From positions 93,188,001 to 93,252,000 of the forward strand of contig NC_086108.1 in NCBI RefSeq assembly GCF_963921235.1: DNA of 64,000 bases. The letters are read 5' to 3'. A program made the position numbers and the translations under genes. Position 1 is the stretch's first letter, and each line of letters opens with the position of its first letter. Shown here one piece after another: positions 1-64,000 of this stretch. Origin of the DNA: Mobula hypostoma. Its lineage: Eukaryota. A model generated the notes under the pieces. That model had not been told where the DNA came from and searched no databases. It worked only from the letters and a program-made list of their open reading frames with translations.

Positions 1-39
1 ACGGCAGTGAAGATTTTGAATGTTATCAAAAACTTAGAC

Positions 40-460
40 AAACATCTGTAGTGCAGAATATCCTCACTGGTATGGAAACACCAATGCTTAAGAATGGAAA
101 TGCCTACAAAAAAGTGGTGGATATGGTGGATATGGCCTAGTCCATCACAGGAAAGACCCTCCCCACCATTGAACAGATCTACAAGGTGCCCTGCCATGAG
201 AAAGTAGCATCCATCATCAAGGACTCTTCCCCCCACCATCCAAGTCATGCTCTCTTCTCATTGCTGCCACTGGGAAGGTGGCACCGAAGATTTATATCCC
301 ACACTACCAGGGTCAGGAACAGTTATTGCCCTTTAATCATCAGGCTCCTGAACCAGTGTGAATAACTTCACTCACCTTAACATTCCTCCACAAGCTATGG
401 ACTCACTTTCAAGGATTCTACATCATTTATTCTTAGTATTATTTATTTATTTATTAATCG
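40..460 (+). mobile_element. Rex1/Babar-like LINE, decayed 3' fragment (tail resumes at about 1165-1200 and 1770-1920)
   Basis: Degenerate translation resembles the Rex1/Babar C-terminus (ITGKTLPTIEQIY..C..KVASIIKD..HP.HALFSLLP.GR..IRLLN); similar fragments recur at 50130-50915, 59445-61415 and 62100-62915. Confidence 0.7.
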
Positions 461-461
461 T

Positions 462-1165
462 TACATTCGGACACGTCTCATTAGCAGGGCAGCAGTATGG
501 TCGCATTGTTTATTCCAGGGACCAGCTGATTGCGCTTATGCCGGCCGGTTTAGCAAACAGAGCGGCGGACACCCCTGCTGAAATCTGGAGGAAAACACAC
601 AAAGGATGCAGAAGGGGATCAAAAAGGTGAGGAAAGAGGACCAGGTCGAGACAACAGAGACTAATGGAGAAGAGGAGTTCTCCACTTGGACTACATGTGG
701 ACATACCTGACCAAAACTTTTCCATGGAGGGCTTCCAGATCATTCGGGCTGACCGGAAGTGCACTGAGAGTGGTAAGCGTAAAGGAGTTGGGGGCTCGCT
801 GTTCTGGTTAACAATGGATGGTGCAATCCTGGTCATATTACGATCAAGGAACGTGTTTGTAGCCCGGATATTGAACTTTTTGCTGTTGGACTTTGGCCAT
901 ATTCCACCAAGATACAACACTGGGCGTCATCGGAGGTCATTCCTGCCTGTGGCCATCGAACTTTGCAGCTCCTCCCGTGGAGGGTCAGACACCCTGAGCC
1001 AATAGGCTGGTCCTGGACTTATTTCCATCTGGCATAGTTTGCATATTGTTGTTTGATTGTTTGTGGTTTTTGTATTTCTATATTTATGCTCTATTCTTGG
1101 TTGGCGCAGCTGTGACAAAACTCAATTACCCTCGGGATCAATAACATATGTCTATGTCTATGTCT
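462..1165 (+). mobile_element. Internally deleted Rex1/Babar-like LINE (5' leader plus partial AP endonuclease fused to the 3' end)
   Basis: IVYSRDQLIAL leader; APE-like LHVDIPDQNFSMEGFQIIRADRKCTESGKRKG; jumps at about 901 to PPRYNTGRHRRSFLPVAI, a 3' UTR matching 18630-18760, and a (CTATGT)n tail. Confidence 0.65.
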
Positions 1166-1197
1166 AATAGTTTTTTTGTATTTGTCCAGTTTGTCTT

Positions 1198-1770
1198 CAA
1201 AATTCAAAGTATATTTATTATCAAAGTATGTATAGATTATACAACCTTGAGATTTGTCTGCTTACAGACAGCCACAAAGCAAGAAACCCAGAAGAACCCA
1301 ATTTAAAAAGGCCAACACCCAATACACAGAGAGAGAAAGCAAAAGCAAATCATGCAAACAGTAAAGCAACAGCATTCAGAATGAACTTAAGTCCATAAAC
1401 CCGAAGTGGGGCAAATCATAGCTCGGAGAAGCCGAAGCAAGTCACTGCCTCAGTGCCAAGGAGAGCAGGGTAAAAGTCGTGGAGCAGAACTGGCCCTGAC
1501 ACTCTGCCTCCTCAGTCCAACTGGCCCAGCGTTTCAATTGACAAAGCACCGGGTAGTCCCTGCTCTCGGACCTGGTCCCCGTTGCAGCAATATGTTCTGG
1601 ACTGGGCCCCGCATTCCGGTCCATACTTGACCAAATCGGTGCAGCGTTTAAGTGGATCCAAGCTCACTCCTGGTTTAGGTGGATGGGCTCCAAAATCACT
1701 CCAACTTTCCTCCACTCCGCTCGCTCCAACTCCATCTCAAACATGCCTCGACCTCGCTCTGCTCCATCTC
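1198..1770 (-). mobile_element. Unclassified non-autonomous retroelement with Rex1-like tail
   Basis: Minus-strand tail AATAAATATACTTTGAA resembles tails at 1860-1920 and 34200-34390; GC-richer body without a recognisable ORF. Confidence 0.4.
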
Positions 1771-2072
1771 ACACATTGGCTGTTTGTCAGTCTTTCTGTG
1801 TAGTTTTTCATTGATTCTATTGTATTTCGTTGTTCCACTGTGATTGCCTGCAAGAAAGTGAATCTCATGGTATATGGTAGCACTTATGTATTTTGAAACT
1901 AAATCTACTTTGAATTTTGAAGATAACAGTTAAGAATAGGCCACATTCGTATTAATCTTGTCACTTGAGAAAAAGATGATATTCCCACTAGAGAATCAGG
2001 TCCTGGGAACATTAATGGTTCATACATTAAAAAAGCCAGCCGTGTACAGCTGCAGTCTAGGGCAACCGGACT

Positions 2073-2327
2073 AAACATAGAAACATAGAAAATGGGTGCA
2101 GGAGTAGGCCATTCGGCCCTTCAAGCCTGCACTGCCATTCAGTATGATCATGGCTGATCATCCAACTGAGAACCCTGTACCAGCCTTCCCTCCATACCCC
2201 CGATCCCTTTAGCCATAAGGACCATATCTAACTCCTTCTTAAATATAGCCAATGAACTGTCCTCAACTGTTTCCTGTGGCAGAGAATTCCACAGATTCAC
2301 CACTCTCTGTGTGAAGAAGTTTTTCCT
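2073..2327 (-). mobile_element. CR1 LINE 3' end
   Basis: RKNFFTQRVVNLWNSLP C-terminal motif; (TTTCTATG)n tail on the minus strand. Confidence 0.9.
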
Positions 2328-3832
2328 TTCTTTCTTTTTAAATCTTTTTATTGAGTAAGTATACAAAAAAGGTAAGCCATATAAACATTAATACAATGTT
2401 AAAGTATAATAAAATTCCAAAAGGTATCAATACCAAAAAAAATACTACAAACAATGTAATTTAAACATAAGAAACCAAGATAACATAATAGTATACTAAA
2501 TTTTATATATATCAATGGAAAAAAAAGAAAAAAAAACCCCCAAAAAAAAACCCACCGTGCAACTAACTAAAAGCAAAGCAAAGCAATGGGCTAACTTGAA
2601 ACCAAACAGAGTTAAACTTAAAATCACGTCCTCAATCCCGACCTCCATTAAAAACAGTGAAAAAAAAACAAGAAGGGTAAATATTACATTAAATGAAAAT
2701 ATCGAATAAAAGGTCCCCAAATCTGTTCAAATTTAAATGAAGAATCATAAAGGTTACTTCTAATTTTCTCCAAATTCAAACATAAAATCGTCTGAGAAAA
2801 CCAAAAAAAGGTAGTTGGAGCATTAAGCTCTTTCCAATGTTGTAAAATACATCTTTTCGCCATTAAAGTAAGAAATGCAATCATTCTACGGGCTGAAGGG
2901 GAAAGATTACTAGAAATTTTAGGTAGTCCAAAGATAGCAGTAATAGGGTGAGGAGAGATATCTATATTTAATACCTTAGAAATAATATTGAAAATATCTC
3001 TCCAAAAAGTTTCCAAAGTAGGGCAAGACCAAAACATATGAGTTAAAGAGGCTATCTGCCCCGAACATCTATCACAGAAAGGATTAATATGCGAGTAAAA
3101 ACGCGCTAACTTATCTTTGGACATATGTGCTCTATGAACCACTTTAAATTGAATTAGGGAATGTTTAGCACAAATAGAGGAAGTATTAACTAATTGTAAA
3201 ATCTGCCCCCAATCATCCACAGAAATGGTAAGCCCCAATTCCTGTTCCCAATCTACCCTAATCTTATCAAATGGAACTTTCCTAAGTTTCATAATAATAT
3301 TATAAATCATAGCCGATGCACCTTTCTGACATGGATTAAGGTTAATTATCGAATCTAAAATATATGTAGGAGGAAGCATTGGAAAGGAAGAAAGTATAGT
3401 ACTTAGGAAATTTCTAACTTGTAAATATCTAAAAAAATGTATTCTTGATAAGTTATATTTATTAGATAATTGTTCAAAAGACATAAGGGAACCATCTAAA
3501 AATAAATCCAAAAACCGTAAAATACCCTTAGTCTTCCAAGTTTGAAAAGCGCGATCCATAAAAGAGGGAGGAAAAAATATGTTACCTAAAATAGGAATCG
3601 CTAACCCGAATTGATTAAGATCAAAAAATTTTCTGAATTGAAACCAAATGCGCAAAGCATATTTAACTATCGGGTTAGAGACCTGCTTAAGGCGTTTCGA
3701 ATCAAAGGGGAGAGAGGAACCTAAAATAGAGCCAAGTGTATAACCCTGAACAGATTGTAACTCCAATGCTACCCATTTAGGAATAGATAGTATATCCTGG
3801 TCATGTAACCAAAATTTCATATGTCGAATATG
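2328..3832 (-). mobile_element. L1-clade LINE, 5'-truncated
   Basis: Uninterrupted ORF2 C-terminus, T-rich 3' UTR, AATAAA plus (GAAA)n tail; 3' UTR nearly identical to 57710-57944. Confidence 0.9.
2684..3820 (-). CDS. L1 ORF2 C-terminal fragment (378 aa, zinc-knuckle region; no RT core)
   Basis: IQFKVVHRAH..CDRC..ASLTHMFWSCP motif; homologous to 43116-44237. Confidence 0.8.
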   Translation of the reverse strand: MKFWLHDQDILSIPKWVALELQSVQGYTLGSILGSSLPFDSKRLKQVSNPIVKYALRIWFQFRKFFDLNQFGLAIPILGNIFFPPSFMDRAFQTWKTKGILRFLDLFLDGSLMSFEQLSNKYNLSRIHFFRYLQVRNFLSTILSSFPMLPPTYILDSIINLNPCQKGASAMIYNIIMKLRKVPFDKIRVDWEQELGLTISVDDWGQILQLVNTSSICAKHSLIQFKVVHRAHMSKDKLARFYSHINPFCDRCSGQIASLTHMFWSCPTLETFWRDIFNIISKVLNIDISPHPITAIFGLPKISSNLSPSARRMIAFLTLMAKRCILQHWKELNAPTTFFWFSQTILCLNLEKIRSNLYDSSFKFEQIWGPFIRYFHLM

Positions 3833-4152
3833 TCAAGCCTGCACTGCCATTCAGTATGATCATGGCTGATCATCCAACACAGAACCCCGCCCCAGCCTTC
3901 CCTCCATACTCCCTGACCCCTGTAGCCACAAGGGCCATATCTAACTCCCTCTTAAATATAGCCAATGAACTGGCCTCAACAGCTTCCTGTGGCAGAGAAT
4001 TCCACAGATTCACCACTCTCTGTGTGAAGAAGTTTTTCCTAATCTCGGTCCTAAAAGGCTTCCCCTTTATCCTCAAACTGTGACCCCTCGTTCTGTTCTT
4101 CCCCAACATCGGGAGCAATCTTCCTGCATCTAGCCCGTCCAATCCTTTTAGG
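3833..4152 (-). mobile_element. CR1 LINE 3' fragment
   Basis: GLDAGRLLPMLGKNRTRGHSLRIKGKPFRTEIRKNFFTQRVVNLWNSLP; same subfamily as 24575-25738. Confidence 0.9.
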
Positions 4153-4449
4153 ATTTTTGTTTTCTTGTACGTACGACAAAGTAATCTCTAAATCGCTGAG
4201 AGGCAAATTTCCACACCACATCGGTAAAGAAATAAAGTAAGCAAATTCAATTACTCGCTATTATAAAAAGTAAAAAAAAAATTAATTGGCTCCAAAATAG
4301 AATCTTTTCATTACTTCAGAGCAAATCTGACTGCAGTTTTATCTGCTACATCAGGGACGTCCTCTCTCTGCACTGGGACCTCAAGGACAGGATATGCAAT
4401 GGAAAACAATGACAGGCAGCTCCCCTGTCCCAGACTCACACCACACACA

Positions 4450-5425
4450 GTCATAGAACACTACTGCACAGAAACAGGCCCTTTGGCCTTTCTAGTCCAT
4501 GCCGATCTATTAATCTGCCACGTCCTATCGACCTGCACCAGGATCACAGCCCTCCATACTCCTCCCATCCATGTACCTATCCAAATTTCTCTTACATGTT
4601 GAAATCAAACCCGCATCCACCACTCACTCCGGCAGCTCGTTCCATGCGCTTACACTCTCTGACTGAAGAAGTTACCACTCACGTTCCCCTTAAACATTTC
4701 ACCTTTCACCCTTAACCATGACCTCTAGTTGTCGTCTCACCAAACCTCAATGGAGAAAAGCCTGATTGCATTTACCCTATCTATACCCCTCATAATTTTG
4801 TATAGCTCTATCAAATCTCCTCGCAATCTTCCACACTCCAGGGAGTAAAGTTCTAATCTATTGAATCATTCCCTATAGCTCAGGTCCATAAATCCTGTCA
4901 ACATCCTTGTAAATTTTCTCTGTACTCTTTCAATCTTTTTGACATCATTCCTGTAGGTAGGTAACTGAAACTGTTCACAGTACTGTAAATTAGGCCTCAC
5001 CAGCGTCTTGTACAACTTCAGCATAAATTTTATTTATTTAGCGATACAGTTTGGGGTAGGCCCTTCTGGCCCTTTGAGCTATGCTGCTCCAGCAACCCAC
5101 AACCCCGATTAACCCTAACCTAATCATGGAACAATTTTACAATGACCAATTCATCTACCTGGCAGGTCTTCGAACTGTGGGAGGAAATTGAAGCACCTGG
5201 GCAAAACCCACGCATTCCACGCAGAGACTCCTTTCAGAGGATGCTGGGATTGAACGCTGAACTCCAGGATACCCCAAACTGTAACAATGCTGTGCCAACC
5301 ATGTGCTACAAATTCATGTACTCCATGGTTTGGTTTATGAAGGCCAATGTGCCAAAAGCTTTCTTTACCACCCTATTTACCAGCGATGTCACTTTCAAGG
5401 ACCTGTATTTTCAGATTCCTCTGTG
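4450..5425 (-). mobile_element. CR1 LINE 3' fragment interrupted by a SINE
   Basis: CR1 tail and RT C-terminal homology to 59772-61185 and 29600-30550. Confidence 0.85.
5028..5305 (-). mobile_element. V-SINE-like tRNA-derived SINE
   Basis: Minus strand has GTGGGTTTTTGCCCAGGTGCTTCAATTTCCTCCCACAGTTC (V-domain-like) and a B-box-like GTTCAATCC; homologous to 39100-39390. Confidence 0.7.
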
Positions 5426-6249
5426 CTATGCACTACATGCATATCGAATTATTTTATTAACTTATGGAAATATTTTGTTTGACTGTATGTGTTGTGTGTG
5501 ATGTATGTTTTGTGGGTGCACTATGATCCAGAGGAACGTTGTTTCATTTGGTTGTATATATGTACAGTCAGATGACAATAAACTTGAAATTGAACTTGAA
5601 AAACTTGAACTTTTCATGCTGTTGGTTAAACAGGAGAGTAGGAGGACTCCCCATTTTTCCCCTAGAGCCATGGGATTTTAAGCAGCCTTCTGCCCAGTCA
5701 GAACCTCTATACTCTCTGCATTGCCTCTGCTGACAGCCAGAATACACAGACTCCACTCTTCTTACAAACCAGTACTTCCAAAGAGCTGGGGTGTACAGTA
5801 ATGTCCCATCTGATGAAAACAGTGTCTTTTGTGAATAGGATGGAGCTGGTTTACCCATTCCCTTCTTGGGTATGGCATCATTGATAGCTGCAAATTTCAC
5901 TCCTAAGTGAGACTATGGTATATCACGGCCCTGTTGATGTTTAGCTATAGGGGGCCAATAACATCCCAGGATAGATGGAACCGTGTGGGCACTGCATATC
6001 GTGAAGTATGCCGGTAAAATATTTCCTAGGATAGATTCAGTTCCATGTGCTCAGACCTTTAAAAGTTGTACTGGTTTGCAATCTTCCAGCTCCACAGGGA
6101 TTTTGCGGGCCTCTCCTCTTTGGCAAAGCCTGATCCTTACCATGACCATATTCTCCCTATTCTCTCAAGCCTCTTTACTTCACTTTTCAGCGAGTCCTTT
6201 CCTCTGGCCCTTTACTGCCCGATTTCCCCCCCCCCCCCCACCACACACA

Positions 6250-6830
6250 TTGCTTGTCATGTCACTCCTGCAAGACAATATGGGGAGGGGAATCAAGCTG
6301 CAGGTTTCATGCTGTCCCCTCTCCTTCCAATCCTCCTGTGGTCCTCCCATTTTTGACCCCTTTCCCACATACCCCCACCTTCAACCATCTTTGCCCTCTT
6401 CCGCCTCCTGGTTCTAACACCCACAACCGTGTGCTCCTGCCTGCCACCCTCAGCAGCCATCTCCAATCGTCATACTTCCCTCCACCTTTCTTTCTCCATC
6501 TATTTTGTTCTCTCTTTCCTCGCTTTCTTTGCCTCCATCCATCAATCACCTGTTACTATCTCTCAAGTCTCCCCTGTTCGCTCCTCCACCTGGCACAAAC
6601 TGCCAGATACATACACCCCTCCTCAGTCCACCAATCACCTCGGACTCTTTTCTTACCACTCCTCTCTCCTCTCTGTGCTGGCCATGCTGCCTCTCCACTC
6701 TCAGTGCTGAAGCAGGGTTCTGACCCAAAATGTCGACAGTTTCTTTTTTCCCCATCGATGCTGCCCAACCCACCGAGTCCCCTCAATACTTTGCTGCTTC
6801 AGATTCCAGCAGCTCCAGTCTCTTGTACCT
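6250..6830 (+). mobile_element. Old Penelope-like element 3' fragment
   Basis: Pyrimidine-rich 3' region, degenerate hammerhead-like motif at about 6702-6740 and CCAGCA terminus, homologous to 26665-27298. Confidence 0.6.
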
Positions 6831-7951
6831 CATCCAGCCTCCTGTCTTTCTCTCTTCCACCCTCTGCTAGAATGAGCAAACTGAGCTGGAGAAGTATCAC
6901 TCAGGCTCCAAGTTAAAATTAAGTAATTGAAGTAATAATACTTAAACATGAATGCAATTTCCTGTTGTTCCAAGCTCGACCTGCTTTCAAACCAGAGATA
7001 TAAATGCAACATGGTCATTTTCCCCCAGTCCAGATTAAAAAGGTTTTATAGTTCAGCACCAGTCAACCATTAGCATTGAATGACTTCTGAAAATAATCAC
7101 ATTTGTTTACTTCAAGATACTTGCCAATTCTTGTTAAGTCACTATGATTTTCTTTCTTGATTATATTTTGCTGACTAAAATCAAACTTCTCTCCTCTAAA
7201 GGTTTCAATAATTTTCAATAAACTTTATAAATTTCAGTTAACACTGTTTTCTTGCAAATTGCCTGGCATTGGCAATAACGAACAGTTGAATATTTGTTAA
7301 TCAAGTAAATAGGTTGAGCAGGAGTAAGAAAATAATCGCCGGATTTAATAAAAAAGGGTGGCATCAATACATGGGAAAAGCATAGAGAATATTTGATTTT
7401 AATTTTGTTTTCCATGATTGTCTCTCATTTCCTGGCTCATTACACGGTTCCCCGGTTGACATGTTGTTGGACGTTCCCTCGACGTTCCCCCTGGTCTGTT
7501 CTAGAAAACCAGGCCAAAAGGATTAGTGACTTAACAAAAATCCTGAATGAGTTTCAACCTGCCCTCAAGCAGTTCTTATTGGAGCCACTACAGTGTGATA
7601 ACTCCCATCTGTCTAGTATATAGCCTTCACTAAAGTCTTGTAGGAGTTAAAAGAAGACATCTGGTCCAGTTAATGGAAATAGCATCTCATGCCTATTGCA
7701 TGGATCTAAGCTTCATATGCCATGCTCTCATTCATCCCACATAAGCTCGCCAGATGTGTGTCAGACACCCAAATCACTGAGAAAGTTCTTGTCTTGTGTC
7801 TGCTTACCGGAGGGAGAAACACACGGTTCCTCCAAAAGTCTCTGTGATATGAAGGGAGTACAAAATGACTTCCCATTCATTATTAATTGTCATAGTCTTA
7901 AAACTGGATTGTACTACTCTACTACCTAAACTTGAAAGTAATATTATATGT

Positions 7952-8012
7952 GTTCACCAGCAACTTTGATGTATGTTGCTTGAATTTCCAGCATCTGCAG
8001 AATTCCTGTTGT
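7952..8012 (+). mobile_element. Penelope-like element extreme 3' terminus
   Basis: TTCACCAGCAACTTTGATGTATGTTGCTTGAATTTCCAGCATCTGCAGAATTCC matches 46728-46781. Confidence 0.8.
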
Positions 8013-8544
8013 TTATATATTCTTTAATCATTTTAATAGTATTCAATTTACTTTTGGCTAAAACGTTAATCTCTTCCTATACAAATTGTTTAATTCAAGA
8101 AAGGACAATTTCCAAGATTTAGTGGCCATGTTTATTTCAGTTTATGTTACTCATGCAGAAAGCAATGGCAGTATTTCTGTACTAGAAACTAAATGGTGCA
8201 CTATTTTCCCTCCAATAAACACAAAGCGAATAGACATATCATAAATATTTCCAACCATGTGTTGTTGATGCTTCAGAATGTGGCCTGAACCTTTGTGGAG
8301 CTCTTTGACACGGCCAGGGAGTTAGAGAGGCATGTTCATTCTCCTATGCTCCAGGGAATAAAATTGTGACCTATTCAACCTATTCCTCATCCTTGTAACT
8401 TTTCTCTGAACCCCCTCAGTCTTTACATCTGTCCTGTGGGTAGATGACCATAATGTTCAATGGAACCTCCACAATCATGTCTGAAAACATCATTACGCGA
8501 GTTCAACGTGTACACAATGGAACGCAACATGTCAGGCACCATTC

Positions 8545-8920
8545 ACGGAGGTGAATAAAGTTGATGTTTTGGGCCGAGTCCCTTCATCAGGACCGGAAAG
8601 AAAGCGGGCAGAAGCCAAAATGGGAAGGCGGGGGGAGGGAAAGGAGTACAAGCTGATAGGTGAGAGCAGATGTTGGGGTGGGGGGAACAGGGTTACGTGG
8701 CTGGGGAGGGGGTGATGAGGTAAGAAGCTGGGAGGGGACAGGTGGAAGAGGTAAAGGGGTGAAGAAGGAATTTAGCAAGAGGACAGTGGACTATGAAAGA
8801 AAGGGAATGAGGAAAAGCACCTGAGGAGGTGATGAGCAGATGAGAAAAAGGGGGGAAAGGGTAGCCATAATAAGGGGGGAAAGGGGCGAATAGTAAAAGA
8901 GAGAAGGAGGCTGGGAGAAA
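8545..8920 (-). mobile_element. Penelope-like element 3' fragment
   Basis: Purine-rich on the + strand; minus strand has GTCCTGATGAAGGGACTCGGCCC. Confidence 0.7.
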
Positions 8921-9189
8921 GCACAATAAATAGCTCCGTACTATTTTTGTCCAGTGTAAACTCCTGGCAGATCAATCTCTCTCTCCCATTGAGAACAATA
9001 ATCCCCATTTATGAAGCACTTGTACACACCATCTTTAATTACCCACAAAGATAACTTAAGACTACTTGAATTAGTATATGATGTACCCCATAATGTAGTT
9101 ACAATCATATTACAAAATAAACATTAAATACAGTACTGTATACATACAAATACATATTTACACATACCCATTACTAAAGAAATGGAATA

Positions 9190-12100
9190 TTAGAACATAA
9201 GACCATTAAGTCCATATGATACAGGAGCAGAATTAGGCCATTTGACCCATCAAGTCTGCTCTGTCATTTCATCATGGCTGATTCATTTTTCCTCTCTGCC
9301 GCAATCTTCTGCCTTTTTTCTTAATTCCTTCATGTCCTAACCAATCAAGAATCTATCAACCTCTGCCTTAAATATACTTTCCGACTTGTCCTCCGCAGCT
9401 GCCTGTGGCAATGAATTTCACAGATTTACCACTCTCGGCTAAAGAAATTCCTCATCATCTCCGTTCTAAAAGGACACCCCTCTATTCTGAGGCAGCGTCC
9501 TTTGTTCTTAGATTCTCCCACCATAGGAAACATCCTCTCCTCATCCATTCTCTCGAGATCTTTCAACATTCGATAAGTTTCGATGATGTCACACCTCATT
9601 ATTCTAAATTCCAGTGAATACAGGCCCAGAGCCATCAAACGCTCCTCATATGACAAGCCTTTCTATCACAGAATCACTCTTGTGAACCTCCTTTAAACCC
9701 TCTCCAATGTCAGCTCATCCTTTCCTAGATAAGGGGCCCAAAACATAAGAACGTAAGGCCCATCGAGCCTGCTCCGCCATTCAGTAAGATCATAGCTGAT
9801 CTGACTATGGACTCATCTCCACCTAACTGCTCATAATACTCCAAGTGAGGCCTCACCTGTGCTCTACAGCCTTCCTCTTGAAATGAATGCTAACATTGCA
9901 TTTGCCTTCCTCACCATCGACTCAACCTGTATAATAACCTTTAGGGAATCCTGCATTAGGACCCCCAAGGCCTTTTGAGCCTCAGATTTTTGAATTCTCT
10001 CTCCACTTAGAAAATAAATCTTCCCTTTTTTTTCTTCTACCAAAGTGAATGGCCATACACTTCCTGATACTGTATTCTATCTTCCACTTCTTTGCCCATT
10101 CTCCTAATCTGTGTAAGTCCTTCTTTAGCCTCTCTACTTCCTCAGAACTACCTGCCCTTCCACCTACCTTTGTATCGTCAGGGAACTTGGCCACAAAGCC
10201 ATCAATTCTGTCATCCAGGCCATTGACATAAGGTAATAAGAAGCAGTCCCAACACAGACCCCTGTAAAACACCAGTATTCACCAGCAGCCAGTTAGAAAA
10301 GGCTTCCTTTATTCCAATTCTTTGCCTCCTGCCAATCAGCCACTGCTAGTATCTTTCCTATAATACCACAGGCTTGTAGCTTGTTCGGCAACCTCATATG
10401 TGGCATCTTGTCAAAGGCATTCTGAAAATCCAAGTACACAACATCCATCGATTCTTCTAAATCTATTCCAACAGATTTGTTAGGCAAGATTTTCCCTTGA
10501 TGAAACCATTCTGACTACAGCCTCCACCTCCAAGTATCCCAAAACCACATATTTAATAATCTACTCTAACATTTTCCCAACCACTGAGGTCAGACTAACT
10601 GCCCTATAATTACTTTTCTTCTGCCTCTCTCCCTTCTTGAAGAGTGAAATTACATTTGCAATTTTCCATCCCTCCAGAACCATGCCAGAAAGAATTGATT
10701 CTTCAAAGATCATTACAAATATGTCCTCAAGCTCTTTAGCCACCTCCTTCAGAACCCTAAGGTGTGCACCACCTGGTCCAGGTGGTTTATTTATCTTCAG
10801 ATCTTTCAATTTGCCAAGAACCTTCTCCCTAATAATGGCAACTTCACCCACTTCTGCCCCCTGACACCCTCGACCTTCCATCATACTGTCTTCCACAGTG
10901 AAGACTGATGTAAAATACTTAATACTTATTCAGTTTGTCCGCCATTTCCTTGTCCCTCATTACTAGCTCTCCAGCATCATTTTCCAGCGGTCCAATATCT
11001 ATTTTTGCCTCTCTTTTACATTTTAAGTATCTGAAGAAATCTTTGGTATGCTCTTTAATATTATTGACAAGTTTACCTTCATATGCCATCTTTTCCTTCT
11101 TTATGACTTTTTTAGTTGTCTTCTGTTGGTTTTTAAAAGTTTCCCAATCCTCTAACTTCTTGCTTTGGCTTTTATGTTGGTTTTGACTTCCCTTGTCAGC
11201 TATGCTTGCGTCATCCTGCCTTTTGAATGCTTCTTCCTCTTTGGGACATATATACCTTGTGCCTTCCAAACAGCTTCCAGAAATTCCAGCCACTGCTGTC
11301 CTGCCATCATTGCTGCCAGTGTTCTTTTCAAATCAATTCTGGCCAGCTCCTCTCTCATATCTCTGTAATTCCCCTTACTCCACTGTAACACTGATACATC
11401 TGTCTTTAGCTTCTCCTTGTCAAACTGCAGGGTGAATTATATTATATTATGATCACTCTTCCCCTTAGAGTAAATTTACATTAAGCTCACTAATCAATTC
11501 TGGTTCATTGCACAACACCCAATCCCGAATAGCTCATCCCCTAGTGGGCTCAACCATGAGCTGCTCAAAAAAGCCATCTCATTGGCATTCTAGAAATTCC
11601 CATTCTTGGGATTCAGCCCTAACCTGGTTTTCCCAGTCTATCTAATTATTGAAATCCACTCATGTCTATCATAACACTGCCCTTTGGGCATGCATTTTCT
11701 ATCTCCTGTTGTAAATCATAGATCACACCTTTACTACTGTTTGGGGGGTCTGTATATAACTCACATCAGGTTCTTTTTACCCTTGCAGTTCCTTAGCTTT
11801 AACCACAACGATTCAGTACCTTCTGACCCTATGTCACCCCTTTCTAATGATTTGATTTCATTTTTTACCAACAGAGCCACACCACCCCCTCTGCCTACGT
11901 GCCTGTCCTTCAGATACAATGTGTATCCTTGGACGTAAAGCTCCCAGCTATAATTTTCCTTCAGCCACGATTCAGTGATGCCCATAATGTCATACATGTC
12001 AATTTGTAACTGTGTTACAAGTTCATCAACCTTATTCCATATACTCTGCACATTCAAGTACAACATCTTCAGTCCTGTATTCACCCTTTTCAATTTTGTT

Positions 12101-12790
12101 CACCTTTTACATTGCAACTCATCCGTTGACTGCTATTTTGCCCTATCATCAGCCTCTCCTTACCAGCAGTCTCACTACACATGCCTCTGTTTGTAAATTA
12201 ACTACCTCATCCTGAGCACTATCCCTCTGATTCCCATTACCCGGCCAAATTAGCTTCAACCCATCCGAACAGCTCTATCAAACCTACCCGCAAAGATGTA
12301 GTAACCTGCTCCAGTTCAGTTGTAGCCTGTCCCCTTTGTACAGGTCATACCTTCCCCAGAAGAGATCCCAATGATCCACAGATCTGAACCCCTGCCCCCT
12401 GCGCCAGTTCCTCAGCCATGAATTCATCTGCCAAATCATCCTATTCTTACCCTCACTGGCGCACAGCAGAGGCAGTAATCCAGAGATTACCACCCTGGAG
12501 GTTCTGTTTTCCAGATTTCTACCTAGCTCCCTAAAATCTCTCTTCAGGACCTCCTCACCTTCCCTAGCTATGTCGTTGGTGCCAATATGTACCAAGACTT
12601 TTGGCTGCTCACCCTCCCCCTTTAGAATGCCATGGACCCTATCTGAGACATCCCTGACCCTGGCACCTGGGAGGCAACATACCATCTGGGTGTCTCTATC
12701 ACACCCGTAGAATTTCATCTTTGTTCCTCTGACTGTGGACACCCCTATCACCACTGCAGTTCCCTTCACCTCTCTTCTCATCTGAGCCAT
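9190..12790 (-). mobile_element. Near full-length decayed CR1 LINE (ORF1 esterase, APE, RT)
   Basis: ORF1 SGNH-esterase-like VVIG.STVRG..CCLPGARVRDV..VHIGTNDI (12284-12770); APE LYLNVQSI..GITESWL..GRGGGVALLV; RT NYRAVSLTS, YLDFQNAFDK, KFPDDTK; many frameshifts and stops. Confidence 0.92.
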
Positions 12791-13089
12791 GACACCATAT
12801 TCTGGTATGGCAAGAAAGGCACGCGCGCACGTGTGTGTGTGTATGTGTGTAATGAGTGCATTTACCAACTGCTCTCCATCACAGGAGATTACTAGCTTGA
12901 GTGAAACTTCTACAGAGGTATTTACAGAGACAACTAAGATGCACTGAATCTGTTTGGTTCATTAACATCCCTCTGCCCACCAAAGAGGTGCCATTATGAA
13001 CTCTATGCCATTATATAAACTTCTGAGGACCAGCTCCACAAAGTTTTCGATAGTCATTAATGGTCAAGAGAAATTCCATCCCAGATTCC

Positions 13090-15203
13090 TTAGAAACATA
13101 GAAACATAGAAAACCTACAGCACAATACAGCCCCTTCCGCTCATAATGTTGTGCTGAACATGTACTTATTTTAGAAATTACCTAGGGTTACCCATAGCTC
13201 TCTATTTTTCTAAGCTCCATGTACCTATCCAGGAGTCTCTTAAAAGACCCTATCGTATCCGCCTCCAACACCATCACTGGCAGCCCATTCCACACACTCA
13301 CCACTCTCTGTGTAAAAAACATACCCCTGACATCTCCTCTGTACCTACTTCCAAGCACCTTAAAACTATGCCCTCTCGTACTAGCCATTTCAACCCTGGG
13401 AAAAAGCCTCTGACTATCCACACAATCAATGCCTCTCATCATCTTATACACCTCTATCAGGTCACCTTTCACCCTCCGTTTCTCCAAGGAGAAAAGGCCA
13501 AGTTCTCATAGGGCATACTCCCCAATTCAGGCAACATACTTGTAAATCTCCTCTGCACCTTTTCTATAGTTTCCACATCCTTCCTGTAGTGAGGTAACCA
13601 GAAAAGCACGATACTCTAAGTGGGGTCTGACAAGGGTCCATTAAAGCTGTAACATTATCTCTCGGCTCTTAAACTCAATCCCATGGTTGATGAAGGCCGA
13701 TGCACTGTATGCCTTCTTATCCACAGAGTCAACCTATGCAGCAGCTTTGAGTGTCCTATGGACTCAGACCCCAAGATCCCTCTGATCCTCCACACTGCCA
13801 AGAGTCTTACCATTAATACTATATTCTGCCATCATATTTGACCTACCAAAATGAACCACCCCACACTTGTCTGGGTTGAAATCCATCTGCCACTTCTCAG
13901 CCCAGATTTGCATCCTATTGATGTCCCGCTGTAACCTCTGACAGCCCCCGACACTATCCACAACATCCCCAACCTTTGTGTCATCAGCAAATTTACTAAC
14001 TCATCCCTCCACTTCCTCATGCAGATCATTTATAAAAATCATGAAGAGAAGGAAACCCAGAACAGGTCCCTGAGGCACACCATTGGTCACCGACCTTCAT
14101 GCAGAATATGACTCATCTACAACTACTCTTTGCCTTCTGTGGGCAAGCCTATTCTGGATCCACAAAGCAAGGTCCCCTTGGATCCCATGCCTCCTTACTT
14201 TCTCAGTAAGCCTTGCATGGGGTATCTTATCAAATGCCTTGCTGAAATCCAAATACACTACACCTGCTGCTTTACCTTCATCAATGTGTTTAGTCACATC
14301 CTCAAAAAATTCAGTCAGGCTCGTAAGGCATGACCTGCTTTTGACGAAGCCATGCTGACTATTCCTAATCATATTATGCCTCTCGAAATGTTCATAAACC
14401 TGCTTCTCAGGATCTTCTGCATCAACTTAGCAACCACTGAAGTAAGACTCACTGGTCTATAATCTCCTGGGCTATTTCTGCTTCCTTTCTTGAATAAGGA
14501 AATAACATCTGCAATCCCCCAATCCCCCAGAACCTCTCCCATCCCTATTGATGATGCAAAGATCATTGCTAGAGGATCAGCAATCTCCTCCCTTGCCTTC
14601 CACAGTAGCCTGGAGCCCAGTGATTTATCTAACTTATTGCTTTCCAAAAGCTCCAGCACATCCTCTTTCTTAATGTCTATATGCTCAAGCTTTTCAGTCA
14701 TCTGTAAGTCATCCCTACAATTGCCAAGGTCCTTTTCCATAGTGAATACTATAACAAAGTATTCATTAAGTACCTCTGCTATTTCCTCTGGTTCCATACA
14801 TTCTTTTCCACTGTCACACTTGATTAGTCCTTTTCTCTCGAATCTTATCCTCTTGCTCTTCACATACTTGTAGAATGCCTTGGAGGTTTTCCTTAATCCT
14901 GCTCACCAAGGACTTCTCATGGCCCCTTCTGACTCACCTAATTTCATTCTTAAACTCCTTCCTGCTAGCCTTATAATTTTCTAGATCTCTATCATTACCT
15001 TTCGTAAGCTTTTCTTTTCTTCTTGACTAGATTTTGAACAGCCTTTGTAAACCATGGTTCCTGTACCTTACCATCTTTTCCCTGTCTCTCTGGAACGTAC
15101 CTACAGTATGCAGAACTCCACACAAATATTCCCTGAACATTTGCCACATTTCTGCCGTACATTTCCCTGAGAACATCTGTTCCCAATTTATACTTCCAAG
15201 TTC
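13090..15203 (-). mobile_element. CR1 LINE, 5'-truncated
   Basis: YRPVSLTSVV, QHGFVKSRSCLT, YLDFSKAFDKIPH, WAEKWQMDFNPDKC; simple-repeat tail; same subfamily as 53893-54787. Confidence 0.92.
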
Positions 15204-15808
15204 AAAATCACAAAATATTCTGCAGATGCTGGAGTCAAAGCAACACTCACAACACACTGGAGGAACTCAGCAGGTTGGGCAGCATCCATGGAAATGATCA
15301 GTCAACGTTTCGGGCCGGAACCCTTCATCTGTCCTGATGGGAGGAGCAACACCTTATATTCCATCTGAGTAGCCTCCAACCTGATGGCACGAACATTGAT
15401 TTCATGAACGTCCGGTAATACCACCCCCACCCCCCCGCACCTTTAACTATTCCTCATTCCTGGTTCCCTCTCTTACCTTATCTCCTTCCCTGCCCATCAA
15501 TCACCTCCCATTGGTGCTCCTTCCCCTTTTCTTTCTTCCATGGTATTCTGTCCTTTCCTATCAGATTCGCCCTTCTCCAGTCCTGTATCTCTTTCACCAA
15601 ACAACCTCCCAGCTCTTTACTTCAGACCCTCCACCTTTTTACTTATCACCTCGTGTTTTATCCTACCCTCCCCCCACTTTCTAACTCTGACTCCTCATCT
15701 CGTTTCTCCAGTCCTGATGAAGGGTCTCAGCCCAAAACATCAACTATTCTCTTTTGCTGCCTGGCCTGCTAAGTTCCTCCAGCATTTTGTGTGTGTTGCT
15801 TTGATTCC
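15204..15808. mobile_element. Two Penelope-like 3' fragments in opposite orientation (15204-15330 minus; 15339-15808 plus)
   Basis: Minus-strand terminus plus hammerhead region, followed by EEQHLIFHLSSLQPDG GIY-YIG C-terminus and 3' repeat on plus. Confidence 0.8.
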
Positions 15809-16329
15809 ACTATAGTTTGTCTGTCCATCCAAGTAAATTGGCAATGTAGAAGGAATCTGGAGAACTCAGAGCAATCCATGTGGTCAGAGGGAGAGCGTGC
15901 AAACTTCATTCAGACAGCATTCAAGATCCTGAAGACATACAACAGCTGCTTGACCTGCTGCACCATTGTGCAATACAGAATGAGCTAATGACCTTTCAGT
16001 CAATTATACAAGACAAGCTTGTGACAAGCCCTGAGTGTCTCTGTGCAATCAGAGGTGTCAATATTTCACTGTCTATACAGCAATCACGACACTCCCCAAA
16101 GAGTTTACTGTGTTATCCCTAACAAGAAATTTCAACGAATGGAAAATCCTATCAAGAATCGAGGATCAACTTTACCTACCATATACTTCTACATGTATTA
16201 GGAATTTGGTGTGTGTGTTTGTGTATGTAACATGCAACAACCAAAGAACATTCAACAATTATAATGAATTATATCAAAATAAAGTTAGAAGTTAAAGTGC
16301 AGATATGGAATAAAATGGGCATTAATACA

Positions 16330-16899
16330 TATAGGTGTCTCCTGTACCTGATAAAGTGGCCACTGAGTGTATGTTTGTGGACTTCTGCTCTTGTAGCCCA
16401 TCCACTTCAAGGTTTGATGTGTTGTGCATTTAGAGATGCTCTTCTGCACACCATTGTTGTAATGCGTGGTTATTTGAGTTACTGTCGCCTTCCCGTCAGT
16501 TTGAACCAGTCTGGCTATTCTCCTCTGACCTGTCTCACAAGGCATTTTCACCCACAGAACTGCCAGGCATTGAATGATTTTTTTTTGTGTGTGTGTTTTT
16601 CGCAATATCCTCTGTGAGCTCTAGAGACTGTTGTGTTGTTGTGTGTGAAAACCCCAGGAGATCAACAGTTTCTGAGATACTCAACCCACCCCATCTGGCA
16701 TCAACAATCATTCCACAGTCAAGGGCACTTCGATCACATTTCTTCCCCATTCTGATGTCTGGTCTGAACAACAACTGAACCTCTTGACCATGTCTGCATG
16801 CTTTTATGCATCAAGTTGCTGCCACATGATTGGCTGATTAGATTTTTGTATTAACAAGCTGGTGTACAGGTGTAACTAATAAAGTGGCCACTGAGTGTA
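16330..16899 (-). mobile_element. Non-autonomous Tc1-like element
   Basis: TIR ..TAATAAAGTGGCCACTGAGTG followed by TA; decayed transposase N-terminus MGKKCDRSALDCGMIVDARWGGLSISETVDLLGFSHTT; same family as 57105-57625. Confidence 0.85.
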
Positions 16900-17647
16900 A
16901 ATACCAGTATGCATTTACAATGTAAACAGCATTATAGAAGTGTTTTGTATAGAGTTTATATTCTATCAAGATTTAAGATTGTTTAATATTGTGCTTCAGT
17001 TCTCAAGTGTAAAGGAGAATGAAATTGTTACTCCAGATCCGATGCAGCATAAAAGAACACAATAAATATATTTACATAAGATTAGCTTATATACATAGAC
17101 AGACTGTGAGCGACACTAGGTAGAGGAGTATCTGTATGTACTGACAGTACATGATAATGAAGTGGTGATGGGTGTAATGGGCTGGGTTAATGGGTGGAGA
17201 TGTTAATCAGTCTGATGGCGTGGGAAAAGTAACTGTCTTGTTACCTTCTTTATGGTTATATTTATAGGTTATATCATTTTCAATAACATTAACCAAGAGA
17301 ACAAAGCTGATCTTTTAAAAATGTTTTACTTAGATGCATTTTAAAGACATAACTTCTGTAGATCTCTTTCCACCTGCTTCCATTCTCTGGCCGATCTCTT
17401 TTGACCTTCAGCTATTATTAATATACATACTGGGAGCATCAAGGGGAAACTTGACCTCCAGTTGCCCTCCTTTTCTCAGGAGAAACGTTCACAGCCTGAA
17501 GGCAGGAAGTCGCCACACATGGACAGCTGGACTCTAAGCTTCAAAGCTGGCTCTGTCAGTTTATTCAGTGTTACTGGAAAGCTTACATGAAGGGGTTCTG
17601 CTTCCATGATTTTCCTCTGAGGAAGTGAAGAAAAGCCTTCATTCCCC

Positions 17648-18540
17648 ACTCACAACACGCTGGAGGAACTCAGCAGGTCAGGCAGCATCCGTGGAAAAGA
17701 TTGGTCGATGTTTCGGGCCGGAACCCTTCGTCAGGACTGTAGAGGGAAGGGGCAGAGGCCCTATAAAGAAGGTGGGGGGAGGGTGGGAAGGAGAAGGCTG
17801 GTAGGTTCCAGGTGAAAAACCAGTAAGGGGAAAGATAAAGGGGTGGGGGAGGGGAGACAGGGAGGGGATAGGCAGGAAAGGTGAAGAAGGAATAGGGGAA
17901 AACACAATGGGTAGTAGAAGCAGGTGGATCCATGAGGGAGGTGGTAGGCAGCTGGGGGATGGGGCAGAGTGACATAGAGGAAGGGAGGGGGAGGGAATTA
18001 CCGGAAGTTGGAGAATTCTATGTTCATACCAAGGGGCTGGAGACTACCTAGACGGTATATGAGGTGTTGCTCCTCCAACCTGAGTTTAGCCTCATCATGG
18101 CAGTAGAGGAGGCCATGTATGGACATATCTGAATGGGAGTGGGAAGCAGAGTTGAAGTGGGTGGCTACTGGGAGATCCTGTCTGTTTTGGCGGACGGAGC
18201 GGAGGTGCTCGACGAAGCGGGCCCCCAATCTGCGTCGGGTTTCACCGATGTAGAGGAGGCCGCACCGGGAGCACCGGATGCAATAGATGACCCCAGCAGA
18301 CTCACAAGTGAAGTGTTGCCTCACTTGGAAGGACTGTTTGGGGCCCTGAATGGTGGCAAGAGAGGAGGTGTAGGGACAAGTGTAGCACTTGCGCTTAGAG
18401 GGATAAGTGCCAGGTGGGAGATCCATGGGGAGGGACGTGTGGACCAGGGAGTTGCGGAGGGACTGATCCCTGTGGAAACGGAGAGGGTTGGAGAGGGAAA
18501 GATATGCTTAGTGGTGGGGTCCTGTTGAAGATGGCGGAAG
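17648..18540 (-). mobile_element. Penelope-like element, 5'-truncated (GIY-YIG domain plus 3' repeat)
   Basis: ORF 17998-18426 with VIYCIRCSRCGLLYIGET..GMNIEFSNFR; closely related to 51940-52785. Confidence 0.92.
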
Positions 18541-18888
18541 CTGTCCAGGTTGTATGCCATCTTGGTCAATGTCTCCCATCCACTACATAATGTACTGGTT
18601 GGGCACAGGAGTACATTCAGCCAGAGACTCATTCTACCGAGATGCAACACAGAGCGTCAGAGGAAGTCATTCCTGCCTGTGGACGTTAAACTTTACGACT
18701 CCTCCCTTGGAGGTCAGACACCCTGAGCCAATAGGCTGGTCCTGGACTTATTTCATAATTTACTGGCATAATTTACATATTACTATTTAACTATTTATGG
18801 TTCTATTACTATTTATTATTTATGGAGCAACTGTAATGAAAACCAATTTCCCCCGGGATTAATAAAGTATGACAATGACTATGACTAT
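18541..18888 (+). mobile_element. Rex1/Babar-like LINE 3' end
   Basis: ILVNVSHPLHNVL..FSQRLI..C.TER.RKSFLP; AATAAA plus (ATGACT)n tail; shares its 3' end with 901-1165. Confidence 0.75.
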
Positions 18889-19089
18889 CTGTGTGTACAA
18901 ACATTACTCACTAAGTTGCAATTAAATCTTACTCCTCTTGGTTTAAGTGTATGGCCTCTGGGTATTGATTACCCAATCCTGAGTTCATTCACACTATGTC
19001 CCTTATGACTTTATACACTCCCCTCATGATCTTATACATACAAATCATTTCTTTACATGTCTTAGGTGAAATTATTTTTTTAAATTCTA

Positions 19090-19305
19090 TTTCGTTATTG
19101 AAGTACAGTGCGGAATAGGCCCTTCCAATCCTTCGAGCCGTGGTGCCCAACAACCTCCCGATTTAATCCTAGCCTCATCACAGGACAATTTACAATGATT
19201 GATTTACCGACCAACCGGTACGACTTTGGACTGTGGGAGGAAATCCACACAGTCGTGGGAGAACATACAAACTCCTTACAGGCATTGGCAGGAATTGAAC
19301 CCTGC
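19090..19305 (-). mobile_element. V-SINE-like element
   Basis: Homologous to 39100-39390 and 5028-5305. Confidence 0.7.
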
Positions 19306-19589
19306 TAACCACTCCTCCTGCTCTTCATTCACTCATAACTCCATACCCCTTCCAGGATACACCATTACAGCTGACATAGAAAGATACTTCTACTTATCAA
19401 ATAAAATGAAAATTCAAACGACGGAGACACTGGACTCAGAGTAAAAGATCAAACCTATTGACTGAACTGCTGCCATTATGAAATCTCCTACCCAGAGAGT
19501 CCACCAGTATCCAGATGTAGGACCACCATCTGAGCTAACCAGACCAAGGGCTGGATATGTTTTTTAAAACTATGAGAAGAAAGGTATGT

Positions 19590-20078
19590 AAGACCATAAG
19601 GTCGTAAGATACAGGAGCAGGATTAAGCCATCTGGCCCATTGAGACTGCTCCACCATTTTGTCATTTTCCTCTCAGCCCCAATCTCCTGCCTTCTTCTCA
19701 TATCCCTTCATGCCTGGACCAATCAAGAATCTATCAACTTCTATCTTAAATGTACATAAAGACTTGACTTCCCACACCAGCCTGTGGCAAACTATGCCAC
19801 AGGTTCACCCGTGTCTCTGGCTGGAGAAATTCCTCCTCATCTCTGTTTTAAATAGATGTCCCTCTATGCAGAGGCTTTACCCTCTGGTCTTAGACTCTGC
19901 AACCATAGGAAACATCCTCTCCACGTCCACTCTTTCAAGACCTTTCACCATTCAATGGGTTTCAATAAGGTCACACTCATTCTTCTGAATTCCATGGAAT
20001 ACTGGTCCAGAGCCATCAAACGCTTTTCAAATCACGCCATTCAATCCTGGAATCATTTTTGTCAACCTCCTTTGAACC
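19590..20078 (-). mobile_element. CR1 LINE 3' fragment
   Basis: (ACCATAAG)-type tail and C-terminal homology to 9190-9740. Confidence 0.85.
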
Positions 20079-20274
20079 CAGCTGGAAAAGACTTGACAGG
20101 GCAAGTAACTTCTGCTTGGATAGAAGATGACTCAGCACTACATCAGAGTAAAGGATTTCATCTGTCCTGTGCCAAATTTCCAGCATCTTTTGATTTTATT
20201 ATAGGCTTCTAGTCTTTAGGTTTTTCTTTGCAGTTGAACTTCTCACCACCACATGGTTGATCCCCAGAAAGGAA

Positions 20275-22545
20275 TCAAGACCATAAGACCATAAGACACA
20301 GAAGCAGAATTAGGCCATTCAGACCTTCATCTGCTCCGCCATTCCATCATGGCTGATCTGGGATCCCACTCAACCTCCTACACCTGCATTCTCGCCAAAC
20401 CCCTTGATGCCCTGACCAATCATGAAATTATCAAATTCCACCTTAAATATATGCATGGACTTGGCCTGTACCACAGTCTATGGCAGAGCATTCCTTATCT
20501 CTGTTCTAAAGCTCGCCCCTCAATTTTTGGATACCCTCACCACAGGAAACATCCTCTCCACATCCACCCTATCTAGTCCTTTCAACATTTGGTAGGTTTC
20601 AATGCAATCCCCCTGCATTCTTCTAAATTCCAGAGAGTACAAGCCCAAAGCTGCTAAATGCTCCTCATATGTTAACCCCTTCATTCCTAGAATCATCCTT
20701 GTAAACCTCTTATGGACTCTCTCCAAAGACAACACATCCTTTATGAGATATGGAGCCCAACTGTTGACAATACTCCAAATGCAGCCTGACTATTGTCTTA
20801 TAAAGGCTCAGAATTATCTTCTTACTTTTATATTCTATTCCCCTTGAAATAAATGGCATCATAGCGTTTGCCTTCTTTACCACAGACTCAACCCGTAAAT
20901 TAACCTTCTGGGAGTCTTGCACGAGGACTCCCAATCCCTCTGCACCTCTGATGTTTGAACCTTCTCCGCATTTAGATAATAGTCCATGCTATCGTTCCTT
21001 TTACCAAAATGCATTATCATACTTTACGCAACACTTTATTCCATCTGCAACTATTTTGACCAGTTTTCCAATTTGTCTAAGTCCTGCTACAATCGCTTTG
21101 CTTCCTCAGCACTACCAACCCCTCAACCTATCTTCGTATCATGCACAAACTTTGCCACAAAGCCATCAATTCCATTATCCAAATCACTGACAAACAATGT
21201 GAAAAGTAGCGGTCCGAATACTGGCCCCTGAGGAACACCACTAGTCACTGGCAGCCAGCCAGAAAAGGTCCCCTTTATTCCCACTCGCTGCCTTCTGCCT
21301 GTCAGCCAGTCCTCTGTCAATGCCAGGCTGCCTTCTGCCTGTCAGCCAGTCCTCTGTCAATGCCAGTCTCCTTCCTGTAACGCCATAGGACTTTATCTAG
21401 TTAAGCAACCTCACTCGTGGCACCTTATCAAATGCCTTCTGAAAATCCAAGTCAATGACATCCACTGTCCTTGTCTTGCATGCAGTCCTTAACTTCTCTT
21501 GTCAGCCATGGTTGTCTACCCCTGCAATTTAAGAATTTCTTTCTCTGTGGGACATACCTATCCTGCACCTTGTGAACTATTCCCAGAAACTTTAGCCATC
21601 TCTGCTCTGCCATCATCCCCGCCAGTATCCTCCTCCAATCTACCTGGGTGAGCTCCTCATTCATGCCTCTGTAATTCCCTTTATTCCATTGTGATACAGA
21701 TAAATACAAGTTATGCTTCTCCCTCTCAAATTCCAGAATGAATTCCATCATATTATGATCACTACCTCCTAAGGGTTCCTTTACATTAGGCTCCTTAATA
21801 AGATCTGGGTTATTGCACAACACCCAATCTAAGATAGCCTTTCCCCAAGTAGGCTCAAGCACAAGCTGCTCTAAAAAGCCATCTCGTAGGCATTCAACAA
21901 ATTCCCTCTCTTGCAATCCAGCACCAATCTGATTTTCCCAATCCCCTTGCATATTGAAGTCCCCCATGACAATAGTGTTATTACCCTTATTACATGCTTT
22001 TTCCAGCTTCCTTTGCAATCTTAACTCTACATCTTGGCTACTATTTGGAGGCCTATGTATGATTCCCATAATGTTTTATCCTTGCAATTTCTTAACTTCA
22101 TCCTCAAAGATTCAACCTTCCCTGTCCCTCTGTCACCTCTTTCTAACGATGTTATTCCATCTCTTCCCAACAGAGCCACACTACCACCTATGCCTTCCTG
22201 CTCGTCCTTTCCATGCAAACTATATTCTTTGATGCTAAGCTCTCAACTATGGTCTCTTTCAGCTACGACTCAGTGATGCCCACAACATCATACTGACCAA
22301 TCTCTAAGAATGCCACAAGTACATCCACCGTATTCTGAATGCTATGCACATTTAAATACAGCACCTTCAGTCCTGCATTCTTCGCTCTTTTCAGTTTTGC
22401 ATCTCTGGTACAATTTGTCTCTTTGCTCTGTCTGCATTTGTACCCAATCATTTGCTTGTTCTTCCATACATACTTGTAAACCTGCTATCTCATCATCAGC
22501 TCTAGCATACTGGTTCCCAACCCCCTGCCACATTAGTTTAAACCA
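20275..22545 (-). mobile_element. CR1 LINE with large internal deletion
   Basis: APE LYLNVHSI..GITES and GDFN..ILDWVL..LGGSDHN; RT SGVPQGPVFGPLLF, KFVHDTK; direct jump from WLTREVKDC to the DFQKAFDKVP region at about 21470. Confidence 0.9.
21287..21366. repeat. Perfect 2 x 40-bp tandem duplication inside CR1
   Basis: GCTGCCTTCTGCCTGTCAGCCAGTCCTCTGTCAATGCCAG at 21287-21326 and 21327-21366. Confidence 0.95.
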
Positions 22546-23189
22546 TAGGGAGAATAGAATCAAACATAGAAAAACTTTGTAATTTAAACATTTCACCATG
22601 TAACAATACATAATAATGAATGAAGTAATATTTCCAGTGTAAGGGGATGTTGCAACATCACAATCACATAATGCGTCGTTCATTTCCAAGTTGAGTTCAA
22701 TGACGGGGGAGAAGTACTATGTCAACTCTTGCAGAGAAATGGACCCATAATTTTTTTGCTTAGTTGAGAATTATAAAGGTTATCTTTTCACATTAATGGT
22801 AGGTCAACTATAGATGGCATATAGAATCTTTTTTTGCTCATAATAAAATTGTGCAGCAGTGTAGCATTTTGGAAGAATTCATGTAATTGTCCTATGTCAT
22901 TAAGAACCTTAGTTAAGTTTTTGGTATTTTCATACCCTACAAAAACTAGGCAGTTAAACTTCCAGGGAGTTCTTGAGAGATGACTAGTTACAGTTTATGT
23001 TGAGCGATGGTCAAGGTTATTCATTTCAACCGGAGGGATCTTCTTTACCATGGATGATCAATTTTCGTTAAAGTTTACTGTCATAACCATGAAAGTTAGC
23101 TTTTTGCAGCAGCAGTGCAGTATATTACAAATATGATAAAGATAAGATAACATAAACTTAACATAAATTATATACAATTTACAATAATA

Positions 23190-23692
23190 AGCAACACATA
23201 TTCCATCTGGATAATCTCCCACCTGTTGGCATGAAGACCAATTTTTTTAACTTCCAGTAATTTATCAAACCCCACTGCCTTCTCTCTTTTTCCATTCTCT
23301 ATTCTGGTTCCCCTCTCTGCTCTTCTCATCTGCCTATCTCATCATTTTGGTGCCCCTTCTCTTTCACTGTCTTCCACGATCCACTCTCTTCTATCAGATT
23401 CCTCCTTCTTCAGCCTTCACCTCTTTCACCTATCACCTCCCAGCTTGCTTCTTCATCCCCCTCTCCCACCCACCTACCTTCCCCTCATCTGATCTCACCT
23501 GTTACCTGCCTGCACTCCCCCTCCCCCCACCTTCCTATGCTGGCTTCTGCCCCTTTCTTTTCCTGTCCTGATGAAGAGTCTTAGTTGGAAATATCAACTG
23601 TTTATTCCCCTCTGTAGATGCCTCCTGACTTGCTGAGTTTCTCCAATATATTTTGTACGTTGCTAAGATTTCCAGCATCTGCAGTATCTCTT
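23190..23692 (+). mobile_element. Old Penelope-like element 3' fragment
   Basis: Decayed GIY-YIG end, pyrimidine tract, GTCCTGATGAAGAG, TTCCAGCATCTGCAG terminus. Confidence 0.75.
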
Positions 23693-23825
23693 GTAAGTAA
23701 GCAAGACAAAAGTTCCACTGCATCTTGGTACATGTGACAATAAACCAACAATAAAATAAACACAGAGAAATCAGAGCCAAAAAACAATAGTGTGAGGGTT
23801 AGGTACTTTCTTTACTCTTGAGAGT

Positions 23826-23839
23826 TTTGCCATGGCAAC
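23826..23839. promoter_or_regulatory. Candidate RFX X-box in non-repeat DNA
   Basis: TTTGCCATGGCAAC, a 13/14 match to the palindromic RFX consensus GTTGCCATGGCAAC; GC-box CCCGCCC at about 23952. Confidence 0.4.
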
Positions 23840-24574
23840 CTCGGGAGAAGCAGACAGCAACAAGAAATCACCCAGGAAAGTACTTCCTCTAACTGCTGGT
23901 GTGGAGCCAGGTGAAGGAAAGCTAAAACCTCCCACAGAAGACCCCCCCCCCCCCGCCCACCCCTCCATCTCACAATAAGATGATCTGAGCAACTGATGCC
24001 AGCTGCAGGCTAGAGGCGCAGTGGTCTCAGATGGTGCTGTTCTCCATTTGCTTGGAAGAGCAAATCGGAATTTTACGCTGGGAGGTTCAAGGGTTAAGGA
24101 GAAATTCAGGCAGGCCTCAATCTGGAGGCAGTGGGCTAATTTCAGACCAAGACTTGCCAAAAACAGGAGCAGAACTCAAATGTGTCACAGGCAGCAGTTC
24201 AAAATAAATTAATTTTCATTTCTTTGTTTAACAAAATGGAAAATTTGATCACTGTGGGTGATGTTGCAGGCTAGTCTTTTAAATTATTTTCTAAAATAGT
24301 TACAAGCAAACAACTTTTAGCGTGGGTAAGTGGCTGTCTACTCAGTGGGTAAGACTTTCATTCTGAATCAGAGGTTCAAGTTGCATCCAAGGATCTGGGC
24401 ATAGTTGAAGCTTTTCAGCACATTCCTGAGAGGCCTCAACTGTGAAGCTTTGAGAGATTCAACCTAGAGTCTGCCAACACTCACCGGCAGCCAGAACCGG
24501 CCCCATGCTGCTATTCCTAAGTCTGAGAGAATTAGTCCTCGCACCTACTTCCAAAGAAGTAAACTGATTCAAAA

Positions 24575-25738
24575 ACATAGATATAGAAACATAGAAAATA
24601 GGTGCAGGAGTAGGCCATTCGGCCCTTCGAGCCTGCACCGCCATTCAGTATGATCATGGCTGATCATCCAACTCAGAACCCTGTATCTGCCTTCTCTCCA
24701 TGCCCCCTGATCCCTTTAGCCACAAGGGCCATATCTAACTCCCTCTTAAGTATAGCCAATGAACTGGCCTCAACTGTTTCCTGTGGCAGAGAATTCTGTG
24801 TGAAGAAGTTTTTCCTCATCTCGGTCCTAAAAGGCTTCCCCTTTATTCTTAAACTGTGACCCCTCGTTCTGGACTTCCCCAACATCGGGAACAATCTTCC
24901 TGCATCTAGCCTGTCCAATCCCTTTAGAATTTTATATGTTTCAATAAGATTCCCCCTCAATCTTCTAAATTCCAGCGAGTATATGCCTAGTCGATCCAGT
25001 CTTTCATCATATGAAAGTCCTGCCATTCCAGGAATCAATCTGGTGAACCTTCTTTGTACTCCCTCTATGGCAAGAATGTATTTCCTCAGATTAGGGGACC
25101 AAAACTGCACACAATACTCCAGGTGTGGTCTCACCAAGGCCTTGTACAACTGCAGTAGTACCTCCCTGCTCCTGTACTCGAATCCTCTTGCTATGAATGC
25201 CAGCATACCATTCGCCTTTTTCACCGCCTGCTGTACCTGCATGCCCACTTTCAATGACTGGTGTACAATGACACCCAGGTTTCGTTGCACCTCCTCTTTT
25301 CCTAGTCGACCACTATTCAGATAATAATCTGTTTTACTGTTCTTGCCACCAAAGTGGATAACCTCACATATATCCACATTAAATTGCATCTGCCATGAAT
25401 TTGCCCACTCACCTAACTTATCCAAGTCACCCTGCATCCTCTTAGCATTCTCCTCACAGCTAACACTGCCGCCCAGCTTCGTGTCATCCACAAACTTGGA
25501 GATGCTGCATTTAATTCCCTCATCTAAGTCATTATTATATATTGTAAACAACTGGGGTCCCAGCACTGAGCCTTGTGGTACCCCACTAGTCACTGCCTGC
25601 CATTCTGAAAAGGTCCCGTTTATTCCCACTCTTTGCTTCCTGTCTGCCAACCAATTCTCTATCCACATCAATACCATACCCCCAATACCATGTGCTTTAA
25701 GTTTGCACACTAATCTCCTGTGTGGGACCTTGTCAAAA
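24575..25738 (-). mobile_element. Young CR1 LINE, 5'-truncated, open RT frame
   Basis: ORF 24673-25839: FDKVPH, SGVPQGSVLGPQLF, KFVDDTK, LVRPHLEYCVQFWSP; its first ~34 codons are flanking DNA. Confidence 0.95.
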
Positions 25739-25884
25739 CCCCACACATCTAGAATAGTGCAGAAAAATACACAACATTGCATTGACCTATATAAACCTAC
25801 TCCATGACCAATCCAACCCTTTCCTCCTACACTGTCCATGGCTCTCCTTTTTTCTTATATCCACGTCTATCTAAGAGTCCCTTA

Positions 25885-26662
25885 ACTGTTAAGGGGAGAG
25901 CTTTGCCTATGATGGACTGGGCCTTATCCACTAATTCTGTAGGATTTTCCATTCAGGGGCATTGGTGTTTCCATAGCAGGCTGTGATGCAGCCAGTCAAT
26001 ATACTCTCCACCGCACATCTATAGAAGTTTGTCCAAAGTTTTAAATGTCATGCCAAATCTTCTAAGGAAGTAGAGACACTGTCATGCTTTCTTTGTAATT
26101 GCACTTACATGCTGGGCCCAGGACGGGTCCTCTGAAATAATAACACTGAGGCATTTAAAGTTGCTGACCGTCTCCACCTCTGATTCCCTGATGAGGACTG
26201 GCTCATGGACCTCTGGTTTCCACCTCCTGAAGTCAATAATCAGCTCCTCAGTCTTGGTAACATTGAGTAAGAGGTCGTCGCTATGGCACCACTCAAATGG
26301 ATTTTCAGTCTCCCTCTTATGTGCTGATTCTTCACCACCTTCGATTCAGTGTATGGCAGCGGTATCATCAGCAAACTTGAATATGGCACTGCAGCTATGC
26401 TTCATCAGTCATAAGTGTAAAATAAAATAATGATTAGAGCAGGGGGCTAAGCGCACAGCCTTGAGGTGCACCTGTGCTGATGGAGATTGTGAAGGAGATA
26501 TTGTTGCCAATCTGAATTGCAAGTGTGAAAATTAAGGATCCAATTGCACAATGAGGTATTGAGGCTAAGGCCTTGAAGATTACTGATTAGTTTTGAGGGA
26601 ACGATGGTATTAAATGCTAAGTTGTTGTCGATAAAGAGCATCCTGATGTATGCATTCTTTGT
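25885..26662 (-). mobile_element. Rex1/Babar-like RT fragment
   Basis: [50 protein letters not shown]. Confidence 0.8.
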
Positions 26663-26664
26663 TT

Positions 26665-27298
26665 GCATCGACGCAGACTGGGAGATCGTTTCGCTGAACA
26701 CCTACGCTCTGTCCGCCAGAGAAAGCAGGATCTCCCAGTGGCCACAAATTTTAATTCCACATCCCATTCCCATTCTGATATGTCTATCCACAGCCTCCTC
26801 TACTGTCAAGATGAAGCCACACTCAGGTTGGAGGAACAACTCCTTATATTCCATCTGGGTAGCCTCCAACCTGATGGCATGAGCATTGACTTCTCAAACT
26901 TCCGCTAATGCCCCACCTCCCCCTCGTACCCCATCTGTTATTTATTTATATACACACACATTCTTTTTCTCTTTCCTTTTTCTCCCTCTGTCCCTCTCAC
27001 TATACCCCTTGCCCATCCTCTGGGTTCCCCCCCCCCTTTTTTCTTTCTCCCTAGCCTTCTGTCACATGATCTTCGCGTATCCCTTTTGCCAAACAACTGT
27101 CCAGCTCTTGGCTCCATCCCTCCCCCTCCTGTCTTCTCCTATCATTTCGGATATCCCCCTCCCCTTCCCACTTTCAAATCTCTTACTAGCTCTTCTTTCA
27201 GTTAGTCCTGACGAAGGGTCTCGGCCCGAAACGTCGACTGTACCTCTTCCTAGAGATGCTGCCTGGCCTGCTGCGTTCACCAGCAACTTTGATGTGTG
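26665..27298 (+). mobile_element. Penelope-like element, 5'-truncated
   Basis: [40 protein letters not shown]; 3' repeat nearly identical to 46120-46750. Confidence 0.92.
27203..27240 (+). ncRNA. Minimal type I hammerhead ribozyme motif in the PLE 3' repeat
   Basis: TAGTC-CTGACGA-A-GGGT(CTCG)GCCC-GAAAC-GTC-GACTG: both catalytic boxes, stem I TAGTC/GACTG, stem II hairpin and GUC triplet; stem III has no loop. Confidence 0.75.
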
Positions 27299-27304
27299 TA
27301 AGTT

Positions 27305-30300
27305 GTGATAGTAGGTGATTTTATCTTTCTACATATTGACTGGGACCCCCATACTGTAAAAGAACTGGATGGTAACGAGTTTGTCAAACATGTTCAGGAA
27401 AGTTCCCTTAATCAGTACATAGAAGTCCCAACTAGAGAGAGTAGAATACCAGATCTTTCTCTTCGTGATTAAGACAGGGCAGGTGACAGAAGGTTGTACA
27501 GGAGAACATTTACTATCTAGTGACCATAAAGCAATTATTTTCAAGCTAATTATGGAAAAGTATAGAGCTTGTCCTCATGTTGAGATTCTAAATTGGAGAA
27601 AGGCCAATTTTGATGGTATCAAAAAGGATCTGGCAAATGTGGACTGGGACAGTTTGTTTTCCAGCAAAGGTATACTTGGTAAGTGGAAGGCATTCAGAAG
27701 TGAAATTTTGGGAGCCCAGAGTTTGTATGTTCCTGTCAGAATAAAAGGCGTCATAGCAGGTTTATGGAACCCTGGTTTTCAAGAGATTTTGAAGCTCTGG
27801 TTAAGAAAACGAAGAAGGTATATACCAGGTAAAGGCAGGTAGGAACAAATGAGGTACTTGATGAGTATAAGAAGTGCAAGAGAACACTTAAGAAGGAAAT
27901 CAGGAGTGTTAAAAGAAGGCATAAGGTTCTTCTAGCAGACAAGGTGAAGGGAAGTCCTTATATAATCTATAGATATATTAAAAGCAAAAGGATAGCATGG
28001 GACAAAATTGGTGCTCTGGAGGAGCAGGGTGGTCATTTATGCGTGGGAGATGGGGGAGATCTTAAATGGATTTTTGGCATCTGTATTTACTTAGGAGATG
28101 AACTTAGAGTCTGTAAAAATGAGGCAAAGCAGCAGCGAGATCATGGACCCAATACAGATTAGAGGAGGAGGCACTGATTGTCTTGAGACAAATTAAGGCA
28201 GATAAATCCTCAGAACCTGTAATGATGTTCCTCAGACCTTGTGAAAGACTAGTGCAGAAATTGCAAGGGCCCTAGCAGAGATATTTAAAACATCCTTAGC
28301 TATGGGTGAGGTGCTGGAGGATTGGAGGTTAGCTAATGTTGCTCCGTTGTTTAAGAAAGGCTCTGAAAATAAACCAGGGAATTATAGGCTGGTGAGCCTG
28401 ACATTAGCAGTGGGAAAGTTATTGGAAGGTACTCTATGGGATCAGATATATGGGTATTTGGATAGACAGGAAATAAACAATAGACAATAGGTGCAGGAGT
28501 AGGCCATTCGGCCCTTCGAGCCAGCATCGCCATTCACTGTGATCATGGCTGATCATCCACAATCAGTACCCTGTTCCTGCCTTCTCCCAATATCCCTTGA
28601 CTCCGCTATCTTTAAGAGCCCTATCTAACGCTTTCTTGAAAGAATCCAGAGAATTGGCCTCCACTGCCTTCTAAGGCAGAGCATTCCACAGATCCACAAC
28701 CCTCTGTGTGAAAAAGTTTTTCCTCAACTCCGTTCTAAATGGTCTACCCCTTATTCTTAAACTGTGGCCTCTGGTTCTGGACTCACCCAACATCGGGAAC
28801 ATGTTTCCTGCCTCTAGCGTGTCCAATCCCTTAATAATCTTATATTTTTAATTAGATCCCCTCTCATCCTTCTAAATTCCAGTGTATACAAGCCAAGTCG
28901 CTCCAATCTTTCAACATATGACATTCCTGCCATCCCTGGAATTAACCCAGTGAACCTACGCTGCACTCCCTCCATAGCAAGAATGTCCTTCCTCAAATTT
29001 GGAGACCAAAGCTGCACACAATACTCCAGGTGTGGTCTCACCAGGGCCTTGTACAACTGCAGAAGGACCTTTTTGCTCCTATACTCAACTCCTCTTGTTA
29101 TGAAGGCCAACATGCCATTAGCTTTCTTTACTGCCTGCTGTACCTGCATGCTTACTTTCAGTGACAGTTGAACAAGGACAGCTAGATCTCGTTGTACTTC
29201 CCCTTTTCCTAACTTGATTATGATTAGGGATAGTCAACATGGCTTTCTGCATGGTACTTGACGTAATAATTCTAGAGTTTTTCGAGGAAGTTCCCAAGAT
29301 AGGTCATGTCGAACTAATTCTATAGAATTTTTTGAGGAAGTTCCCAAGAAAGCTGATGAAGCCAAGGCAGTGAATGCTGTCTATGTGGACTTTAGCAAGT
29401 CCTTTGACAAGATCCGTATGGGAGGATGGTCAAGAAATTTCAGTCACTAAGCATTCCAGATGAGGTAGTAAATTGGATTACATATTGACTTTGTGGAAGA
29501 AGATAGAGAGTGGTAGTAGATGGTTGCCTCTCAGACTGGACACTTGTGGCTAATTGTGTGCTGTAGGGATCGGTGCTGGGTCTGTTGTTGTTTGTCATCT
29601 ATATCAACGATCTGGATGATAACATAGTAAACTGGATCAGCAAGTTATTGAATGGCACAAAGAGAGGGGGTGTAGTGGACAGCAAGGACGGCTATCAGAG
29701 TTTGCAGCAGAATCTGGACCAACTGGAAAAATGGGCTAAAAATGCCAGATGAAATTTAATGCAGATGTGTGTGAGGTATTGCACTTTAGGAGGATCAACC
29801 AGAGCAGGTCTTAAATGGTAAGTGGTAGGGCACTGAGGAGTGTGGTAGAAGAGAGGAATCTGGGAATATAGATCCATAATTCATTGAAAGTGGCATCACA
29901 GATAGGTAGGGTCATAAATAAAATTTTTGGCACATTGGCCTTCATTGAGTACAGGAGATGGGATGTTATGTTGAAATGGTATAAGATTTTAATAGGCCTA
30001 ATTTGGAGTATTGTATGCAGTTTTGGTCACCTACCTACAGGAAAGATGTAAATAAGATTGAAAGAGGGCAGAGAAAATTTATAAGGATGTTGCCGGGACT
30101 TGAGGACCCCAGTTATTGGGAAGGATCGAATAGGCTAGAACTTTATTCCCTCAAATGCAGAAGATTGAGGGGAGATTTGATAGAGATATACAAAATTATG
30201 AGAGTTTTAAATAGGGTGAATGCAGGTTGGCTTTTTTCCATTGAGGTTTGATGAGACGACAACTAGAGGTCATGGTTAAAGGTGAAAGGTGAAATGTTTA

Positions 30301-30555
30301 AGGGGAACATGAGTGGTAACTTCTTCAGTCAGAGAGTGTAAGCGTGTGGAACGAGCTGCCAGAGTGAGTGGTGGATGCGGGTTTGATTTCAACATGTAAG
30401 AGAAATTTGGATAGGTACAAGGATGGGCGGGATACAGAGGGCTGTGATCCCAGTGCAGGTTGATAGGACCAGGAAGATTAATCATTTGGCACAGACTAGA
30501 TGGGCCAAAGGGCCTGTTTATGTGCTGTAGTGTTCCAGTTCTCTATGACTATGAC
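27305..30555 (+). mobile_element. Decayed CR1 LINE interrupted by a younger CR1
   Basis: SDHKAI, LNWRKANFDGI, NYRLVSLT, EYCMQFWSP; tail at about 30540. Confidence 0.9.
28473..29218 (-). mobile_element. CR1 LINE 3' fragment nested in CR1
   Basis: QVQQAVKKANGMLAFITRG..LVRPHLEYCV; ACAATAG-type tail. Confidence 0.92.
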
Positions 30556-31346
30556 ATGTCAGTGATAACAAATCTGATTCTGATTCCGAGAGTCAACATA
30601 AAAAGGACAGCAACATAAAAAGTTCTTCAGCATCATCCACAGAAGAGTCAAGAGTAACATGGAAGAACAAACATTATAATGTGCCTTTCACATCCTCAGC
30701 AAACCAGAAACACCGGATCAATTGATGATTTACACTCCTGGTGTGAGGTCTTTACACTGGCTGGAATGGTAAGGTAGGAATTGTAGCAGATAATTTGCCA
30801 CAACTCCTGACCTGAAAGGTCCCATAATGGAAATGTGATCACATGCAGATATCTACTTACTACTTCTAGATATTGGCCAGGATTCTGGTACCTTTCTTGA
30901 GATGGTACCATGGGAGCTCAGTAATGCACTGAATTGTCAAGCAAGATAATGTGACCAAGTTTCAATAACAGGGACAAAACCCTGCAACTTGTGTCTGAAA
31001 ACCAAGAGCATCAACAATGAGCCAAGTGGTGCACGTAGGGGACTGAGAGGAATATGCTACTGAGCTGGGCAGTGTCTGAAAAGACCTGTTATAAAGTTTC
31101 TCAATGCAAGCTCCTTATAATCAGAATCCTTAGAACAAAATGGCAGAAAAATTAGTGTATCTTCATTCCTTGCAGAGATGCTCAACATTATGCTTTCTGA
31201 TTTAATTTCACTACTTTAAGGCCATCTTTACCTTTTATTTCTAAAGTCATAGATTTAACTTACAAGTACTTGAGTAAGTATATAAGATTTAATAACTTTG
31301 CTTACTGAGGTGTCAGAAGTGATTAAACAGTAAGTATTATACAGCC

Positions 31347-32516
31347 CAGGGGTCCCCAACCCTTTTTGCACTGCGGACCGGTTTCATATAGACAATATTC
31401 TTGTGGACCGGCCGACCGGGGCGGGGGGGGGGTGGTGGAGTCAAATACATTGTTTACCACAAAAGACTACAATGACTATGAAGCCTTGCGCGGGCACAAG
31501 TGCGCATGCGTGATTTGCGCATGCATGTACGTGCCAATTTTTTTTATAAATCGATTCTGTGCAGGGGTGGGGGTGGTGTTAATCACGACCGGAATATAGG
31601 TGATAAGTGGCTAATACACTCAATTTTGTTTCTAAAAGGGTTTATCTAACGAATTTAATATTAAACACTCAATGCATATTTTCCTCGCATGATTACAGTG
31701 TAGCGATAAGTCAATTATCAGGGGAGGACAGGGGAGCATGAAGTAAGTGTTGAACGAATTTCCAGTAGAAGTGGTAGAGGCAGGTTCAATATTATCATTT
31801 AAAGAAAAAATGGATAGGTATATGGACAGGAAAGGAATGGAGAGTTATGGGCTGAGTGCAGGTCGGTGGGACTAGGTGAGAGTAGCGTTCGGCACGGACT
31901 AGAAGGGCCGAGATGGCCTGTTTCCATGCTGTAATTGTTATATGGTTATATAAGTCAATAGCATCATAACATTTTAGGTAACGTTTGGATATTAAACACA
32001 CAGCACATATTTTCCCCGTATGAACATATAAAATCATTGCAACACACCAATATCGCTGAATCAGTGGGAGCCCTGGGCTTGTTTTCCTGCAACAAGACAG
32101 TGCCATCGAGGGGTGATGGGAGACAGTGATACTCGAACGGGGTTCCTTATGTCCAGTTTATTCTGCAATTTGTTTTTCGTTGCATTCATTGCAGAGATAT
32201 GTTGGAAATGGAAGCAACGTTTTCAGTGTTTTCCTGGCTATCTTAGGATATTTAGCCTTGACTTTGATCCAGGATGCTGGCAGAGATATTATGTCAAACA
32301 TACTTTCCAGCCCGCTGTCATTTGCAAGCTCGAGGAGTTGATCTCCCTCCTGCGCTGACATGGATGACGCGCGGGTAATGACATCAGGTGCGTTGAAGCT
32401 CAACGGTGAGCATGACAGGGAATGAGGAAAGGTGCAGCTGACTCTTATCGCCAAATCATATCGTTTCCTCGGGCCCGGTAGCGAATGCTATGCGGCCCAT
32501 TGGTTGGGGACCGCTG
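31347..32516 (-). mobile_element. Non-autonomous hAT/Charlie DNA transposon
   Basis: TIRs CAGGGGTCCCCAACC / GGTTGGGGACCGCTG; 8-bp TSD ATACAGCC (31339-31346) / ATATAGCC (32517-32524); transposase C-terminus LLPFPTYLC..KLDIRNPVRVSLSPITPR..KQAQGSH. Confidence 0.9.
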
Positions 32517-33394
32517 ATATAGCCGGTCTTGCGGAAGGGTTTTGGCCCGAACCATTGACTGTACCCTTTTCCTAGATGCTGTCTGACCTGCTGAGTTCCT
32601 CCAGCATTTTGTGTGTGTTGCCAGTATTATTTAGCTCCTGGCTAGAATTGCTGTGGTCTCAATCATCACCATTGTACTGCTATTTGGGATATCTGAGGCT
32701 TGCCAGGTATTTCAGTCAAACCGTATGCTCAGTTCAGGGAGGTAGGAATACACCCTTTTGCTGCTTGGCACAGATTTCAGCTCTAAGAACACCACACACC
32801 TCCTACAGAATGAGCTGAGTTCCGAACTCTACAGGAAATTCCAAATGCCAAAATCCTAGGGGGTAAGTATGAACTAAAATATCAGAAGATGATGAATCCG
32901 CCAGTAGATTACGTGGGACACGGCACAGTCACAGTAGTCCGATGAGGAATTCAAATGTACTTGAATGCGCTTGTAACTCAAATTCCCTGAAATGGGAATT
33001 GAGCTCATAGAGTCATAGAGAGATGGAGCATGGAAACAGAGCCTTCATGCATAGAGACCACTCCAATCTTCAAGCACTTAGTTATGGTTATCCTACCCTA
33101 ATCTCATTTTATTCTCTCCACATTGCTACCAACTCAGTTACACACTAAGGACAACTTATGGTGAGGGGGACTGACTACCCTGCATGTCGTTGGGATGTAG
33201 GAGGAAACAGGAGCCCTGGAGGAAGACCATATGGTCACAGGGAGAATATATGGTACAAACACCACACAGACTGCACTAAAGTTCAGGACTGATGCCATCA
33301 TTGAAACTGCAAGTTAGTGGCTCTATCAAACGCACCGCCGTGCCAACCAAAACATTTTTCCCAATTACTTCTTCCAACATATTTACTAGTTGAG

Positions 33395-33770
33395 TATATC
33401 CCATCACCACCTTCTGGTGCTCCTCCCCCTTCCCTTTCTTCCGTAGTCTTCTGTCCTCTTCTATCAGATCCCCTCTTCTCTAGCCCTTCATGTCTTTCAC
33501 CAATCAACTTCCCAGCTTTTTACTTCAGCCCCCCCCCAGTTTCACTTCTCACCTGTCACCTTGTACTTCTTCCTCCTCTCCCCCCAACTTCTTAATCTGA
33601 CTTCTCCCCTTCCTCTCCAGTCCTGATGAGGGGTCTCGGCCCAAAGCATTGATTGTTTATTCTTTTCCGTAGATGTTGCCTGACCATGCTTATGAGCTCC
33701 TCCAGCATTTTGTGTGTGTTGCTTTGGATTTCCAGATTTGGATCTGCAGATTTTCTCATGCGTATGTCTT
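33395..33770 (+). mobile_element. Penelope-like 3' fragment
   Basis: Pyrimidine tract, CAGTCCTGATGAGGGGTCTCGGCCC, ATCTGCAGA terminus. Confidence 0.75.
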
Positions 33771-34391
33771 TAGACCAAGTTGGAATTTTCATGGGGGACT
33801 CTGTCGTATTCTCTTAACCCAGTTGCACTGGGTTCAGTTTTTGCCTTGATTACCGGTGCAAACATATTAGGCCAATGACTGTTTGGGGGTCAAATTCGAG
33901 CAGATGTAACCTGAATCAATGGGTATATTTAAAGCAGAGGTTGACACGTTGTTGATAAGTAAGGGTCAAAGATTACAGGGAGAAGGCAGGAGCTTGGTGT
34001 TGAGAGGAAAAATAAATCAGCCATGATTGAAAGGTAAAATAGACTTGATGGGCCAAATTGTCTTATTCTGCTTCTACGTCCATGAATGCCATGGTCCCAA
34101 GTTGGGCAATGCCCTTGTCTCGGACTCTAAATAGGTTTTATAATATAACCCAAGTGAAGAGCAAAAAATAATCAGTTTGCTTGAAAACATAGTAGAAAGA
34201 CAAGTCAAAGTAAATTTATTATCAAGGTACCTACATGTTACCATGCACTACCTTGAGATTCATTTTCTTGCAGGTATTTACAGGAAAATAAAGGAATACA
34301 ATGGACATTGTGAAAACTTTACATATATAAAGACTGGCAACCAACCAATGTGCAAAAGGAGACAAATTGTGGAAATTTTACATATAAAGAA

Positions 34392-35765
34392 AGAACCAGT
34401 CACCATCACAGCAGTAGAAGTCCAGCAATGGGTAGCATGTATGAAGAACTGTATATTTTCAGGGCCTGGCATGATTCGCACCTATTGGCTGAAGAAAATA
34501 ACAGCATTACATGCATGGCCGGCAGTTCAAATGAGCCAGCAGGCGCATGGAAGCCACGATGAGGACACAAGGAAGGCTGCCACATCCAAGTACCTCCAAA
34601 GAGTGAGACAGGTCTTAGAAAAGCCAGCTGAACAGGAAGAACAAAATCAGAGCATTCACCCTACCAGTCATCAGGTACCCAACTGCAATAGTGTGCTGGC
34701 CAAGGAACGACCTGGAAATCGTTGACATCAAGACTGGGAAACTACTAATAACACATGGAAGATCCCACGCAAAGTCCAACGTCGAGCAACTGTACACCCA
34801 CCGGAATAAAAGATTACAGGGATTTGGAAGTGTCAAGGCCACAGTCCTGGAAGAAATGCAAAACATCCATCAGTATGTCAGGAGGCTGGCCCCTGAAGAT
34901 GACCTGCTAGGAGAATACCTCAGGCAGCAGGCAGGGGATATGGAAATGGAAGTGGGTGAAGCAGAGCCAGAGGACCAGAGGCCATGGCAGGACAGGCCAC
35001 TGCACGGGAGGTACCATCATGTACCAAAATGGCAGGGTGGAGGGAAAGCACAAAGATGTTGCTCATTGCTGCAGAAGAACAGGTGCTGAGCGTAACAGCA
35101 ATAGAAGCAAGAGTCCATCACACCAGACAAGACCCGAAATACAGACTGTGCAAGGAATCTGCTGAAACCATCTAGCACATAGTAGCAGGAAGCAAGATCC
35201 AGGCAGGGACAGCATACACTGAAAAGCACAACCAAGTTGCAGAAATTGTGTACAGGAACATCTGTGCTGGTTATGGGTTGGACACTCCCAAGCCCAAATG
35301 GGAAACACACAAGGTAGTGCAGAATGACAGAACTAAAATTCTGTGGGACTTCCAAATACAGACTGATAAGCAGGTACTGGCCAACCAGCCAGACATAGTA
35401 ATACTGGACAAGGAACAGAAGAAAGTGATAATAATAGATGTGGCAATACCGAATGACAGTAGCATCAGGAAGAAAGAATATGAGAAGCTGGAGAAATACC
35501 AGGGCTTGAAAGAGCAGATAGAAAGGATGTGGAACATTAAAGCCAGAGTAATCCTGATGGTGATAGGAGCACTTGGAGCTGTGACACCTGGACTGGGAGA
35601 GTGGCTCCAACAAATCCCGGGAACAACATCTGAGATCTCGTTCCAGAAGAGAGCATTACTAGGATCAGGAAGGATACTGTGCCAAACCCTCAAGCTGCCA
35701 GGCCTCTGGCAAAGGACCCGAGATTCAGGGAAAAATACACACACTCACCACCCATAAAGGGTGAG
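34392..35765 (+). mobile_element. R4/Dong-like non-LTR retrotransposon with restriction-like endonuclease, internally deleted
   Basis: GPGMIRTYWLKK; YRLCKESAETI.HIVAG CCHC remnant; KHNQVA; ILWDFQIQTD..NQPDIVILDK..IIIDVAIP..KLEKY (PD..D nuclease); RT core absent. Confidence 0.85.
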
Positions 35766-35779
35766 AAAAACTATATATA

Positions 35780-38024
35780 TAGTGGTGTGCAAAAGTTTGG
35801 GCACCCCCTGTCAAAATTTGTTACTGTGAATAGTTAAGTAAGTAGAAGATGAACTGATCTCCAAAAGTCGTTAAGTTAAAGATGAAACATTCTTTTCAAC
35901 ATTTTAAGCAAGTTTAGTGTATTATTTTTGTTTTGTATAATTTTAGAGTGAAAAAAAGGAAAGGAGCACCATTCAAAAGTTTGGGCACCCCAAGAGATTT
36001 GAGCTCTCAGATAACTTTTACCAAGGTCTCAGATCTTAATTAGCTTGGTAGGGATATGGCTTGTTCACAGTCATTGTTAGGAAAGGCCAGGTGATGCAAA
36101 TTTCAAAGCTTTATAAGTACCCTGACTCCTCAAATCTTGTCCCAACAATCAGCAGCCATGGGCTCCTCTAAGCAACTGCCTAGCATTCTGAAAATTAAAA
36201 TAAATGATGCCCACAAAGCAGAAGGCAATAAGAAGATAGCAAAGTGTTTTCAGGTAGCCGTTTCCTCAGTTTTTTAGATTATGAAGACATGCAGTCCTCT
36301 TTTATTGTCATTTAGTAATGCATGCATTAAGAAATGATACAATATTTCCTCCGGTGTGATATCACAAAACACAGGACAGACCAAGACTAAAAAAACTAAC
36401 AAAACCACATAATTATAACATATAGTTACAACAGTGTAACAATACCATAACTTGATGAAGAAGTCCATGAGCACAGTAAAAGTTCGAAGTCTCTCAAATG
36501 TCCCACATCTCACGCAGACGGGAGAAGGAAGAACTCTCCCTGTCATGCTGACCATAGTCCGACTCTGAGCCATCTGAAAACTTCGAGCTCTGATCAGCTC
36601 TCCGACACCGAGTACTGAGCGCCATCTCTGTCCAAACGACTCGACCTTAATCTCGGTCGCCAACAGCAGGCAAAGCCGGGGATTTTGAGACCTACCCTCC
36701 GAAAGATTCCCGACCATGCAGTAACAACAGCAGCGAACAAGTGTTTCAGAAATTTCTCCAGATGTTCCTCTGTGCTTTCACGTCCATCTCCGTCAAATCA
36801 GAATTGTCCACGGCCCCTATTTAATGGGTACGATATCATTTTTCACCAGAGGGCTGCGCACGCGCGGTGCGCTGCTCTCTCTCTTCCCGCCGTTAAAGTT
36901 GGTATGTAATTAAGAAATGGCAGTTAACAGGAACAGTGGAGGTCAAGTTGAGGTCTGGAAGACCAAGAAAACTTTCCAAGACAACTGCTCATAGGATTGC
37001 CAGAAGGGCAAATCAAAACCCCCGTCTGACTGCAAAAGACCTTCGGGAAGATTTAGCAGACTCTGGAGTGGTGGTGCACTGTTCTACTGTGCAGCAACAC
37101 CTGCATAAATATGACCTTCATGGAAGAGTCATCAGAAGAAAACCTTTCCTGTGTCCTCAGCACAAAATTCAGCGTCAGAAGTTTGCAAAGGAACATCTAA
37201 ACAAGGCTGATGCATTGTGGAAACAAGTCCTGTGGACTGATTAAGTTAAAACAGAACTTTTTGGCTGCAACGAGCAAAGGTATGTTTGGAGAAAAAAGGG
37301 TGCAGAATTTCATGAAAAGAACACCTCTTCAATTGTTAAGCACGGGGGTGGATCGATTATGCTTTGGGCTTGTGTTGCAGCCAGTGGCACGGGGAACATT
37401 TCACTGGTAGAGGGAAGAATGAAATCAATTAAATACCAGCAAATTCTGGAAGCAAACATCACACCATCTGTAAAAAAGCTGAAGATGAAAAGAGGATGGC
37501 TTCTACAACAAGATAATGATCCTAAAAACACCTCAAAATCCACAATGGGCTACCTCAAGAGGCGCAAACTGAAGGTTTTGCCATGGCCCTCACAGTCCCC
37601 TGACCTAAACATCATCAAAAATCTGTAGATAGACCTCAAAAGAGCAGTGCATGCAAGACGGCCCAAGAATCTCACAGAGCTAGAAGCCTTTTGCAAGGAA
37701 GAATGGGCAAAAATCCCCCAAGCAAGAATTGAAGACTTTTAGATGGCTACAAAAAGCATTTACAAGCTGTGATACTTGCCAAAGGGGGTATTACTAAGTA
37801 CTGACCATGCAGGGTGCCCAAACTTTTGCTTCGGGCCCTTTTCCTTTTTTGTTATTTTGAAACTGTAAAAGACAGAAATAAAAAAGTAATCTTGCTTAAA
37901 ATATTAAAGAAATGTGTCATCTTTCACCTTTTGCCTTTTGGAAATCAGGTCATCTTTTACTCACTTAGCTATTCACAGTAACAGAAATTTTGACCAGAGG
38001 TGCCCAAACTTCAGCATGCCACTG
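35780..38024 (+). mobile_element. Tc1-family IR/DR transposon with defective transposase
   Basis: About 210-bp imperfect TIRs with inner and outer AAAAGTTTGGGCACCC repeats; transposase from ATG 36158 to TKY-stop 37804 with GRPRK, VLWTD, QQDNDPK and SPDLNII motifs; stops plus an insertion. Confidence 0.95.
36273..36900 (-). mobile_element. Unclassified non-coding retroposon inserted in the Tc1 transposase
   Basis: Splits the transposase frame; CpG-rich head and an AATAAA..ATAATCTAAAA tail on the minus strand. Confidence 0.65.
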
Positions 38025-38094
38025 TGTGTGTATGTGTATATATACATATATATTAGATATATATATATAGATATAGAGAAAGCGAGAGAGAGAA
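38025..38094. repeat. Compound (TG)/(TA)/(GA) microsatellite
   Basis: Directly visible next to the Tc1 right end. Confidence 0.9.
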
Positions 38095-39099
38095 ATTAAA
38101 AATGTGACCTACTGAAAGATATATTGTTTAACAGTCCATGATTCATGAACTCATTCTCCATTTACTTATTTTTTATAATTTATAATTTTACGTTCTTGCA
38201 CTGTATTGTTACCACAAAACAACAAACTTCATGACATGTGTCAGTAGTAATAAGTCTGATTCTCATTCTGTACACTGCCGTTTTCCTTCAGATTGATGGG
38301 TGGACCTTTGTTTCTGCCAAAGAGTTATATAACGAATTCCCACTGGATAGGCTTGATCCTGGCAGATTTTCGTCCTGGAAAATAAAAATTGTTTGCTCAA
38401 ATAAAAACAGACTTGTGGACAGAATGAAGCTGTTTTATAGCCTTGGTGCACGTGTAAGTGACTCCATTTCACTGCCAGAAACAATGAGAGATGCAGTTGA
38501 ACCCGATGGGAGTTGTCCTGGCCAGTACTTATCCCTAAAAAAATATTATTTAAACAGATTGTGTGATTTGGCTGTACATAAATTGGCCGTACATTTCCAA
38601 AAATACAACAGTGACTGCATGTCGAATGCACATTGTTCTCTGAAAAGTGCTTTGGACTGTCCTCAGAACTATTGCATAATTACAAATATTTTTCTGTGAG
38701 CATATCAGCATTCAGGTGCTTAATTCATGTGTGACATTCCAGGCTGCTCCCTAAACAGGTACATTATCTCATAAGTAGATTAGTACGTTATCAATTGGAG
38801 GATGGCTGAATAATGCATAAACAGGTTAAACATTCATGTCCTAGTGAAATAAACTGCACGCAAGGCTCTTTCACACAGCCATTTTGATTTCCTTTGGCTT
38901 CAGGATCAGCAGGGAAAGGGTAATCATGCCAACCAATAAAGCATTTAGAACAATAAAGGGCAAAAAAAAACTTCAATGACAATGGGTGAAAAATAACACA
39001 GTTCAGATTCATGATATGCGAAACATTTCATTCTTAAAAATATTATACAAACTTTAGTTAAACAAGGACAAAGAAAGGGAAGTGTGATAAATAGATGGA

Positions 39100-39390
39100 T
39101 TTATTTATTTATTGATTGATTGATTGCAATATAGTGCAGTATAGGCCCTTCCGACTCTTTTTGCTCTACTGCCCAGCAAACCTGAATTTAACCCTGGCCT
39201 AATCACAGAACAATTTACAATGACCAAATAACCTGCATCTTTGGACTGTGGGAGGAAACCAGAGCACCTGGAGGAAACCCACATGGTTAAGGGGAGAACA
39301 TACAAGCTCCTTACAGAGAATGGCAGGAATTGAATCTGGCTTGCCCGTACTGTAAAGCATTGTGCCAACCACCACACTACCGTGCCGCCA
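39100..39390 (-). mobile_element. V-SINE (tRNA-derived)
   Basis: Head GGCGGCACGGTAGTGTGGTGG (A box), GATTCAATTCC (B box), V-domain GTGGGTTTCCTCCAGGTGCTCTGGTTTCCTCCCACAGTCCAAAGA, (AATC/AAAT)n tail. Confidence 0.85.
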
Positions 39391-39614
39391 AGGCAGATGG
39401 CAAAATAATTAATTGACTTGAAATCAATAAATTGATTCTGGGTTATGGAAGTCAGAAATAAAAACAGAAAGCACTGAAATGTAAGCAACACACATCAAAG
39501 TTGCTGGTGAACGCAGCAGGCCAGGCTAGCATCTACAGGAAGAGGTACAGTCGGCGATTCGGGCCGAGACCCTTCGTCAGGACTAACTGAAGGAAGAGCT
39601 AGTAAGAGATTTGA

Positions 39615-42600
39615 TCCCATCTGATACAGACACCCTCTCTTAATTTGTGTCTGGTGCTTGCAGCACCAATTTTTTTTTCTCTCTGGTGTTTTTCTTCAAA
39701 ATAACCTTCTACTACTGTGCGATGAAGGTTTTTTTATGTCTAAGATTTTTGTTCTTTGTTTATTACTATAGTGATTATTCTATAACTTATATAGAATATT
39801 TATCTCCTGTGAATAACATCATTTTCCCTTAGTTAACCTTTTGTTTTAACTTATCCTTTTTCGTTATTACTAATGATCCGATCCGACGGTCATTTGTAGT
39901 TATATGTTTCCTATTTTTGATTTTCGCATAATTAAAATGGCGACTTGTCTTTCTTTTTCTATAATCTCCTTTTTTTTGGGACGCCATGTTCTTATGCTTC
40001 TTCTTCCCATAATCCAGTTTTCTTATTTTGGAAGCGATTTTTTATTTACTCGCTTATAACTAACTAATTATATGTACTGATACTTTTTTTATTTCATATA
40101 TTTTAGTAATTTTTACTATGTAGACTAATTTACAATACTGTTTATTTTTCACATATATTAGTCTTCGGGAGGTCACTTATTTAACATATATTTTTGGAGT
40201 TGCCCCCTGCAGAAATGGGGTTAAAGTTAGTATTAGTGCTTTTTTTCAGCCTTCTCTGGCTTAGTTCGGGGTTCTACTTGGGGTTGGGGGAGGGGGATGT
40301 CTTTTTCTTTTCTAATTTTTTCTATTGGGCTGATTCAGAACTACAAAGATGTCCGCAGTGTCGAGATTTCCGGTTCCTCTCTAATGATGCATTCCTCTTC
40401 CGATTTCATGAGCTCACATTATGGTTAACCCCTTACTTACCAAAGGGTTAATTTTTAGTTATGGCTCATACTATTAATTTTGTCTCTTGGAATACAAATG
40501 GTTTAAACCATCCAATAAAACGGAAAAAGATTTTCAAAGTGTTCCAAAGACTGAATGCTCATATTAATTTTGCACAAGAGACTCATGTAAGGAAAGAGGA
40601 CAATCAATACTTCTTTAAGTTTTGGAAAAAATAACAATTCCATTCAAATGCTCAAGCCAAAATTAAAGGCGTTTCAATTTTTATTGATCCCTCAATTACA
40701 TTTATTCATCAAGACATTATTTCAGATCCTAATGGCAGATTTCTGTTAATTACTGGGATACTTTTTAATAAAAACATTGCTATGGTTAATGTTTACGCTC
40801 CGAATGTGGATTATCCTGAATTCTTTAAAAACTTACTCACTTCCTTTCCTAATTTAAACGAGTATATGTTGATAATGGGCGGTGATTTTAATTTATGTTT
40901 GAATCCCATGCTGGACAGATCCATAGGTAGTCCAGCTTTACCGAATAAGTCGGCTACTATTATTAACTCTTCTATGTTGGATTCTGGGATTTCAGAAATT
41001 TGGAGATTTCTACATCCAAATGATAAGGAATTCTCCTTTTTTTCACATGTACGTCGTTCTTTTTCCCGTATTGATTACTTTCTTATTGACTCTCGTTTGA
41101 TTCCATATGTAGTTGATTGTAATTATGACATTATTGCTATTTCAGATCATGCTCCAATGAACTTTCCATTAAGCTAATGGATACCTTTTGTACTAGCAGA
41201 CAATGGCGATTTAACCCTATTTTGCTTCAAGATCAGGACTTTGTCAAATTTGTAAAGGAGCAGATTGATTTCTTTTCAACTAGTACTACGGAAGAAGTTT
41301 CCAACGGAACCGTTTGGGACGCCTTTAAAGCTTATATCCGTGGTCAAATTATTTCCTATTCGGCTGGTTTGAAAAGACGTATTAACAATGAAATACTTCT
41401 GTTGGTTGATAAAATTAAAGAAGTCGATAAAAAAATATGCTATTTCTCCCAGTAAGGAGCTGTACAAACACAGAGTGGAACTCCAATTGGAACATAGCTT
41501 ACTATTAACATCCTCGATTGAAAATCAATTAATGAGAACTAGAAGTGATTTTTATATTCATAGCGATAAATCGGGTAAATTACTGGCTAACGAATTGAAA
41601 TTTGATTCGGCTAAACATCAAATTACTAAGATTCGTAAATAGGATAAAACTTTCACAGTTGATCATGTTGGGATAAACCAAACCTTTCAAGAATTTTATA
41701 CCTCTTTACATCACTCTGATTTTCTTCATGATTCTAATTTCATGCATGATTTTTTAAGTAAATTGAGTTTTCCGAAACTATCACCCGAAGATTGCCTATC
41801 ATTACAAACTTCCATTTCAGAGGAAGAAATAATAACTGCAATCTCATCATTGAATTCCGGTAAAGCACCCGGTCCGGATGGGTTTACAGTGGAATTTTTA
41901 AAATTTTTTTCCTCCATTCTTTCTTCTAAGTTGTCCAGAATATTCAAGGAAGCAATCAGCTTAGGTAAATTACCACAATCGTTTTATGAAGCCTCTATTT
42001 CCTTAATTCTTAAAAAGAATAAAGATCCTACTGATTGTGTATCGTACAGACCGATATCTCTTCTGAATGTAGACTCTAAAATTTTTTCAAAAGTTCTAGC
42101 AACTAGACTGGAGAAGGTGTTACCTCAAATTATTTCTAGGGATCAAACCAGATTTATTAAAAATCGCTATTCATCCTTTAATATTAGGAGGTTAATGAAT
42201 ATTGTTTATACCCCCTCATTTACTACCCCGGAATGTATTATCTCATTAGATGCCAAGAAAGCCTTTGACAGAGTTGAATGGCCTTATTTATTTAATGTTC
42301 TTGAGAAATTTAATTTTAATTTGACATTTATATCTTGGATTAAATTGTTATATTACTCCCCGGTAGCCTCGGTTTGAACAAATAATTATAGATCTTTTTT
42401 TCCTCTTTTTCGTGGTACTAGGTAAGGTTGCCCTCTTAGTCCTTTACTATTTAATATTGCTCTTGAACCTTTAGCAATTGCTATTCGTGACTCGCCAAAT
42501 ATTGTTGGTATTACCCGTGGAAACGAAATACATAAATTATCATTATATGCAGATGATTTGTTGTCATACATCTCTAACCCGGAGAAGTCAATTCCTGCTG

Positions 42601-44615
42601 TCCTAGATCTGTTAGCTCAATTTAGTAACTTCTCTGGTTACAAATTGAATCTTAGTAAGAGTGAATTATTCCCTTTAAGTAAGCATGTACCTATTTATGG
42701 ACGTTTACCATTTAAATTGGTTACTGATTCATTTATATATTTAGGGATAACAATTACGAAAAAGTATAAAGATTTATTTAAAGCTAATTTTTTACCTTTA
42801 ATTGATCAGATTAAACTTTTATTTACCAAATGGTCCCCAATATCTTTGTCTTTGATTGGTCGGATTAATGCTATTAAGATGATCATTTTGCCTAAATTTT
42901 TGTATATATTCCAATCAGTTCCAATTTTTATCCCAAAATCTTTTTTTGATAACGTAGATTCAAAGATTTCCTCTTATATTTGGCAGAATAAAAATCCTAG
43001 GTTAGGTAAAAGGTATCTACAGAAATCTAAAAAGGAGGGGGGGCTCGCCCTCCCGAATTTTAGATGCTATTATTGGGCAATTAATATTTGATATTTAAAA
43101 TTTTGGTTACAAGATTTGGACGCATCTTTAAACCCTCATTGGGTAAATCTTGAATCTAATTCATTACAAGGGTTCTCCTTGGGTTCAGTTTTAGGAGCTT
43201 TACTTCCTTTTACTTCTTTTAAATCATATAAACAAATGAATAACCCAATAGTTAAGCATACTTTACGTATATGGTTTCAATTCCGAAGATTTTTTGGGTT
43301 TAATCAATTTATTCTAGCAAGTCCTATTACATCAAATTTTCTTTTTCAACCTTCTACGATGGATCAAGCTTACTTTGATTGGAAAACCAAAGGTATAATA
43401 TCTTTTCACGATTTATTCTTGGATAACTGTTTTATGTCTTTTGATCAACTCTCTAATAAATATAACTTACCCAGATCTCACTTTTTAAGATATCTACAGA
43501 TTAGAAACTTTTTAATTACTGTCTCTCCTAATTTTCCACATCCATATCCAATGGACACTTTGGAAAAAATCTTAGATTTAAATCTCTCTCAGAAAAGTGT
43601 AGTAGCAATTATATATAATATAATTATGAATCTATGTCCTGATGCTTCTAATAAAATTAAAGCTGACTGGGAAAGAGAACTTGAGATTAATATACCGACT
43701 GAAAAATGGGAAAAAATTCTTCAGTTGGTGAATTCATCCTCTGTATGTGCTAAACATAGGTTGATACAGTTTAAAGTAGTGCACAGGGCTCATATATCCA
43801 AAGATAAACTATCTCGTTATTGCTCTTATAATAATCCAATATGTGACAGATGTCATTCCGAGATAGCTTCTTTAACCCACATGTTCTGGTCATGTCCCTT
43901 ATTGGAGAAATATTGGAAAGATATTTTCGATATTATTTCAACGGTCCTAAATATAGACTTACAACCTCATCCAATTACTGCCATCTTTGAACTACCAATG
44001 ATAGACTTAAATAATTTAACCTCTTCATCACGAAGGATGATTGCATTTCTTACTTTAATAGCTAGAAGGTCCATTTTGCTGAATTGGAAAGAGATCAACC
44101 CTCCTACTGTATTTCATTGGTTTTCACAAACTATGGTGTGTTTGAATTTGGAGAAAATTAGAAGTGCAGTTTATGACCCTTCCATTAAGTTTGAAAAAAC
44201 TTGGAGGCCATTCATTCAGCATTTTCATTTGATGTAATTTGATCATTTCCAAACTTGTTTTATCTCCCTGTACTGTTGTTGGAGGGGATTGGAGTCGTTG
44301 ACACTAAGGTTTTCTTCTTTTCCTTTTTTAAGTTGTTAGTTTTGCCCAAGTCTTTTAGGTTAGTTGACTAATTTTGTTTTTCTTTGGGGATGGGGTTTGT
44401 TTGTTTTGTTTTTTTTTCTTTTTCTTTTTTTTTCCAGTTTTTTTTTATTTTGTATTATCCGTGGTTAGTTCTACATGTTTGGGAGCTTTGTTAATTTCCA
44501 CTACTTGGTTTTGCAATTATTTTTTTAAGTGTAACATTACATCTCCTTCTATTTGTATTATGGCTATGTTCTGTTTCTGTATTTTGAAATTAATAAAAAG
44601 ATTGAAAAAGAAAGA
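39615..44615 (+). mobile_element. L1-clade LINE (inter-ORF region, ORF2 and 3' UTR; ORF1 missing)
   Basis: 11-bp TSD AAGAGATTTGA at 39604-39614 and 44616-44626; AATAAA plus (GAAA)n tail. Confidence 0.95.
40461..44237 (+). pseudogene. L1 ORF2 (APE, RT, zinc knuckle), full span but disrupted
   Basis: MAHTINFVSWNTNGLN; GGDFN; SRIDYF; SDHAP; KAPGPDG; YRPISLLN; DAKKAFD; YADD at 42546-42557; CDRC..HMFWSC; several frameshifts and stops. Confidence 0.92.
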
Positions 44616-47299
44616 AAGAGATTTGAAAGTGGGAGGGGGAGGGGGGAGATACAAAATGATAGGAGAAGACAGGAGGGGGAGGGATGGAGCCAAGAGCTGG
44701 ACAGGTGATTGGCAAAAGGGATATGAGAGGATCATGGGACAGGAGGCCTGGGGAGAAAGAAAAGGGGGAGGGGGGGAAAACCCAGAGGATGGGCAAGGGG
44801 TATAGTGAGAGGGACAGAGGGAGAAAAAGGAGAAAGAGAAAGAATGTGTGTATACAAATAAAAAGCGGATGGGGTACGAGGGGGAGGTGGGGCATTAGCA
44901 GAAGTTAGAGAAGTCAGTGTTCATGCCATCAGGTTGGAGGCTACTCAGACGGAATATAAGGTGTTGTTCCTCCAAACTGACTGTGGCTTCATCTTTACAG
45001 TAGAGGAGGCCGTGGATTGACATATCAGAATGGGAATGGGACGTGGAATTAAAATGTGTGGCCATTGGGAGATCCTGCTTTCTCTGGCGGACAGAGCGTA
45101 GGTGTTCAGCAAAACGATCTCCCAGTCTGCGTCGGGTCTCGCCAATATATAGAAGGCCACATCGGGAGCACCGGACGCAGTATATCACCCCAGTCGACTC
45201 ACAGGTGAAGTGTCACCTCACCTGGAAGGACTGTCTGGGGCCGTGAATGGTGGTAAGGGAGGAAGTGTAAGGGCATGTGTAGCAATTGTTCTGCTCACAA
45301 GGATAAGTGCCAGGAGGGAGATCAGTGGGGAGGGATGGGGGGGGACGAATGGACCAGGAGTCGCACAGGGAGTGATTCCTGCGGAAAGCGGGGTGGGGGG
45401 GGGAGGGAAAGATGTGCTTAGTGGTGGGATCCCATTGGAGGTGGCGGAAATTACGGAGAGTAATATGTTGGACCCGAAGGCTGGTGGGGTGGTAGGTGAG
45501 GACAAGGGGAACCCTATTCCTAGTGGGGTGGCGGGAGGATGGAGTGAGAGGAGATGTGCGTGAAATGGGGGAGATGCGTTTGAGAGCAGACTTGATGGTG
45601 GAGGAAGGGAAGCCCCTTTCTTTAAAAAAGGGAGGACATCTCCCTCGTCCTGGAATGAAAAGCCTCATCCTGAGAGCAGATGCGGCGGAGATGGAGAAAT
45701 TGCGAGAAGGGGATGGCATTTTTGCAAGAGACATTGAGAAGAGGAATAGTCCAGATAGCTGTGAGAGTCAGTAGGCTTATAGTAGACATCAGTAGATAAG
45801 CTGTCTCCAGAGACAGAGACAGAAAGATCTAGAAAGGGGAGGGAGGTGTCAGAAATGAACCAGGTAAACTTGAGGGCAGGGTGAAAGTTGGAGGCAAAGT
45901 TAATGAAGTCAACGAGCTCAGCATGCATGCAGGAAGCAGCGCCAATGCAGCGTATCCTTGTAAGCGGAACAAGTGTTACACATGCCCTTACACTTCCTCC
46001 CTTACCATCATTCACGGCCCCAGTCAGTTCTTCCAGGTGAGGCGACATTTCACCTGTGAGTCGGCTGGGGTGATATACTGCATCCGGTGCTCCTGATGTG
46101 GCCTTCTGTATATTGGCGAGACCTGACACAGACTGGGAGATCGTTTCGCTGAACGCCTATCTCTGTTAACCAGAGAAAGCAGGATCTCCCAGTGGCCGCA
46201 CATTTTAACTCCACATCCCATTCCCATTCTGATATGTCTATCCACGGCCTCCTCTACTGTAAAGATGAACCCACACTCAGTTTGGAGGAACAACACCTTA
46301 TATTCCGTCTGGGTAGCCTTCAACCTGATGGCATGAACACTGACCTCCCTACCTTCTGCTAATGCCCCACCTCCCCCTCGTACCCCATCCGCTTTTTATT
46401 TATATTCACACATTCTTTCTCTCTCTCTCCTTTTTCTCCCTCTGTCCCTCTCACTATACCCCTTGCCCATCCTCTGGGTTTGCCCCCCCTCCCCCTTTTC
46501 TTTCTCCCCGGGCCTCCTGTCCCATGATCCCCTCATATCCCTTTTGCCAATCAACTGTCCAGCTCTTGGCTCCATCTCTCCTCCTCCTGTCTTCTCCTAT
46601 CATTTTGTATCTCCCCCTCCCAGTTTCAAATCTCTTACTAGCTCTTCCTTCAGCTAGTCCTGACGAAGGGTCTCGGCCCAAAGCGTCGACTGTACCTCTT
46701 CCTAGAGATGCTGCCTGGCCTGCTGCATTCACCAGCAACTTTGATGTGTGTTGCTTGAATTTCCAGCATCTGCAGAATTCCTTATGTTAGCACTGAAATG
46801 TACTTCGGTTGTATCTATGGAGATGGAAAGTGAAAGATGAAAGGTCATTGATCTGGTACGTTAATTCCATTTCTTTCTGCACAGATTCTCTCTGACCAGC
46901 TGTGCAATCCAGAGTTTAATTTTTGATTTTCAGCAAATGCTTTTGTAGAAACTAGGATGCGGAAAAGAGTCCAGGTAAAATGCATGGAGTGTTTATCACA
47001 CTAAACCCTTTATATTAATGTTGTCCATTCTCACTTTGGGCCCAAATCCAGTTTTGTACAGAGGGAACCTTGTCAATGGTATAAGGTGAAGCACATACAG
47101 CAGGGTGTGACCCGGAGCTGATTAGATCTTTGTATCCTGCGGCAAGTGGCAACCAAGAACACAAAGCTAATAAACTGAAGTTAAACATTATTCAACCTCT
47201 TGTGATTGAGAATAGGAAAAAAGGGAAGGCTTTTTTTATTGTTTGTGGTACGGAAACAAATCAATTATCCAAAGAACAAAATGAGGGTGAGACAGGCTT

Positions 47300-47820
47300 C
47301 TAAATGTGAGCAGTTTTGGGTCTTTTATCCAAGAAAGGATATGCTGGAATTTGAGACGGTCGAGGGGAGATTCACAAGAATGATCCCAGGAATGAAAGGA
47401 TTAATCTATGAAGAGAGTTTGATGGTGTAGGCCTGGAGTTTAAAGAAGGAGAAGGAATCTCATTAAAACCTATCTATTATTGAAAGGCCTGGCTAGAGAG
47501 GATGTTCCAATAGTAGGAAGTCTAGGACCAGAGGGCACAGCCTTCAGAATGGAAGGATCTCCCCTCAGAACAGAGATGAGGAGAAATTTCTTTAGCCAGA
47601 TGGTACTGAATCTGTAGAATCCATTGCCACAGATGGCAGTGGAGGCCAAGATATTGGGTATATTTAAAGCGGAGGTTGATAAGTTCTTGATTAGCAAGGG
47701 TGTCAAAAGCTACAGGGAGAAGGCAGGAGAAAGGGATAATAAATCAGCCATGATTGAATGGGGGAGCAGACTCGATGGGCCAAATGGCTTAATTCTGGTC
47801 CTATGTCTTCTGATCTAAAT
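47300..47820 (+). mobile_element. CR1 LINE 3' fragment
   Basis: CEQFW..RFTRMIPGMKGL.YEE; MRRNFFSQ; IFKAEVDKFL. Confidence 0.85.
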
Positions 47821-48544
47821 GGTCAGGGTACAGTTGTGAAGAAGATGGATCTGAAAGCACAACTGGAGGTAGCACAAAGCTGCCTGAGCAAAAATTGATA
47901 GTAGTTGACCTCGAAAAGGATTTAACTGCCATTATAAGTTCTCAAGAAGGCAGCCAACAGTTCAGCAAGTAAAGAGGAAACAAGAAGAATTACAGTTTAA
48001 TAATTAAGAACAACCGCAGATAAAGTGTAGCTGGACTGGAGAAGCAATATATGTTGGTAACATCTGGCTGCTTCTTCCAACTATCGGAAATGAGTCAGAC
48101 CATCTGCAATTAGCCGTACTAAAATACTTCGCAACTCTCACTTGGGGATGATTCGGAGTCTGGGAGAACAAGCATGAGGATGACCCTGATACTGTAATAA
48201 GGGTTTAAGGACAAGTACATCAATGCAGATGCAGCTGTGAAAATAATTTCAGGCAGATTGAACAGGAAGAAGAACTGAAAAAATGCTAGAATTAAATGAA
48301 ATTGTTCAGAAATATTTCATTAAGAGATTCGAAAGTGAATCAACTTGGACACTACTAGACATTTCAGTCAAATAAGCAGGTCACTAATCACTTAAAAACC
48401 TGGCCATTATTAAAATAGCATTAAATCTGCAAGGCCTCAACAAAGAACGTGAAACGAATGAGCAAGCAAAATCACTTTACTAGGTGCAAAATCTAGCCAA
48501 ATAAACATGTTAGCTGTTTGAGAAGCAGGTAAGACATTCAAAAT

Positions 48545-49570
48545 AACACAAGCTATATGCTGGAGGAACTCAGCAGGTCAGGCAGCGTCTATGGAAAGGA
48601 ATCAACAGTCAATGTTCAGACCAAGACCCTTCTTCAGGACTGGAAAGGAAGGGATAAGAAGCCGGCATAAGGAGGTGGGGGAAGAGGAATACAAGCTAGA
48701 AGTTGATAGGTGTGTAGGGAGAGGGGGAGGATGAAGTGAGAAGCTGGATGGTGATAGGTGGAAAAGGTAAAGGGCTGGAGAAGAAGGTATCTGATAGGAG
48801 AGGAGAGTTGACCATGGAAGAAAGGGAAGGAGGAGGGGCACTGGGGAAGGAGATAATCAAATGAGGAGAAGAAAAGAAATAAGAAAGGAGACAGAGTGGG
48901 GAATAGAAGAAGAGGGAAGAGGGCAAGGGGAAAATTGCCAGAAGTTAGAGAAATTGATGTTAAACTGGAAGTTAGAACGCATTCAAGTACAAGATAAACT
49001 CTGTAAGTATTAAGCGCAAGAGATTCTGCAGATCCCGGAAATGCAGAACAATACATACAAACTGCGGCAGGTCAGGCAGCATCTGTGAAAATGAATAAGC
49101 AGTCGTCGCTTCAGGTCAAGATCTTTCTTCAGGACCGGAAAGGAAGGGGAAGGTTGCCAGAATAAAAAGGTGGGGGAGGGGAAGAAGGACTAGCCAGAAG
49201 GTGGTAGGTGAAGCCAGGTGAGTCGGAAAGGTAAGGGGCTGGAGAATCTGTTAGGGGAGGAGAGTGGACCATGGAAGAAAGGGAAGAAGGAAAAGCACCA
49301 GTGGGCGGTGATTGGCAGGTGAGGAGAAGAGCTAGGAGGCCAGAGTGTAGAATAGAAGAAGAGAGAGGTGGGAGGAACAAAAAAATTACTGGAAGGAGAA
49401 ATAGACGTTCATGCCATCAGGTTGGAGGCTACCTAGACAGAATACAAGTTGTTGCTCCTCCACTCTGAGAGTGGCCTCATTGTGGGAAAAGATGGACCAA
49501 CATGTCGGTAGAATTTAGAATGGTTGGCTACTGGGAAATTCTGCTTCTGGCAGATGGAGTGGAGACGCTC
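48545..49570 (-). mobile_element. Two old Penelope-like 3' fragments in tandem (48545-48960; 49015-49570)
   Basis: Each has the terminal region, a degenerate hammerhead region and the purine tract; the second has a GIY-YIG remnant. Confidence 0.75.
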
Positions 49571-50129
49571 CGACAGGGGTAGATGCCTTGTAAGTGTTAC
49601 ATTATGGAGAGCCACAATCTGGCAAATGGAGAAGTTTCTTCATAGGCATTGTCAGAAATGAAAACTAGGGCAAAGTACAGTACCAGACCTTGTGGTTTGA
49701 GGATCAATGACTAACAGAGAAGTCAGTAATGCTCAAGAGAGAAAATAATTGCTGTATATATTCCAGTGCACCTGAATCAGACAGGATACACCCTGGAATC
49801 CTTAAGGAATGACTGACTAAAGAACTGAATGACTGAGTAAAGACAGCTACACTGAATGTGACACTGACTTAATGTCTAGGGGCGCAGTGACTTTTGCTCA
49901 GTCTAGCACAGTATGAATACAATCAGTATCTGAAAAACCAGAGGAGAACTGAAGAGAAATTATTCAGCCTTGTGCTCGTGTGTTGGAAGGTCAAGCACAT
50001 ACTCCTTATGGTGGCTGATCATTTAAAACAATATTTGTAAAATTACACACACCAGAACTATCAATTTACATAGTGTGGTCTCTGTTTCATGTGTCACTGC
50101 AAATGGTGAAAGATGGATTGTTGATGTAT

Positions 50130-50915
50130 TCCAGCATTAACATGACATTTTATGACAACCTCTGGCTCAGTGTCAATAAAACTGAAGAGCTGATTGTTGA
50201 CTTCAAGAAGAGGAAAGAGGGTGAACATGTGCCAGTCTACACTGGAGAATCGGCAGTGGAGAGATTCAGCAGCGTTTAATTCCAGGGCGTTAACATATCA
50301 GATGACCCATCCTGAGCCCAGTACAGGGAACGTTTGACAGTTTCTTTACATACTTGGCAAATTAAGGAGGTTCAACTTGTCACCGAACACTCTAACAAAT
50401 ATCTACAGATGTACTGTTGAAAATATCATTACTGGCTGCATCGCACAGGAATGTAAGAAGCTGAAGAGAATAGTGGACTCTGCCTAATACATCATGGGTA
50501 CCTTCCTCTCCACCATTGGTAGTATCTACGGGGCATGGCTACATCAATCATCAAAGATCTCCACTATCCATGCCATGCCATCTCATTATAGCTACCATCA
50601 AGCAGGAGGTACAGAAGCCTGATGTCCCACACCACCAGGTTGAAGAACAGCTACTACTCTTCAACCAACTGGAAAATCCATCATCACTGCAGTTTAACAA
50701 AACTATGATCACTCTGCACTAAAATGGACATTTTTTCCCTAATTGCATTCTTTCTTGTAAAAAAAAATGAATCATTTATGCTTAATTAGTTTTTCATGTG
50801 AATGCTGGTTATATGATGCCATGTGAGTGTGATGCTGCTGCAAATAAGGTTTTCATTGCACTGGTCTATACATGGATTTCTACGTATGATAGTAAACTTG
50901 AGTTCGACTTTGACT
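50130..50915 (+). mobile_element. Rex1/Babar-like 3' fragment
   Basis: DNLWLSVNKTEELIVDFKK..VERFSS; YRCTVENIITGCI. Confidence 0.8.
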
Positions 50916-51039
50916 CTGATTTTGACAAGCATCAGGAAGGAGGCAAAGTGGTGGAAATTTACAAGAGAAAGGAAAAGCATGCTGGGTGCACCTTCATTAG
51001 TGAGCAGGGGAATATGTTGGAAAATGCTTAAGGACAGCT

Positions 51040-52789
51040 AATCGTAAATACAAAATAATCTGCAGATGCTGGGATCAAAGCAACACTAACTTCCAGTTCC
51101 CCGGTCCCAACCGCTTCATTTTTACTATGGATGTCCACTCCTTATACACCTCCATTCCCCATCAAGAAGGCCTCAAAACCCTCCGCTACTTCCTGGATAA
51201 TAGACCTCACCAGTTCCCCACCACCACTACCCTCCTCCGGTTGACGGAACTGGTTCTCACACTTAATAACTTCTCTTTTGGCTCTTCCCACTTTCTTCAG
51301 AATAAGGGTGTAGCTATGGGAACTCGCATGGGACCCAGCTACTCCTGCCTCTTCGTTGGTTATGTGGAACAGTCTGTGCTCCAAACCTATTCTGGTACTG
51401 CTCCCCAACTTTTCCTTTGGTACATTGACGACTACATTGGTGCTGCTTCCTGCACCCATGCTGAGCTCGTCAATTTCATCCACTTTACTTCTAACTTCCA
51501 CCCAGCCCTCAAATTCACTTACTCTATCTCGGACACTTCTCTCCCCTTTCTCGATGTCTCGGTCTCCATCTCTGGAGACAGACTGTCCACTGACATCTTC
51601 TACAAGCCCACTGACTCTCATAACTACCTCAACTATACCTCTTCCCACCCCGCCACATGCAAAAATGCCATTCCCCATTCCCAGTTCCTCCGTCTCCGCC
51701 GCATCTGCTCCCAGGATAAGGCTTTCCATTCCAGGACGTCTCAAATGTCCTCTTTCTTTAAGGATCGTCGTTTCCTTTCTACCGTCATTAATGACGCCCT
51801 CACCCGCATCTCCTCCATTTCCCACACTTCAGCCCTCACCCCATCCTCCCGCAACCACAACAGGGACAGAGTTCCCCTTGTCCTCACCTACCACCCCACC
51901 AGCCTCCGGATCCGGCACATTATCCTCCGCAATTTCCGCCACCTTCAACAGGACCCCACCACTAAGCACATCTTTCCCTCTCCACCCCTCTCCGCTTTCC
52001 ACAGGGATCGGTCCCTCCACGACTCCCTTATCCGCACGTCCATCCCCACGGATCTCCCACCTGGCACTTATCCCTGTAAGCGTAAGTGCTACACCTGTCC
52101 CTACACCTCCTCTCTTGCCACCATTCAGGGCCCCAAACAGTCCTTCCAGGTGAGGCAACACTTTACTTGTGAGTCTGCTGGGGTCATCTATTGCATCTGG
52201 TGCTCCCGGTGCGGCCTCTTCTACATCGGTGAAACCCGATGCAGATTGGGGGTCCGCTTCATCGAGCACGTCCGCTCCGTCCGCCACAACAGACAGGATC
52301 TCCCGGTAGCCACCCACTTCAACTCTGCTTCCCATTCCCATTCAGATATGTCCATACATGGCCTCCTCTACTGCTATGCTGAGGCTAAACTCAGGTTGGA
52401 GGAGCAACCCCTCATACACCGTCTAGGTAGTCTCCAGCCCCTTGGTATGAACATAGAATTCTCCACCTTCCGGTAATTCCATCCCCCTCCCTTCCTCTAT
52501 CCCTATTTCACTTTACCCCCTCCCCTAGCTGCCTATCACCTCCCTCATGGTTCCACTTCCTTCTTCTACCCATTGTTTTCCTGCCTATGATGTCCCTGCT
52601 TCCCCTCCCCCACCCCTTTGTCTTTCAAATTACTGGTTTTTCAACTGAAACTACAAGCATTCTTCAAATGCTTCCCCCTCCTTATTTCTTCAGTCCTGAC
52701 AAAGGGTTCCGGCCCGAAACGTCGACTCATCATTTCCACTGATGCTGCCTGACCTGCCGAGTTCCTCCAGCGTGCTGTGAGCGTTGCTT
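51040..52789 (+). mobile_element. Penelope-like element with a short inverted 3' terminus at its 5' side
   Basis: 51040-51087 is the reverse complement of the PLE terminus; flanks TGCTTAAGGACAGCT (51025-51039) / TGCTTAAAGACAGCT (52785-52799). Confidence 0.92.
51127..52476 (+). CDS. Penelope-like RT plus GIY-YIG endonuclease, N-terminally truncated (449 aa open)
   Basis: MDVHSLYTSIP, GVAMGTRMGP, YIDD, LPFLDV, YKPTD, VIYCIWC..FYIGET, GMN. Confidence 0.9.
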   Translation: MDVHSLYTSIPHQEGLKTLRYFLDNRPHQFPTTTTLLRLTELVLTLNNFSFGSSHFLQNKGVAMGTRMGPSYSCLFVGYVEQSVLQTYSGTAPQLFLWYIDDYIGAASCTHAELVNFIHFTSNFHPALKFTYSISDTSLPFLDVSVSISGDRLSTDIFYKPTDSHNYLNYTSSHPATCKNAIPHSQFLRLRRICSQDKAFHSRTSQMSSFFKDRRFLSTVINDALTRISSISHTSALTPSSRNHNRDRVPLVLTYHPTSLRIRHIILRNFRHLQQDPTTKHIFPSPPLSAFHRDRSLHDSLIRTSIPTDLPPGTYPCKRKCYTCPYTSSLATIQGPKQSFQVRQHFTCESAGVIYCIWCSRCGLFYIGETRCRLGVRFIEHVRSVRHNRQDLPVATHFNSASHSHSDMSIHGLLYCYAEAKLRLEEQPLIHRLGSLQPLGMNIEFSTFR

Positions 52790-52829
52790 AAAGACAGCTT
52801 CTATCCCACTGTTATAAGACTCTTGAACC

Positions 52830-54975
52830 ACAAGACCATAAGATATAAGAGCAGAATTAGGCCATTTGGCTCATTGAGTCTGCTCCGCCATTTCATCATA
52901 ACTGATCCATTTTCCCTCTCAGACCCAGTCTCCTGCCTTCTCCATGTGCCCTGACTAATCAAGAATCTATCAGCTTCTGCCTTAAATATACCCAATGTCT
53001 TGGACTCCACAGCCACCTGTGGCAACAAATTCCACAGATTTACCGCTCTCCGGCTAAATAAGTTCCTCCTCAGCTTCTAGAATGCAAAAGAACCAACCTT
53101 TTGCATGCTAAAGATGAATTCTTGATTTCTCATTCCACCTCATTGTCTTCAGTTCTTCAGTCACTGCAGCACTATATTCTGCATGTTGTTTGTTGCGTAC
53201 TATAAGAGCAGAGACATATGAGCACAATTAAGCTATTCAGCCCATCATATCTGCTCTGCCTTTCAATTATGGCTGATTTATTTTCCCTTTCTACACATTT
53301 CTTCTCTCTTCTCCCCATAACTTTTGACAAGCTTACTAATCAAGCCAATCAACCTTTGCTTTAAATGTACCCAATAACTTGGCCTCCACAGCCATCTCTG
53401 GCAATGATTTCCACTGATTCACCATGCTTTGGCTAAAGAAATTCCTCCTCTTTCTTTAGAGGAGAATTCTATCCTCTCAGGCTATCCCACTAATGGACCT
53501 CTAGACTTTCCCACTAATGGAAACATCCACTTCAAGTACATTCTATCTAGGCCTTTCAATATTTCTTAGATTGCAATCAGACCCCACTCATTCTTCCAAA
53601 ATCCAGTGCGTACAGACCCAGAACCATCAAATGCTCCTCATACTCATAAAAATCATTCTCGTACAAGTCCTCTGAACTCCTCCAATGCCAGCACATCCCT
53701 TGTTAGATAAGGGACCCAAAACTGCTCACAATACTCCAATGCCTTATAAAGCCTCAACTTTACATCCTTATTTTTATATTCTAGTTTCCCAAAATGAATG
53801 CTACCATTACTTGCCGTCCTTACTGCTGACTCAACCTTCAAGTTAACCATCAGGGATCCTCTATGAGTCCCAACTGCCTTTGCACCTCTGTTTTAGAAAC
53901 CTAGAAAACCTACAGCACAATATAGGCCCTTTGGCCCACAAAGCTGTGCTGAACATGTCCTTACCTTAGAAATTACCTCAGGTTACCCACAGCCCTCTAT
54001 GTTTCTAAGCTCCATGTACCCGTCCAGGAGTCCCTTAAAAGACCCTATCATATCCGCCTCCATCACCGTCGCCGGCAACCCATTCCACGCACTCACCACT
54101 CTCTGAGTAAAAAACTTAGCCCTGACATCTCCTCTGCACCTACTTCCAAGCACCTTAAAACTGTGCCCTCTCATGCTAGCCATTTCATCCCTGGGTAAAA
54201 GCCTCTGACTATCCACACAATCAATGCCTCTCATCATCTTGTACACCTCTATCAGGTCACCTCTCATCCTCCATCTCTCCAAGGAGAAAAAAGCCGAGTT
54301 CACTCAACCTATTCTCATTAGGCATGCTCCCCAGTCCAGGAAACATCCTTGTAAATCTCTTCTGCACCCTTTCTATGGTTTCCACATCCTTCCTGTTGTG
54401 AGGTGACCAGAACTGAGCACAGTACTCCAAGTGGGGTCTGACCAGGGTCCTATATAGCTGCAACATAACCTCTCGGCTCCTAAATTCAATCCCATGATTG
54501 ATGAAGGCCAATGCACCATATGCCTTCTTAACCACAGAGTCAACCTGCGCGCAGCCTTGAGTGTCCTATGGATTTGGACCCCAAGATCTCTCTGATCCTC
54601 CACGCTGCCAAGAATCTTACCATTAATGCTATATTCTGCCATCATATTTGACCTACCAAAATGAACCACCTCACACTTATCTGGGTTGAACTCCATCTGC
54701 CACTTCTCAGCCCAGTTTTGCATCCTATCAATGTCCCGCTGTAACCTCTGACAACCCTCCACCCTATCCACAACACCCCCAACGTTTGTGTTTTCTGAAT
54801 TTTTTTCTATTTTACAAAGTAGTCTGTGCCTTTATTCCTTGTACCAAAGTGCATGACTATACATTCCCCTACACTGCATTCCCTCTGCCATTTCTTTGCC
54901 TATTCCCCACTCTATCCAGGTCGTTCTGCAAGTTCCCTGCTTCCTCAGCACTGCCTGTCCCCCCCACCTATCACA
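52830..54975 (-). mobile_element. Cluster of CR1 3' fragments (52830-53075; 53200-53892 plus 54788-54975; nested younger copy 53893-54787)
   Basis: Three CR1 tails; WAEKWQMEFNPDKC, LVRPHLEYCAQFWSP, FFTQRVVSAWNGLP. Confidence 0.9.
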
Positions 54976-55149
54976 TAGAATGATCTATCTTGATGGCACA
55001 CAAACAAAAGCTTTCCATGTATCTCAGTACAGGTGACAATAATAAATCAAATCAATTACATGGTGGTACTACATGTTAGAAGAGTGAGAATTTGGATGAA
55101 GAAAGTATGATGAAAGCCACATGAGAGCTAGAATTCACAACAGTTAGAA

Positions 55150-55385
55150 CATGGATCATAGAAATCTACAGCACATTACAGGCCCTTCAACCTACAATGT
55201 TGTGCCGACCATGTAAACTACTCTACAAACGTCCTAGAATTTCCCTACCACATAACCCTCTATTTTTCTAAGCTCCATGTACCTATCTAAGATTGTCTTA
55301 AAAGACCCTATTGTATCCACCTCCACCACCTTCACTGGCAGTGCATTCCATGCACCCACCATTCTCTGTGTGAAAAACTTACCTC
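55150..55385 (-). mobile_element. CR1 3' end
   Basis: RGKFFTQRMVGAWNALP..SFKTILDRYM. Confidence 0.85.
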
Positions 55386-55454
55386 TTAAACTTATCTTAA
55401 CCCATTTAACACAGGAAAAGGTTCTTAGAAGTAAAAATCCTGAGGAGTATCGAT

Positions 55455-55878
55455 AGGCTATAGTGTGCACACCAAGGCGAAGATGTTCCAGAGCTGTGTT
55501 CTGTCCACATTCCTGTACGAGTCTGAGTGCTGGTGCCTGACAGAAAGTGACCCTTGCCAAGCTGCCATCATTCCAAGCTTCTGGAAGATCATCGTATTTT
55601 CTTGCCAAAATGATCCCCAACCATGCCCTAGTCCTTCAGTGTCATCATGAGGACATGGCCCACAATCATCATGAGACAATACGTCATTAGACCTCTGAAA
55701 AATGGAAAAAACACGGGGAGCCAAAGACAACTTGGCACCATACCATAGCGGCAGAAATGAGGACCCTGAACCACATCTGGGGCTGGGGCACAATAGAGAA
55801 GATGATGGAGATGACAGACACGAAGGGCATTCATTGCTGCCCTAAACACCAGCAGCATAATGGGCAGTAAGTAAGCAA
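55455..55878 (+). mobile_element. RTE-like LINE 3' fragment
   Basis: TKAKMFQSCVLSTFLYESECW (LYGSECW-like); G.PKTTW motif; (TAAG)n tail. Confidence 0.7.
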
Positions 55879-55879
55879 G

Positions 55880-56215
55880 GAAGTAGAGATAGGATAAATG
55901 CAAGCAGACTTTACCTACCGAGGTTGGGTGAGACTAGAACAAGAGGTCATGGGTTAAGCGTGAAAGGTGAAATGTTTAAGGGGGACATGAGGGGAACTTC
56001 TTCACTCAGAGAGTGGTGGGAGTGTGGAATGAAATCCCAGCAGAAGTGGTGAATGCAGGTTCAATTTCAACATTTAAGAGAAACTTAGATAAGTACATGG
56101 ATGAGAGAGATATGGTCCAGGTGCAGGTCGATGGGGCTATGCAGAATAATGCTTCGGTATGGACTGAATGGGCTGAAGGGCCTGCTTCTGTACTGTAGTG
56201 CTCTATGACTCAATG
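55880..56215 (+). mobile_element. CR1 3' end
   Basis: TRTRGHGL..FFTQRVVGVWNE..TFKRNLDKYM. Confidence 0.85.
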
Positions 56216-56607
56216 ACAAGTGAGGGAAGATAAGGTGACCTTTTCTGTTTTAGGCGCAAAAATAGCAACAGGATTCACAAAGCCTTAGCTACAATTTCTC
56301 CTGTTATTTATTTACACATGGAATCTGAGTGTCACCAGCAAACCCAGAAAGTATGGTCCATCCTTAATTGCCCTTGAACTGAGTGACAAGACTATTGTAC
56401 AGAGCAGTTAAAACTCAACAATATTATGCAAGCAGATTTCTTTCCCTAAGGCAGATGGGGTGCGATGGCAAACTGGGTGGGATATAATGGAGTTTTGTGG
56501 TCTCCAGTACAGATGCTAGCTTTTCAACTCAATTTGCATTTCATGAACTGAACTTAAATTCTTCAGCTGCCAGGTGGGATTCAAACTATAGATTTTCAAT
56601 TTTTTTT

Positions 56608-56900
56608 TAAGATTAGCTTTATTTGTCATAACAGAACATCAAAGCATACAGTGAAATGTGTATATGTGTCACTGTCTGAGAAGTACCGGTGGCAGCCTGC
56701 ATGTTGTCATGCTTCTGGTGCCAATGTAACACACCCATAGCTTCCTAACCCTAATCCATATGTCTCTGGAAACCAGAGAACCCAGAGGAAACCCATGCGG
56801 ACACAGGGAGAATGTACAAACTCCTTACAGACAATGATGGGAAATTGAACCCTGATCTTATAGCAGGCACTGCGAAGCATTACACTAACCACTACACTAC
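56608..56900 (-). mobile_element. V-SINE-like element with Rex1-like tail
   Basis: tRNA-like head and V-domain; tail ..GACAAATAAAGCTAATCTT differs from that of 39100-39390. Confidence 0.65.
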
Positions 56901-57104
56901 CAAAGCCTTCAGTCCTATTAATTGCCTTCTACAGTATGTATTCAAGTCCAAGTGCCTAATGTAATAAAATTACCATAGCTTTACCTTCAATAGAGCGGGA
57001 TGTCCAATTCCAACCCAACACAGTAAATCAGTACTTCTCTGCTTGCATGGGTTATAAGATGTGAGATACAGTTAGTTTTAATTTACAAGGAGTTTTCACA
57101 CCTA

Positions 57105-57625
57105 CATTCAGTGGCCACTTTATTTGGTACACCTATAAATGCTCATTAATCTACCTAAGCAGCCAGTCATGTGGCCGCAACATGCAGACATGGTCAAGAG
57201 GTTCAGTTGTTGTTCAAACCAAACGCCAGAATCAGAAAGAAATGTCATCTAAATAACTTTGCCAATGGAATGATTGTTGGTGGTTTGAATACAGTATCTC
57301 AGAAACTGCTGATCTCCTGGGATTTCATTGCACAACAGTCTCTAGCGTTTATAGAGAATGGTGCTAAAACAACAAAAAACATCCACTGAGTGGCAGTTCT
57401 GAGGGAAAAGTCGCCTTGTTGATGAGAAAGGCTAGAAGAGAATGCCTAGACTGGTTCAAGCTGGAAGGGATTTGACAGTAATTCAAACGACAACACGTTA
57501 CAACAATGGTGTGCAGAAGAGCATCTCTGAACGCACAACGTGCCGAACGTTGAAGTGGATGGGCTACCGCATCAGAAGATCACACCAGGTTCCATTGCTG
57601 TACCTAATAAAGTGGCCACTGAGTG
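57105..57625 (+). mobile_element. Non-autonomous Tc1-like element
   Basis: TIRs CATTCAGTGGCCACTTTATTTGGTACA / TGTACCTAATAAAGTGGCCACTGAGTG; TA on both sides. Confidence 0.9.
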
Positions 57626-57709
57626 TAGATTATCATTTTTAACCGTTTAATTAACTGAGGTATGGTTGGAACCAGGAAGTTCCTACATCAACAGTAAATA
57701 AGAACTTTT

Positions 57710-57944
57710 GCACGGTGGGTTTTTTTTGGGGGGTTTTTTTTCTTTTTTTTTCTATTGATATATATAAAATTTAGTATACTATTATGTTATCTTGGTTTCT
57801 TATGTTTAAATTACATTGTTTGTAGTATTTTTTTTGGTATTGATACCTTCTGGAATTTTACTATATTTTAACATTGTATTAATGTTTATATGGCTTACCT
57901 TTTTGTATACTTATTCAATAAAAAGATTTAAAAAGAAAGAAAGG
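57710..57944 (+). mobile_element. L1 3' UTR fragment with 20-bp TSD
   Basis: Reverse complement of 2328-2560; TSD AACAGTAAATAAGAACTTTT at 57690-57709 and 57945-57964. Confidence 0.92.
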
Positions 57945-58077
57945 AACAGTAAATAAGAACTTTTAAAAAGTACAGTTTACAGGAATTGGAAATAAAATCA
58001 AGAAAATGTTGCACTCAGAAAATCAGGCAGCAACTGTGTAGAGAGAACAGTTAACATTTTGAGTTGAAGACCCTTGG

Positions 58078-58725
58078 CCCGGTCCTGACCCTCCAAGCAG
58101 ACCATTGCCTTTGTCAGAGCTGGGGAGCAGCCAATACCCGCCAAAAGAGCATCTGCAGACATTCTGACCTCTGCAAGGGACTGGCAGCTGCTGGTGGACC
58201 TCAAAGGGCAGCTGAAGTTCCCCTACCATATCGCAGCCACCACCCTGCGACCAGACATTGTCCTAGTGTCTGAGTCGACTAAGCAAGTGGTGCTGCTGGA
58301 GCTGACAGTCCCATGGGAAGATAGCTTGGAAGAGGCCTTTGAAAGGAAGCTCTCCAAGTACGCAGGACTGGTCAGCAACTGTCAGCAGGCTGGATGGAGA
58401 GCGAGGTGTCTCCCAGTGGAGGTTGGTTGTAGGGGATTCGTAGCCCGTTCTTTAGTTAGAGCCTTCAGCATTTTGGGCATCGAGGGAGAGAGGAAGAGGA
58501 GAGCCATCCGCTGTACCACCAATGCGGCAGAGAGGGCCTCAAGATGACTGTGGCTCAAAAGAGGAGATCCATGGAGTCATAAGTAGCTAGCCATCTGGAC
58601 ACAAGCTGGGGTCTGATCAGCCCTGGATGGGTCACCTGGAGGAGGCTGTATGATGTTGAAAGACCCGAAACACCCGATGATTCCAGGAACATCACTGAAG
58701 ATGTGTCCAGAAGCATCAATAGATG
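58078..58725 (+). mobile_element. Hero-like non-LTR retrotransposon 3' end (restriction-like endonuclease)
   Basis: IAFVRAGE, WQLLVDL..LKFP.HIAATTLRPDIVL.SESTKQVVLLELTVPWE..ERKLSKY..PVEVGCRGF. Confidence 0.85.
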
Positions 58726-59444
58726 TATGTATACGGCCATTGGTCAGAATAACTGTTCTCTCTCTCTCTCTCTCTCTGCATATGCTGTCTGACCTGTTGA
58801 GTGGGTCCAGCATTTTCTGTTTTGAGTTCATATCACAACGTTGAGCTGGGGCTTTTAGATCAGAGAGGAGATCGGATTGCGGCAGCTGCATTCCTGCACT
58901 GTTGGTGCAACCAGGCAGTTGACCCCTTCCTTCATTCTTTTTCAGCAGCACCACTCCAGATTCCCACATGTTTTCTCTATAAAAAGGCACACTGGTGAGC
59001 ACCCCCACAATATTTCTAAGTAATTCCCTATTTTATGAGAGAAGATACAAATTTAGACTTGTTACGCGTAATGAATTAATTTGAAACCCGACTGTATTAT
59101 ATGAGCCTACATGGTGGAGACAAGTAGGTTGAATCATTTATTAGTTGAAATGGCTGGAAAACAAACATCTGTGTCGGATTACTCAGACAGTAATAGGAGA
59201 CTACCTAAATGTGTCATTATTTCCATAGGAACTAATGCGTATATTTGTCAGAGTCACTTTAAAAGAGAAAGCCTCATTTTCATTCAGCAACTTTTGCTTC
59301 CCATTTTAGGAAGAATGACAAAGTGTTTCAGTCACTGGACAGACTTCTGAATTCTGGTCCCCACTGTAAAGTAGGAAAGAAAAGCAGGAAAAAAACTCAA
59401 ATATGAAACTTGGGCTTAGTAATGAAACTACAAGTCACAGGGCA

Positions 59445-61415
59445 TCAATGTCTCAGAAGATCTCTGCTGGCCCCACCATACCGATACAATCGTGACAAAG
59501 GCACAGCAGTGGCTATACTTCATTAGGAGTTTGAAGAGATTTGGTATGTCATCAAAGGCTCAAGAAGATGTACCATTTTCACTGGTTGCATTACTGCCTG
59601 GCACAGAGGAGCCAATGCACGAGATCACAAGAGGCTTCAGGGGTTGTAGATTCAGCCAACTCCATCACAGGCACAAACTTCCCCACCATTGAAGACATCT
59701 TCCAAAAGCGACGCCTCAAGAAGGCAGCATCCATCATTAAGGTCCTTCACCATTTTGGACATGCCATCTTACCATAGAACCATAGAAACTACAGCACAGA
59801 AACAGGCCCTTTGGCCCTTCTTGGCTGTGCCGAACCATTTTCTGTCTAGTCCCACTGACCTGCACACGGACCATATCCCTCCATACACCTCCCATCCATG
59901 TATCTGTCCAATTTATTCTTAAATGTTAAAAAAGAACCCGCATTTAGCACCTCGTCTGACAGCTCATTCCATACTCCCACCACTCTCTGTGTGAAGAAGC
60001 CCCCCCTAATGTTCCCTTTAAACTTTTCCCCCCTCACCCTTAACCCATGTCCTCTGGTTTTTTTCTCCCCTTGCCTCAGTGGAAAAAGCCTGCTTGCATT
60101 CACTCTATCTATACCCATCATAATTTTATATAGCTCTATCAAATCTCCCCTCATTCTTCTATGCTCCAGGGAATAAAGTCCTAACCTATTCAACCTTTCT
60201 CTGTAACTGAGTTTCTCAAGTCCCGGCAACATTCTTGTAAACCTTCTCTGCACTCTTTCAACCTTATTTATATCCTTCCTGTAATTTGGTGACCAAAACT
60301 GAACACAATACTCCAGATTCGGCCTCACCAATGCCTTAGACAACCTCATCATAACATTCCAGCTCTTATACTCAATACTTCGATTAATGAAGGCCAATGT
60401 ACCAAAAGCTCTCTTTACGACCCTATCTACCTGTGACGACACTTTTAGGGAACTTTGTATCTGTATTCCCAGATCCCTCTGTTCCACTGCACTCCTCAGT
60501 GCCTTACCATTAACCCTGTATGTTCTACGTTGGTTTGTTCTTCCAACGTGCAATACCTCACACTTGTCAGTATTAAACTCCATCTGCCATTTTTCCGCCC
60601 ATTTTTCCAGCTGGTCCAAGTCCCTCTGCAGGCTCTGAAAACCTTCCTCACTGTCTACTACACCTCCAATCTTTGTATCATCAGCAAACTTGCTGATCCA
60701 ATTTACCACATTATCATCCAGATCATTGATATAGATGACAAATAACAATGGACCCAGCACTGATCCCTGTGGCACACCACTAGTCACAGGCCTCTACTCA
60801 GAGAAGCAATTCTCTACCAAAACTCTCTGGCTTCTTCCATCGAGCCAATGTCTAATCCAATTTACCACCTCTCCATGTATACCTAGCGACTGAATTTTCC
60901 TAACTAACCTCCCATGCGGGACCTTGTCAAAGGCCTTACTGAAGTCCATGTAGACAATATCCACGGCCTTCCCTTCATCCACTTTCCCGGTAACCTCCTC
61001 GAAAAACTCCAACAGATTGGTCAAACATGACCTACCACGCACAAAGCCATGTTGACTCTCCCTAATAAGCCTCTGTCTATCCAATTGCTTGTAGATTCTG
61101 TCTCTTAGTACTCCCTCCAATAACTTACCTACTACTGACGTTAAACTCACTGGCCTATAATTTCCCGGATTACTTTTCGATCCTTCTCATTACTACCATC
61201 TGGGAGGAGGTGCAGGAGCCTGAAGACCCACACTCAACTTTTTAGAAACAGCTTCTTCTCCTCCACAATCTGATTTGGGAACTGTCCATGAGCCCATGAA
61301 CACAACCTCTTTAGTGCTATTCATTTGTTTTTACTATGACATATAGTAAATTGTTATACCTGCACTGTACTGCTGACACAAAACAACTTACATCAGTGAT
61401 AATGAAGCTGATTCT
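59445..61415 (+). mobile_element. Rex1/Babar-like 3' fragment split by a CR1
   Basis: KAQQWLYFIRSLKRFG..ITGTNFPTIEDIF.KRRLKKAASIIK up to about 59770; resumes with FSLLPSGRR at about 61185. Confidence 0.8.
59772..61185 (-). mobile_element. Young CR1 LINE, 5'-truncated
   Basis: ORFs 60794-61150 and 59846-60787 separated by one stop: QHGFVRGRSCLTNL, DFSKAFDKVPH, SGVPQGSVLGP, KFADDTK. Confidence 0.95.
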
Positions 61416-62099
61416 CACATGATAGATATGGATGAGGAAATCCGTGTTCATCTATGCTGTCTCCTGAATTAACAAAATTCCTAGGATTCTCTGAAGGTGT
61501 AGAGTGAGTTATGAAATTAACTTTCATCTCCAGCATGCTGCTTGGTGATTCAGCACTGATCACCACATAATGAATCTTCTGATATTAACTTCAATCTTAC
61601 CTTTGATCCTCTTGAATCAATGGTCATGCAACCTTTTCACAGTTTAATTTGAACTACTATTCTGGATTTATTTGTTCTGTACTGTGAAACACTTTCCGTA
61701 TTTTCTTCATCCTTTTTTGTCAAGGATTTTTCTGCAGGGAAAATCAGTAACATGACGTACATCTAAAGGCATTAATTCCTCAGTTTTCATTTCATATTCA
61801 ATTCAGAGAAAAAATAAATAACTACTCATCAGCATTTTCTTAGTTTGATTTGCATTGTTCCATTAATTTTCAATGATAAATATTCACCCAATTCTTCTTG
61901 TTCCTGCATAGTTCCTAGATCTTCTCCATTAAGAACTAGGTTTAAACACCAATTGTAGTTCACTGTACACAGCAATGTTTTTAGAGCTAAGGTGTATTAC
62001 ACTATCAGACTTAGCTGATAGGTTTCCAATATTCTGCTGGTTTGTCAAAGTTTTGTTCAGAGTCCATCTCTTACTGAGCCTAAGGATATCCTCCTGGTA

Positions 62100-62915
62100 T
62101 TGGGATGATTTTGCTATTTAGTCTCCCTACTCTACTCCCTGTACACTCTTGACTGCATGGCCAGATTTTTGCTCTAATTCCACCTACAGCAGGGGTTCAC
62201 AATCTTTTTTATGCCGTAGATCAGTACCATTAACTGAGGGGTCTGTGGACCTCAAGTTGGGAAACCCTGATCTACAAGTTTGCAGATAATACCATCATAG
62301 TGGGCTGTAACTCAGATAATGATGAATACGAGTACAGGAAGGAGATAGAGAGCTTCATGACATGGTGCAATGACAACAATCTTTCCTTCAATGTCAACAA
62401 AAGAAAAAAGCTGGTTATGACAGGGAGGAGGGTGGTGCACATGCTGCTGTCTACATCAGTGATGTTAAAGTTGAGATGGTTGAGATCTTCACGTTCATCG
62501 GAGCGAATATCGCTAATAGCCTTTCCTGGATGATGCCATGGCCAAGAAAGCTCACCAATGTCTCTGCTTCCTTGGGAGGCTAAATGAATTTGGTATGCCC
62601 CTGTTGACCCTTGCCAATTTTTAGCGATGTACTATAGAAAGCATCCTATCTGCATGCTTAATATGACAACTATTGTGCTTGTGACAGTAAGGATCTGCAG
62701 AAAGTTGTGAACACAGCTCAGCACATCACAGAAACCAGCTGTCTACACCCTTTGCTGCCTCACTATAGAAGCCAGCGTTATCAAAGAACCCACTCACTCT
62801 GGACATTAGCTCTTCTCCCCTCTCCCTTTGGGCAGAAGTTACAAAAGCCTGAAACCATGTACCACTAGCTGTAAGGACAGCTTGTATCCTGTTGTTATCA
62901 GAAACTTGAATGGAC
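62100..62915 (+). mobile_element. Rex1/Babar-like RT fragment
   Basis: SPLLYSLYT.DC; YKFADN; EYRKEIESFMTWCNDNNLSFNVNK. Confidence 0.8.
62190..62269. mobile_element. 80-bp hAT-type MITE
   Basis: Ends CAGGGGTTCACAA / TTGGGAAACCCTG; degenerate 8-bp TSD ACCTACAG / ATCTACAA; interrupts the Rex1 frame. Confidence 0.7.
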
Positions 62916-64000
62916 TTGAATGGGTTTTGAGCAATGAGGAAGGGTTAATTAGCAATCTTGTTGTGAGAGGCCCCTTGGATAAGAGTGACCATAATATGGT
63001 GGAATTCTTCATTAAGATGGAGAGTGACATAGTTAATTCAGAAACAAAGGTTCTGAACTTAAAGAGGGGTAACTTTGAAGGTATGAGATGTGAATTAGCT
63101 AAGATAGACTGGCAAATGACACTTAAAGGATTGATGGTGGATATGCAATGGCAAACATTTAATGTTTGCATGGATGAACTACAACAATTGTTCATCCCAG
63201 TTTGGCAAAAGAATAAATCAAGGAAGGTAGTGCACCCATGGCTGACAAGAGAAATTAGGGATAGTATCAATTCCAAAGAAGAAGCATACAAATTAGCCAG
63301 AGAAAGTGGCTCACCTGAGGACTGGGAGAAATTCAGAGTTCAGCAGAGGAGGACAAAGGGCTTAATTAGGAAGGGGAAAAAAGATTATGAGAGAAAACTG
63401 GCAGGGAACATAAAAACGGACTGTAAAAGCTTTTATAGATATGTAAAAAGGAAAAGACTGGTAAAGACAAATGTAGGTCCCCTACAGACAGAAACAGGTG
63501 AATTGATTATGGGGAGCAAGGACATGGCAGACCAATTGAATAATTACTTTGGTTCTGTCTTCACTAAGGAGGACATAAATAATCTTCCAGAAATAGTAGG
63601 GGACAGAGGGTCCAGTGAGATGGAGGAACTGAGCGAAATACATGTTAGTAGGGAAGTGGTGTTAGGTAAATTGAAGGGATTGAAGGCAGATAAATCCCCA
63701 GGGCCAGATGGTCTGCATCCCAGAGTGCTTAAGGAAGTAGCCCAAGAAATAGTGGATGCATTCATGATAATTTTTCAAAACTCATTAGATTCTGGACTAG
63801 TTCCTGAGGATTGGAGGGTGGCTAATGTAACCCCACTTTTTAAAAAAGGAGGGAGAGAGAAACCGGGGAATTATAGACCGGTTAGCCTAACGTCGGTGGT
63901 GGGGAAACTGCTGGAGTCAGTTATCAAAGATGTGATAACAGCACATTTGGAAAGTGGTGAAATCATCGGACAAAGTCAGCATGGATTTGTGAAAGGAAAA
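62916..64000 (+). mobile_element. Young CR1 LINE running off the window end
   Basis: SDHNMVEF, PWLTREIRDSI, KSPGPDGLHPRVLKE, NYRPVSLTSVVGK, SQHGFVKG. Confidence 0.93.

Follow-up and report, generated by a model that had tools for sequence, protein, structure and literature searches.

The locus raises the question of why one complete hammerhead ribozyme motif stands among many broken relatives in the 64-kb stretch of ray DNA analysed here (the window), and of whether that motif acts on host transcripts, serves the element that carries it or is a passenger. A sequence-only reading had placed an intact minimal hammerhead at 27203-27240, and our analysis confirms it as written, on the plus strand. 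Stem I, the CUGACGA box, the extra A, stem II and the run GAAAC-GUC without a stem III loop are each present:

27203..27240 (+): complete minimal type I hammerhead motif, with all 11 core bases, H17 and stems I and II intact and the stem III loop absent
27203..27207 (+): 5′ strand of stem I, forming 5 bp with 27236-27240; the outer pair is U-G
27208..27215 (+): core box C3-A9, CUGACGA (27208-27214), and the extra A (27215) between positions 9 and 10.1
27216..27227 (+): stem II hairpin of 4 bp (27216-27219 with 27224-27227), with G10.1-C11.1 at its base, an inner U-G pair and the loop CUCG
27228..27235 (+): G12-A13-A14-A15.1 (GAAA, 27228-27231), C15.2-G16.2-U16.1 and C17 (27235)
27231-27234 (+): palindrome ACGU, a candidate intermolecular helix III
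27236..27240 (+): 3′ strand of stem I

By standard hammerhead numbering, the cut is predicted between 27235 and 27236, that is, after C17. Dimer pairing had been proposed through a near-palindromic AACGUC; in place of that hexamer, the dimer helix is the exact palindrome ACGU listed above. The broader proposal, of a motif borne by a Penelope-like element (PLE), built so as to require a dimer and with its scissile bond after C27235, is supported, with self-cleavage as a prediction.

Minimal hammerhead ribozymes (min-HHRs) were described in the pseudo-LTRs of metazoan PLEs by Cervera and De la Pena in 2014 (PMC4209133), the available text of which also places them in fish Neptune, Poseidon and Xena elements, mostly as dispersed single copies, and reports that in vitro the monomer is inactive and dimers are weakly active. 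That PLEs bear minimal hammerheads able to cleave as dimers, as the earlier reading stated, is thus published. The focal motif has the core of this class, C3UGANGA9, G12AAA15.1 and U16.1-H17 (11 of 11 core bases plus C17), and its type I topology, in which a stem I of 3-5 bp (5 bp at 27203-27240) closes the motif. G10.1-C11.1 is present in stem II and an extra base follows A9; such a base between positions 9 and 10.1 is part of the published min-HHR consensus (Fig. S3 of PMC4209133). The helix III loop is absent and positions 15.1-16.1 are palindromic (ACGU). The location is that of a PLE terminal repeat, 295 nt behind the stop of an ORF remnant, and the same order of ORF then motif recurs in 51004-52800 and 17648-18539. 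The likeness to the class as described in the text of PMC4209133 therefore covers type I topology without helix III or loop 3, a palindromic 15.2-16.2, the extra base, G10.1-C11.1 and the length of stem I, and extends to a U-rich 5′ flank, a 3′ position in 5′-truncated PLEs, mostly single copies and back-to-back pairs on opposite strands. Among the individual motifs of that text, the one from Acropora Neptune has the same build as the focal motif, with a 4-bp stem II and a tetraloop, whereas the Schistosoma motifs have a stem II of 7-8 bp, longer than the focal one. The PLE hammerheads of Lunse, Weinberg and Breaker (2016), as related in PMC6765202, are likewise similar in their very short palindromic stem III, and they cleave, at low rates, in the dimer-dependent way predicted for the focal motif.

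The motif is rare by composition. A descriptor scan of both strands of the 64 kb returned two loose matches (C3 at 27208(+) and 17734(−)) and one strict match (stem I of at least 5 and stem II of at least 4), which is the focal copy; 200 block-wise 2-mer shuffles of the window gave means of 0.215 loose and 0.015 strict matches. Rfam gave no hammerhead match in the window, nor in 27120-27320 at E ≤ 10, probably because its models do not fit a form without stem III: the canonical type I hammerhead of Rfam is defined by a stable helix III, a tertiary contact between loops I and II and an Rfam score, and the focal motif departs from it both in lacking the helix III loop and in giving no hammerhead score at E ≤ 10.

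The motif is carried by a short PLE copy, which we compared with the longer members of its family in the window:

26669..27299 (+): 5′-truncated PLE copy with the motif, 631 nt, with loose ends at 26669 and 27299 in public contigs
26669..26908 (+): C-terminal remnant of the PLE ORF (end of the GIY-YIG region), with the stop at 26906-26908
26909..27202 (+): pyrimidine-rich 3′ region, specific to the subfamily
27241..27299 (+): conserved block 3′ of the motif; from the predicted cut the copy continues for 64 nt, without the further tail of ~35 nt seen in several other copies
51004..52802 (+): longest family member, with an RT to GIY-YIG ORF (51004-52476, 490 codons), a CxxxCxxC linker and then a hammerhead at 52691-52728 (G8>A)
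17648..18539 (−): family member that encodes a GIY-YIG domain; its motif at 17702-17739 is nearly intact (core 11/11, 16.2 G>A, stem I of 3 bp)
44613..46785 (both strands): pair of the focal subfamily, an inverted 5′-truncated copy (44613-45950, −) joined to a forward copy (45953-46785) with a motif at 46655-46692 (G12>A, A15.1>G)

The focal remnant is identical to the C-terminus of the 51004-52476 ORF at 59 of 79 residues (75%). As in EN+ PLEs, that ORF is a single frame with RT followed by GIY-YIG, and its relatives bear GIY-YIG; the RVT_1 match on it (E = 3.5e-6) falls under the curated cut-off, and the GIY-YIG match on 17998-18507 lies at the cut-off. Its best named relatives, among the 120 of 579 matches listed, are shark and ray proteins with 62-82% identity, the top matches coming from rays. 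The frame begins in non-PLE sequence because a minus-strand PLE tail fragment (51059-51098) abuts the 5′ end of the long PLE ORF. Other traits of EN+ PLEs are also present: 5′ truncation, an adjoining inverted copy (44613-46785 and 15217-15800) and an optional tail. Between RT and EN, the CX2-5CxxC linker of Neptune elements appears as CxxxCxxC in the 51004-52476 ORF and is conserved in the alignment; the available text of Craig et al. 2021 (PMC8557442) gives this linker as common to Neptune and Nematis. The family resembles the Neptune EN+ PLEs of that text in having RT then GIY-YIG, the linker, 5′ truncation, an adjoining inverted copy, an optional tail of 30-40 bp and a hammerhead near the 3′ end, the difference being that the focal copy itself is without RT and linker. 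We therefore regard the element as a putative Neptune-type PLE, an assignment based on the linker motif and on a match to the published Acropora Neptune motif rather than on a tree.

No second terminal repeat was seen at the focal copy, and so no tandem pseudo-LTR pair flanking a full ORF, as expected for a truncated copy. The copy is flanked by fragments of two other LINE-type repeats (the upstream one recognized by eye), and inspection by eye found no target-site duplication around it. Non-LTR retrozymes (bioRxiv 10.64898/2026.07.22.740005) are similar in that, according to the available text, they have type I hammerheads from PLE terminal repeats and occur in the one chondrichthyan genome sampled. 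They differ in forming non-coding tandem arrays of at least two units with a complete motif in each, whereas the focal copy is a single unit with ORF sequence; the nearest motifs on its strand, 3.6 and 5.3 kb off, are broken. Elsewhere in the window, 44613-46785 is a textbook PLE inversion, with a 1.3-kb inverted copy and a forward copy at the end of an L1/Tx1-like LINE (ORF pieces at 40635-44237), and its inverted copy ends ~16 nt short of the motif. A 55-nt PLE piece of the focal subfamily at 7953-8007 (+) contains nothing but the end of the downstream block and the tail.

Whether the motif has been selected was addressed mainly outside the window, in the best 80 of 516 confirmed distant PLE loci, which are not mutually independent and whose proteins are 32-60% identical in the best segment. 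Where the match reached the C-terminus with 500 nt behind it (37 informative loci among the 80), the same motif was found in sense 94-139 nt behind the ORF in 14. Over the 80 loci there were 22 sense and 4 antisense matches in total, and none in 30 shuffles. When matches were chosen by their core alone, stem I was paired in 44 of 60 cells against 25.2 after shuffling (0 of 5,000 shuffles), a count drawn from non-independent loci. We also aligned the focal motif with 13 hand-picked distant motifs, near-duplicates and three motifs of other stem II length having been dropped; both sides of stem I had changed in 32 cells, compared with 10.9 in shuffles, in a set that was chosen for pairing and is thus partly circular. 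At the base of stem II, G10.1-C11.1 is G-C in all 14 rows of this alignment. Among 31 distinct matches, CG occupies 15.2/16.2 in 20 and the extra A is present in 26. In two distant loci (L008 and L011) the motif matches that published for Acropora Neptune; the focal one conforms to the published consensus. Antisense hammerhead-like matches at two loci, L061 (−) and L080 (−), have stems unlike those of the PLE motif of the same locus, and the first admits a drawing in which helix III has a palindromic insert of 4 nt.

Within the window, column conservation among the copies is 0.82 in the motif, 0.55 upstream, 0.61 in the spacer and 0.78 in the downstream block. In the public contigs, among 24 of 3,853 loose-end rows, other copies cease aligning at 27204 (4 of 4 runs) and at 27238-27243 (3 runs), which are the edges of stem I; short copies starting there may be included in the pile at 27204. 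Pairing among 14 of the 15 window copies (58050(−) being omitted as too degenerate) shows no more covariation than shuffled sets do (percent paired, 267/500), as decay would predict. Conservation of the core boxes and covariation of the stems, on which the earlier claim turned, are both present across distant PLEs. We conclude that the structure is selected in the element lineage.

These data also bear on whether the motif could be a chance look-alike within a repeat. The isolated fold is no more stable than shuffles (z = −1.27), and the missing Rfam match and the lack of covariation among the window's own copies fit that explanation; against it stand the strict-descriptor expectation of 0.015 per window and the match to the published consensus. 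The fixed position and the covarying stems in distant PLEs refute it, and we consider it hardly conceivable.

The 13 relatives that the sequence-only reading had listed all exist, on the strands given, and we found one more at 58010-58088 (−). Besides the three members with longer element sequence described above, they are:

6703..6765 (+): degenerate relative
8520..8599 (−): degenerate relative, CUCG loop
15263..15329 (−): degenerate relative, UCCG loop, 5′-truncated within the first core box (begins at 15335) and back-to-back with the copy at 15340-15800
15710..15776 (+): degenerate relative
23554..23639 (+): degenerate relative with core 11/11 and broken helices, the nearest same-strand copy upstream of the focal one
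32526..32598 (+): degenerate relative, with its 5′ end at the stem I edge
33619..33690 (+): degenerate relative, CUCG loop
39476..39614 (−): short copy of the focal subfamily whose motif is damaged at A15.1 and U16.1
49060..49141 (−): degenerate relative that opens a pair on one strand
48566..48650 (−): degenerate relative that completes this pair, ~500 nt away
58010..58088 (−): most degenerate relative

Local alignment scores of the 14 relatives range from 51 to 152, compared with a shuffled maximum of 35, and the 15 motifs divide into 8 plus and 7 minus. The two reported types of stem II loop hold: UCCG occurs in 15299(−), 17702(−) and 52691(+), CUCG in the focal copy, 39548(−), 46655(+), 8560(−) and 33619(+), and the remainder are variants. 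Of all 15 copies, the focal one alone passes every test, each of the 14 relatives being broken somewhere; 17702(−) and 23563(+) keep 11/11 core bases with broken helices, and the others are without one to five core bases. The stretch at 48533-49480 (−) holds two PLE 3′ ends head to tail, with motifs ~500 nt apart in a dimer-type arrangement, both motifs broken.

Why, then, is this copy intact? The damage in the window copies looks neutral: 47 of 140 CpG cells have changed, 42 of them by C>T or G>A, and 54 of 377 non-CpG cells. With three young copies at 3-5.5% divergence, the probability of at least one intact 38-mer is 0.68-0.31, from a model that leaves out the extra mutability of CpG, which would lower it. 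The focal 3′ end is mildly better conserved than expected. Between 27166 and 27299 it differs from the window majority at 1 of 134 positions and between 26669 and 27165 at 33 of 497 (Fisher P = 0.004, or 0.03 without the motif; two of the compared copies stem from one insertion), and with a lower rate taken from the public contigs and the motif left out, P rises to ~0.2. No difference rows fall in 27190-27323 among 40 of 207 listed, in four runs. The copy at 39548(−) begins near the point at which the low-difference 3′ part of the focal copy begins (the equivalent of 27173).

This excess could be read as co-option of the insertion by the host, with the motif under purifying selection at this locus. 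Such a reading would fit the greater closeness of the focal 3′ 134 nt to the family majority than that of the upstream 497 nt, and, weakly, a contig matching the upstream flank 26536-26654 with 0 differences in a run guessed to be RNA, which may hold DNA. But the copy was picked for being intact, an outcome with a chance of 0.31-0.68, and once the motif is set aside and the lower rate applied, the 3′ excess loses significance. A mixture of subfamilies, or gene conversion within so numerous a family, would look no different, or the copy could be chimeric. With gene context and a partner motif both absent, we regard co-option as highly improbable; the focal copy is probably not special. Our preferred reading, to which we assign a probability of roughly 0.78, is that an intact motif lies in the 3′ end of a 5′-truncated copy of a Neptune-type PLE, that selection likely keeps the motif in source elements, and that the focal copy is likely inert, a passenger whose youth accounts for its intact motif.

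Folding predictions put a further obstacle in the way of cleavage. For the monomer, a core-blocked fold was predicted at −12.9 kcal/mol and the open fold at −8.9 kcal/mol; the former is a rod in which G5-G8 pair with C15.2-C17. Two strands are predicted to form an inactive duplex (−34.1) rather than a double hammerhead (−16.7), and stem I pair probabilities are at most 0.06 in the 121-nt context 27180-27300. Since nearest-neighbour energies omit the tertiary core, these results overstate how unfavourable the active dimer is. The core-blocked fold agrees with the Poseidon element PAc of the anole (Frangieh et al. 2024; PMC11167929), whose ribozyme, according to the available text, cut only with its own protein. 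Of 17 motifs, 9 are predicted to form the core-blocking helix G5-G8:15.2-17; since the helix involves invariant bases and shows no covariation, there are no grounds for calling it a selected switch.

All 15 copies extend 43-103 nt past the cut (the reference copy was scored against itself), and separate sweeps of the window with each half of the motif found no copy starting at G1.1 or stopping at C17. Since every copy continues through the cut site, the RNA templates had likely escaped cutting or been religated. PAc is similar in that its hammerhead lies upstream of internal reverse-transcription starts and uncleaved RNA is the template; its copies end at two points ~30-40 nt apart, and those here at 64 nt and ~76-99 nt behind the cut. 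It differs in belonging to the Poseidon clade, in having a motif that overlaps the ORF start and in its demonstrated protein-dependent activity (PMC11167929, from the available text).

Taken with the published work, these observations suggest how the motif would function in a source element. Lacking a loop in A15.1-C-G-U16.1, a single motif should be unable to close helix III. With a second motif, supplied by the tandem terminal repeats of the same transcript or by another element RNA, the two ACGU stretches would pair and the stem I strands would be exchanged; each core would then cut its partner after C17, as extrapolated from the available text of PMC4209133 and PMC11167929. Free RNA would sit in the inactive rod and hence be cut slowly, and the element's own RT-endonuclease protein is likely needed. 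With uncut (or religated) RNA as template, reverse transcription would likely begin 64-100 nt 3′ of the cut and so yield many 5′-truncated copies with a whole motif; the inserted copies would then decay, mainly through CpG deamination.

In this PLE lineage the fold might instead serve mainly to dimerize RNA, to bind protein or to make reverse transcription pause, with cleavage incidental. Inserted copies that span the cut site are compatible with this, as are 2 of the 15 copies (32524(+) and 58081(−)), which start at the outer edge of stem I. In the available texts, insertion of the anole element in vitro is unaffected by core mutants (PMC11167929) and Naiad PLEs amplify without canonical hammerheads (PMC8557442). 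Yet G8, G12 and the NUH triplet persist in PLEs that share only 32-60% protein identity with the query, as selection for chemistry predicts, and in the anole element core mutants abolish cleavage, which a C3G/G8C double mutant partly restores (PMC11167929). We judge this alternative unlikely.

The remaining possibility concerns the host. The sequence-only reading had suggested that dispersed copies might cleave a spanning transcript or each other. We found no support for this: the enzyme half is incomplete in every other plus-strand copy, the reading frames searched yielded no host gene, no host transcript was found and the folds are predicted to be inactive. In its general form, the idea is that scattered intact copies, whether pairing in trans or inside a single long pre-mRNA, cleave host transcripts often enough to be measured. 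The family is dense (15 motifs in 64 kb), and 163,738 contig records of one DNA run match the 1-kb stretch at 85% or more, a figure that includes flanking LINE fragments and is not a copy number. In principle, 46655(+) or 52691(+) might provide a substrate half for the focal enzyme half, and dimers of the published motifs cleave in vitro at a low rate (PMC4209133, available text). These nearest plausible substrate halves, however, lie 19.5 kb (46655(+)) and 25.5 kb (52691(+)) downstream. Within the window, only the focal copy has a whole enzyme half on the plus strand, so that no window neighbour could cut it; the only close same-strand pair (48607(−) and 49100(−)) is broken in both units. Nor is there strand bias among the motifs, no host exon was found among the reading frames searched, and prediction gives stem I almost no chance of forming in the 121-nt context. 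In the anole, the PLE ribozyme is protein-dependent and RNA-seq shows no ends at its cut site, as far as the text of PMC11167929 goes. This form of the idea seems to us quite unlikely.

The search for a host gene gave transposon domains and weak noise only, with Pfam run on 9 and 53 reading frames (of 62 and 201 listed). A decayed Tc1/mariner transposon with HTH_Tnp_Tc3_2 and DDE_3 matches lies at 36095-37628 (+). At 38292-38699 (+), an exon-like stop-free frame of 135 codons stands behind a pyrimidine tract and AG in repeat-poor DNA; no homologue of it was found, with one marginal match at E = 6.8e-4. The public runs are 24 sets of assembled contigs, none on record as RNA. They contain no site of many molecule starts or ends, and no listed piece bridges the insertion junctions, contigs of this type being uninformative on expression, cleavage or presence elsewhere. 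Summed depth in the putative RNA run rises 1.9-fold in the bin just 3′ of the cut bin (27248-27281), compared with 0.75-1.09-fold in three others; contig depth cannot show ends.

On a genomic scale, many intact ray hammerheads might meet in trans in nuclear RNA, be refolded out of the core-blocked state by PLE protein in tissues that make it (gonad) and cut host intronic and intergenic transcripts after GUC at thousands of sites. We consider this very unlikely. If true, it would amount to a genome-wide, protein-gated ribozyme network and offer the best natural system for the role of PLE hammerheads in vivo.

The motif class is already published, and what is added here is one more lineage. The Fig. 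S3 alignment and Table S1 of PMC4209133, taken as text, contain no cartilaginous fish, and we found no literature on a shark or ray PLE hammerhead in a search that covered few subscription journals; the species of Lunse et al. may include them. The density of 15 motifs per 64 kb (one intact), which applies to this window only, appears much higher than the figures for coelacanth and Xenopus, 4,000-9,000 per genome, in the text of PMC4209133. At this locus the motif is likely inert. The in vivo role of PLE hammerheads is still open in the available texts of PMC8557442 and PMC11167929, and here is a vertebrate with about one motif per 4 kb, in which adjacent intact and core-mutated copies are built-in controls for sequencing of cyclic-phosphate or 5′-OH ends. 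A positive result of such end-mapping would show dispersed retroelement ribozymes cutting host RNA, and a negative one would argue that the motif acts solely inside the element's own ribonucleoprotein.
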